A stretch of DNA of 62,571 bases, filler included, from Hausera hauseri (Eukaryota), in assembly GCA_046269625.1 (NCBI GenBank). It is 11 parts of 11 records of this genome, joined end to end, with 100 filler letters (N's around TTAATTAATTAA, not from the genome) between each part and the next. Parts side by side here need not be neighbours in the genome. Positions count along the whole stretch, not along the records: positions 58,517 to 62,571 come from JBJURY010790646.1; 10 more parts are not named here. The stretch is one strand, 5' to 3'. The stretch's first letter is position 1. The number at the start of each line of letters is the position of its first letter. The notes under the pieces are model-generated. The model saw nothing but the letters and a program-made list of their open reading frames with translations, ran no database searches and had not been told where the DNA came from. Shown piece after piece: positions 1 to 62,571 of the stretch. Position numbers and translations under genes: made by a program.

Positions 1-231
1 TGTAGGGTCGAGGTTACAAGACAGCGATACTACGCCAATGGAGAAAATAAAAAGGTAGTGGAGATACTGCCCCCAAAACCCACTACACCCTACCACTTTG
101 AACCGCAATCACAACAAGATGAATCAAATTCGGAAGCGGACTTACGTGAACAAATGAACCGGTTACGCGGCACCTCTTCTGACGCAATAAGCAGATCCGA
201 GAGTGCCGTTCAGGGAGGAGTAATGTTGTAG
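1..231 (+). CDS. C-terminal end of the retroelement 3' ORF (CRVEVTRQ...SAVQGGVML*), reading through the PPT into the LTR
   Basis: Frame 1 is open from 1 to TAG at 229-231; the end matches the reverse complement of 59226-59300; it starts with CRV, like the last RING residues CRA in contig 11. Confidence 0.7.
   Translation, partial: CRVEVTRQRYYANGENKKVVEILPPKPTTPYHFEPQSQQDESNSEADLREQMNRLRGTSSDAISRSESAVQGGVML
212..223 (+). promoter_or_regulatory. Polypurine tract (AGGGAGGAGTAA)
   Basis: Purine run immediately before the LTR start TGTTGTAG. Confidence 0.7.
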
Positions 232-931
232 AAAGTAGAAAATTCGCTATTTGTAAATATTTACACTAAAATGAAAGCGAAATTGAAAATGAAAATCGAA
301 ACCAAAACACCATATGTGTAGAAAGGCAAATTGTTTCATTTGTGATTAGGACAGAGAAATTGCAAAATCTTGCATGCCAAATGTAAAAAAAATAATTGGT
401 GTCTGAAACGAATGGAATTAAATCATACGAAATTGCAAGAGAAATAGATAAAAATTAGAAACTGTCGTTAATCACTTGCATGACATTACTATATAAGCAC
501 ACTGAAATAGTGTTGTATATAGACTGTAGAGAATTGTAGCGCCTATCTAGAAATTCTAAGAAATTCTTAACGACTGATACAGAGATTGGATCATCCTTTG
601 GAAATTCGGACTGTGAGACATTCAATGTTGATTATTGGTATTGTTATTTGTGCTGTAATAAAATATTTATTCATTAAACTTCTTATAGATTCCGTCGTTC
701 CTTACGACGGACTAGTACTACATTAAGATTAAACTGAAATCAAGCTTCATAGATAAGTTGAGAATTTTTTCTAAACTACGCAAGGCACAGCACGCAGTAC
801 ACGCATCCTAAACTAGTGCAAACATTTTAACGAGAACGTTAGAACTTATCTGCTAAATAAATATTGTTAAAATTGAGTTTCATAATTGTTATAGTTGGCT
901 ATTGCATAGGACCCACCTTCAACTACTAACA
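224..931 (+). repeat. LTR (~708 bp) of Ty3/Gypsy element
   Basis: TGTTGTAG...CTACTAACA termini, TATATAA at ~490, AATAAA at ~657; PPT on the left, PBS on the right. Confidence 0.75.
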
Positions 932-933
932 TT

Positions 934-950
934 TGGCGACCCTAGCAGGA
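934..950 (+). promoter_or_regulatory. Primer binding site TGGCGACCCTAGCAGGA (tRNA-Arg type)
   Basis: TGG 2 nt after the LTR CA; resembles the complement of tRNA-Arg 3' ends, as in 412/mdg1-lineage Gypsy elements. Confidence 0.75.
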
Positions 951-1002
951 CATTTTGCACTTACTACACTTGACTTTCATCGAAAATTAACGACACAATA
1001 GC

Positions 1003-4000
1003 AATGAGCGCTACCGCAGCAAATAATTGGTTATAGATTGTTGTAAATTTAAAATTCGGGATTTATGAGAAACTCTCAGTATTATAACGACACATTATTG
1101 AATCAAGAACGAATATTGATAGATTTAAGTCATACAATAGTCTAAATTTTACTTTAAACGGCAAGAAGAATATTCATCTTCGCGAAACACGCATTAAAGT
1201 TTATAGACAAGATAAGACGTTGAGTAGACGCACTTTATTTGAAACAAATTTAACTAATATTGAACCTATTGACTTAAAACAACCTGTTGAATTTAAGGTT
1301 CCTGATAAGAGAATTAGAACTCGTAAGGCAATTAAGCAAAACCGAATAATTGTCGAAAATGGTTGAAAATCAAGCAGTAGAGCCGAAACTGGCCATTTTT
1401 ACACTTGACTCTCTGCATCTGCCGGCATACGACGGAGACTCCAACGGACTAAACGAATTACTGAGTACTTATAAGCAGTACGCAGAAGTGCTGTACTTGC
1501 ATCTAACGTAATGATTAAGCGTCTGTCACTATATTTAAAGAATTTGGCCGCGGGTGCCTATAGTGAGCTCACTGACGACGAGAAAAAAACCTGGTCATCC
1601 TTGGTAGGAGCCCTAAATCGAAAATTAATGCCGACTGTAATTCCGCAACAAAAACTCATGGCTTTTCAGAATAGAGTACAACAAATAGGTGAATCGATAG
1701 CCCAATTCCCTTTTGCCTTAAAGAAATTGGTGAACAGTTACGTAAGCACCTTAAGGATAGCAAGCATAGCCAAGGTTAAAATCGAAGCAGAACGCGAAGC
1801 CGCAGAAGGAGCAAGTCCTCCAGATTTAGGCGTTATGATGATGACGCAGTTAATAGATAGTATTTGGTCTAAAGACATAGTAAAGCAATTAATTCTAGCA
1901 CAACCACAGAACTTTGATAAGACATTGTAATTATCTCAGGACTTAGAAATGGCACTGGATAGATATACCAGAAACAACGACAGAAATTACAGAAATAACG
2001 ATCAAAGTGATCGAGGCGATAGAAATAGGAATAATAGAAATGGTAGGCGATTAAACTGGAATCATGGGGATCGGAATAAGAACGGTAGCTATGATCACAA
2101 AGGTAATCGGTATGGTAATCAGAATTTTGATAATAGCCGAAATAGTTCATCTAGTAAACTAAGCTACAATTCGGATAGACGCCTAGATAGCTCCAGAAAT
2201 TTTAACAATGGAAATCGACAGAATGACAGCCGAAGTTATGATAATAAACAATATGGGGACCCCAGACAAGCCCCGCAACATTAGAATTACAATAGGAATC
2301 CGAGTAGATAGAAATCTCCGGTAAATGAAGACGGTCGACAAAGGGTCGGCAGAAATGGCAACTTAATTTGCTACACATGTGGTCAAGAAGGACACATAGC
2401 AAGATCTTGTCCAAACCCACGAAGTGTTTCGCTTGTTGAGCCTAGCAAAACTAATGTAATAAAAAATGAAAACGTAGAAGCAATTTACTGTATCGGTAAG
2501 GACACAGGTATGATCATTGAAATACAAGATTTACGACGTTTCTTAAAGGCCCAGCCTGATACTAAGGACTCCAAAGTTTTAGTGGCCAAAAACAAGTACG
2601 AACATAAATTACGATTATTAGAAGTTTACCATGGACTGCGTGAGCCAGAAACCGAATATGAACATTCCATTGGCTTACCACGGCTTATCGACATAGCTCG
2701 GAAAAAGAACATTCCTACGATAAACAGAGTCAGAGGAAACAGGAAAACTCGAGACTCCGGATGAAGTAGATTTAGACGCAAAACCAGAATATATGGCAAA
2801 AAAGGTAAGTCAAAGGGTACACACCGACGTAGAAAAAGAATTTATGGAACCGCTAATACTTAAAATTACAAAGAATACAGTTCGCAGCCCATTGTTAAGA
2901 CGGAAACGTAAGGATCTTACGAGATCCCCAATGACTAAGTAAAAGTCTGACAGAAGGAAGGAAACCGAAACTGTTGGAAAGTGACACAGAATTCACTTTG
3001 AATATTTCGGAAATTAATTTAACTACGCCTGGCGAAACGGATGAGCAAACGAAATCCGTAAACGAAATAAACGATATATGTCCATTACCTATTAATGACA
3101 GAATAAGGTGAAAAACTCGATCCTAAGAAATGGAAAATCAGACGCTCGTGGAAAAATACTGATGAATTAAAGAGAATGAGGACTACCTGTCTAAACCCAG
3201 AGGTAGTGTAACAGAACCTAGAGAAACTTAAAGCAATGAGGTAGCAAGTGGATATATGTGATATGGAACAGAAGTTTGTAGAAAGATTGTACAAAAAGAT
3301 GAAATTATATAGTGAAGGGAAACTAAGTAAAGCTACAGACTTAGATCAACCTAACGAAATGGCAAAGATAACATTAGCCAGGTGGAAACACGAATTAGAA
3401 ATATGGATGAAAAGTGGAGTAAAGATCCCGGAGGCGTGGGCAACACTATCCAGGATGTCAAAGCTAGAATCAATCAAGCCCAGTTGCTATTGACCACATT
3501 AGAAGCCAACCCGAAACTAAAAAGTGTAACGCGTAACTTAGAGCGCATAATGAATGAAATTACATTTGCAATGGTCGAACGACTGAAGGAAAATCCGGCC
3601 AAAGAATGAAATGAAGTTGATCTAGAGATGTTTGGCATAGACTCAATAGATATTTCACCTTCAATGGAAATAATAAAAATCGCTTCTATCGCAACAAAAC
3701 AATATACAAATCTGGAAAATCGGATTAAAATTGAAATCGAAAAAAGATCGCGAATATGCAGTCTGAGAAATAGAATTATGCAAACAAATAATGATGAAAC
3801 ACAGAAAATAATTACGGCCTGTATCCTCGAGTTTGATGATTATAAAGATGAGTTCAACTACGCCCATCAGATCATTGATTTTATTAAAGGTCCAGGTGAT
3901 GAACTAAAAGACGCTCATAAAACGTTAGACAAAGCAATATGGGAAAAATTAAAAATCGATGACCAATTGAATGAGTGGTCCAGAGTAATAACGAGGTTGA

Positions 4001-4087
4001 GTAAACTGGTAGAAAGTCACAAAAAAGAATTTCCAGAGAGCGAGCGGACAGTAAAGAAACAATTAGAAGACGCACGAAATTTAGATA
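1003..4087 (+). pseudogene. gag: Degenerate elongated gag: capsid-like region, R/N/D-rich tract, CCHC knuckle at 2369-2410 (CYTCGQEGHIARSC), then >1.6 kb of coiled-coil-like coding sequence
   Basis: ORF fragments 1511-1930, 1949-2284 and 2510-4087 broken by stops and frameshifts; CX2CX4HX4C read directly; homologous to 20794-21200. Confidence 0.8.
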
Positions 4088-4187
4088 NNNNNNNNNNNNN
4101 NNNNNNNNNNNNNNNNNNNNNNNNNNNNNNNTTAATTAATTAANNNNNNNNNNNNNNNNNNNNNNNNNNNNNNNNNNNNNNNNNNNN
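4088..4187. other. Artificial contig linker (N44-TTAATTAATTAA-N44); also at 10447-10546, 15784-15883, 20145-20244, 25066-25165, 39262-39361, 43390-43489, 47599-47698, 53741-53840, 58417-58516
   Basis: Ten identical 100-nt spacers with a six-frame stop linker; adjacency across them has no biological meaning. Confidence 0.98.
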
Positions 4188-4589
4188 TGAAATCAAAGGG
4201 AATGTTCACTAAATGTAAACACAACGAAACTGTTTTTAAAACCCAATATAAGCAATTATTTGAAACAAACGCCGGTTGGTTTGTCTTCGTTACGGGGACT
4301 CGAAAGCATTGCAGTATCTCAAAGAGGTTCTTCAGGTGCGACACTGTCGTAGCTAAGGGATCCACGAATAGGCTCTAGCAAGCGGATAGCTATCTGGTGT
4401 TGTATTCATTGATTTTTGAATAATAATCAATGATGGCCTGGGGATATTAAGTTTTATGTGTTTTTAGTATTGTTGAGTTTCACGCGTTACTCCATACAAC
4501 CTACACATCAGATCAATAATTTTAGGTAGTAAATTCATTATTCATGGTATGGCTGTATATAGCCGACCATTCACTATCATCATCCTCAG

Positions 4590-4860
4590 TCCCATAACTT
4601 ATAGTGGTCGTAGGAACACATTCAGTGTTGCTTAACGACCCTTCTCCATTCGTCTCGGTTGTTTACAGTGATGCGGTGAACGTCAAGCCTGTCCATTCAT
4701 TTTTAATATACCGCAATCTTTTCTTCTAACGACCTTGTTGTTTCTTGCCCGGTATACTGCCTTGCATGATTATTTGCGCAAGACTGTTAGATCTTGTGAC
4801 ATGGGTGTGTCATTTGAGCTTCTGTTCCTTCACTGTTGCGAAATGATCCTTATGGTCTGA
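4590..4860 (-). mobile_element. RTE-clade LINE 3' end remnant
   Basis: Minus-strand translation ATVKEQKLK*HTHVTRSNSLAQIIMQGSIPGKKQQGR*KKR...EWTGLTF matches the RTE ORF C-terminal pattern. Confidence 0.7.
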
Positions 4861-5467
4861 TGTTTTTCTTTTAATGAAAATGTGGACACTCCACGTCCCA
4901 TCATACCTCATTAAGACGTGAATGGGGTTCCTTTACTTGTACTTTATCACGGCAACGAGATTGCAGAGTGACTAACTTGAACAGAAAAGACCATCTACTC
5001 AAGGATTGCATAATGATCAGCTTAGAACGCCGATTACACAACACGCACGAAATGTATTATTTGACACACAAATCAGACCAGTGGGAGGCACAACTTCCGA
5101 CTCAGTAACGTAAACATAGGCGCCTGGGCACACAACAAACACTACAAGCACGGGTTTCTTTCCCTGGACGGGATTTAAAATGTCCGCTTTAACTGGAACC
5201 TTAGTTTCCCTGATCCTGGACACACTGAAGGTGTACAGCCAAAACAACTACAGACGAGCCGGACAAACTTGAATCAGTGAAATCGCTGACTGACTATAGA
5301 GTACGTTTTACGCAAGGCCCAGTAGAACAAAACGACCATGACAGTATGATGGGATCACAGATGATAGAAACAAAAATAAATACTGCAGCAAAGCTTTTTC
5401 TATGATGAAATCCTAAAGGCACAGAGAAAAACTGAAATGTGACCAGTTTAAACCAAAAAAACACGTG

Positions 5468-5473
5468 TTTATT
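5468..5473 (-). terminator. Candidate polyadenylation signal of irf5
   Basis: AATAAA on the minus strand ~760 nt after the stop, followed by a T-rich tract. Confidence 0.5.
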
Positions 5474-6232
5474 ACAGTAAAAACAGGAAATGGTTATAAT
5501 GAATCACATTTTTAGTCTTCAGACTGACTGAATGGAGATTTCCATTTCTCTTCTTGCTATAATTCACATTTTCTGCTCTAAATTCTGGATCAAAATTTCT
5601 CTGGACTTTGTTTTTTTTTTGCTCTCAGTCTCAGTTCTAACAGCTGTAAAACTTAGTTTATCATAACTTGATGTAGTTTTTAAAAAAATCACAAACTTCT
5701 ACAAAAATGACAGCATATTAACTGGATCTGAAAGTCTTAGTTAAGGAAACGGGAAGAGATCGATCAGAAGCGCTGAAACTGGACCTGGGACATGCACCAT
5801 CCTGCAGAGGTCGGGTTTTCCTCCACAGCTCAGAGCAAATCAAGCAAAATAAAAACAAAGATTGTCTGAGCTTAAATAACACTGTATCAAGCCCCACATG
5901 GACTCCAAAGCACAGAACATTTATGGTGCTAAGCTACATGTAGCCACGGCTGCCCTGGGGCACAGACTGGTGGAACGGGATCAAACCGACAACCCGACGA
6001 CCCCCCTGACCACTCCACCCAGAGACCATAAAGTCTAGAGACACATTACAGGAAGGGAAACAGAATCTTGGGTGAATTCTGAAGCAGCTAAATCTGTGAA
6101 ACGTAAGAAAAAAGTTTAGTCGGCACTTTTTGAGCGGTGAAACCAACCCCAGTCGAGTTTTCTGTGGAACCAGGAGCGCTTTCATACAAACTCTGTAGAA
6201 CTGCTTCAGGGTCCATCCTAGGCCAGAACCGC

Positions 6233-8987
6233 TCAGCTATTCCCCAGGGAGAAGCCACTGTTCATGGGAGCATTTAGGGTCCCGGGGGGAATACTGGGAC
6301 CCCAGGGCCCCTGGGCCCCGTGCTGGCTCTGCAGGAGCCTTTGTAACTCTTTGAACTGTTCCACTGTCTGGTCCTTCACATCAGGATTGGAGATCTGCAG
6401 CCGGATGCTCTCTGTGGACCAGTTCAGTTCTCCAGAAAACATCTCCGTCAAGATCCGAGCCACCACTGGAACCACCTGGACGATGATCAGCTTCTTCTCT
6501 TTGGGTTTCTTGTCAGGCCAGTCTTCTCCAAAACAGAAGAAGACCTCAAAGGGTGGTGGGTTTGGAGCTTCCCCCCTCTGGAACAAGATGAGGCCTGAAG
6601 AACAGAAGCATGCGTGTGAAACTCATGGGTGACGGTGAAAAGGAAACCTTTGGAGGGAACAGACCTTGCAGGAAGTCATTGAGGCTGAACACTTTGATCT
6701 TCCTCTCTCTCTCCATTGGGTTTGGTGGTCCCTGTTCTGCCATGCCCTGTCCGGACCAGAACACCTTGCACTGACAGAGGCGGATGGCATAGATGTCTTG
6801 TTCTTGTATCTCCAGGATGAGACCTCGATCCATCACATCCAGCAGGGCCTCCGTGTAGAACCGCTGCTTCTGGTTCTGGATCTCAGACGTGCCTGGAAAC
6901 AGGACCTGCTGCAGAGTCACGGGCCCAAACAGTTCCACCTGCTCTGGAGTTGGTTCTAGGTGTCCATAGTACAGACGACAGCCCTGGGGATTACTGACTG
7001 TAAGAGAGCTCACCATGCGCCCCCTGTATAGGAACTTCAGGTCCAGGTCTGTTACTACAGCAACAAGAGAAGAGAAGAGAAGATTAGATGTTGCTGTGAG
7101 AACCTTCAACCAGGCCCTGTACACTCATCATGGCTGAAGTGCTGGACTGGAGCATGTTAGACATAGACTCATGTAAACAGGTGTAAGTCCAGGTGTTTTC
7201 CAATGACTGCTGCAGATCTGTGACCCTAACAAGTGTGTTCACGAATCAGCGGCTTCACTAAAGACTGAACACTTTTAGGAGCAGAATATTTACCAGGATC
7301 AACCTTTAGTTCTAAAAACACATCAGAGCACCGTTTGTAGATCTCTTACTGTGCAGATGCACTCGAGTCCCTCAGAGCATCTTTAATAAATTTAATATCA
7401 GACTCACATGGTACGCTGCTCAGCAGATCATACTTGCAGGGCTGGTGGTTCTGAGGGTCCGCCTGGTTCTGGATGACCCCCATGTTGCTGGTTTCCATTG
7501 ATTCGGGCACTGGCTGAGCAGAGACAGCTGCGGGGGGTAGCGAATTCAGGTCCTGGAGTCTTCCAGGTGGACCAAAGCCCCTCTGAGCCTGCAGATCAGG
7601 GCTCATTGGGAGGAGGGGCACCGGGATCACATGTGGAGGTGCAAATGTTCCGTTGGAGGATAAACCGAAAGAGGTAAAGGTTGATGGTTCACTGATCCGG
7701 GGATCTGTTGACATGTTACATCATCAGCAGCAGCTGTGTTACCATGGAAACACCAATCAATACCTTTTACTTACTAATAGTGAGGTCCATCAAATTTGGC
7801 ATCTGAAAGGATTCAAATTTGTTGAATTAGAAGACTTAATATTACAATGTTGATAGTCTTTAACCCTCTTCTTACCTCTTCTTCATCCTCTTCAGCTCCA
7901 TCTGAAACAATCAGGAAACTTTGCTTGTCAGGAGCTAAATGTTCACTTTTACAGGACTTTGGATTAGAGATGCTAAACGGTAAGTTTCAGAAAACTTAAA
8001 TAGTGATGCTAAATGTTAATTTATGAAAAAAATTGGAGTTTAGATAAGTTAATTAGTTAAAGTTAGGTGTGCATTCTCACCTGTGTTCCCAAGCAGCTCG
8101 CACACTTCGTAGATTTTGTATGGTTTCACTGGAGTCTCTTTAGTTCCGTCATATTTCAGCTGAAACTCTCGGCTTTTGTTCAGAGCGCAGCGCAGGTTGG
8201 CCTTCCACTTGGTGGGATCAGGCTCATCCACACCCTCCTGATATTTTCCTGTCTCCACTGCCCACGCCTGTGACACAAAACAAGTCCCAGAACCAAGAAC
8301 AAGACAGTTCCTGTTGGTTCTGCTTCTACAATATCCTCATGCTGAAAATGCTCCAGCACATAATCCTTGAAGAAAAACCTGTGGTGCTTTAATGGAGCAG
8401 CAGACAGGATTTTACCTGTTAAATGTGGGCGGAGCCTGGCTTCTTTCTTTATGTTGGACCCAGATTGGATCAGACTACGAGCACAGGTTCTGTTTGTTCT
8501 GAGCGGATTTGATTTAGATTTTGATTTGTTTTACACAACCTTTCAGTCTGGCAAAAAAGATAATAGAAAAAACAGGAAGTGCAGAGGAGTGAAAGAGGAA
8601 GTGACATCATGGCCAGCAGCAGTTCTTTAGAAAGTAAGAAATGAAACTTTAAGAGGAAGTCAAAGAGAACAGGAAGTTGATCCGAAGCACAAAAAAACGA
8701 TTCAACTTTGAGTTCAGTGTTTCAGCTCCCTCCCAAAAACCTCTTTGGGGTGGGGGGCCTCACCAGGTTCTACCCTGAATCCAACAGTTTAGAGAAATAA
8801 AAAGCCATCAAACCTTAAAGATTGTGTTTTCCTCATCTGACACCTGAGTGTGGCGAGTCGCGTGTTTCCAGGGGATCTGAAAAAGACGGTGGTCTGAGCT
8901 GAGCCACTGGAGACCAGGATACCTGCCAGTGTTCACCTGAGCCAGCAACCAGGGCTTCAGTCGAATCCTGCGAGGTTGGATGCTCAT
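6233..8987 (-). CDS. irf5: Teleost interferon regulatory factor 5; coding exons 8987-8814, 8267-8081, 7901-7876, 7802-7775, 7704-7408, 7054-6665, 6594-6233 (1464 nt, 487 aa)
   Basis: Trp-repeat DNA-binding domain ([14 protein letters not shown]...[11 protein letters not shown]...AWAVETGKY...[13 protein letters not shown]) and IAD/C-terminus ([11 protein letters not shown]...RLCQCKVFW...IRLQISNPD); all introns GT-AG and the frame stays intact. Confidence 0.93.
8570..8680. promoter_or_regulatory. Intronic ETS/PU.1 and IRF site cluster in irf5
   Basis: Four GGAAGT cores and GAAATGAAAC within ~110 bp. Confidence 0.5.
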
Positions 8988-9242
8988 GCCTGCATGGACT
9001 GGGGGGAGCAGGGGGAACAGAACATGTTGGTCTTTGGACTGAACTGAGTCTGGCTCTACGGGTGTTAGTACACTGATCTGGAACCTCCAAACTAAAGAAC
9101 CTCAGGACCTCCAGACTGAACAGCTCAGTTAGTTAACTGGTGGAAACCAGCAGGTTAGTCACTTTAACTGGTTGGTTAGTTAACTTGAAAGAAAGAGGGG
9201 AGGAGGGTGGTCCCAAGGCAGGTTCTGCAGGTCAGGACTTAC

Positions 9243-9345
9243 CGGTTCGGGCCCTGGTTCTGACTGCTGTGTGTAGAACAGCTCAGGTCCTACAGCGAAG
9301 CGTCGGACAGGAAAGTGCAGAGAGGCAGGTAGACGACTGACGGCT
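9243..9345 (-). other. Probable non-coding exon 1 of irf5 (5' boundary approximate)
   Basis: Consensus donor CCG|GTAAGT at 9243/9242 upstream of the ATG exon. Confidence 0.5.
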
Positions 9346-9654
9346 TAGCTGCTGTCAAGTCAGACTAAATAAAACTACTTCCTGTTTTATACTTTACTCC
9401 TTTCACAATAAAGCTTTGCTTATAAACTTTGGAATCTAAATGAAGAAAATACTGAAGGACTGAAAGGGTTATCATATGAAAATGAAATGAGTAATTTTAA
9501 TATTTTCCAGAAGGTTAGGTTTTCTGAGGTTTTTTTAAAGGTGTGGCTCCATTTAACCTTTTTATATTTGTCCTCAAAACTCAATTTTCTTGTTGGTAAA
9601 GTGATACTTTAATGTTTGTAGTTTATCAAAAATTATCTGCAAATATGGATGTTT

Positions 9655-9672
9655 TGTATGTGTGTGTGTGTG

Positions 9673-9704
<32 letters not shown>

Positions 9705-9722
9705 ATGTATGTATGTATGTGT
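9655..9722. repeat. (GT)n/(AT)n/(ATGT)n compound microsatellite
   Basis: Read directly. Confidence 0.9.
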
Positions 9723-10590
9723 ATTGTGGTGGATTCTTCTACCACCACCACACAGTGTTAGTATTTGTTTCTTATTTCTATGAGTTCCAAATGATACTTT
9801 ATAGAAGTTATGTTAATATTGGTTTACTTGCTTTTTTTTCTTTGAGGTTCTGCAAGCAGAGACCAGCTGAAGGTGTTGAAGCCATTAAGCCAGGAACAAA
9901 CTACTTCAAAGGACTGAAGGGGGGGTGGACTTTATTTGTTAAAATTAGGAACTTAATGTCCTGCTAAATACAAGATAAAACTATATGGTTTAATGTAACA
10001 TTGCAACAAGCATATTGCATTTAGATTAAGTTTTATGATTCTAAATCAGCATAGTTGGAGATAAATCTTAATTTCCTGTTGAAAGCCTTATTGATTTTCC
10101 TCTGCTCCATTTCCTCTCTGTTTGGAGTTTAACATGGTGCTTTCCATCATTTATATGGCTGGCTCAAAGCTTTACTAGCTGGACTACACTGTCCCTCTGT
10201 AAGTATAGAAATAGTCTAATATATAGTACAATGAATTAGCCACCGCTCAATATTCACAATCATAGGGAGGTTTGAAAATTATACTATATTGTGATTTTAA
10301 AATATGGAATTGTATAGTTGATAAGAAAGTTACTAATGATAGAAAAATTTTATATAAACAAAAACCATTATGTTTTGGAATGTATTTAAAATCACAATAT
10401 CCAGAATTAATAAAATCAAAATATGCTGAATATTATGGTGAAGATGNNNNNNNNNNNNNNNNNNNNNNNNNNNNNNNNNNNNNNNNNNNNTTAATTAATT
10501 AANNNNNNNNNNNNNNNNNNNNNNNNNNNNNNNNNNNNNNNNNNNNAAAATTATTATTATTGTTTGAAATATATTGTTCATAATACCTCA

Positions 10591-10803
10591 TGTGACTTTT
10601 GCGGGATAACAAATGACAAATTCACCCAATCGGGGATGAAAGAATAATCACAAATTCGCCCAATCCGGGATACTTTATAATAACGGATTCATCCAATCCG
10701 GGATAAGTACTAATTTTCGATTCACACAATCCGAAATACTATATACTCATTGATTCACCCCATCGGGGATAATAAATAAGTACCGGTTCATCAATTCGTA
10801 AAA
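10591..10803. repeat. Repeat-spacer array with ~33-bp period: 17-bp repeat TTCRYCCAATCSGGGAT and 16-17-bp unique spacers
   Basis: Repeats at 10621, 10655, 10688, 10721 and 10754, with degenerate copies at ~10591 and 10787. Confidence 0.85.
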
Positions 10804-10914
10804 TTCACTTTTGTTTAAACGCATCAATTCAAAGGGGAGGGTATAGGGTTTTGGTCCAGAACTCCCATTTTTCCTCTACTCACGTTGCCGGCTAGCTTTG
10901 CGGCTTGAATTGTT

Positions 10915-12860
10915 AATAATATTCGTGGGGCTCCATAATTAAATACAGTATTTTCCACAAATTTCTCTGCAATTGTATCTGCCTTCATGTCTTGCACGGG
11001 TAAGGCCACAACCCATCCAGTGAAATAATCTATAAACACGAGAATATACCTATTCCCATTTCTCGTTAATGGTAAAGGTCCGGTTATATCTATCGCGGTA
11101 AATTCGAATGGAGCAGGAGGATTATGCCATACTTTCAGAGGAGCCTTAAATTTGGATCCAGTATTCTTCCGAGTGGCGCATAGTTTACAACTATCACATC
11201 AGTTTTAAACATCTTGGGTTATAGTTGGCCAGAGATATTTTCTTTTCAAATTATGTATCGTCTTTCTTACTGACTGATGTTTGCCTGATAATCCATCGTG
11301 ATATTGAGTTGATAATACTACTCTATTCTTTTCTGGAATTACTACTGTTGATCCATTTTGGTGAATATAACACAAAAATCCGTTATTCTCTTCGTAGGCA
11401 TCACCAAAGTTCCTGATTGCTTTTATCTCTTTATCTTCCAGTTGATTCTCCTTTATCTTTTCTATGGATCCATCCATGCTCCATACCGCCGCTATTACTT
11501 CCATTTTTTCTTTTTCTTCTTGTGGTATTCTTGATAGGTAATCCGCGTTCGCATTTCGTGTACCCGGTTTATACTGGAAGTCTAATGTATAAGGCTGGAG
11601 TTTTAAAGTCCATCAAAATAGTCTACTATTAGGATTCTCATATTTTTTCAGTCACTGTAACAGTCGGTGATCGGTATATATTACTAAAGGTTTATTCTTG
11701 CTAATGTAGGGTGAGAACACTTCTAGCGAAAACATATCGCTAACAATTCTTTTTCAATAACGGCATATTTTCTTTGGTGCTTGTTTAGCTTTCTTGACGC
11801 ATAAGCAATTGGATGTTCCTTACCATCTGCGCCTGTTTGTAACAATACTTCTCAAACTCCATAATTACTTGCATCAGTTGCTAGGATAAACGGCTTAGTC
11901 ATATCTGGATAAATTAGAATACGGCATTTAGTAATCTTTTTTCAGGTTTTGAAAAGCATTTCTAAATCTTCACGTAGTGATTCGTGAAGTTGTTTAGCTA
12001 TTTTGCTAAAATTCTTTATGAATCTCCGATAATAATTTGAGAGTCCCAGAAATCGACGTAATTCATTAACTGTAGTGGGTTTCGGAAAATTTTTAATTTT
12101 ATTTAATAACCTGTCCTGGGATTTCACACCATATCTATTAACTCGGTATCCGAGAATATCCACTTCTGTTTGGGCAAAAGCACGTTTCTTCGGGTTTATT
12201 TTTAAGCCCATTATTTCGTATCTGTCAAAGAGGTCTTGCAAATCTTTCAAGTGTTGTTTAAAATCTGTTGATGCTACTATTACGTCGTCTATACATATAC
12301 CGTTGAGTGTGATGCATCTAACAGTAAAAACTCTGTTTCTCTTTGAAAATTTGGTGGCCCATTTCCATAGTCCTTCACCGATCGACAAGGCTGTTTTTGG
12401 TTTATCTTCTTCTTTTACTTCTACCTGCCAATATCCTTTTTGTAGGTCAATGGTGGTGAATATGGTTGAACCATGTAACTTATCTAATATTTCGTCTATC
12501 CTTGGTAGAGGGTACGTATCTGTTTCCGTTATCTCGTTCAGTGCTCTATAGTCTATACAAAATCTCATGGCTCCGTCTTTCTTTTTCACCACTGTTACTG
12601 GAGCCGTCTATGGGGAGCAACTTTGTCGTTTTTTTTCTCATAATGCCGATCTGTATGGTCGTTTCTTTATGGGGTTATTTTGCCCATATTTTAGCTTGAT
12701 AACATGCTGTATCACGTTCATCGTTCCTAGGTCATAATTGTTTTGATGAAACCGGCTATTGTCTTTCTCTGTCAGTTGTATAAGCATTTTCCTTTCTTCG
12801 TTTGATATCTTACAATCTCGTAATTTTTCATCGCAATTAATGTTGGTACTTTCTTTCTCT
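10915..12860 (-). pseudogene. pol: Ty3/Gypsy pol remnant: RT (11942-12600), RNase H (~11640-11930), integrase H2C2 and N-terminal half of the core
   Basis: RFCIDYRALN, YPLPRIDE, IDLQKGYWQV, CIDD, LRRFLGLSNYYRRFI, ILATDAS, YTDHRLL, IDITGPLP, IDYFTGWVVA; many stops and frameshifts; breaks off after PRILLT. Confidence 0.9.
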
Positions 12861-14399
12861 TCCTTTTCTCTTTCTGATTAATATAATTTCTCAAAGATCT
12901 GGCATGCTATAGCAAATTATTTACATACGACTTCTAAATTTATAACACAACAGTCATTAATTGTTTTTGTAATCTTGCATGTTTTTGAAGCTGTTACGAC
13001 TGTAACCTCAACATGGGTAATAAGTAATTTATATATTCCAAACCCAAGGACAAGATAAAACTTACACTCGAGTAATACATATCCTTGATAAAAACTTAAT
13101 AATACTAGGCATCAGAAACTTAAGAAAGTCACCTTCCTGTTTCTTCTGCTTTTTTTCTTTCGCCTTCTTTTTAGCCCTATTTATGGCTCCGTTTGGCAGT
13201 TGTCTCTTCGTCCGTATAAATTATATTCGGTGTATATTATGTGGGATACGAATCAAAATTTACAATTGAAATTGCTATCACCAAATGAATTTTGAAAGTT
13301 GTTTTGATTACTGATTGATTAGTAATAATAATTTGATGAGTCATTAAAATTTTTTTAAAAGAAATTTATGACAAGATAACCTCATTCAAGTAAAATGGAA
13401 GCAGATTTTTATACCAATACATCAAATTTTTGCAAAATTTTGCTGACTAATGCATGGTATGGCCCATACTCGCGACACAACTTTTGCTACGCTACTGATG
13501 ATAATGATTCAGTGTTTATTTATAGAATAATTGTCACTTAAAGTTCATCCAACCGCAAATATAAGCAGCTAAAAGCATAGAACCGTAAATTTTAACAATC
13601 AGTAACTCAAACGTGTACCATACGACCATAAGTCGGTTTGTGATTGTACGTGGATATTAGATGATAGATGTTCAACTTGTACAAATGGTGAATTTTTGAT
13701 TGTTAATTGTCCTTTTTCATTTCTAGAGAGAATAAAAAGTGGACTGATGAATGGAATGGCATTTGCGGTTGTGAAGTTATCATGACAGTCAGATGTATGA
13801 ATGATTTGGAAATTGGCTAAAAAGTAATGAATATTATTTGATGGTCTAATTTGGGATATTGGAAATATACAAATAATTCAATAAAATACATTTATAAATC
13901 AATATTAATAAACAATAAATTGTTAATAATAATAATCCATTACAAATTTATCTGCAATTGACGGACGAATATGCAATACTCCACAAATTAGAATAATGAA
14001 CTAATTACACTTCAAAGGTCAACAATCAAGCATTAATCAGAATCCCTATTTATACACCATCATCATTATTATCATTATTCCATTCGGTGGACAATAAATG
14101 TTCGTTTTCATTTAAACTTATTATAATGTATATTTAGAAGGTTTATAAGGAATCAATCAATCTACTATGGATCAAGGAATATTACATTCCCATGAATCAA
14201 TATATTTATCAAAATACAAGTATGATAATATTGTATAAACTCATTCATCATTCAAATATAATCAATTTTATTAACGACTTTTAAATGACATTTTTATTGT
14301 GGTTTGCTTTTGATTAATGCTAATTAACAACTCTATACTGCCAACTGCTGCATAACTACTATGATTGGATTATACATCTTTTCTCATATTAATTGATAT

Positions 14400-14870
14400 T
14401 TACTTAGTACTACTCGGAGTTTTCCAAGTTCTACAACAGCAAAATTTTATGCTCATTAATAATATGTAAAAATATTTTTGCAAACAAAACCAAGATTATG
14501 CAATATGGACTACTAAATGTTACGTCATTTCGCACTTGTTCAATTTCCCTCGTAACATGCAGACGAAATGTGTTTTGTTGATATTTTGTGATATTTGGTT
14601 CATAACATTTCATCATTCATGGGTAAATATTAAACAGGAAATCCGATGTTAGAAAAATATTGTTTGGAAAAAGAAACGAAAAATTTTTGAAATTTCAAAA
14701 TTACTCTGCATGTTAACGGGAAACTGAAGAAATGCGAAATGATGTAACATTTAGAAACACATTGCATCTTAGTTTTGTTTGCAAAAATATTTTTCATATT
14801 GTTAATCAGCATAAAATTTTGTAACTGCTGAATTTGTAGAATTTGTAAAATTCCAATTAGCAGTAAGATG
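14400..14870. mobile_element. MITE/foldback-like element with ~130-160-bp imperfect inverted repeats
   Basis: ~14437-14562 is the imperfect reverse complement of ~14705-14822; weaker matches extend outward. Confidence 0.65.
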
Positions 14871-15883
14871 CTGTTTCTTTCAAAATTGTTTCACAAAATA
14901 ACAAACACAACACTAAACGATTTATTATGAAAAATGTGCGAATATTTACACGAAAAGAAAATTAAATGATTTCATTAAAAATGCAAATTGAAGTTTGTTA
15001 CCAAACAAATGTTCATACGACTTAACTGGGATCAGTTTCTGCCTAAAAGAAAGAAACTTTCAATTTACATTAGTTTATTGATATAAATATAATTTATTAT
15101 TTTTATCAATGACATCATGCTACTTATAAATAGTCAGTAGTTTATCTGAAATAAATATTTTAAATTAAGTAATAATCAAATGTTTTCATATACTATTTAA
15201 ATTATCAATATCAATTATTAATTAAAATATCTTACTCTGAATAAATAATCGGCAACTGGTTCATTGGTTCCCATGTGAACGGTATCATCCACAGTTTCTC
15301 GTATTGTCTTTTTAGTATGAAATATGCCCCTGAGTTATGAAATTCATTATTCAATAAATCAATAATAAAATGTATTTTATAAAATTGTTATTCTAGTAAT
15401 TATTACGTAAACATACACAACGTTTTATGCATGGCAATCATCAAAGTTTATGAGGTATTGGAGGTATTGAAACAAAAGGTTTCAGAGTTAATTGAGTGGG
15501 ACGTTTAGTGGAAGGATACAGAAAATTCAAGGCGATGCAATGAATGTGTTAAGAAGGCATTAATGAAGAATTTAGATTTAAAGGTTTATATGAACAAGTT
15601 GTGCATTACCTCAAGGAATAAATGATGATAACATGAAAGGAAATATGTTAAACTTTGCTGACTCTTCTAAAAGATGTCCCTAAGTCGATTATTTTCTCCG
15701 ATGACTGAATTCATTCAGACTATTAAAGAAATTAACGATCATGGCAGAAGAGAAAATAGAAATGTCTGTGCAGAATCGATGCTNNNNNNNNNNNNNNNNN
15801 NNNNNNNNNNNNNNNNNNNNNNNNNNNTTAATTAATTAANNNNNNNNNNNNNNNNNNNNNNNNNNNNNNNNNNNNNNNNNNNN

Positions 15884-17400
15884 ATGGATTTGGTGGTGTT
15901 GGGTTTGATGAGCTCATGGTTAATTCTTCGGAATCCAAGTTAGTTGTGTAAATGAATTCGGAACAGAGCACACTAACCTACTTGGGGGTAGTAGTATTCG
16001 ATGAGGTATTGTATCATATTTAGCTCGTAATGAATGATAATTAGTGGGTTTTCCATTTGGTGGCGTTTTCAAACAATTAATAACAATGGTAATAATAGTA
16101 TAATTTTGATGACTACTGCAGGTATGATAATTATCAGTAGTACCGGGTTAAAATCCGAGCTAGTCGTTATAGGGGATAATCCGGTCTTCATCGGGTTTGG
16201 ATTTTTATCAACCATTGCTTGCGGTTTATAAGTGTATTCTTTAAGAGTGGTTATATAACGTAATGCTATCGTTCTTTGTTTGTAAGGTATTCTGTGGGAT
16301 TGGTGTAGTATTTGTACCAAGTATAAATATTGAGGTTTGAGATTATTACATTTGATTGATACTCTTATGAGCGGGAAACAATAAGCAGTATCATCATTAA
16401 TAATAAGTGTATACTGTAGGCTAGGAAGATTGAATATAATATAGCTGTTATGTACGTGAAATGAAATGTGTAAAGGTTTGAAGTTAACTGCTTTGATATA
16501 TTCAAAATTTGGCATATCGTTGTTAGATGTACGTAGTGGTGCCTTGAGAACATTAAAGATTGTATTACTTATCCAGAATACATCAGGACATGTAGATTGT
16601 ACTTGTAGGGTTACTAATATTTGTTAATCTTCACCTTGTAAACAGGTTCTTGAGTGCTCTAAACTAGAGTATTTCATATTACAATCTTTGTTTTTTACTG
16701 GTTTCATCGTACAAGTTATGATATAAGAAATATTTTTTAGTTGGGGTACTATTGCTAGAACTTCTCCAGAAATTTCTACATCGGCATTAATCGACTGATC
16801 ATACTGAGGTACTGGACGGCAAGATATGTTAGTAGATTTATTAATACCTTGCTCAATTGAATTCTTCTTTTTATTTGTTATATTTATTGGCTTGCTCGTG
16901 GATGCTTTTATGGGCATCATGATGAGAATAGTCCGTCGCATAGTAATGTTATATCCCAATCCATTGAATCCACTTGTAAGTTTTGATACTTGGAATGTTA
17001 AAGAATAGGTGTGCCCTTGAGAAACATGACAGCATTTATTTGCTCTTAACTCCGAGTGTGTTACGCAAATGGGTATATGCTTTTCGAACAAGGTCACTGC
17101 TTCTTTTTCTTGTCCTTCTGGCTTATTTACATATGTTATTGTCAAACATTTCTTTTCAAGATCATAATGAACTAAGAAAACCTTGAACATTAATAGGCGA
17201 TTATCTTTTAATTCTAAACTTGTATCTTCTGGTAATTTCGAGTAGTCTTAAAATATAGCATGTAATTTTTGTCCTTTTGTAAAGGTTGCTATTAGATCTC
17301 TATCCAATTGTGGTGCCGAAGTCGATTGTGCCAGAACGTTGGTCGTACATAATGCTAATATGCATAAGAATAAAGCCGTTTTACTAAGCTTTGATCGGAT
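15884..17400 (-). pseudogene. Type I membrane protein remnant: signal-like segment, 2-3 FN3-like domains, TM helix and tail
   Basis: TALFLCILALCTTNVLA|QST; CHVSQGHTYSLTFQV; CNNLKPQYLYLVQI; VLLIIIIPAVVIKIILLLPLLLIV followed by KR; similar to 61800-62400. Confidence 0.55.
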
Positions 17401-20144
17401 ACCTTGACCTTGAGAGTTTACTGAATAATTTTCGATAGTTTGTCGATTATCTAATTCGGCAGAATTTTTGTTTTCAATGAACTGATCTTTTAAAGTAGGA
17501 TTCACATTTTGTCGGTCATCTGATTTGATAGAATTTCCATTTGAGTCAGAAATTTTTGTTTGATATTGGATTCACGTCATCTGTTTCGGTAAGATTTTCA
17601 TTTATGATGGATTCTTCTTCTTTTAATATTGGGTCTAAGTTATCTGACTCATTGATGTCTTCATTCTTCGGTGTGAAATTTGAAATAATTTGATGCAACT
17701 TGTTAATATTTTCCTAAATTCTGGCCTAAGTTTCATTATCTCTGGTGGGACCTCGGAATTTATTCATTTATTCTTCAAATATTGTTTTACATTAATTATC
17801 TGTTTATACATTTTTGTAAAATATTGTTGACAGGACATCCAGGTTACTGGAACTTCTTCCTCTGGGGTTTTTATTAAATAATATATTAGGTATATTTTTT
17901 CTTTTGGTAATAAATCCACTTGGGTTAATCCTAAGTATGCCGTTACCCTATTGATCCATCTAATGCCATATACTATTTTGCGATCTTCTCCATATTTTAA
18001 GCAAGTATATCTTCTTTTATCATTCAACTGTACTGATCGATAATAAATTTCTAGAACATTTGCTTGCATTAAGTTAATTATCTCCTCATCAGTTACTTTT
18101 ATCCCTTTAGGTTGATCCCTGTTTCGGTTAAGGCTATGGAAAAGAACTTGTATCATGTATTGTCGGATTTCTTCTGTATTAAAATCTGGTGCAAACGCAA
18201 AATTGTTGATATGAAAATGGTTTACTATTTGTTGCAATTGGCTCTTTTGGCGATACTCATTAAAGTAGCAAAAGGATTTCGTGTATTGACCGCAAATCCA
18301 CTTAATAACATTATATGATATATCTCGATGACTCATACCTAATTCCCACACAACTTGATATACCCATCTATCTATTGCTGTAAATTATTTCGATATAGCC
18401 TATATACTCTTATACAAAAGTTTAGTCCAAATAACTTCTCGACGGGTTATTTGCTTTGACCATTCTTTGTTGTTTTGTAGTCTATTCGTGCAACACCTTG
18501 TTTTTCGTACGTAAAAATTTTCTTCTGCAATTATTTCTCTTAGATATAAAATGTTCATGTAATTATTGGCACGTCTTCTCATCATATCATAGTACTCAAA
18601 ATCCTAACATAATATAGGATTATATGATCGATATTTCTCCATGTCGAATAAGTAATTTAACACAGCTTGTTTTTCCTTTGTAATTTCGAGGTTTTCTTCC
18701 TCTATGCAGTGAATAAACAATCTCTGCCATTTCCTTTTTGTTGTCTGTTCCTCTTCCAATTCGCTAACTTTATTATGATACACCCAGTAGTCAGGGTCGT
18801 ATATTCTACGAGCTTGTTTTTGAGTTTTACTTAATGTTAATTGCTGGACCTGGCTGGTTTCTTCGGAAGGTTGATTAAAACCTTTATTAAAATCATTAAT
18901 TATTGTTTGAGGCATTCGATCGTACCTGGCGCACCTTGAATACCCTTGGAATTCTAATTTGGTATTACTAAAAGCCCTCAGGCATGAAAGCATTTGTATG
19001 TATTGCTTCGTGGTTTGTTTATATATCTTCATTTGATGTAATGGGCAAGTAGTCCCAACTTAATTTCGGTATTCTTCCCTATCATACCCATGTCTATTGG
19101 CTAATGCGATAATTTTCGTATTCGTAATCTATAAGTGGCTGCCGGGGATTGTCCTCTTTCAAAAAATTTCCTTTCCCATCTGTAAATGTGGAGTACTACC
19201 TATAACCATTCGTGTTTTGTGTATATATCTGGTTTTCGCTCTCATCCATTATCTATCGAGATGTACAATTCATAGAGCTAGTTTATCATTCATATTTCCA
19301 TCATACAATATTTCTACTTCATGTCGCAGCTTTTACAGTATTTGTATTTTCGACTTTATTAATGTCTTGTAATACTCTGTTTTCTCCATCACATCATTGA
19401 TAGCTTTACTCAATTCCATCGTAAGGGGTTCATCTTCTAATCCCGCTTCCCATAAGAACCAATCTATCCATATGTGCTTCCTGTATTCCTCAGTATCGTT
19501 CCCAATGTTTTGCATTTTATGTGTCCATAAACCATTGATTACATGGTCGACACCACAATATTCTATTAAATCGTCAAGAATTTCCTTGTATTGAGTTGAA
19601 ACTTCTGATTGTTTAGGTCTATGTAAGACTATATTAAGTAGTTGGTATAGAGATGTATCCAATGTAGTAAAAGACGTAAAAACACCTGCATGTAAATTGA
19701 GAGGATTTGTCTTCAGATATTGTTGAGCTTCTAGTGCTATAGTTTGAAGAGCATAAGCATCGTCTTGTGCAAAATATCGTTTTTCAGGATTATAAATATG
19801 TAATTTCAAATAATGATATTCGGAAGACTGTCGTTTATACAAAGTTCTATTCATTTCCCATAAGAATATACGTGTCCAGGTTTGCTTATAAGTAAGCTCA
19901 GTGTCTGGTACCACAATTGTTTCTCTAGTTGGCTCAATTTCGATACTTTCTGTTTTCAGATTTTCTAAGTATTGTTGACGAAGGGAATGCACTATTTTGT
20001 GTAAATTCTGCTTTGGATATTGCTTCAACTTAACAATTTCACATTCCACACTCAGGTCCTGTTTTTGTGATTTATTAAGCATTTGCAATAAATGTGTTAT
20101 TTCGTGTACTTCGATTGATCGATCTACTTCATTTTTCTTGTAAA
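17400..20144 (-). pseudogene. Degenerate long intronless ORF, probably an accessory region of a giant LTR element
   Basis: Consecutive minus-strand ORF fragments (251, 142, 195 aa) with composition and A-skew like the other element fragments; no domain recognised. Confidence 0.45.
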
Positions 20145-20244
20145 NNNNNNNNNNNNNNNNNNNNNNNNNNNNNNNNNNNNNNNNNNNNTTAATTAATTAA
20201 NNNNNNNNNNNNNNNNNNNNNNNNNNNNNNNNNNNNNNNNNNNN

Positions 20245-21200
20245 GGAGATTAGAGTTTCCCTAAGTCATAAAATCATCAGTAAATTATATAGGTAGACAG
20301 AATTTATTTAACCCAGCACAGGATAACGATTCAGTACCTGCATGCATTAAAATCTGAGCACAAACAGTTTAACGAGATCGTTAAACCGTTCCTGCATAAG
20401 TATCAACTAAATTTAATTGTAAATTATTGTTAGTCGGGAGAAGTTCAGGCCCACCGAAACTATAACGTTTGGCGATCCTAGCAAGATAGTTTGTGACTAA
20501 CTAGACTTTGACTTGAAAGTTAATCAGTTACATACCCAGCGATCAGTTCTACTCATATCAAGTAAAGAAGTGTAGGAATATTTGTGAAAATTGTTGGGAT
20601 ATAGAAATTTGAAGTTTATTAGAATCTAAGAACAAACATTGACAAACGCAAGTTAAAAGATAAACTAGATTTGTGTTTCAATGATAAGGAAAACTTAACT
20701 CTACCCGAAACGCGAAATAAGGTCTATGAAAAGATCTAAATTGCGACAATCATACATTATCTGATTCTAATCTAACTGACATAAAATTAACTGTTGCTGA
20801 GCAGCCTAGAGTTCAAAATTCCGGATATGAAAAATAAACCTCGTAAGCTGAATAAGCAAAACTTAAATGACGTAATTAACGTAGAAGATAATAATATGCC
20901 TGAAAATCAAGCAGTGACGCAGAAGCTATACATTTTCATGTTTGGCTCTTTGAATCTTCCGGCGTATGGCGGAGACTCGGACGGATTAAACGAATTTCTG
21001 AGAACTTACAAATTACATGCAGAAGGTGCCGGACACGCATCTAACGTAATGATTAAATTAGTGTCATTATATTTGAAAAATTTGGCCACTGGTGCCTATA
21101 GCGAACTCACAGTTGATGAAAGGAAATATTGGTCATCCTTGGTAGGAGCTTTATTTCGAAAATTATTACCGACAGTGACTCCGCAACAAAAACGTATGGT
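20245..21200 (+). mobile_element. gag: Second copy of the Gypsy family: LTR 3' end, PBS TGGCGATCCTAGCAAGA (~20470-20486) and gag N-terminus
   Basis: LTR end CTATAACG complements the TGTTATAG LTR start in contig 11; MIKLVSLYLKNLATGAYSELT...WSSLVGAL nearly identical to 1511 onward. Confidence 0.85.
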
Positions 21201-23399
21201 CTATATACCCGCTTCCATGATTGTATATAGTTATTTGTAAAAAATCCTTGTTTTATGAAACTGCTATGACAGAATTTCACATTTGATTTAGTTTTCTCTT
21301 AATGCTGCATTTATTTACAAATCTATCATCTAACATTTTGATTTGAAAAGCTATTTTCTTTGAATATTTTACAATAATACAATTCAGACTTTCAGTTTTT
21401 TTTGCAAAAACCAATTTGTAAATTTGCTACCCATCGTTTTGCAAGACAATTGTCGAAAGGATATTCCACACCTTGGATTTTTATTTTGCTGCAAAGATTT
21501 ATATTCAATTAAAGATTTCTTGAATTCGTTTAATAATTTTGTGCTTGTATATTTGATCAATTGTGGTCAGTTACATCACCACAATACGTGTGTTATTTGT
21601 AAACACAGTTTTCTTTGTGATACAATTTGCAGAACCTTGTCAATTGAATTAAAAGATAGACAATGGTGTCAGAAGAAAAACGGATCCAGACAACACCTAA
21701 TACACACACCAGGTTCGGATTTTTTTAATTGCACTTTCGTCCAGATATTGTCTAAACTACAGCTGATATTGACACGCTAAAAAGTCATATTTCGACTATT
21801 TCTACAAAAGGCAGAAAATAGTGTCATCACGGTACTAAACACAAACTACAAACTGACGGACATTTTGCATAATTGGTTTCCAATCAACTCTCGTGACGGA
21901 GATATCAGCTTTATAGCTTTTATATCCCAAAGGCTTGCGTGTGTTCCATCCGTGTGTGTACATATTAATGAAATTAAAAGTTCTGCTACTCGTAAAAACA
22001 CTGGTACAATTAAAAATGGTCGTAAATTAAATATATACCGGTATAGAAAACTACAATGTAACCCAACAAAAAATGCTACTCAAAAATTGTCGCCAAAGCC
22101 AAGCACTAGAACTTTAAGCATACGTAACGCTACCTTAAGAACGGCTACCACGTAGAGCGAATTTGTTAAGACAGAACTCATTTTAAACCGCACGTTTTAA
22201 AATGAGTTGAAATTAGGCTAAAAATTCACAGTCCATCGGATTTGAAAATCCCTACCGTCAAAATAAGCTCCACTAACGTAAAGCGCAGAAAGAAAGTATC
22301 ACGAGCTCCTCAAAATGTCGTTAGACTTCAAACCTACAACCAACATTTTTAATATCGTATATACAATAATGAGTAGTGAAAATCTTTCAACCATCTTGAA
22401 AGATTTGACGTTGGTATTCAAGTAATTTTTAATACAGAAAATACCGATCATGAGAGTTATATTAATGTATACAACCAAGTACATATCTATTGCACACATG
22501 TGCCGGTGTCAAGTTCGTCGGGTAGGTTAACCGTTGAGGTCGCAGCCTCTACGGCAGTTTTGTACGATCGCACGGAGTTCATAGTTTCCTTGAATATCAC
22601 CGGGTTTTCCGATTAATAATCCAACCACACAACATTGTCTTTACGGTTTGGACACAGATTTGATATTATTCAGATTGTCGAATCAAAAACTGTACATATC
22701 TCTACTCACAATAAAAGTTATTTATCTTCAACTGCATGTCCATGAGAAGTCATATATTGCAGCTGAATCGAAGTTCTATTTAGTTCATTTTCCTCTACTG
22801 CGCGATTATATTAGACATGAGTTCACACCATTAACGAAAACATTCGACGATAAATTCTGTTTTAAAAAACAAGAATGGCAAACTGATGTGCTGATCCTGT
22901 TCATCAACGAATGTTTTGACGCTTATTACGCCCAACAGTGTTATCTGAGTCCTTTGTACATAGCATCCTGCAATGAAACCGATTTCGGCCCACCCCTGCC
23001 ATCAAGCGGCAATTGGCGGGCATTGACTGGGATGACTAGCATTTCGGTTGGGCATCGAGAGCGCCACATCGCCGGATTCCTAGTCACGCCCGCACTTTGT
23101 ACACCATATTACGCCCGGGAATTTTAAATAATTTCCTCTCCCTCATACTTCTTTTCCGAAATAAACAAATACATTCCCTTTACATACACAAAAATACCAC
23201 AGTTGAAAGCTTGTCTGGTGTATTGTCATACCAAACCAATTTTACCAATTTTCGTCTTAACCATAACGGCCTTTTCCCCAACCATCAGACATTCTTGTAA
23301 CTTATGCCTCTATATCGTCCACACTCATGCTAACTATCCACTTTCGACTACTGGGAGGGTCTGATCCAAAATCATCGCCTAACGACCAACAAGACCTTA

Positions 23400-24830
23400 C
23401 CGACGTTCCTACTATCAGCGTACCTTTCAATTCAGCCCCATCTCCATCATCTACTGTAAATTTGCTTTGCATATAATAATTCACTAACACACAACATTTC
23501 AGTCGAACATGGCTAGAATTCCACACAGCCCGGTTAAAATTAAATAATATTACAAACTCTTTCTTTAAAGCAAATAGCTTGGATATACTGTTGCCTTCCA
23601 ACATAAAATCGCAGCTTTCCAACTTGTCAAAAATCTTTCAAAACAATGACCCATACAAGACTCTTTTTAACTCAGTCTTAAAAATAACCGGGCCATCTTT
23701 AGACAATATTATTCATAAATACTTCATCAAAAACACCATAGGGAATCAAAAACCCTCGGAAATTTTGCAAACATTTTTGTCTCAGTCGAATACCCTGGGT
23801 GTCAATCAGACAAATAACAATGATATGTTGCACAGGTATTTCCTGCCATCTTTACCAAGAGATATGCGTGCTTTTTTGACCATAGCTTAGGATACCATAT
23901 TATTAGAGAAGCCAGCATAGATAGCTGATAAGAGCTAAGAAATCCTACACTTGCATGCAGCAACAATAGTCGCCGCGACATTGCAGACATCTGCAATACA
24001 TCATAATTCCGAAATTTCTACACTACATAATCAAATAAATTTGCTACGTACCGAAAATGCCGCTATACACTAGGCAGTTTCGGCCCTCACTTCAAAAATG
24101 AATGGCCCGACTATTTCGAGATGGGGTCGCTTTGTTGCAGATCACAGCCGTACGTCATCACAAAATTCTAGACCTTCGATGTCGCCTGCGCGACCAATGG
24201 TTTGTTACTACTACACTAAACTTAAAACTAACTCCGCTAAATATTGCTTAGGTTACTTGTGTTTTGCACTTACATTCATAAAGCCCGATATTATACATAT
24301 ATATCACAATAAAGTTGGTAACAAAACACTCAACTGCATCACCGGTTGTGCCTTCACTAATCGATCCAATTCATCGCATCTCTATTCTTCAAACAGTATA
24401 AGTCTGACACCTTAAAAAAACTAATAAAGACGCCAGATGTTTCGGCGTATACTGGAACAGGCAAATCTTTACATTCTAACATCCGCACATACACCGACTT
24501 TACTTTAAAAGCCTCTGTAATAAATAAACTCAATCAATTAATAAGTTTTTTGATTGATTCCGGGCGGCCGTTTCTCTCTTACCACTGTAAACAAAGACAA
24601 CAACCATCTCTCCATCTAAGACTAAGTTACACACAGCTAACGGCCAAGCCCTACGCGTATTAGGCACGTCAAAATCTCTATTAAAATACAACATTTTCCC
24701 GACACCTTCACCTGGACCTTCATCGTTGTTGATACACAGTCACTCATACTAGGTTCAGACTCTTTGTCTTTCTACAATCTCCTTGTGGATTGTAGACTGT
24801 TGGCTCACATTCCATTTCATTATCTCTACT
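23400..24830 (+). pseudogene. Second Gypsy family: gag and aspartic protease remnant
   Basis: IGNQKPSEIL...FLPSLPRDMRAFL gag motif; twin C-x-YH-like motifs; FLIDSG, TANG, FTWTFIVVD, ILGSD protease motifs. Confidence 0.75.
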
Positions 24831-25165
24831 TCAAAAGCGTAAGCAAAAATATAAACTGACCAAGAAACCAACGTTTGTGGATGTCGGGCTTTATCTGGAT
24901 ATATCAAGATATCCAACATCAAAAGCAAATATCTTCGTTGGCTGCGTGCGCTTCCACACCGTCCACGTCATCGCCCAGCCGGGGTAGAGTTTTAAAATAC
25001 CCGCCCTCTGGTATGTCTGCTGAATCAGAATTGGATTGTTTGAGAGTACTCATTGAAAAGTAAGCNNNNNNNNNNNNNNNNNNNNNNNNNNNNNNNNNNN
25101 NNNNNNNNNTTAATTAATTAANNNNNNNNNNNNNNNNNNNNNNNNNNNNNNNNNNNNNNNNNNNN

Positions 25166-25906
25166 TAGAGATTAAGTGTTTAGATTTAATCTAAAAAAAG
25201 ATTTTTTAGTATCGTTATTATATAAATTAAAATTTTAATATATTTTCACAAAAAAATTAATTAAATTTATGTCTTTTTAAATAGTTTATTTTTCTTGGAA
25301 ATTTAATAAAGAATTGTTTATGTAAAAATTAGTAGGAATTTTGAAATTAAATTTAGGAATTCGGCAAAATTTCATCTCAACTGTTTATCAAAAACATTGT
25401 CTAAAGCAAAAATTTTAGATAAAGCCTGCCCAGTGTTTATTTATTAACGGCCGCAGTACCTTGACTGTGCTAAGGTAGCATAATCAATTGTCTTTTAATT
25501 AAAGTCTGGAATGAAAGGAGTTTTGAGGTGAATCTGTCTTTAATTAATATTTTTTAACTTAATTATTTAGTGAAAATACTAAAATAGCGGAAAAAAGACG
25601 AGAAGACCCTAAGAGTTTTTAAGCATTGGCTTTTTTGTTGGGGCGACAAATAATCAATTTAACATAATTTAGTTAACATGCCGTTTTAAAAGAAAGAAAA
25701 AATTACCTTAGGGATAACAGCATTATAAAGTTTTTGTTTGTGACCTCGATGTTGGACTAGGAACTATATGACTAACCGTTAAAATAGATTTGTTCTGTTC
25801 GAACAATTTTATCCTACATGATCTGAGTTCAGACCGGCGTAAGCCAGGTCAGTTTCTATCTTTTTTATAATATTCGTAGTACGAAAGGATCTGAATATTT
25901 TTTATT
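25166..25906 (+). rRNA. rrnL: mt 16S rRNA, 3' part (5' part at 38456-38576)
   Basis: CTGTTTATCAAAAACAT, GACGAGAAGACCCT, GGGATAACAGC, ACATGATCTGAGTTCAGACCGG. Confidence 0.95.
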
Positions 25907-25970
25907 TTTAACTTGGCAGATTTATGCATCTAATTTAGAATTAGAAAATAAGAAATATTCTTAGTTGGGT
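25907..25970 (+). tRNA. trnL1: tRNA-Leu(UAG)
   Basis: TCTAA-TTTAGAA-TTAGA anticodon arm. Confidence 0.8.
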
Positions 25971-26031
25971 TTATAGTTTATTTAGAATAACTAATTTGCA
26001 TTTAGTAGGAAAATTACTTGTTTTAAATCCA
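25967..26031 (+). tRNA. trnA: tRNA-Ala(UGC)
   Basis: ACTAA-TTTGCAT-TTAGT. Confidence 0.8.
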
Positions 26032-26033
26032 AT

Positions 26034-26095
26034 CAAAAACAGTTTTAGAAAACATTAACTTTGGGAGTTAAAAGATAGTAATTTCTATTTTTGAA
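26034..26095 (+). tRNA. trnP: tRNA-Pro(UGG)
   Basis: TTAAC-TTTGGGA-GTTAA. Confidence 0.8.
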
Positions 26096-26509
26096 ATTTT
26101 AGGAATTGTTGTTAGAATATTTTTGTTATTTCAGATGCCTATTTTTTTGGGTGTTATTTTATTTTTGGTTTCTTTATTTCTTGTAATAATATTAAATATT
26201 TTTTTTAATTCTTGATACAGTTTAATTTTGTTTCTTGTTTATGTTGGAGGGTTGTTGGTTCTTTTTATTTATATGTGTATAATAAGATCTAATGAGAAAT
26301 TTGATTTTGGGGCAAGTTTTTGGTTTTTTTTTGGAGTAGTATTTTCCTTTTTTTTTAGCGAAAAGATGCCTTTTTTAGGTTTTTCTAAATTTGAAAGTTC
26401 AATAATATTAGAAATATCAATATTTATAGGGATGGTGATTTTGTTATTAGTTACTTTTTTATCTGTAATGCGTATTGTAAAGACAAAAAGAAGGTTGTTA
26501 TTGAACTAA
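26096..26509 (+). CDS. nad6: NADH dehydrogenase subunit 6
   Basis: FLVYVGGLLVLFIYM motif; ATT start, TAA stop. Confidence 0.85.
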
Positions 26510-28138
26510 GTGAAAAGCAAATTTCAAATATCAGGGGTCATGTTTAGATTAATAATCTTGTTTGTACTTGTTGTACCAACTGTTAAAGTATTTTCTGTTT
26601 TTGATTTATTTTTATTTTCTAGAACGAGAACTGAGTTTAGGGTGACTTTTATTTTTGATGAGTCCAGGGTAATGTTTGGTGTAGTTATTTCATTAATTTC
26701 AAGGTGTGTTTTTTTATTTGCGAAAAAGTATATGGAAATAGATATTTTCTTTTGACGGTTTATGTGAATTTTAATGATATTTGTTATTTCTATAATAGTT
26801 CTTATTTTTGCTGGATCTTTTTTAACTATGTTGTTAGGGTGAGATGGATTAGGTGTAACTTCTTTTGTGTTAATTATTTATTATCAAAGACAGGAGTCTT
26901 TAATAGCTGGGTTTAAGACTTTGTTAATTAATCGATTAGGAGATGTTTTAATTGTTTGTTCATTTGTAACATTTTTATATAGTGGGTGTTTTTACTATTG
27001 TTTTTCTTTAACTAGTATCACATACACGTTTATGGTGATTTTGTCTATTGCCGGTTTGACTAAAAGTGCTCAGTATCCTTTTAGTTCTTGATTACCTGCT
27101 GCTATAGCAGCGCCTACTCCTGTTAGAGCTTTAGTTCACTCATCCACACTTGTTACTGCTGGAATTTACTTAATTATTCGTATAATGTCTGGTGAGCTTT
27201 TGGCTGATGTGCTTTTATTTTTAGGTGCTTTAACTTGTTTTTTAGGGGGTACTGCTGCATTGTTTGAGTATGATCTGAAGAAAGTTATTGCCTTATCTAC
27301 TTTAAGACAACTAGGGTTGATAGTTTTTAGATTAGGGTTAGGTTTAAGAAATCTTGCACTTTTTCATTTATTTACTCATGCGTTATTTAAAGCTATACTA
27401 TTTCTAGCAGCAGGATCAGTGTTAATTATGTCTTTTGGGACTCAAGATTTACGGTTATTAGGTGGTGTAATAAAGTTTGCTCCACTACAACTGGTTGCTA
27501 TAAATGTTGGAGCTTTATGTTTAGCTGGGGCTCCATTTTTAAATGCATTTTATTCAAAACATGCTATTTTAGATAAAATGATTATTAGTAATTTTAATTT
27601 TTTCTCGTGTGTAATTATAGTGTTAGGGACTGTAGCTACATCTGCATATATAGTTCGGCTGATGAAAACTTTACTTTGAGGGAATCCTATGTCTTCTCTT
27701 GTAATAAAAAGGACTGACTTAGAAGTTTATTTTCCTGTAGTTTTATTGGCCTCGGGATCTGTGTTTTCAGGTCATTTAATAAGAACAATAGATTATTTTC
27801 TTGAATCGTCTTCTTTTATATCAAGTTTAATTAATTTTTTACCTTTGTTAGGGGTAGTTGTAGGTTTGTTTTTAAGAAGGAATCATAGGTATATATTTTC
27901 TTCTTTATTTTTTTTAGCTCCATTTTATAACAACAGAGGTGTTTTTTTGAATAAAATACTTATAAAAATAAAAGTATTAGATTATGGGTGGTTAGAGTTT
28001 GTTTATTTTTTAAAAAGTTCGATTTTTGGTGTTGAAGATAAAATTTTGTCTTTAGCTAGCTGACCTAAGTTTGATTATGTGTTATTGCGAGTTTTTTTAA
28101 TGTTCATTTTTTTAGCCGTTGTTAGCTCTTGTGTCTAG
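26510..28138 (+). CDS. nad5: NADH dehydrogenase subunit 5
   Basis: [51 protein letters not shown]. Confidence 0.93.
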
Positions 28139-29001
28139 AATTTTTACGTTTTTATGTGTTTTAGTAGCTGTAGCTTTTTATACACTTTATGAGCGAAAAA
28201 TTCTAGGTTATTCACAAATTCGAAAGGGCCCTAAAAGAGTAGGTTTTTTAGGTATTCTTCAACCTTTTTCGGATGCGGTAAAACTTTTTGTTAATGAAAA
28301 AATTATTCCTATAAAAAGGAACTTTCTTCTTTTTTGAGTAGCGCCTATTATAGGATTTTTAATATCTTTATTTTTATGAATTTTATACCCAAGTGAATTT
28401 TCAGTGAAATTTATTTGCTACGGGTTATTAATTTTTTTTTGTGTTTCAGCTTTAAATGTGTATACAATTTTACTAGCTGGTTGAACTTCGAATTCTAAGT
28501 ATGCATTTTTAGGGGCCTTGCGGGCTACAGCTCAAACAATTTCTTATGAAGTTATAATACTTTTAGTGTTAATGACTCCTGTGTTAGTTATTCTTGAGTC
28601 GAACCTAGAAATGTTTATAGTTTTTACCTCTTTACTTTTTTTACCCAGGGTATATGTGTGGTTTTCCAGAAGATTAGCAGAAACTAATCGAGCTCCATTT
28701 GATTTTGCAGAAGGAGAGAGAGAGTTGGTTTCTGGGTTTAACATTGAGTATGGTGGTGGCTTATTTGCACTTTTGTTCTTGGCTGAATATGCAAATATTA
28801 TTATTATGTCTATAATGACTAGTGTGTTTTTTTTTTATTCAACAGGATTTATTATACTAAGGATTACTATTTTACTGGTCTCTACATTTTTTTTGTTAAG
28901 ACGAGCTGCTTTTCCACGTCATCGTTATGATTTATTAATAATGTTGTGTTGAAAATCTTTTTTACCTTATAGAATTATGGTTTTATTTATGTGTTTAGTT
29001 T
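28119..29001 (+). CDS. nad1: NADH dehydrogenase subunit 1 (incomplete stop near 29001, or TAG at 29033)
   Basis: [39 protein letters not shown]. Confidence 0.93.
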
Positions 29002-29287
29002 GTACTTTGGTACAATTTTTTTTTTATGTTTAGTTATTCTTTTGGTTGCTTTTTGTTTAAATAAGAATTTTATTTTAAATAGATTAATTATTTTAGAAGG
29101 AATAATATTAGTTAGATTAGCTTTTTTATTATCATATTTGTTAACTTTAGATAAGTCTATTTTTCTTTTGGTTCTTTCGTTTGCTGCTTGTGAAGCATCT
29201 CTGGGGTTGTCTTTGTTGGTTAGGTTTTTACGACTACGGGGGAATAATAATATTAGTAGATTAGCTTTATTTTCATGATTTGCTTAA
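29000..29287 (+). CDS. nad4L: NADH dehydrogenase subunit 4L
   Basis: FAACEASLGLSLLV. Confidence 0.88.
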
Positions 29288-30363
29288 AATTCGTGAAACA
29301 ATCTCACTTCCAAGTCCTGTTAGAATTTCTATTTGGTGAAATGCAGGATCAATCTTAGGGTTATTATTAGTGATGCAAACTATTACAGGGTTGTTTTTGT
29401 CTATACACTATACATCTGATGTAGATAGAGCATTTTATTCAATTGTTCATATTATGCGAGATGTTCCAGGTGGGTGGGTTTTTCGTTTTTTACATGCAAA
29501 TGGAGCTAGATTCTTTTTTTTATTTTTGTATTTACACATTGGTCGGGGAATTTACTATCAATCATATTTAACACAATCTCGTACTTGAATAGTTGGAGTG
29601 ACTATTTTGTTAGTTAGAATGGCTACTGCTTTTTTAGGTTATGTATTGCCTTGAGGACAAATATCGTTTTGAGGTGCAACTGTTATTACAAACTTAATAT
29701 CTGCTGTTCCCTATTTTGGGCAAGCATTAGTTGAGTGGGTGTGGGGGAGGTTTTCGGTGGGTCAGCCAACGTTAACACGTTTTTTTAGGCTTCATTTTAT
29801 TATGCCCTTTTTAATTATAGTACTAGTTTTGATTCATATTATTTTTATTCATGACAAAGGTTCTACTAGTCCTTTGGGAGATCAAAATCATATTAGAAAG
29901 ATTAGTTTTCACCCATATTTTACTTGAAAAGACATTGTAGGTTTTTTAGTAATAATTTCAGGGATTTTATTCTTAGTTTACTTTTATCCTAATTTATTAG
30001 GAGATCCTGAAAATTTTACAAAAGCAAACTTTAAAGTTACTCCCACTCATATTCAACCTGAGTGATATTTTTTGTTTGCTTATGCTATTTTGCGTTCTAT
30101 CCCAAATAAACTAGGAGGGGTGATAGCGCTGGTTATGTCTATTTTTATTTTGTATTTTTTGCCTATTTCATCACTCTTTTATTCAATTCCCGGAAGGTTC
30201 TCGTCTTTTTTCCAACTTGTTTTTTGGGTGCTGGTTTCAGATTTTATTTTACTTACATGATTAGGTGCTTGCCCGGTTGAAAACCCCTATATAACATTGG
30301 CAGTACCTTGTACGATTCTTTATTTTGGGCTTTTTCCTTTTATATTATTTTTGACATGACGTT
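29280..30363 (+). CDS. cob: Cytochrome b
   Basis: [48 protein letters not shown]. Confidence 0.95.
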
Positions 30364-30424
30364 TTTTACTTAGTTTAATAAAAATTAGGGTTTGTCAAAT
30401 CCTTGATGCTTTTTTGCAGTTTAA
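30363..30424 (+). tRNA. trnD: tRNA-Asp(GUC)
   Basis: AGGGT-TTGTCAA-ATCCT. Confidence 0.75.
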
Positions 30425-30481
30425 ATTTAGTTTAATAAAAACCTTTAGTTGCAAACTAAATAATTCAATTTTGGAATTTTT
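30420..30481 (+). tRNA. trnC: tRNA-Cys(GCA)
   Basis: TTTAG-TTGCAAA-CTAAA. Confidence 0.75.
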
Positions 30482-30541
30482 TAACATAGCTTATATTAAA
30501 GCTTAGTGCTGAAGACGCTAAAAAGGGTTTTCCTGTTAAAA
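30479..30541 (+). tRNA. trnF: tRNA-Phe(GAA)
   Basis: TAGTG-CTGAAGA-CGCTA. Confidence 0.8.
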
Positions 30542-31171
30542 ATAAGTTTTTGAGGGCAGATATCATTATTTGATCCGGCTTCGCCTATTCAAGAAGAAAT
30601 AATTTTGTTTCATGATCATGCTATGGTATTGCTTTTAGGAATTTTTACTTTTGTTGCCTTTTTGGGTTTAAAACTTTTATTGAATAAGTTTTCTTCTCGA
30701 ACTATACTGGAAGCTCAGACCTTAGAAACAGTTTGAACAATTATTCCTGCGCTTTTACTTATTTGATTGGCACTACCTTCTTTGCGGTTACTTTATCTAT
30801 TAGATGAGTCTAGAAGTTCTTTGATTTTAAAAAGTACAGGTCATCAATGATATTGAAGATATGAAACTCCTTTTGGAAGGTTTGATTCTTACATAGTTAA
30901 TAATAATGATAACTTAGAAGTTGACAATCGTGTAATAACTCCATATAATATAAATACTAATGTTTTGACCACATCGGCTGATGTGCTTCACTCTTTTACA
31001 ATCCCGTCAGTTGGAATGAAAATGGATTCAGTTCCTGGTCGGCTAAATTCTTTTAACATGTTTTTAAATTGGCCTGGTGTTTATTATGGTCAATGTTCGG
31101 AGATTTGTGGTGCTAATCACTCATTTATACCTATTGTCTTAGAAGCTGTTTCGGTGGGTGATTACTTTTAA
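30542..31171 (+). CDS. cox2: Cytochrome c oxidase subunit II
   Basis: [29 protein letters not shown]; 210 codons. Confidence 0.95.
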
Positions 31172-31231
31172 TTAATTTTTAAAAGCTTTAAGCAGTTGAT
31201 TGTAAATCTTCTTTGGAAAATTATATTTTTT
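31172..31231 (+). tRNA. trnY: tRNA-Tyr(GUA)
   Basis: TTGTAAA loop with a weak stem; expected position. Confidence 0.6.
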
Positions 31232-31297
31232 CTTGCTTTTTTAGGTTAACTAAACCTTAGACCTTCAAAGTCTAAAATTCTTCTTTTGAAAAAGGTG
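31232..31297 (+). tRNA. trnW: tRNA-Trp(UCA)
   Basis: TAGAC-CTTCAAA-GTCTA. Confidence 0.8.
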
Positions 31298-31298
31298 C

Positions 31299-31361
31299 AT
31301 TTTTTTGTAGTATATAACATTACTATTACCTTCCAAGTAAAAAATCTCGTAAGAGCTTAAA
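31299..31361 (+). tRNA. trnG: tRNA-Gly(UCC)
   Basis: TTAC-CTTCCAA-GTAA. Confidence 0.75.
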
Positions 31362-31416
31362 AGTAGTTTAAAAAAAAACATAGGTTTGTGGATCCTAAAT
31401 TTCTTTTGGGCTTTTG
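31357..31416 (+). tRNA. trnH: tRNA-His(GUG)
   Basis: TAGG-TTTGTGGAT-CCTA. Confidence 0.7.
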
Positions 31417-31469
31417 AAAAGTTTAAATTAAAGCTGCTAACTTTGATTTGGGCTGTGGTCCGCTTTTCT
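31416..31469 (+). tRNA. trnS1: tRNA-Ser(GCU), D-armless
   Basis: GAAAAG...TAAAG-CTGCTAA-CTTTG...CTTTTC. Confidence 0.8.
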
Positions 31470-32772
31470 ATTTTAATAAGCGTATTTGGAATTTTGTTAG
31501 CCGTTTTATTAAGAGGAAGTTGAATAGTATTTTATTTATCAATATTTTGTGTAATGATATTAAGAATCTTTAATTTAAATCTATATTTTAATTCTTCTAT
31601 AATAATGGTGTTTTCTAGAAATAGCTTAAATTTAATATTAATTTGATTAAGTTCAATGTTATGTATTTTGGCGTTACTAGCTACCCCCGATAATAAAAAA
31701 TCAAAGTATTTTCTATTGATTTGGTCTCTTTTATTAACAATATGATTGGTTTTTTCGGTAGAGAGAATTATTTATTTTTATGTTTTTTTTGAAGTTTCTT
31801 TAATTCCTACTTTATTTTTAATTGTTAGTTGAGGTTATCAACCTGAACGACTTCAAGCTGGGAAATATATAATAGTCTATACGGTAGCTGCTTCTTTACC
31901 ATTGTTGATAGTATTAATCTATACTGTAAGTTTGTCAAACTCTAGAATAATTTTTTTAAACTCGGCTTCTGTTCCTTTAGCTATAGAAATTTTTATTCTT
32001 ATAGCATTTTTAGTAAAACTACCAATTTATTCTTTTCACTTGTGACTGCCTAAAGCCCATGTAGAAGCATCTTTAGCTGGATCAATAATCTTGGCTGGGA
32101 TCTTGCTAAAATTAGGAGGTTATGGATTATATTTAATAAACAAGATCTTTATAGTAGGAGGATCAAAAGATAGTTTTATTGTATGAATTATATCATTAGC
32201 AATGTGGGGTGGTGTTTTGGCAAGATTAATGTGTCTATTGCAAACAGATATAAAAGCCTATGTAGCCTATAGAAGTGTTAGTCATATATCTTTAGTTGTG
32301 GTTGGACTACTTAATGACCAGTTTTGAGGGTTTTTTAGCTCAGTTATTACAATGTTTGCACACGGATTAAGGTCGTCAGCTTTATTTTGCCTTACATATT
32401 TTACATACATAAAAATTCATTCGCGTAGTGTAGTTTATATGAAAGGGTTATTAAGGTTGTTTCCTGTTTTAAGATTTTTTTGGTTTTTTTTTTGTAGAAT
32501 TAATATAGCAGTACCCCCCACTTTAAATCTTTTAGGTGAAATAATAATTATCCCATCATTATACAGTCTTTCGATTTTTTTTATTTTAGTTATAGGGTTA
32601 ATGGTTTTTTTAAGAGCTGTTTATAACATGTTTCTTTATACAACTATTAATCATGGTTTCTCTGTTTATTTTAAACCCGCTCCTTCTTTAAATATAGGAC
32701 AAATGTTGACGCTTACTCTTCACCTTTTTCCACTAATAATAATTTTCAAGATTTTTGTTTTTGTTTGAGATG
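31470..32772 (+). CDS. nad4: NADH dehydrogenase subunit 4 (3' end approximate)
   Basis: [37 protein letters not shown]. Confidence 0.93.
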
Positions 32773-32784
32773 TTTTCCTTCGAG

Positions 32785-32895
32785 TTAAAGAGGGGTATTA
32801 TTTTTCCTTGAAAATAAAATAATATAAAATATTATAACAGATAAAACTGTAGTGATAAAAACCATTAATCCGGATGTTGGACTTAATTGAGGAAT
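32785..32895 (-). CDS. atp8: ATP synthase subunit 8 (36 aa)
   Basis: (I/M)PQLSP start, TAA stop. Confidence 0.85.
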   Translation of the reverse strand: MPQLSPTSGLMVFITTVLSVIIFYIILFSRKNNTPL

Positions 32896-32958
32896 AGAAT
32901 TAGCTTAAAAAAGATTCTTTTAATTAACAGTTAAAAGCATAAACAATGCTTCTAATTC
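32896..32958 (-). tRNA. trnN: tRNA-Asn(GUU)
   Basis: TTTAA-CTGTTAA-TTAAA on the minus strand. Confidence 0.8.
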
Positions 32959-33012
32959 CTTGGAATTTCCTCTTAGAAGCTCAAATCTTCTTGTGCTTTA
33001 CACCAAAGAAAA
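32959..33012 (-). tRNA. trnQ: tRNA-Gln(UUG)
   Basis: AGAAG-ATTTGAG-CTTCT on the minus strand. Confidence 0.7.
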
Positions 33013-33070
33013 AGGAAAATAAATTTTATATTAGACGCTTAAAATCTACGCATTCTTCTGCCACCTAAAA
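33010..33070 (-). tRNA. trnL2: tRNA-Leu(UAA)
   Basis: TAGAT-TTTAAGC-GTCTA; GGCAGA D-arm. Confidence 0.75.
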
Positions 33071-33692
33071 AAGAAGCATGTTCAAAACTGTAAAGTTTTA
33101 ATAAAAGGGTAAAAATGTAAGCTTGGATTATACATACAAAGACTTCAAATATGTTATAGAAAACAGACACTAGAAGGATAAAAAAAAACGTTTTTAGGTT
33201 AAGTGCACTTAAACAATTTGCAATTAATGCTAAAACAATATGTCCAGCTCTGATGTTTGCAATTAATCGTACAGTGAGAGTTAATGGTCGAATTAAGATT
33301 GAAATTGTTTCAATCATTACTAGAAAGGGAGTTAAGGCTAATGGAGCCCCAGCTGGAGCTAAGTGAGCGAGAGTTTTTTTTGGAGAATACACGAATCTTC
33401 TGATAATTAAAAGTAATCACATTGTTAAAGCCATACTTGAGGCAAATCATAATGAGCTTGATATAGAAAACACTAGTGGGGTTAGCCCTACTAGGTTTAT
33501 GTTAATAAGAAAAAATATTGTTGTTATAACCATTCCCCCAAATGGAATAAGGTTAGAATTTCCAAACCCGTATTTTGATAAAAATAAAACTATGTTTCTG
33601 TTAGAAAACATTATTATTGAAAATAATAAAGGGGGAAACCAAGTCCACACAGAGTTACAACCGTCCAAAGCCCTAAATAAGTCTGTGAAAAT
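33071..33692 (-). CDS. atp6: ATP synthase subunit 6
   Basis: LAHLAPAGAP, IRPLTLTVRLIANISAGH, IQAYIFTLL. Confidence 0.92.
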
Positions 33693-33693
33693 T

Positions 33694-33754
33694 AATTTTA
33701 GGAATAGTATATCCTTTTCTAAGGTCGAAACTTAGATGCAAATTGCTTAAAATT
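33694..33754 (-). tRNA. trnR: tRNA-Arg(UCG)
   Basis: CTAAG-TTTCGAC-CTTAG. Confidence 0.8.
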
Positions 33755-33815
33755 AGGTTTAATTAAAATAAACATTTTTATCTTGAAAAGATAGTGTGAA
33801 ACACTTCTAAAAAAG
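33755..33815 (-). tRNA. trnE: tRNA-Glu(UUC)
   Basis: TATC-TTTTCAA-GATA. Confidence 0.7.
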
Positions 33816-34531
33816 AAACAGTTTCCACTATTTCTACTATGTTACGACTTATCTCTTTTAATATTAAAGAGAGTGACGGGCGATTTGTGCACAGGCAAAA
33901 TGTGATTCATAAATTAATAGTTTTGTTTTATTACTTTTAAGTCCATCTTAATAAAAGTTTTAAATTTTTATTCTGAAAGTAAATAATATTGTAACTCACC
34001 TTAAGTCTTTATTATAGGCTATATTATGACCTGTTTTATTTGGGTTTATCTAAACCAATTTTAATTTTATCTAAAATAAAATTAAAACGGCAATATATAA
34101 GCTATTAAATAAAGTAAAACCAACTTGTGGGTTATCAATTATCTGGTAAGTTCCCCTAAAGTTTTTACCTACCGCCATGTTTTTTAAGTTTTAAATTTGT
34201 GATTTTTAGTGCTTAGGATGAGTGAACTTTGGCTTCTTAATAATAGGGTATCTAATCCTAGTTTTATTGTTGAAGTTTAAAATTTATTTTATTTGTTTAG
34301 GTTTATAAGACTTTTATATTTTACTAAGAAAAGTTTGCTTAAAAATAAATTTTTCCTGATAAAATTTTTTTCATATAGGTGTGACCGCGACTGCTGGCAC
34401 CTAATTTGTCATGAATTAGAAAGAAGACTGAATTTTTATTTCTAAAATTTTTCAAAGTTTCTAGCTAGATTGTTCGTAAGTGTTCCATATATAGTCTACC
34501 TTAATAAAAATTTTTCATTAAAACAAAGTGA
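33816..34531 (-). rRNA. rrnS: mt 12S rRNA
   Basis: Minus strand GTGCCAGCAGTCGCGGT, AGGATTAGATACCC, TCGCCCGTCAC, AAGTCGTAACA. Confidence 0.93.
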
Positions 34532-34597
34532 TTTTTAAGAGAAAAATTCTTGTTTGAGTTATGAGCCCAATAGCTTAAATATAGCTTATCTTAAAAA
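34532..34597 (-). tRNA. trnM: tRNA-Met(CAU)
   Basis: TTGGG-CTCATAA-CTCAA. Confidence 0.8.
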
Positions 34598-34941
34598 ACT
34601 GTTACCCAATCAATAGCCCCCTCTTTTCATTCGTGGAATAACCCAATTAGAAGGATTAACAAGAATAAAAAAAAAGATGTTATAATTAGTGTTGTCTTGT
34701 TAAAAGTTAGAATTGAAATAATTGGAAAAAGTAAGGATGCTTCGATATCAAAAATTAAAAATAGAATTACTAATATAAAAAAACGGATGGAAAAAGGTGA
34801 TCGTATTTCTCTTAAAGGTTCAAATCCGCATTCGAATGCGGATTTTTTTTCTTCTTCTGAAGCTGATGTGTAGTTGGTTAGGTTGAATAGTGTTCTAAGA
34901 ATTAGTCTTATTATGATACAGCAACTTAAAAACTCTAAAAT
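34598..34941 (-). CDS. nad3: NADH dehydrogenase subunit 3
   Basis: KSAFECGFEP, FLIFDIE, HEWKEGAIDW. Confidence 0.9.
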
Positions 34942-34998
34942 TTTTTTGTGAAAATATTATTTTCTTGAAAGATTTTCAAAATCCTTGCTTTACAAAAA
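34942..34998 (-). tRNA. trnS2: tRNA-Ser(UGA)
   Basis: AGGAT-TTTGAAA-ATCTT. Confidence 0.7.
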
Positions 34999-35058
34999 CA
35001 AATTTTGTGAAAAATCTTTGATTTACAAAATCATTGCTTTATATTAAGCTAATTTGAA
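34999..35058 (-). tRNA. trnT: tRNA-Thr(UGU)
   Basis: TGAT-TTTGTAA-ATCA. Confidence 0.75.
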
Positions 35059-35833
35059 AAGAACCTCATCAATATACTCTTACATATAAAAACAACCACA
35101 CCACATCTACGAAGTGTCAATATCAAGCTGCGGCTAAAAATCCAATATGATGATTAGTTCTAAAGTGAAAGTTTTTTAAACGAAAAAGACAGACAGTGAG
35201 AAAAATTGCTCCAACTGTAACGTGAAGTCCATGGAATCCTGTTGCTATAAAAAAACAGGAACCGTAAATTCCTTCTGCAATAGAGAATATTGTTTCATTA
35301 TATTCACCATATTGAAGAAGTAAAAAGTAAACTCCTAGTAGAACTGTTAAAAAGAGGCCTTGAATAGCAGAATTATATTTTCCCTCTTCAATACAATGAT
35401 GACACCAAGTAATTCTTACTCCTGATAGAAGAAGTACAGAAGTGTTTAATAGTGGTACCTGGAATGCTTGAAGGGTTAAAATTCCAGTTGGTGGTCAGTG
35501 AGCACCAACTTCAATAGTTGGTGCTAATCTTCTGTGAAAATATGCTCAAAAGAAAGCAAAAAAGAAACAAACCTCTGAGACAATAAACAATATAACCCCA
35601 ATCTTTAATCCTTTGGTTACATAAGAATTATGGTGTCCCTGGAATGTAGACTCTCGTGTGACGTCTCGTCATCAAAGAGTTGAAATTAAAGCTGTTAAAA
35701 ATAATCCTGTTAGTAAAAGAGTTTTAGATGAAAATCGAATTATGTAAAGTAAACCCACTGGTATACTTAAAATCCTTAATGAAATTGATAATGGTCATGG
35801 ACTAAATTCTACCAAGTGAAAAGGTTGTCGCAT
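35059..35833 (-). CDS. cox3: Cytochrome c oxidase subunit III
   Basis: [41 protein letters not shown]. Confidence 0.93.
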
Positions 35834-35873
35834 TTAAGAAAAACCTTTTGTTTATAAATTTATGTTAAAATTC

Positions 35874-35944
35874 TAAGCAGCCGCCGGTCGAACGGAAATC
35901 ATTGATGTTGATTAATAAGAAAATTATTAATATTTCGTTGCTTA
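35874..35944 (+). tRNA. trnI: tRNA-Ile(GAU)
   Basis: AATCA-TTGATGT-TGATT. Confidence 0.8.
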
Positions 35945-36824
35945 ATTAATTCTTCAAATTTGTTATTTTGTTTTATAGTGATATTAAGACCTGTTTTAGC
36001 TTTGAGTAGTGGTGATTGAGTTATTTGTTGAGCTGGTATAGAGTTGGGATTAATTGGTTTGTTTCCATTGATTAATTCTTCAGAGTCAATGATAAAATAT
36101 TTTTTAATTCAATCAGTGGCTAGTATTTTTTTATTATTAAGTGGGGTGATATTATTCTATTATCTTTCTGATTTTGGGGATTTGGTTTTTTTAATGTCAC
36201 TAAGATTAAAAATTGGTTTTTTTCCTGGCCATTTTTGGGTGCCTAGGTTAATTAGATCACTCACATGAATACAAATATTATTAGTGTTAGGACCAATAAA
36301 GATTGCTCCTTTTGGGTTTCTCACATTATTCAGAGACAAAATATTGTTTATTTTTTTATTGGGAAGAGCTAGGGCTATTGTTGGTTCTGTGCTTGGTTTT
36401 TCGCAAGCTAGAGCTCGGGGGATATTAGGTGCCTCTTCGGTTTCTCACTCTGGTTGGATAATAGTTTCAATGTTTTTTAATTTTTTATGAGGATATTTTA
36501 TTTGTTATTTGTTTATCTTATTTATAATGATAATTAGATTTTTGTTAAATGATAATTTTAATTCCAGGATTGTATTACTTTCGTTGAGAGGGCTTCCTCC
36601 TTTTTTAATATTTGTTTTTAAGGTAAAAATTTTATTAGGAATAATTTTTTCATTAGAATATTTATATTTTTTAATTTTAATTGTCAGTTCAGTTATTAGG
36701 TTAACGTTTTATATGAAGTTTTGTTTTTATTTTATATTAATAGTGGATAAGCTTAAAAATTTTTTTGTTACAGTTTTTTTTGTTATAGTAAACCTTTTAG
36801 GGGTTTTATTTTTGGGGGTTTTAT
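35945..36824 (+). CDS. nad2: NADH dehydrogenase subunit 2 (3' end approximate)
   Basis: KYFLIQS, KIGFFPGHFWVP, SSVSHSGW, LSGLPPF. Confidence 0.9.
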
Positions 36825-36882
36825 TTTTTGAGAGCTTGGATAAGCAATAAACTTTTAATTTATTGAGAGAAGACTTTTCTTC
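36825..36882 (+). tRNA. trnK: tRNA-Lys(UUU)
   Basis: ATAAA-CTTTTAA-TTTAT. Confidence 0.7.
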
Positions 36883-38394
<1,512 letters not shown>

Positions 38395-38455
38395 AGATAA
38401 AGTACTTTTGTATATCTTAGTTACATTAAGATGGACTTTTATTTTAAGTGTCTTT
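38395..38455 (+). tRNA. trnV: tRNA-Val(UAC)
   Basis: TCTTA-GTTACAT-TAAGA. Confidence 0.65.
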
Positions 38456-38577
38456 AAGTTTACTATTTTATTTTGTTTATAAAAAAAAAATTGAAAAATA
38501 TTTTATCTAGGAATATTACCTTTTGTATAAGTGTTTTATGAAAAATAACAAATGTTTGTTTTCTCGAAACTGATAGG

Positions 38578-39186
38578 TCAAATTTTTAAGAGAAAATATT
38601 CATGTGGTATAACGAATATTTGATTAAATATTAGGAATGAAAAGTTTTCATTATCAGTATTATCTAGATTTAAACTAAAGGTATTTAGTACATTTTCTCC
38701 TTGGGTTAAAATGGGATCTCTCAGCATTAAACGAACTTTAGTCTCTTCGTTTCTATTGAGTGTTCTCCCGCAGTTGGCTTGTAAAATGGCATTAATTTCG
38801 TCAAAAATCGCGTTCTCAGTGCCTAAAGAAGCGATAAAACTTTGACGAATCGCAAGCAACTCATCTGAATAATCCGTGTTGCTGTCCCGAATTGCACCAA
38901 AGTTTGCAGAATACAATCTGGTAAATGCTTCGCGTAAGTCTCTTTTTTCTTGCAGACTACTACAACGTTGAAAAGCTTGATTTAACAACGGCTGAACTAC
39001 ACCACTCAGGAAAATTGGAAGTCGCTCTGCAACCGTTTCTGGCAGTGCCGCGGTAGGGTGTCTCTGACCCATATTTGCTATATGTCCTAAACTTCCAGCA
39101 GGACAAGAGGGAGAATCGAAGGTAATATCATTCTCATTGTGGGAGCGTCTAATGTCTGCTAATTTAACCAGAAAGTTGCCACGCAT
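38578..39186 (-). CDS. Bacterial-type hypothetical protein fragment (possible Legionellales effector-like helical domain)
   Basis: 202-aa uninterrupted standard-code ORF with ADIRRSHN...DSPSCPAG motif; composition differs from the mtDNA. Confidence 0.5.
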   Translation of the reverse strand: MRGNFLVKLADIRRSHNENDITFDSPSCPAGSLGHIANMGQRHPTAALPETVAERLPIFLSGVVQPLLNQAFQRCSSLQEKRDLREAFTRLYSANFGAIRDSNTDYSDELLAIRQSFIASLGTENAIFDEINAILQANCGRTLNRNEETKVRLMLRDPILTQGENVLNTFSLNLDNTDNENFSFLIFNQIFVIPHEYFLLKI

Positions 39187-39261
39187 AAACTACTACCCGG
39201 CTAAAGCCGGTAGTTTTGGTAAACGCTTGTAAAGCAGATTAAAAGCGTGAACGCTAAAACT
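39187..39261 (-). mobile_element. IS200/IS605-like element end
   Basis: Hairpin CTACC(C)GGC-TAAA-GCCGGTAG followed by a second imperfect hairpin ACGCTT...AAGCGT. Confidence 0.5.
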
Positions 39262-39989
39262 NNNNNNNNNNNNNNNNNNNNNNNNNNNNNNNNNNNNNNN
39301 NNNNNTTAATTAATTAANNNNNNNNNNNNNNNNNNNNNNNNNNNNNNNNNNNNNNNNNNNNAGCAGGCTATTCCACAACCGTTGTCCTACTACAAAGCTG
39401 CATTATGCACAACTCCTTTGTAGTGCCATTTTATTGTCGAGCCCTGGACACAAAAGTCTATCGAGCATGCCAGACGGTCCACCTTGAGACCATCTCATTA
39501 CTATGCCTGTCGCAGACTAGGGTGTTACAAAAACCCCTCTACAATAATTAAATATGAAACAATTCTTTCATTGTAAGGAAAATAAAAATATACAACAAAT
39601 AAATAAAATACTCGATTAAAATAACGTTGGCCATACATTAATCTTGTATAATTATCATATCACATCAGTAAAAATTACTTTCATAAACTAGAAAATGAAG
39701 TGGTACGAAAATACTGAAATTATTTGTTCCATATTTGCTAAATATCTATAAAGTTGAAATTAATTTACTCGCGTTGTCCATAAGTCAAGCAGAAAAACAT
39801 TTGGTAGAATGTGTTGCATGTAAAAAACAAAATATTAACACCACTGTTCAAATTACTCAAATAATGTAAAATGTACTTAATTTTCATATAAAATTAGTTA
39901 TTTCATTCCTTAGTTATTTCAGTTACTATACTGAAATTTTAAAAATAAATTACTTATAACCAATTATATAACAAAAAACATTTCCACCT

Positions 39990-40545
39990 CAACTGGGAAT
40001 CCGGATAAACGTTGGAACATATAAAACTGCCCTGTCTGATGCGTAATTCTTCGATTCGCAAATCAGGAATTGGATCCTCGTGTCCCTTAAACGTCTGACA
40101 ATCGTAAATGACATAATGCCGATTGCCAAGTATCCACTGATGAACGGGAAAGAAAAAATATTCCCAATAGCTTCACAATCCGTTACGGCGATCACTAATA
40201 ATCACTCGGTCCATGTACCAATCATACGGAATAATCGCTTCGATAGCTCGCCAAAATTCAATTCGTTACAATTTGTCAAAATTCCATAATTCTATCCATT
40301 TAAACTTGTTTAATCATATCGGACAGTTTTACTTTGACTCGGCACCAATCTTTATTTTTCTATACTAAACTTTGCTATAATTTTACCATCTTTATTTTGA
40401 ATTAGATTAGAATATGAAAAAGTCGGTGATTGACAATCTTCCTCATCAAATAAATTCATGTAAATCGATGGGCTATCTTCGACATTTTTAAAGTTATCGA
40501 CACAATAAAATTTAAAATACCATTTTCGATTTGTTACTACCCATG
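39990..40545 (-). pseudogene. Lipoxygenase N-terminal PLAT domain exon remnant
   Basis: IEFWR...YDWYMDRVIISD...FFPVHQWI...YDCQTF...EDPIPDLRIEELRIRQ; in-frame stops present. Confidence 0.55.
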
Positions 40546-42535
40546 CGGAAATGTTTTTTCATAAATATCTATGCAAATTAATAAGAAACTCATTTCCTCA
40601 AAAATTTATTTCAATTTATTTAAAATAACAAAAAGTATTTAATTACATTGTTTATATTATTAAAACATACGATTACATTCATAGTTGCACTTTACATATT
40701 TATTCAAATAGAAACCAATACATACTAATTTCGTAGATTTTTTAAAATCGACATTTTATTTATTAAAGTTTTATTTGTATTTAAGGAATGTCACAACAAA
40801 TAAATATAAAATTCTAAATAAATAAATGAATTTACCATGATACCACACTTGGACCATGAAAAACATTCAAGCAGGCCGTGAATCCGTAACATCTCTGTTT
40901 TCTATAAGCACGAGTATTTTGCGGAATTGTGGTTTGTGTGGTCCAGTTTCGTGCTGACAACAGTTTTAGTGACATGAAATTAACTTTCTATAATCTTCTT
41001 ATTATTTGCTATTATAAAATCCGTCATTTGTTATTAATCAGCACACTTTGTAAAATTACTGAACAAGATCACTAGAAATAAATCGTTAAATTAAAAATGC
41101 ACCTGATATTTTCGCACGTGGCTTCAGTGCCTTAAATAACCATTAAATCAAAAAATCAAAATGGCTCAAATTTAACTCACACAATTAATGCGGAAAGATT
41201 ATTCCGTTTTCAAGCCATAATACATCAAATAGTAATATGCACCTGATTCCCAAAATCCAATAATAGAAACAATGGAATCACATTGTGCCAAATAACTTTC
41301 TTCATTCGGCTAAATTACGTTAATTGTGCAAATTATTTTATCATAAATAAAGTTAACTTACGTCGAGTTTTCTCCTTCGTTTTTCAACAATATCAACATC
41401 AACCAATTCTTCAAACTATCGTGATGATTAATAAATGAAATATCTAAGTAAAAAATAACTTTAAATTTTTGTCATTCCAAATTGACATTCAATTAATATT
41501 ATTTAAACAAAATTTGTGCAACTTAATTGCAGCTAATTTCACATCGAGTAATTTCGATAAATTAAATTCTGGGTTATCTGCAAATTAACCAAACTGCTGT
41601 TTATTTTTCCAAATCACATCTATTCAGTGCCAAATCAACATTAGTCCGTGACAAAGTAATTTGTTGAAAATCCGTACTATAAATACCAGTTGTATTAACT
41701 TTCACTCCGGCTTGTTCTGATTCCGTGATATTGATTTCGGTAAAATTTTTGTGTAAATAAAGCTTCAAATTAAAATCTGTATTTAATATTAAACAGATTT
41801 TAGAATCATCTTTGACTTAATAAAAAAACGATGAATTAATAACTGAAATTAAAAGTTTAAATTGTGCGAAGTGTATGGAAAATTAATTACTGTAAATAAC
41901 AAAGACGACCGATGCAAAATATTTAATTTTTTCTGTTCCGAAATTTCAAAAATCCTCAAGGATATTATTTAAACAAGCAATGAAAAATGAGAGAATGCTT
42001 TAATATAATGAACTTCGTGAATATACCCCATTAAACTGATACATAAAATTTTGTCGAAACTTTCACGTTCGTAGTAATAAAATATTTATATTTATGTGCC
42101 GTTTCTATTCTATGGAACTGAAAAATTTACTTTTTTATCTTTTAAATATAACATGATTTTTCTAATATATTTTCATTTTCATGGGAGCTTTTTGTGTCTA
42201 AATATTTAGTGTCATTAGTTGTTTTCTGTTTAGGGTGATATAATCTCTTGTTAATGTTACTGAACATTTGTAGACCATAAATTAATAATTAATTGCCACG
42301 TTTAACTGAAACATACCACACAGTAATACGCAACTAAACTGAAACCAAAATAAAAACAAGATAACACAAATTTATTCGAAATAAATTTTTGTAATGAGCC
42401 TACAAAACTGCATTGTAAGAAAAAAAGGTAATCATATGGGAAATTGTATTTCGTGGGAAGAATATGGCATGTCATGAACTGCTGACAAAAAATAACAAAT
42501 CATCAAAAACAATTATAAATAGTCAAGTTAAGAAA

Positions 42536-43389
42536 TCATCTATCTAATTTAGATAAAAAACTATTAAATCGGGCAACATCAACCAATTTCATTCCATATT
42601 CCGATTTCAAAGTCTGATAAAAATAATCCGGTGCCTTGTTACCAACAGGTCCAACAAAGACAGCAACAAAGCACCATCGATTTCGGCGAATTTTAATTTT
42701 AAATTTCCCATTTGACAATCCGTCAGCCACTTTTCCACATCCTTTTTCGTCCATTGAGCGACACTTTTATATCCATCGACAACATCAGATCGATTAGTGG
42801 CGACTGGTGCCGCAACAACATTCACAATAACCGGCTCATCAACAGCCCCATAGTATGAATTCAAACTGCCCAACAAACCCTGAAAAGATTCATTGAAATT
42901 CCGTCGTTCGCTGAACTCGAAATACACTTTACTGCCCATGATAATGCCCAGCCATCCGCTGGCTTTGTAACGCGTTTCCAAAATCAGCGGAATAATCGGC
43001 TTTTTCAACGAGAACGCATATTCGGCTTCCGTACGGCAATTCGGACTCGTTCGATACGCTTCGGAAACAGCCATAACGAAAACGCCGGAATTTTCAATGC
43101 CAGCAGCCATAGCCTCCAATGTCGATCCTTTCATTTGGTCAACGTCAATCCAAACTCGAATTCCCACCTTTTCCAATTCGTCTTTGATCGTCAATACGAT
43201 GGATTTATTCGACCAGGAATAACTAAAGAAAACATCAAAATCAAATTTCGGTTTCGCCAATTTGTCCATCCGTCGTTGATGGACTGCCGTTTTGACTCGT
43301 TGATTTTTATTGTCAACCAACCAAAGAATTCCTTCATAGCTCTTCCTAATCGACTCCCTTTCGTGGTTTTCGTATCGTTTAATAACAGA
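42536..43389 (-). CDS. ARM-TIR-SAM protein, 5'-truncated, with one frameshift near 42645
   Basis: EGILW (ARM end), DVFFSYSW, RVWIDVDQM, SPNCRTEAEYA, GWLG (TIR_2), WTKKDVEKWL...IDGALL (SAM). Confidence 0.88.
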
Positions 43390-44089
43390 NNNNNNNNNNN
43401 NNNNNNNNNNNNNNNNNNNNNNNNNNNNNNNNNTTAATTAATTAANNNNNNNNNNNNNNNNNNNNNNNNNNNNNNNNNNNNNNNNNNNNGAATACCTTAG
43501 TCAAACTTTTGTAAGACATTTGAAATGGAAGAGAAAAATAAAACAAGTAAACTTAGGCCAAATTACAGAATTAGTAATGTACCATCGTACAGGGAAATTA
43601 AAACTTCACTATAAGTATAATCCTGAAGTCTACCAATGTACTCAATATGCAAATTGACTATGGGCGATGCCAACACATGTTCTAGACGTATTAATACCAT
43701 TCTACATGAATATGTGTGCAAAATATTTTGACCGATATCAAAAGGAATCGAACTGTTTCGTTAATAATCAATCAACAGCAAATAATATATTACTAATCAA
43801 TTGCTTCCTACATTAATTTGACAAATTAGAACCAATGGCAGCTCGTCCATTTAAGAGCCAATATAATACCAAATGTCTAAACTGTAATTTTGGATTGAGG
43901 ATGTTTGATGAAATTCTGAGTACATCAGGACTGAAACTGCCTTGGTATAATCCAATGATAGAATTCATCAAAGCATGAAATTAGAATTGGAATAAAATCA
44001 TCGTTTATCAAAAAACAAGAACACAGATTAATAAATATGCAAGATTTACAACACTCAATATACCTCAGTTAATACAAAAGGTACGGTCA

Positions 44090-44182
44090 ATATATTTATT
44101 AAATATTAAATACATTGGGCCCCCCATTATTACATAAACGGCATGGTTCATATGCAGCATAATAACTGAAGCAGCAATCAAC
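44090..44182 (+). repeat. ~92-bp direct repeat, second copy at ~47508-47598
   Basis: ATTAAATACATTGGGCCCCC...GAAGCAGCAATCAAC occurs twice, nearly identical. Confidence 0.9.
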
Positions 44183-44232
44183 GACTTGAAGTTACATAAG
44201 AAACAAAAGCCAAATTTGAATGAAATGGATAA

Positions 44233-44550
44233 TTAGGCATTCATGGTACCTAATTCCTGAAAAATCAGCGTTTTCCATATTCTCAACAGAATTGTCAATC
44301 GATGATCGGAAAATACAAACTCCTTGATTTTGTTGACGTTTTCATCATTAGTTAAGGTTGATGGCTTTCCTGAACGAGACTCGTCTTTGACTGCTTCGTG
44401 ACCTTCAACAAATGAGTTGTAGCACTTTAAAACTTGTGATCTTGATAAATATTTATAGCCGAAACACTTTTGTAACATTTTCAATGCATCAAAACAAGAA
44501 ATTTCATTTTTAGACAAAATTTGATACAAATTCTTTGTTACACATATTTA
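44233..44550 (-). mobile_element. Mariner transposase N-terminal HTH fragment
   Basis: LKMLQKCFG...LSRSQV...F.EG.E.V.DE.RSG.PST...NVNKIKE...DHRLT (Mos1 HTH pattern). Confidence 0.8.
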
Positions 44551-44789
44551 ACAATATTAAAAACCCTCCGAGAACAATTTTATTCAAACACAAAAGACGC
44601 TGTAATTTCTAACATAGCAAAGCAAATGTCATGAAATTTCTGTCAACTGTTAACAACAGTCATACCACCCTACCAAATAAATATACACATCGATATTCAA
44701 CGCGCGTACTTTACTTTTCTCTCATTACTTTTCGTCCACAGTAGTATATTACTATAAATTTTATTTTTTGTGCTTTGTGATTTGCAAAT

Positions 44790-46870
44790 AGTTATGATTT
44801 TAGAGTAATCTAAGGTGCGACCAATTTTGTACTTTATATTCAGGGTTGCAAATCCATTTAAACACTCCTGGCGCATTAACGATGGCAAAAATTTTTTAAA
44901 TTTTTTCAAACACTAAATGACCTTCCGGTGTCTGCAATAGTCACTGGTATGGTTAAAAAGTCCTTAACAAAATTGGTATATTTCGTACAAGAAGCTTGTT
45001 TCATTTTTATATTTTTGTTGCTCTTGAAGTTATGTTGTCTTCGTCCATATCACTAAACTTCCACAATACCTCAAAGAAAGAACAAATCGAAGAAATAGGT
45101 TGAAATCGACGATGAAGTCTATTTATCGTAGATGTGATTACTTTCGTAAAAACATTTAAATAAAAATGTTCTTCAGCAGCTTTCTGGTCTTTCAATCTAC
45201 AGTTTATTTCGAAATGAGTTATAATTTCATTATTCGTTGGTACTTTTTTGCACTCCTCAAGAACAAATTTCCGTGAAGTTTTCAATTGTCGTATATCATT
45301 GAATCAAGTTTTCTACATTATCTTTATCTTCATCCAGCGTTGCTTTACGAAATACAGTTAAAAGATTTGTTTGATGTAATAATTTTAATATTTTTAACAA
45401 AATTTTGGACATAATAATGCACTCAAACTTTGACAAATATATTAAAAATGCTGGAATCTGTGATTGTGCTTCAGAGGGCAAATTTTTTAAGTCGATTTCT
45501 TTCAAAGCAGATTGTTTGGATTTGAAATTTAATGCCATTGTTTTACTGAATCTAGCCTTGCTGACCATGCAAGGAATATTTCTCTTCAGACTCCCACTAA
45601 AGAAATTATAAATTTGCTGAACTATACCAAAGAAAGTTATTGCTTTATTGCAGCATTCTGCACAATCTACTCCTACAGATTTAAAGTGTGTTTGCTACAA
45701 CTAGGCAATGCGGAGTTGTTATTTTTTCACAAAACAACTGCTTATGTGCAATTATATTTTCCAGCCATATTGGCTCCATTGTCATAACATTGTCTCACAC
45801 AATTGTTAAAATTTAATTTTAGTTCTCGAATTAAATTTATCAGTAGAGTATATTCTTCGATTGATTATTCCACTTCAGTAAACTTTATTTGATGAATGTT
45901 GTCTGTTCCGTTTCACTTCCTTAATAATTTCAGTTTAAAAAATGAACCGCATATATTAATAAATTCAGTCTTCACTATTGTTGAAACATTGTGAAATTGA
46001 ACTCTTTTCCTTTCTTCTTATGGAACATGGTTTCAAGAAAATTTCCAGTGAGTGCATTAGATGCAAATAACGCGAATTCTCTTTTCGAGAGAAATCAATA
46101 ACATCTAGAAAGCGCTCCAGTTCTTCCTTCCAACCTTTGCTTTGATCATTTATTTCATTTACAAGCAAATTTTCAACTCCTTTATCTTCTAATGCTCTTT
46201 TATGCGAATTTTTCCATAAAACATAATTATCATTATGTGAAATAGAATTTTTGTCAGATGGTATGTTTTTATAAAGGTTTTCCATCCAATTTGAATAGAA
46301 TATCCCAGCTTGTCTGTTAAATATGAAAACGGATTTGTACCATGGTGCAAAATAAACTGATTAATTTTGAGTACTCCAGCACAACCAATCTCTACGACAA
46401 ATTTATCCGTTCGAAAATTTCCTTGACAGAAAACTATATAGAAATGCACAGTAGTGTGAATCGGTTGCAATATTTTGATGAATGTCAAACTGCGTAACTT
46501 TTAGAAATGATTTTAACTGGTTGGAATTATTTCTGTCAAGCATGAGAAATTAATACGGTTTCAATATTCAAGAATTCTCCTTCGAAAATGTAATTGTAGA
46601 ACCGATATCATTTTCGTTCAGAAAATCGTCTTCAATATCTACTTTTGTTCTGTCGAGATTTTGTAATTCTGCTTCATTTAAAATTTCTGGACGTTTTGTT
46701 ATAATTTCATTATTTGCGCTTCTGGTTACGTCTTCTTCCGATGTTTGATTTCAGAAAAAATTCGTTATCGGCGTCAAGTTTTCTAGTGCACTCTCCCTCT
46801 TTTTTTCTTCTGCCTCTTACTTGCTCCACTTTCCTAATTCCTTTTCATCTCGAAGGTCCTATAGACACAA
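44790..46870 (-). mobile_element. Degenerate hAT (ZMYM1-like) transposase
   Basis: QCYDNGANMAGK, FFGIVQQIYNFFS, LHRRF, TIPVTIA..GRSFS, MRQECLNGFATLNI (dimerisation domain). Confidence 0.75.
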
Positions 46871-47698
46871 CAAAATTAAATATGATAAGCATTAAAACTT
46901 GGGTCTAACAATTAACAAAACCACGAAACAATATTGGACTTTCTAACTAAAGTAATATGAAAATAATACTTCCCGAAATATGCATTTTACGGACACTTAA
47001 ACTTAACGTGTACTCTTTAATTGTAAAATTAAAATTTTAAATAACTATATTCTAGTATAGTTGACTGTTAAAAATTGTAAACACAATCGATCAAGAAAAA
47101 CAAATGCGTTTTCAAACTAGCAATTGGTTGCCTACATTGCATTTTTTATAACATGCATACTCCTTAACAAGTCAGAATTATATAAAATCTTGTACGCACG
47201 AAAAAGAAGAATTTATCCTCTGTTTTTGATAAAGAGTAATATATTTTTCTGTTTTCATATGGTAAAGACATGGTAAAGACAGCAAAGAAACGAGAGGCTA
47301 ATATGAATTTCCATGTTACGAGAAAGAATTAAATGTTTTTAAATATATTTCTTCATACTTTTAATCAACATTATATTAGTTAAATTAAAAGTAATGAAGA
47401 TTTATCATTCGTTTTAATATTTTACTTTACATTTTAAATTTATTGGGCAATGAACCGCGTACAATAGCTCATGTGTTTGGTGACTAAATAGATGATTTGC
47501 TCAAAAATATATTTATTAAACATTAAATACATTGGGCCCCCATTATTACATAAACGGCATGGTTCATATGCAGCATAATAACTGAAGCAGCAATCAACNN
47601 NNNNNNNNNNNNNNNNNNNNNNNNNNNNNNNNNNNNNNNNNNTTAATTAATTAANNNNNNNNNNNNNNNNNNNNNNNNNNNNNNNNNNNNNNNNNNNN

Positions 47699-48250
47699 CT
47701 AAGAATAATCGCGAACTTCTTTATGTTGCACTTTAATATCAACTTCCTCGTCAGAACCTTTCAGTTTCCCATAATGAACTTGAGACAATGATACTGTTCC
47801 GATGAGTACAGGGTTGTTGTCAGAAAATATCTCTGAATGCTCGGAACCTAATTCGGACTTGAGAGTTTGACAAACTTTATTGTAATTCTCATTTGGAACG
47901 CTATCATGAAGTATTCGAAGAGTACTGACGTATTCTTCCGGCAAAAGATAAGTCAAGTTACCAAGATGCTGACCGGTTTTTATGAAACAGCCGCCATTCA
48001 CAACACACAGATTCGATAATTTAAAGGCGAATTTCAAATGAACAGTTGAGAGCAATTTACCGTAATCGGGATGATTTGATAAAGTTTTGTAATAAAACGA
48101 TTTGTAACAACATGTCATAGAAATTACAGTGAATTTTGTCTGTCCCAATCCGAAAATAATGTTTCTTTTGAAATAGTCAGATTTCTGGCATATCGTATAA
48201 AATGACGTCATAGCTGTTGTGCCAAAAATCAAAATTTTAAGCATAAGACA
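47699..48250 (-). CDS. aarF/ABC1 kinase ADCK1-like N-terminal part, possibly a pseudogene
   Basis: LCVVNGGCFIKTGQHLGNLTYLLPEEYVSTL..LHD, GTVSLSQVH, IKVQH; some conserved residues are altered. Confidence 0.75.
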   Translation of the reverse strand, partial: CLMLKILIFGTTAMTSFYTICQKSDYFKRNIIFGLGQTKFTVISMTCCYKSFYYKTLSNHPDYGKLLSTVHLKFAFKLSNLCVVNGGCFIKTGQHLGNLTYLLPEEYVSTLRILHDSVPNENYNKVCQTLKSELGSEHSEIFSDNNPVLIGTVSLSQVHYGKLKGSDEEVDIKVQHKEVRDYS

Positions 48251-48879
48251 GAAAATCAAACGAAAAAGAAAACTGAAAATATGCAGATTTGACAATAAAT
48301 CATCTCGACTCTGAAAATGTTTAAAAGCTATCATCAGAACAATGTTGATTATTTCTGCTTGCCACAATTTCAACTTAATAAGGAAACCGTGACATAAAAG
48401 CAGCTGCATGGTACCCCAAAGCAAAAAACTAAACTCACCAGTGAGGATTTGTATCCAGAAGTCCAACGAATGCATTCGTATAATACAACGGAATCTGCAC
48501 TGTACGTTTTCTGACACCAATTGTTGAGCCAATTTATAAGTACGAATTCTTTTGCCATCGGTCCTTTTAAAGGAATAATAAAATTTACAAATTCAGTATT
48601 CTCAACCCAGTTTCGTTGGTGCATTAAAATGTACTTTGACCATTCTTCATGCACCAACAGCATTCGCTTATTTTCTTGTGAAGTAGCGTTTTTGTAATTT
48701 GTTATAACTAACAACAGATAATTTTGTCCACCCGTCTCGGAAATATCTCCAAAAGGATAACTCATATTTAGCTTCAAAAATTTATTTTTAAACGTTCAAA
48801 AAAACATTCACTTATTATTAGAAGTTATCGTCTGTTTTAAACAATATACCTCACAACACAAAATCACAGAATATTAAAT

Positions 48880-49415
48880 CTGGCATTTGTCTATGACCCC
48901 CCCCACACTTGTTTCATGTTACGAAAATTGTACAGAAAGGCGATGGACTTGTTTTACAAAACTACTGTCATACATTTTGCAAACCTGGTCTTAGGAGCAG
49001 CATAAAAACGTCTGAAATTCCAATTCGATATCCGGAGACAAAGTGCTGTAATAAGCTTCAGGAACGAGAAATTCAAGGAACATTAATAAATTCAGAATAC
49101 CAGATTTATCTGTTGAAATGTCAAGAGATAGCCAAGTCAAAATTGTCAAATGTCTTTCATTGTAAAACACCAAGTTGCAAATACTTCTTCGTTTTAGAAG
49201 ATAAAAATATGCAACGGATAAAATGTCCTTGTTGTCCATCTGTAAATTGTATTTCGTGTTGTACGATCCACAAATCTGGTAAAACATGTAAGGATTATCA
49301 GACGAATATAAACAATAATGATAATGTTTGATGTAAAAACTCAGAAATACATTGAAAAGGAAATAGCAGAGAGTAACTGTATGAAATGTCCTGATTGCGG
49401 ATCGATTACCTCCCC
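48880..49415 (+). pseudogene. RBR E3 ligase (HOIL-1/RBCK1-like) RING1-IBR-RING2 fragment
   Basis: GDGLVLQNYCHTFC, LQEREI, FHCKTPSC, CPCCPSVNCISCCTIH.GKTCKDYQ, MKCPDC; frameshifted and cut off. Confidence 0.75.
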
Positions 49416-49949
49416 CGTGGCTGAGTTGAGAAACTGTAAAAGAAAAGCATAAAGAAAATTGTAGTATCACGAGAACAGACAAATGATTTACCTAACAAGT
49501 TTTTGTGCGTACAAGATGTTGTGCTCCATCGATGTTCAGTTGTCTGCTATAGTTACTGAAAGTAAAGGATTTGTGACGTACCTTCAATGTAGTGTCTGAC
49601 TGGTGGTAGAATTTGTCGATAGAAATATTAGTTTTAGTGTGATTAGATGTTGCTGCTGTTGAAGGTAATACAAAAGGTGGAGAAGATGTGGTTATAGGTA
49701 AATGATTCCAGTTTTCTGCGGTAGTTTGGGTAGGCGACAAATAGAGAGGTGAAGTAGGAATAGGCGAAGGTATAGAAATAAAATGTGGAAAAGAAGTAGT
49801 AATAAAAGTAGGAGTAGATGGAAATATAGGGACGGGGGCAGAAATGGAATTGGTAGGTATGATGTAGGCACAAAAATAGGACTAGTGGAAACATGCGTGG
49901 TAGACAGAGGAATTGAAATAGGAGTAGAGGTGGGTACAGATAAAAAGAA

Positions 49950-52900
49950 GAAGGTTTATGTCTCGGTTGGTGAGGTATCATGAACGTAAAAGGCGGGTTT
50001 TGGATTAGTAATATGCACAACAACTCCTTTACCGTCTTTGAGAATAATAGCGTTGTGTGGATGCAGCTGCACTAATTTACATGGTCCTAAGTACTGTGGT
50101 TGGAAACCACACTGTGTCTGTTTTTTTAGCCATACAAACTTTGCCGAGTATAAGTCTTCGGGTATATAAGATGTGTCATTGTGTAAAAGCATGCAAAACG
50201 AATTTTTGCTGATTGTAAAGAAATGATCTTGTGCTGCTCGTATTCTTTCATCCGTAGGAGTCTCTTCAACAGCCATTAGTTCAAAAAGTGATTATACAGG
50301 GGTTCCAAATAAAGCTTCTGTTGGTGACCATCCTGTGAACGTGGACGGAGTGTTCAGTCAGCCCAACAGGACGAACGGTAGAAGTGTAGTCCACTTGGTG
50401 TTGGACTGTGCAAGGATTTGAAGTGATGTTTTCAAAGTTCGGTGGAAACGTTCGAGCAGAACATTTTATTAAGGATGATAAGGTGTTGTATAAATGTGAA
50501 TTATACCCAATCGGTTGACTAGAGACTTAAACAGATTTGATTCGAATTGTAGACCTTGGTCTGAGATGATATAACGAGGAGATCCGAACCTACTAATTCA
50601 TGTACGGATGAAAGTATTTGCTATTGCGTCGGTGTTTGTACTACGCAGTGGAATAGCTTCCGGCCATCGTGAGGAACGGTCCATCATTGTCAGAATAAAC
50701 TAATGTCCGTTGTCTATTGGAAGAGGAACAACGATATCAATATGTACGGTTTCAAAACGTGATGTGCATGGAAAGTGGTATAATGGGGGTTTTAGATGTT
50801 TTATTGTTTTATATTTCTGACAGGACACGCACATTAACCAATGCTTGCACACCGGAGCGCATGGATAGCCATACTACTTAACGTTGAAGTAAGCAAAAAA
50901 TTGCTTTGGCACCAGGATGATGTAACGAATGTACATTATAAAATGCTTGTTTGTGTAAAGATGAAGCAAGAATTATTTAGAATTTTCCTGGTTTTGAAGT
51001 ATCTAAGGCCACCGCGTCGATTATCTGGTGAGATTTGTACGATTTGAGAATATCTTGCGGTCGCTGATTTTCCCGGAGCTTTGTCTGAGTAAAAATTGGC
51101 AAAAAATTGATTGAACCGACTGATCTAGATAGGAAATCGGCAACTAGATTGTCAACACCTTCGATGTGTTTGATGTCAAAATTGAATGTGGACAGATATG
51201 AAATTTGCCGTTCTTGTCGAGTTGAAGGGTGTTTTATTGACATTATATTAATTAACGGCTTGTGATCAGTCTGTATAACGAAATGGCGAGCTGTAAGTAA
51301 GTGAGAAAAATGACTTAAGGCGAGGACTATTGCCAACAATTCCCGATCGAAAGTTAAATGTCTAGTTTCTGGTGGCGTTAATTTTCGGGAAAAATTCTAG
51401 AGGTTGATATTCTGCTTTATACAACTGGTGTAATACAGCACCTACTGCGATGTTTGAAGCATCTGTAGTTAAAATTAACTCGGAACCAGGTTTAGAAAAT
51501 GCTAATATTTCAACAGTCTTTAGTCCTTCTCGTAGACTATCAAATTTAATGACTAGTTGTTGTGTCAACACGATTTTCTGGTGTGTTTTTTTCCTCCGCT
51601 TAAATGTGCAAAAGATGCCGTGAGTTCTGAATAATATGGAATGTATTTGTGGACGAAATTCAGGGTACCGAGAAAACTGCGTATTTCTGTAGTTGTCTTA
51701 GGTAGTTGGACATTTTCAAGAGTCTTGACTCGGTCAGATTGAGGTGAATGGCGGTTTGAAGCGATAATATATCCCAGGAAATTAACGCGTTTTTGAAAGA
51801 AGTTACATTTCTCGAAATTGATCTGTAGATTAAACTGGTTAACTCGTTTGAAAATGGATCGTATGTGTTCCTCGTGTTGTTTAATTGATGAAGAGGCAAC
51901 CAAGATATCATCAATATATGGATGCGCAAAGGTGAAGTCTGAAAGTATTGAATCAATGTGTCACTGAAAAGTCTGCGCAACATTCCAGAGACCGAAAGGC
52001 ATATACAAGTACTCAAAAAGACCAAAAGGTGTTGGTAACTGCAGTTTTTTCGATGTCTTCAAGTGCAACAGGAATTTTGTGGTAAGCTTTGGCTAAATTA
52101 TTTGATGAATAAACTGAAGTAGTATTCAACCTATGTAATATGTCTTTGATTAATGGTAATGGATATGCGTTTATTATGGTTAAAGTATTAAGCTGGCGGT
52201 AATCGCCGCACGGTCGAAAGGATCCATCTTTTTTGGACAACGTTGAGAAGTGAAAACCATGGGGATTTAGATCTGCGTACGATACTTGAATGTCCGAGTT
52301 CCATAAATTTAGCCCCTACTTCCTGCCTGCGACGTGGTGACAATGGACGGACTTTTTGTCTAATAGGCCTTTGATGTCTTGTAATTATATGGTGGTAAAT
52401 GACGTTTACAGGGGTAAAGTTCCGATCTTGCTGGAGAATACGAGGACAAGAAGTATGGATAAATTGTTATAAACTAATGAATAGTTGCTGGAATGTTGTT
52501 AGAGACGATAAACCAAGGTTGCTAGTACTGGATGTAATGTGGTTGGTTGTTGATGAGTAATCAGGTGGAGTTTGGAGTAGGATGGTCGGGTCAGGAGCCG
52601 TATTTGAGTGGGTGTTGTTGTTCAGTGATTTTACTGAAAATACCATATCGCGGGTGTCGACATTTCCTTTGGAAACTTACGATGTAAAACGTTATAGTTA
52701 TTGGAATTATAATGAGGTACTGACTGTTTTAAAATATATTGCCTACTTACTGTTGACTGTGTTGTCATTGTGGTGCTGTCTATTGCTATGTTGCGGTCTA
52801 CAGGTGTATTCGATTTCAGGCAGAGTCGGTTACAATTGACTAGCAAATTATAGTGCGAAAGGAAATTGGATCCAAGTATTGTCGTCTGGACGTTAGCGAC

Positions 52901-53740
52901 TGTAAACGTCCAATGGAATGAAGAGGAAAATTCTGGTAGAGTAAAAGATAATTTCCAAGTTCCGGCAATATGGAGAGGTTGACTGAGGCGGTGTGTAAAG
53001 ATTTTATTTTATGTAAAGAATGCTGATCCGGAAAAAAAGGTGTGAAGCAGTGAAATCGTTGCGCCCTCATCAATGAGAAAGTCTATAGATTGAATGTTAG
53101 GATTAGATATAGCAGCTTTTATTGTAAAGACTGCAAATGAAAAGTGTCGGTAAGATGATTTATGTAAGTCGCCTTTGCCAAAATCTGCCGAGAATACTAG
53201 TGGCGAAATTAGTTTTTTGGATTGGTGAGTTAGGATGGCTACATTTAGAGAAACTGAAATGTTTATCAGTGGTGTAGTTATTGTTAGTTTTTATATTTAC
53301 AGCATGAAATACAATTTCGAGCTCTAGATCCAAATTTTGCATGATAGATGCAAACTATGTTATCTGAGTATAGATTCGGCGAATAATATCTACACCCTAA
53401 ACAGCATTTATTTGAGTTGTTATTAAATTTTTTGTGGTAATTACATATAAATGACCGCGTTGATGACGGTGTTCAATTTCTGGAACTAGAACGTGTTCGA
53501 TGATGCGAGGAATCATTCCGTCGATGTAAGGAAAGGTCATTCAGCTTATCATTGATGGTGTTGATTGTATGTTGTAATGCTGCATTTGCGGCACGTAATT
53601 GGTTCAATTGGTTCTCGATAGATGTATGTCGTTGATTGTCATCGGTCATAATAGCGGCAGATATAATGAGTTGTGATTGGATTTGTAAGACTTCGTGTGC
53701 TTTATTGGCTAATTAAGCTAGTTTATCTAAGGCTGTAGAA
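49950..53740 (-). mobile_element. Degenerate Gypsy gag-pro-RT-RNase H-IN, same family as 23400-24830
   Basis: CNYHKKF and CIYHAKFG gag motifs, FRPCGDYRQLN, YIDDILVAS, TDASN, TDHKPL, HIDIV, DRSSRWPEA, SDQGLQFES, ERFHRTLK. Confidence 0.9.
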
Positions 53741-53840
53741 NNNNNNNNNNNNNNNNNNNNNNNNNNNNNNNNNNNNNNNNNNNNTTAATTAATTAANNNN
53801 NNNNNNNNNNNNNNNNNNNNNNNNNNNNNNNNNNNNNNNN

Positions 53841-54780
53841 CTGGACAAAGGGGAGGTTGCACTCACTGAATTTAGTTTTCCCTACGCACCGGTAACATTG
53901 AAATGTAGTATGAAAATAATGTACAAGACTGTTACTGAAATCAAAACACATTCTTGTCCTCTGACACTTACTGACAATAAAATAACAGTTGTAAAATCGG
54001 TCATTTACACGTCCAGTAAAAATTACGGTGTATACGGCAAAATCGGTGTTTTTTTACTGTTACCTTTCCGTCCGCTGAGATGGCGCAGAAATTTGGATTC
54101 AAAAATACACAGTACAAAGGCAATCGTATTAAAAGTGAATATATAGTTGCTCCAAGATTAAGTCCCATATATTATCAGACAACGGTGAAATTTACCTATA
54201 CAACAGGAAGGGTGTCAACGTTATACACCTCGGTTGGAGATAATGTCTATTGTGAATCTGTAGCATAGCTCTGTCAACACTTTTCTTCTAATAAAAAGTA
54301 CAAGGCGATATTTAAAGTTTTTGAGTCCGATGCAAATGGGTACATTAAATTTGAACTGACTAAGGATATTGTCGATCTTTCACTAGAAAAAGGTTTGGCC
54401 ATAGCATAGGGTTTTGAAAAACAGTGGTTTGAGACATTATATACGAAGACAGAGGCGGAGGTGACAAATGTTGCAACACTCAAACCCAAACTGAAAACGG
54501 GACTAAGTCAAATGTACATTTACGTGAATGTCACCAAACCAATTTTGGTCGGTGGAGTACGTGTACCGCTACTCCGTGCAATTTATCCGGAAAGCAGCAA
54601 GTATACTGTTGGCAACAATGTCACTGTCAAGCTCGATAATCCAATGTACGTACATGTGGCATTTACATCTATAAACAATATTGAAGCGAATATTCGATGT
54701 GACACGGCTACCTTATTGAATTTCCGTACGGTACCACAACCAATCTAACTTTTCATTTCCGTCGAATCCAACAACAACAA
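53841..54780 (+). pseudogene. Maverick/Polinton minor capsid (penton) protein, fragmented
   Basis: EVALTEFSFP start; MYIYVNVTKPILVGGVRVPLLR, NPMYV, INNIEANIR, TFHFRR end. Confidence 0.75.
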
Positions 54781-54784
54781 CAAC

Positions 54785-55147
54785 ATGATTGATTCCGAAA
54801 TCGTATCCATTTACAGTAAACCGCAGCAGGGCGGTGAACTGCAGTATTTCGTTGGTAAACAGTATGGCTCTGTATGGTTGCGTACATTGGCACTTTTAGC
54901 ATTTCCGGTGTTGAAGCGTATTGGAGCCGTGGCAGCAAAAATGGCACAGGATGTACTATATTAAAACAAATCGATTTTACTATCGCTGAAGGAACACGCC
55001 TTGTCAGAAATAAAAACCGCTGCACCGGGAGTCGTTGAATGGGTCAAAAAACAATTCGCTGGCAGTGGCTTGATGAGAAAACTTCGTAGAGCATCATCGA
55101 GCTCATCAACTATAAACAAACGTCGTCATCGTACGATTTTCGGTTGA
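54785..55147 (+). pseudogene. Small basic core-protein-like ORF
   Basis: MIDSE...QQGGELQYFVGKQYGS.WLRTL...AGSG...KRRHRTIFG with one internal stop; lies between penton and hexon. Confidence 0.55.
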
Positions 55148-55148
55148 T

Positions 55149-56340
55149 ATGGCATCTGCAAAATCTGAATTGTGTATATTTGACAAAGCGGCGCCACAAG
55201 TTGTTATTGACAGTGCGGCATTTGAAGAAATCTACTCCATTGATTCGGTTTCAACGGATGATAACATTGACATTCAATTCAACATTGTGGCATCGGACAA
55301 TGAATACCTGGATTTGAACGATACGCTACCCTATGTAAAAGTTATTGTTAAAAAGGATTCGTCAACGGTTTTTGCTGCAACAGACACTGACACACCGGCC
55401 AATTACTTTTTATTCACACTGTTGCAGGAAGCTTCACTGACTTTGAACAGCGTCAAAATCGAAGGCAACACCAGTCTGTACAGTATCAAAGCACCCACTG
55501 AAACGGCTCTGAATTACAGCGCGGACACGAAAACGACTCATTTGACGAAAATTATCGGATATGACGCCACTGCAGCAAACCGTCAGGCATGGGTGGCAAA
55601 ATCAAAGGCGCTTACAATGTGTGGACCGCTGTACTTTGACTTTTTCGATCAACCGAAATACTTAATACCCAGCGTTAAAGCCATAATTTGGCTCAAACGC
55701 AGTGACAATGTCTTTTGTTTGAAAACTACCGTTGCAAATCTCAAACCGGTACTGAAAATTACCGAGGCACGATTGTACGTACGTCGTGTAAAGGTAGAAC
55801 CATCCGTGCTCATGGGACATCGATTGGACTTGGAAACGCAAAATGCCTGTTACCCGATACAACACACAAAACTCGTCTTTCACACCATACTCAAAGGTTC
55901 GACAACATTTTACAAGGACGCACTGTTTGGCGACATGCGATTGCCAAAATTTGTGCTCGTTACATTTCAAACGACTGTTCAACAAACGGGTAGTTATACA
56001 ACGGATTCAAAAACGTTTACCCATAGCAATGTGAATTACATCAGTTTTAGTCAGAATGCGTTGAGACCTACAAACAGGACTTTGAGTCTAATGATTATGT
56101 TTGCACATATATGCAATCTATCGTGTGCAACATCGGATTACTGAACAAAAACATTAACAATGGCATATCTATGGATTTGTTTAAGTCCACCTATCCATTC
56201 TTTCTCTTTGTTCTGGCTCCGGATTATGACGTTGAACAGACTCAACTACATCAGCAGGGAAACCTACTACTGGAAGTTCATTTACGGAGTATTTGATGCC
56301 GAGGTTGAAATAAAGAAAAACGGAACCGTCATTGTGTAAA
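55149..56340 (+). CDS. Maverick/Polinton major capsid (double jelly-roll) protein, frameshifted near the C-terminus
   Basis: KSELCIF, EYLDLNDT, FFDQPKYLIP, ARLYVRRVKV, YPI, LPKFVLV, GNLLLEVH. Confidence 0.85.
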
Positions 56341-56439
56341 TAAAATCCGCTGTGTCTCACCTTTTCTTCTTCGTCGTCGTACTATGAAGTAATTTATTGC
56401 TACTATTACTATTATACTTAATTCACATTTAGCTCCACC

Positions 56440-56790
56440 GAGCTCAGTCACTACGGAAAACTACTCTTTGGCGTGAAATTCCGCAGCGTGTTTCCACCGG
56501 ACTGTGTGCCGCGTAATTTACAACAAACTGGCGGCTTTATCGTCAATACACACACCTCATCATTGCCGGTCGAACATGGGATTGCTGCGTACGTCCACCA
56601 TCCGACCAACGTCGTCAGAGTATTCGATCCGCTAGGATTTTACTATCCGTCATCGTTAGTATCTCAAATTGTGCAGCAATCATCATCATCATACCGTGTT
56701 GAATATAATCGAGTTTATAATCAACATCCAATGACTATACTGTGTGGACATTACTGCTTATTGTGGCGTACATTACAATCACTTTTGTGA
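56440..56790 (+). CDS. Adenain-like cysteine protease
   Basis: FIVNTHTSSLPVEH (His), VFDPLG (Asp), NQHPMTILCGHYCL (Gln, Cys). Confidence 0.85.
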   Translation, partial: ELSHYGKLLFGVKFRSVFPPDCVPRNLQQTGGFIVNTHTSSLPVEHGIAAYVHHPTNVVRVFDPLGFYYPSSLVSQIVQQSSSSYRVEYNRVYNQHPMTILCGHYCLLWRTLQSLL

Positions 56791-56959
56791 AATATATGTG
56801 TATTATTTTATTGCTGCGAACAAATCGTGATATGTGACAATCATTATCCTTGTAAGTAGTAGTAGTAGTAGTAGTACTCGATTATAAGCTTTTCGTACAA
56901 AATAAAATTCACACGCACGACTTTTTACAAAAACGAACGAACGAACGCATTTACAACGA

Positions 56960-58095
56960 GATTTTTACTTTTAGCAATGCGTTTTTTCGTTCGTTCGATT
57001 GCATTTATCATCCCAATCTATTGATCTAATCGTGAGGCGGCTATAATATGAAATGCTCAACTACTGATGGGCTGCGTGCTTAACCCATTTTTACAACCAG
57101 CAGACTTGAACAATGGGAAACTTTTACCGTTTGAAATTTTCCCATCAATTTGTCCCCATATTCCCATGGTCAGACCGAGTTGAAATTGTATGCATTTGAT
57201 TCCCCGACATCGGTTTGACATTTGCACCGAACATTGCACAATTCGTAACTTGTGCCTCGTTTCTCATAAAACATTTCTTCTTTTGCTTCTTTTGCTTCTA
57301 GCGCTACCCAATAACATTTTCAACTCTCGCCGCGCTACACATTTTTTTTCCACTCATCAAGCTCTACCGATTTTTGTCGGTGACATGTGCTTCCAATCCT
57401 GGGGGAGGTCTCCGACCAAAAAACATGAAATGCTCAGAATTGCGAGATAGGTGGGGAAAACTTAGTCCGAGGTCCGCCTGAGCACTTTTTGGGTAGTGAG
57501 ATGGAGCTGTCACTTCTACCTACTTGATAATTTTGACTTTAACATTTTTTCGTTCGTTCATTTTATTGCGTTTTCCACCTCGACCCATTGGTCTGATCGC
57601 GAGGCGGCTAAAATATGAAAATTTTCCCAGCTTATGGGCAATGTACGAGACCCATTTCCATCACCGGCGGACTTGAACATGAGGAAATTTTACTTGTTTG
57701 AAATTTTCACATTAATTTTTCCCCATGTTCCCATGGTCTGACCTAGTTGCAATTGTGTCCATTGCAATCGCCAATATCAATTTATCTCTTGTACACATTT
57801 TCTCAGTGCTATAAACATGATTAGCGTTACACGTGGAACATTTCCTGTTTTGCTTCTTCCTCTTCTAGCGCATCTCTCTTACATTTCTGTAAGCCGCACC
57901 TCTGTTAACTTTTGCTCACCTCGTCACACGCTATCGATATCACCTGGTCCGTACCCCTTTGCTCGACCTTATTTTCTGAGGGGGGAGGTCGTGAGAAAAT
58001 CGGTGAAGTATTCGAAATAGCCAATCAGATGTGGTATACTAGTTAACTGACCAATCAGAGAAGTGAGGTGGAGCTGACACGTCTACCTACTTATG
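56960..58095 (-). repeat. Tandem duplication (~570-bp period) of a small ORF plus a 31-bp motif
   Basis: FQLGLTMGIWGQI...FKSAG...FHIIAASRLDQ versus LQLGQTMGTWGKI...FKSAG...FHILAASRSDQ; motif at ~57495-57525 and ~58062-58092. Confidence 0.8.
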
Positions 58096-58416
58096 CTCAT
58101 AGTCTAATGACTTTATTCCTATAATAATAATTTTTTGAGTATGAAAAACATTAACACATAGTGGATGGAATTCTGTTAGACGTAATGCTGGAAATAATTC
58201 CGGTTCATATGAACATGGTACAATCTTTGCCAACTCATTCAGATTGATATTTTCATTCAGATTCATATATATGGTAATTGATTGAAGTTTTTCTATTTTA
58301 ATGTTTGGGGTAAATCTAATTCCAAAATAGGGTTTTTACAGCCCATAATACGACAACTACCGCTTGTAAACATGATGATTTTATAGTCGACATAATTCAG
58401 AATACACTATCTTGGT
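58087..58416 (-). pseudogene. TATA-binding-protein-like ORF, 5'-truncated and frameshifted
   Basis: IIMFTSGSCR.IMG ... INLNELAK...SYEPELFPALRL...P..VNVF...KIIIGIK resembles both TBP repeats. Confidence 0.65.
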
Positions 58417-58516
58417 NNNNNNNNNNNNNNNNNNNNNNNNNNNNNNNNNNNNNNNNNNNNTTAATTAATTAANNNNNNNNNNNNNNNNNNNNNNNNNNNN
58501 NNNNNNNNNNNNNNNN

Positions 58517-59233
58517 TTATTACACTTGAAGTTTTTGTACCTTAATGCAGGTTAGGTCTACCGTTATCGAGTAGACAGAATGTACCTCATAACAATTGGT
58601 TTAATCAGTAAAGCAGGTACTCGCTTGCGGTCCTGTGCGAATATGGTTAATTGAAGTTTTCTCTTAACTATATAATGTTACAGTGAAGATTTTAACCCTA
58701 GGGTAGTCAAATTGCTTTTAAGAAGCGAAGCAAACTATGAAGAAATTTACACAATGAAATATTTAACAACAATTACCAAATCTTCCAAGAAATAATGTCA
58801 AGCACAATATCGATTGTCTTTTAATCGTTTCCACGGATCAATAATTCAACTTCTAGCAATAACGGGAGTTTTCCTCAACAATTTCGTCGTCCTTCGAATT
58901 TTTCGCAAACTACAAACTACTCAACTCTTCCCATACTTATATAGTCTCATCCCTTTTAATTATTTTCTTTTATTCCAATTAATTCTGTTATAGATAATAT
59001 TGTTTCGCCTTTTTGTTCTTTATTATTAATTATGTCGTCTGCAAACTACAATCATTCAACTAGATTCAATTGTTCCTTTGTACAATTTCAATTATTTTCA
59101 ATTGTTTGATTCTACAATACAATTATATCCAGTTATTCTATTTTACAAATAAAATCAATTAGGTACACTAATGCGTATCTACATATTGCTATTTTCAATC
59201 TAATTACGAGCTTGTTACAGCTGTACTATAACA
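58517..59233 (-). repeat. 3' LTR, truncated by the contig end; PPT AGGGAGAAGAGA at 59245-59234
   Basis: TGTTATAG start after the PPT, same junction as 212-231. Confidence 0.7.
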
Positions 59234-61701
59234 TCTCTTCTCCCTGAGCGGCATCCTCGGATGTGCCCATTGCGTCAGGAGAGGTGACGCCTAAACGGTT
59301 TGACCGCAATAGATTCATACGCTGTATTAGACTGGGCTCGGAGTTTGTACTTGCTTGATTTTCTCTGGGATTCATTTCGAATTCATAGCTGTGATGCGGT
59401 TTTATTCTGACTACTCTGGTATAGCTCCCATTGGAAAAATATTTTAGGTCTGTAGCTTTGGCTCTACAGACTGGACAGGTAGTTTTGCCATTATCTAGTG
59501 TCCATTTTTCCTAGCAATCTCGATAATATTTATGTCGACAGTCCGAATTGTCCAAAATCACATAGCCCTGTTTAAGATTATCTTCGCACACTGGGCATTT
59601 TTTTCCTCTTTCCCAATTTTCATCGTCCAAATCGACTCGTATTGAAACCTCAATAGTTTCTATCACTAGTCCATCCTCATCCTGATATAGGTAACCATAC
59701 ATCCTCTTCTGTCTAGGGTTTATCGAACTTTTTTTCCGATCGCATCCCACGGGTACTAAGGTCCAATCGCTGATAGTATCTCAATCTAAATCGGGAACCT
59801 CATCAGTCGATCGGTACTTCTGATACAGATTTATCCACCGGAACTATAAGCTTTCCATTCCTTTTGGACTGAAAAATTGGGGTGATATATCGGCCTGTTT
59901 TTGGATTCTCCCAGATGTAGGTGTTTTCATAGACCTCTCTTGCTGGTGTAGTCTCTAGTCTGCTTTTTTTATCCGTTTTTGACTGTAGTATTCTGTCGTT
60001 ACCCAAATTCTATGGTAGTTCTCCGTGGTGGCGTAATGTATATCGTCTGTAGAACTTTTCTTCCGTAATATATTTATTTCTGTTATTTGCTCATTGGGTT
60101 TATCCGGTATTTCTTTAGTTTGTTTTGTTCTCTGTTGATTCGGTGTTTGTTCCTTTTGGTTACTTGGTCCTTCCGTTTTGCAGATTGGTCCTTTACTTTT
60201 ATATTCACAGTCCTCTTCCTGGTTCTTTTCTCTCTCTTTACTTTTTTTCTTAAATAAGTAATCGAAGACAGAAATGTTCCTTTTTATCGTTTTCCCGGTT
60301 TGAACTCCTTTGACATTATCTTCCTTTTTAAGGTACTTTTTGGGAACTTCTGGTGTCTTGAATTCATCACAGTTTTCGACCGGCTTTGTTACGAAACAAG
60401 TACCAGGCTTCTTATCTGTTTGTGGTTTATCTTCAGTTCTTTCGGATTTTAATCCCTGGATGGTTATCTGATAATTCCACTTCGGTGTAATTTCAACATT
60501 CCTCGGCGGGGAATACGGGCGGAAATGGTTTCTATATCTTGTACTAATTTCTTAGAGTTTGCGTTCTGCCCAGGTTTACTGGGAATCCATTCGTGTTCCC
60601 ACTTTAGTTCAGCACTTATGTCTCTTAGATATTGGGAGCGTTGACTAGCGGTCAGTAGTCGGCTTATTTTAATGTGTCCTCCACTCATCGCTTCTATCAT
60701 TAACTTAAATTGGCCTTCCACGGTCGGCGGTAAGTACTTTTTTTCTCTTTGACTCTGATTTCTATTTGTTCCATTACAGTTGGGTGGGTCTTTATATCTC
60801 TCTTATTCTGGCTATGTGTGTTACTGGTATTCTTAATTTTTTTACCATCCTCTCTACTTGGTAACTTACTATGACATAACCGTATAGACAATGTGCTGCT
60901 TCCTCTTGAACTAACCTGGAATCTTTTCCGTAAATTAAATGTTCCCTTTTTAGTCCGGTTACTTCTGCATAGGTTTCCTTTAGCTTCTTTCTTGGGTTAA
61001 TGATGTTCGAACAGACTTCGGTCCCGTTTGCTTCTCAAATATATATTTCAATTGGAGTATAATTTCCTAGGTTTTCTTCTCCGTAGTTTACTGCGACGAT
61101 CCGGATGTTCCTCGCATCTGCTACCAATTTAAATTAATGTAAGTGTGCATCATGTTCCTCTTCAGTGGGTCACTGTCGGAATTTTAGTGATGGTAATGGA
61201 ACGATGATTGTTTCTTCCTCGGTTATTTCAACCATCAGCTTCATGGGCAAAGCGGCTATGCGAAATTCCAGCTCGTAGTCGAGGTCGCGAAAATTTTTAC
61301 TATTAAATACGAAGGTGCTATATCTGCTTTGTCACCCTTAAAATTAGTCCAATTTTTAGTCCTTCGACCGATAATAAATTTTTCCGTCGGCTAGGTGTAT
61401 GAATAATTTCTGTTCTTTGTCTGTTCTATACTGAGTGATCTGTCGTAAGGGGTATGCCCTTGCATCCTTATCGTCTCTCTATGCGTATAAGTAGACAGCT
61501 CTAGCTTCCTCAGTTGTTCCTTTTAGACTATTTGGAATGTCGTTGACCTTTTAGAACTGGATAAGGGTTTGCCTTTGTAGTTCCGTGTTGATCTGTCTGT
61601 AAATAGCTTTGGAATTTGGAGTCAGGACGGTTACGTATTGTTGCAAATATCCGTCGATACTAAGTCGACTCGCTTTCATCTCGATCTGGTTACTTACTAA
61701 T
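59226..61701 (-). pseudogene. Degenerate 3' accessory ORF with a C-terminal RING finger (~59455-59600)
   Basis: CPVC-x13-CRHKYYRDC-x12-CPVCR; ends ML* inside the LTR; begins at a strong splice acceptor. Confidence 0.7.
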
Positions 61702-61799
61702 CTGAAAAAGAAAACATAAAGGTTAATCTTAAAACAAAGTATGGCTTTAAACCGAAACCAATTATTTGTTTGATGACAGAATAACCTGATTTGTAATTG

Positions 61800-62400
61800 T
61801 CAGGTTATTTTATCATACGGGTTTATAGGATTTTCCGCTTCCCTTAATTCCCATTCTAAACTTTTAGGACGCTTAGAATAATGATTTTTTGCAACTAATC
61901 GAAAAATCGCAATTAACATAATGAGAACAAACGTTGATAGTACTGTAACGGATACAATCGGTAAGATGGTTAATCCTAACGGTACTTGGGTAGTAACTAA
62001 AGTTGTAGTTTCGTCGTCTTTATCCGCACATAAGTGCGACTCTACATGAATTTCGTCTAAGGTACGTAATATAATTGTTTGGTTTTGCTTATTCTCTGCA
62101 TGCACTTGTACTATGCATTCAGATTGTGGTTTTAGTAAGTTGCACTCTGTTCAATAAGTATTTTTAAATAAGATTACAATTTGATTATTATATGTTGTTC
62201 GACAACTTATGTGTTTATCGTAATTTTGTTTATTTTCCACAAAGAACACGATTTTATACCGGTGCGTCGATTATTTGATAGATACGCTGTCTAACTCGGC
62301 TTTAGGTATGTTGCTCGCTGTAACGGTTCGGGTAGTGGAATTAACTTTAGTGGTCGATGTGGTTGTGCTTGCAACGATGAATATTCAAATTCCACAAAAT
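61800..62400 (-). pseudogene. Type I membrane protein: Thr-rich stalk, FN3-like domain, TM helix and short tail
   Basis: STTTSTTKVNSTT; ECNLLKPQSECIVQVHAEN; LTILPIVSVTVLSTFVLIMLIAIF-RL; tail ENPINPY. Confidence 0.6.
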
Positions 62401-62571
62401 AGAATTTTAAATTTCGCAATAAAAGAACAATGTAATCTACGATAATAATTCCAAAAACAGGTTCCAAAACTGCAATAGAAAAACAAGATCGATAAATTCA
62501 AAACACGTTTTTAAAGGCGAAAAACTGTTTATTATTAAAACAAAATTTTTTAAAAGAAATTCCTAACTTTA

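Follow-up and report, generated by a model that had tools for sequence, protein, structure and literature searches.

A pseudonuclease-RING ORF and a membrane-protein ORF at the 3' end of a probable Ty3/Gypsy element in Hausera hauseri

Retrotransposons are usually regarded as carrying little besides gag, pol and sometimes env. A repeat in the genome of Hausera hauseri, in which two further ORFs precede a long terminal repeat (LTR), raises the question of what such genes encode and what they might contribute to the element. The window, the whole stretch of DNA analysed here (62,571 nucleotides of assembly GCA_046269625.1), consists of contigs joined with N spacers, and the element under study occupies the last of these (JBJURY010790646.1, positions 58517-62571).

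Layout of the element and its sister in contig 1

Read on the minus strand, JBJURY010790646.1 presents an ORF for a membrane protein, a site resembling a splice acceptor, a 2.45-kb ORF with a terminal RING, a polypurine tract (PPT) and an LTR, and every part of the layout proposed in the original prediction was thus located (Table 1). The PPT leads into an LTR with TG..CA inverted ends, as in Ty3/Gypsy elements; the flank beyond this LTR contains no primer-binding site (PBS), and neither accessory ORF is intact in this copy. The idea of a distinctive RNA fold around the PPT was discarded (z about -0.9 in both copies).

The start of contig 1 aligns with the PPT/LTR junction of JBJURY010790646.1 over 75 nt (81%, E 2e-14), and 76 of its codons match the tail of the long ORF (42%, E 4e-15). 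The two junctions, originally proposed to be the same, are therefore related but not identical: the 708-bp and 558-bp LTRs give no alignment, which indicates that contig 1 represents a sister family and a different element. The PBS and gag expected behind the contig 1 LTR were both recovered, as a PBS-like site and a gag containing a CCHC knuckle, and together with the PPT and LTR ends of JBJURY010790646.1 they bear out the proposed LTR-element context. Coding-like sequence continues for 1.7 kb past the knuckle to the end of contig 1, where a scan for protease motifs was empty and Pfam gave no family above cut-off. In contig 1 and in the metagenome locus L001, both outside positions 58517-62571, an LTR of this family is followed by a PBS and a gag of Gypsy type. 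As pol is absent from JBJURY010790646.1, contig 1 and all 14 related metagenome loci (L001-L014), and the pol at 10547-15783 of the window is unlinked to the accessory region, the Gypsy assignment derives from the gag type, PBS and PPT of sister contigs; on these grounds the contig likely holds the decayed 3' part of a Ty3/Gypsy-group LTR retrotransposon of animals. The proposed 'giant' size and kinship with the planarian Burro elements are plausible for an element known here from contigs of 1-8 kb without pol.

On the minus strand of the contig, the acceptor-like site at 61702 alone has a YAG preceded by 12 or more pyrimidines in 14 positions, and in nine of ten related loci compared a YAG lies no more than 5 nt from the ATG of the nuclease. 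The accessory genes were likely expressed from spliced RNAs. For the stem-loop over the membrane-ORF stop codon, an Rfam search returned no family at gathering score and one sub-threshold match.

Table 1. Features of the element in JBJURY010790646.1 and of its sister in contig 1 (window positions)
Feature	Position	Strand	Remarks
Tail of long ORF, last RING cysteine to stop, with PPT at 212-223 (sister element)	1..231	+	
Sister-element LTR	224..931	+	708 bp; PBS-like site follows at 934
Sister-element gag remnant with CCHC knuckle	1363..2764	+	zf-CCHC E 4.6e-7; E 2e-8 to L001 gag
3' LTR	58676..59233	-	558 bp; 7/8 terminal bases inverted-complementary; far end inferred
Polypurine tract	59234..59245	-	12 purines, immediately followed by TG
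Decayed long accessory ORF: beta-barrel, dead DEDDh exonuclease, charged linker, RING-HC	59226..61679	-	Stop inside LTR
RING finger	59466..59597	-	zf-RING_2 E 2.8e-8 (Pfam, above cut-off)
ISG20/REX4-like DEDDh exonuclease domain without catalytic residues	60590..61110	-	Crosses frame changes; limits transferred from P0009
Double-stranded beta-helix, predicted 2OG-Fe(II)-oxygenase-like fold	61210..61658	-	Boundaries mapped from P0009
Branch-point-like motif, pyrimidine tract, splice-acceptor-like AG	61702..61730	-	22 nt before long-ORF ATG
17-bp stem-loop over membrane-ORF stop codon	61773..61816	-	RNA fold z -5.35, 0/200 shuffles
Decayed type I membrane-protein ORF	61800..62510	-	236 codons, of which 3 are in-frame stops; 5' end close to contig edge
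Transmembrane helix	61893..61973	-	Hydropathy 2.76; helix 180-213 in predicted model
Ectodomain, about 90 aa, two Cys	62037..62312	-	FN3-like by eye only
Signal-peptide-like hydrophobic stretch	62373..62429	-	Kyte-Doolittle 2.08

Domains of the two accessory ORFs

The long ORF of JBJURY010790646.1 is interrupted by 12 stops across the four segments in which they were counted and by at least three frame changes, and is collinear with the intact 870-aa relative P0009 (32-46% identity over four segments, about 40% overall). Its RING finger, as originally proposed, is recognized by Pfam both here, where one zinc ligand is missing and one stop intervenes, and in P0009, where the C3HC4 set is complete with eight ligands in RING spacing; the P0009 model is of low confidence in this region (pLDDT under 51). 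The description as a RING E3-like ORF holds for the RING but was incomplete, since about half of the protein consists of a dead DEDDh exonuclease and a beta-barrel. Fusion of the RING to the nuclease is seen only in JBJURY010790646.1, contig 1 and P0009. Homologue searches with the front half of the long ORF gave no match, nor did P0009 match any viral or metagenome contig searched.

The nuclease domain has an ISG20-type fold. The P0009 model matches ISG20 with a VIA Z of 16.9 (rmsd 2.8, 157 aligned) and a Foldseek E of 4e-7, and the family profile matches ISG20L2 (E 3e-20) and ISG20 (E 9e-12); structure and profile together place the domain in the DnaQ-like fold. At the positions that we take to be those of the DEDDh motif, which were also read from the ISG20 alignment, none of the five catalytic residues (D, E, D, H, D) is retained in either P0009 or JBJURY010790646.1. 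The D-x-E of the ExoI motif is kept in 14 of the 19 alignment rows; its Asp is missing in JBJURY010790646.1, P0009, P0010, P0012 and P0049. JBJURY010790646.1, P0009 and P0010 share an identical replacement of this residue despite only 40-50% identity, and the catalytic loss is therefore older than the decay of the JBJURY010790646.1 copy. By this alignment, catalytic residues have been lost across the whole pseudonuclease subfamily. In a tree of 21 rows covering barrel and nuclease, branches are long and the dead versions form no supported clade, so no order of events is drawn.

The barrel domain is predicted to adopt a 2OG-oxygenase-like fold, its model giving VIA Z scores of 8.2-9.8 to Ofd2, vCPH, ALKBH6, ALKBH1, AlkB and P4H over 131-142 residues. 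At the sequence level there was no match to AlkB: an hhalign comparison with 77 bacterial AlkB proteins scored 11.4, inside the shuffled range of 8.2-16.2. An Atlas search with residues 55-215 of P0009 returned no usable match. No HxD/E...H metal triad is visible in the 19-row alignment, where a single near-invariant His (P0009 H146) is left.

Hydropathy supports the type I single-pass topology originally assigned to the membrane protein, with a signal-like stretch, an ectodomain, a Ser/Thr stalk, a single transmembrane segment and a 30-aa tail that ends in a tyrosine motif (YxxI). Nothing marks it as an F-type or gB-type Env: no env or fusion family appears in Pfam at E up to 1, and the ectodomain is about 130 aa as counted from the signal-like stretch to the transmembrane segment. 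The FN3-like label fared less well. The ectodomain has no match in Pfam or PDB, and a profile of seven putative FN3 domains likewise had 0 matches in PDB; in a leave-one-out FN3 profile the JBJURY010790646.1 domain, at E 0.58, ranked behind three background tiles. The label draws on a resemblance in motifs and on the analogous protein that locus L007 encodes in another lineage. The ectodomain compares with the membrane-proximal domain of ORF 16069-17571 of the window at z 4.1. A single-sequence fold of the ORF was unusable (pLDDT 46.6), and homologue searches, phages included, gave no match.

Related loci and comparable elements

Loci L001-L014 carry a related nuclease with most catalytic residues kept. 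An LTR-like junction lies within about 200 nt past the nuclease stop in five of the 11 loci with readable downstream DNA (L001-L005) and about 470 nt past it in L007; L001 goes on into an LTR, a PBS and gag (PF03732, E 2.8e-6). TRAF (MATH, E 7e-29) and RING ORFs stand upstream of the nuclease in L002 and L004. Most relatives lack a RING in the nuclease ORF, none being listed for the exonuclease ORFs scanned, and active-type relatives had no match in viral contigs. In L007, gene types follow the same order as in JBJURY010790646.1, and the nuclease neighbours a 504-aa protein with signal and transmembrane segments, whose best family-bearing Atlas matches are FNDC5/FNDC4 (0.91; 10/10 in clan) at a score of 1721, below the recognition threshold of 2300. 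The membrane proteins of JBJURY010790646.1 and L007 have no detectable homology (blastp E 1.4; z at most 0.8).

PML of vertebrates itself carries a RING. In PML/Plex9 a DEDDh-like domain is tied to ubiquitin-proteasome control of retroelements (PMC10123124), but there it belongs to a host restriction factor with TRIM architecture and a TREX-like nuclease, whereas the present domain is element-encoded and ISG20-like. Among retroelements, the planarian giant gypsy-like Burro/GYPSM1 has a long gag-led ORF and accessory domains related to the control of ubiquitin and apoptosis (RING-like AIR1, MATH_TRAF, BIR), which may be comparable features, and keeps env and the additional domains largely within an ORF1 of 4,900 aa (PMC6431247). 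Full TRAF ORFs recur in the distant relatives L002 and L004, whereas positions 58517-62571 have no MATH/TRAF, BIR, BCL2 or ankyrin domain. The accessory genes here differ in forming separate 3' ORFs, and no ORF of DEDDh, oxygenase-like or FN3-like type is mentioned in the section of PMC6431247 on these elements. The Juno and Vesta LTR elements of bdelloid rotifers carry a DnaQ-like exonuclease as a 3' ORF that replaces env, and their sister clades have short transmembrane ORF3s (PMC5408684). Their nuclease is RNase D-like (DEDDy) with catalytic residues present, and no transmembrane segment or RING is reported for it in the relevant part of PMC5408684; here a dead ISG20/REX4-type DEDDh domain is fused to a barrel and a RING, alongside a membrane ORF. 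Phalaenopsis 25-kb Gypsy elements have an additional ORF that encodes a domain of 2OG-oxygenase fold, but their AlkB is described as an active m6A demethylase (PMC9289625), whereas the present barrel has no metal triad and its AlkB kinship lies in the predicted fold only. For the membrane protein, a functional analogue may be Drosophila Sas, which combines a signal peptide, FN3 repeats, a single transmembrane segment and a short tail with a tyrosine motif, binds a Gypsy-Gag-derived capsid protein and targets Arc-capsid vesicles (bioRxiv 2022.09.06.506798); Sas is a host gene, and its motif is NPxY rather than YxxI. Among the papers listed in literature searches none describes the cassette, though an earlier description, for instance in Repbase or in Grohme et al. 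2018, may exist. We place the element among accessory-rich Ty3/Gypsy elements of known kind, of which the pseudonuclease-RING and membrane-gene cassette would be an unfamiliar variant.

Possible roles and competing readings

At slightly better than even confidence, we read the two accessory genes as an RNA-binding ubiquitin ligase (the pseudonuclease-RING protein) and a non-fusogenic adhesion or targeting ligand (the membrane protein), a non-fusogenic surface protein being the most likely identity of the latter within this joint reading. A REX4/ISG20-like host nuclease gene would have been captured by an ancestor of the wider lineage, which retains D-x-E and H-x4-D, and in the pseudonuclease branch catalysis would have been lost, RNA binding retained and a RING fused on. 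The dead nuclease and barrel may bind RNA of the element, or alternatively a host RNP, where the RING would ubiquitinate associated host silencing or decay proteins and so lead to their destruction. The membrane protein would guide capsid-carrying cells or vesicles towards target cells, while another gene would provide fusion. Host modulation by the accessory genes, as the original prediction suggested, would follow from this scheme.

A false joining of unrelated repeats during assembly is a highly improbable explanation of the contig. The contig comes from short-read assembly of a high-copy repeat, and loose ends of contigs from sequencing run X1, possibly the source run, gather at 61677, 61767 and 61817, between the membrane and long ORFs; none of the eight X1 matches listed (with 4,044 more pieces besides) spans well into both ORFs. 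Yet an X1 contig (61423-61803) runs across the acceptor, stop, acceptor and ATG succeed one another in order, and the order of gene types recurs in L007. Both ORFs lie in a many-copy repeat, as 3,993 X1 contigs cover all 30 bins of JBJURY010790646.1; with the intact P0009, this coverage indicates that both genes are characteristic of the family and do not stem from a single chimera. Five of 15 stops coincide with one of 40 listed sites at which nearly all other contigs differ. The region was found in one sequencing run, with no RNA run among the matches listed.

Of the biological alternatives, the one that deserves most weight, though still an unlikely one, keeps the same element and makes the pseudonuclease an RNA chaperone, an export or packaging adaptor (Rev/CERV-like) or a decoy shielding RNA 3' ends, with the RING as scaffold and not as a ligase directed at host defence. 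Cer1 has a spliced accessory protein whose inactive enzyme-like domain is needed for genomic RNA export (PMC10309623), and the lack of a RING in the nuclease ORFs of most relatives suggests a core function independent of it; against this, P0009 keeps its full ligand set, and the separate RING and TRAF ORFs of relatives point to repeated recruitment of ubiquitin machinery. It is less probable again that the ORFs are passengers, pieces of host mRNA without function for the element. The copy is heavily broken and the membrane ORF has no outside homologue, but P0009 is still open at about 40% identity, the fold has been conserved after catalytic loss, the position at the 3' LTR is fixed across very distant lineages, and no close host gene appears among 114 matches. 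These counter-arguments are weaker for the membrane ORF. Slightly more doubtful still is that the membrane ORF is the element's fusogen, either a relic of env or a small protein of the FAST/sORF2 type. It stands in the place of env, MDG1-group elements can be transferred without Env by small transmembrane proteins (bioRxiv 2025.03.14.642691), and short transmembrane ORF3s have rotifer precedents; set against these are the lack of an env or fusion family in Pfam at E up to 1, a span far below the 600 aa of F-type env (PMC5408684) and the FN3-like appearance of the analogous L007 protein.

Beyond the ligase-and-ligand reading, we tentatively consider a wider one, with well under even confidence: large Ty3/Gypsy elements of animals would form a so far undescribed lineage with a modular spliced 3' region, similar to that of complex viruses, encoding FN3 receptor mimics, TRAF/RING mimics and a barrel/ISG20 RNA-sensing ligase as counter-defence. 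The FN3 mimics would address capsid-bearing vesicles to target cells, and the terminal protein of the present branch would be an RNA-sensing ubiquitin ligase made from two dead enzymes, in which a captured antiviral-type nuclease has been turned into counter-defence. The JBJURY010790646.1 copy is itself dead debris. Because natural nucleases range here from active types (L001-L014) to the dead but intact P0009, the pseudoenzyme question is open to direct test. A captured nuclease kept after catalytic loss and joined to a RING would be a candidate route by which an element may counter RNA silencing or decay, while a predicted non-fusogenic surface protein occupies its env slot.

Architecture and state of the copy

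The window consists of 11 contigs separated by N spacers, and the finding is the last of them. The minus-strand order claimed in the original prediction for this contig, at 58517-62571, was borne out: a membrane-protein ORF, an acceptor-like site, a long RING ORF, a PPT and an LTR. At the threshold applied, the minus strand of this contig has no second acceptor-like site, and the ATG of the long ORF lies 22 nt downstream of the AG of this one. The copy is dead, since both ORFs contain stops (12 in the four segments counted of the long ORF) and the long ORF has at least three frame changes. In X1, the one sequencing run listed as containing the region and possibly the source run, 3,993 contigs match the region at 80% or more, across all 30 bins. 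At least 5 of the 15 stops fall on high-support differences among the 40 differences listed (1,069 further); decay is therefore at least partly private to this copy. Among the 8 X1 pieces listed, none reaches well into both ORFs, and one covers 61423-61803. X1 contig depth over the hairpin/acceptor region is far above that over the ORFs on either side, and loose ends occur where it begins and ends; the region is apparently a cis element common to many subfamilies.

Features of the finding and of the remaining window
Feature	Position	Strand	Details
Membrane ORF	62510-61800	minus	3 in-frame stops
Hairpin	61773-61816	minus	17 bp; covers membrane ORF stop; RNA fold z -5.35
Acceptor-like site	61702	minus	pyrimidine tract and AG
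Long ORF		minus	2,454 bp; passes through PPT, stop inside LTR
PPT		minus	12 purines, ahead of LTR
LTR		minus	558 bp; inverted ends; adjoining flank without PBS
Contig 1, after ORF tail			PPT, 708-bp LTR, PBS-like site, gag with CCHC knuckle
Gypsy-type pol, decayed	10547-15783	minus	RT E 6e-23, then RNase H-/integrase-like stretches by eye
5' end of third family member	20245-21240	plus	LTR-end-like motif, PBS-like site, gag
Second membrane ORF region	16069-20142	minus	790-codon ORF remnant (no Pfam family), then ORF of 499 codons with 2 stops for a type I membrane protein that has a signal-like stretch and a C-terminal TM
Mitogenome, invertebrate	25166-39261		near-complete, 14 kb, code 5; nad4 after cox2
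Interferon-regulatory-factor fragment	6546-7124	minus	PF10401 E 5e-50; GC-richer contig
342-codon ORF	55116-56144	plus	no Pfam match above cut-off
TIR_2 domain	42607-43389	minus	E 8e-23, then weak SAM match

Hydropathy supports the topology of the membrane ORF. Its description as FN3-like was not supported: no Pfam, PDB or database match was obtained, the model was unusable and there is no homology to the membrane protein of metagenome locus L007. The original prediction was confirmed in part as an observation (layout and RING, not FN3), and its interpretation is partly supported. The sole signal of the ectodomain is to a second membrane ORF at 16069-17571 (tblastn E 0.039; z 4.1, 1/500 shuffles, the best among 21 pairs compared). 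The region holding that ORF is possibly a further accessory region of the same lineage. An F-type Env was ruled out by size and family.

A predicted oxygenase-like barrel, a dead nuclease and a RING

The RING of the window copy scores above the Pfam cut-off. P0009 (870 aa), the sole intact natural relative found for the long ORF, is collinear with it at 32-46% identity in four segments, and its RING has a complete C3HC4 set. A full-library search returned 114 matches, mostly unrelated RINGs; 7 cover the front half, 4 of them with RNase_T (PF00929). The 20-row family profile matches ISG20L2 (E 3e-20) and ISG20 (E 9e-12). The model of P0009 has a mean pLDDT of 49, with values mostly of 70-88 in residues 61-200 and 241-350. 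Its residues 243-417 match ISG20 at Z 16.9, and a Foldseek search with the model also supports ISG20. Leaving out L013 (broken ORF), the nuclease alignment keeps ExoI D-x-E in 14 of the 19 rows printed, and H-x4-D in all 12 loci reaching that motif, each of which has Glu at ExoII; of the five catalytic positions, neither the window copy nor P0009 retains any. Judging from these alignments, the nuclease is a pseudoenzyme subfamily rather than a product of decay, because intact P0009 and a further relative, P0010, share the loss.

Residues 52-210 of the predicted P0009 model match 2OG-Fe(II) oxygenase barrels (Z 8.2-9.8). When profiles were compared, the score against 77 bacterial AlkB proteins was no better than those of shuffled controls, and the alignment shows no metal triad; the segment is predicted to be an oxygenase-like barrel, nothing beyond that.

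Sister families, related loci and other window contents

Contig 1 (positions 1-4,087) had been said to open with the same PPT/LTR junction. It starts with 76 codons homologous (42%, E 4e-15) to the end of the long ORF, the last RING cysteine onward, and these codons also match P0009 (E 3e-6), and the expected PPT, LTR, PBS-like site and gag follow; only 75 nt align in DNA and the two LTRs are unalignable, so it represents a sister family. Its 3'-end-LTR-gag order may reflect a tandem arrangement, or the assembly may have joined separate pieces at the LTR. Motif and family scans of the 1.7 kb beyond the CCHC knuckle found no protease motif and no known family, which fits an oversized ORF1 and gives no element size. 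No pol is linked to the finding, the decayed Gypsy-type pol of the window included. The gag of the third family member shares 77% DNA identity with contig 1 over 309 nt.

Scanning with active relatives as queries found 14 metagenome loci. An LTR-like junction lies within about 200 nt of the nuclease ORF end in L001-L005 and about 470 nt beyond it in L007; none was found within 260 nt downstream in L008-L012. L001 continues via a 1.6-kb LTR-like stretch and PBS into gag. In all but one of the 10 loci printed, the nuclease ATG follows a YAG by at most 5 nt, a spacing that supports spliced expression. Upstream of the nuclease, several loci carry coiled-coil ORFs, and L002 and L004 encode an entire TRAF with RING, zinc finger and MATH, plus additional RING ORFs; in these stretches (L002 54-1845, L004 1-3999) the TRAF genes are intact and element-borne, coiled coil included, and several stand-alone RING ORFs stand in series. 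The upstream ORF of L007 (504 aa) has a signal-like stretch and a TM, and its best Atlas matches having a family are FNDC5/FNDC4 (0.91), with recognition below threshold. A C run before GAGATA-TG replaces the PPT in L001-L004 (about 170-200 nt past the nuclease ORF) and L007 (about 5550), and L005 has a G run in the same context; the run is a candidate plus-strand priming site.

The window is mixed DNA, since it holds both an invertebrate mitogenome, whose gene order we otherwise take to resemble that of heterobranch snails, and a presumably vertebrate-like interferon-regulatory-factor fragment, which suggests vertebrate DNA in the sample. The 342-codon ORF, we assume, resembles a Polinton/adintovirus major capsid protein.

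Known systems and proposed mechanism

Several comparators are documented: ubiquitin- and apoptosis-related domains in Burro, mostly within one polyprotein (PMC6431247), DEDDy ORF3s in rotifer LTR elements (PMC5408684), active AlkB in orchid Gypsy elements (PMC9289625) and DnaQ-like exonucleases, known accessory domains according to a review (PMC6338049). RING, exonuclease and fibronectin have zero occurrences in the main text of a survey of env-carrying elements (PMC13524379), and Burro has a single mention in PMC11410931. The literature search, with Repbase, Grohme 2018 and supplements outside its scope, found no published description of a cassette joining barrel/nuclease-RING and membrane ORFs.

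Layout, the RING and ISG20-type folds, loss of catalysis and repeat nature are demonstrated. As to function, an adaptor for RNA export or shielding, like Cer1 CERV (PMC10309623), is rather unlikely; captured passengers without function are improbable, a small fusogen (bioRxiv 2025.03.14.642691) slightly more so, and an assembly chimera is scarcely credible. The reading we favour, at somewhat better than even odds for its parts jointly, is that the accessory genes would be expressed by splicing, that the dead nuclease and barrel would hold RNA while the RING ubiquitinates host factors bound there, and that the membrane protein would be a non-fusogenic surface ligand, for which Drosophila Sas, targeting Arc-capsid vesicles, offers a functional analogue (bioRxiv 2022.09.06.506798). 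The finding adds a new form to the Gypsy-type elements that are rich in accessory genes.
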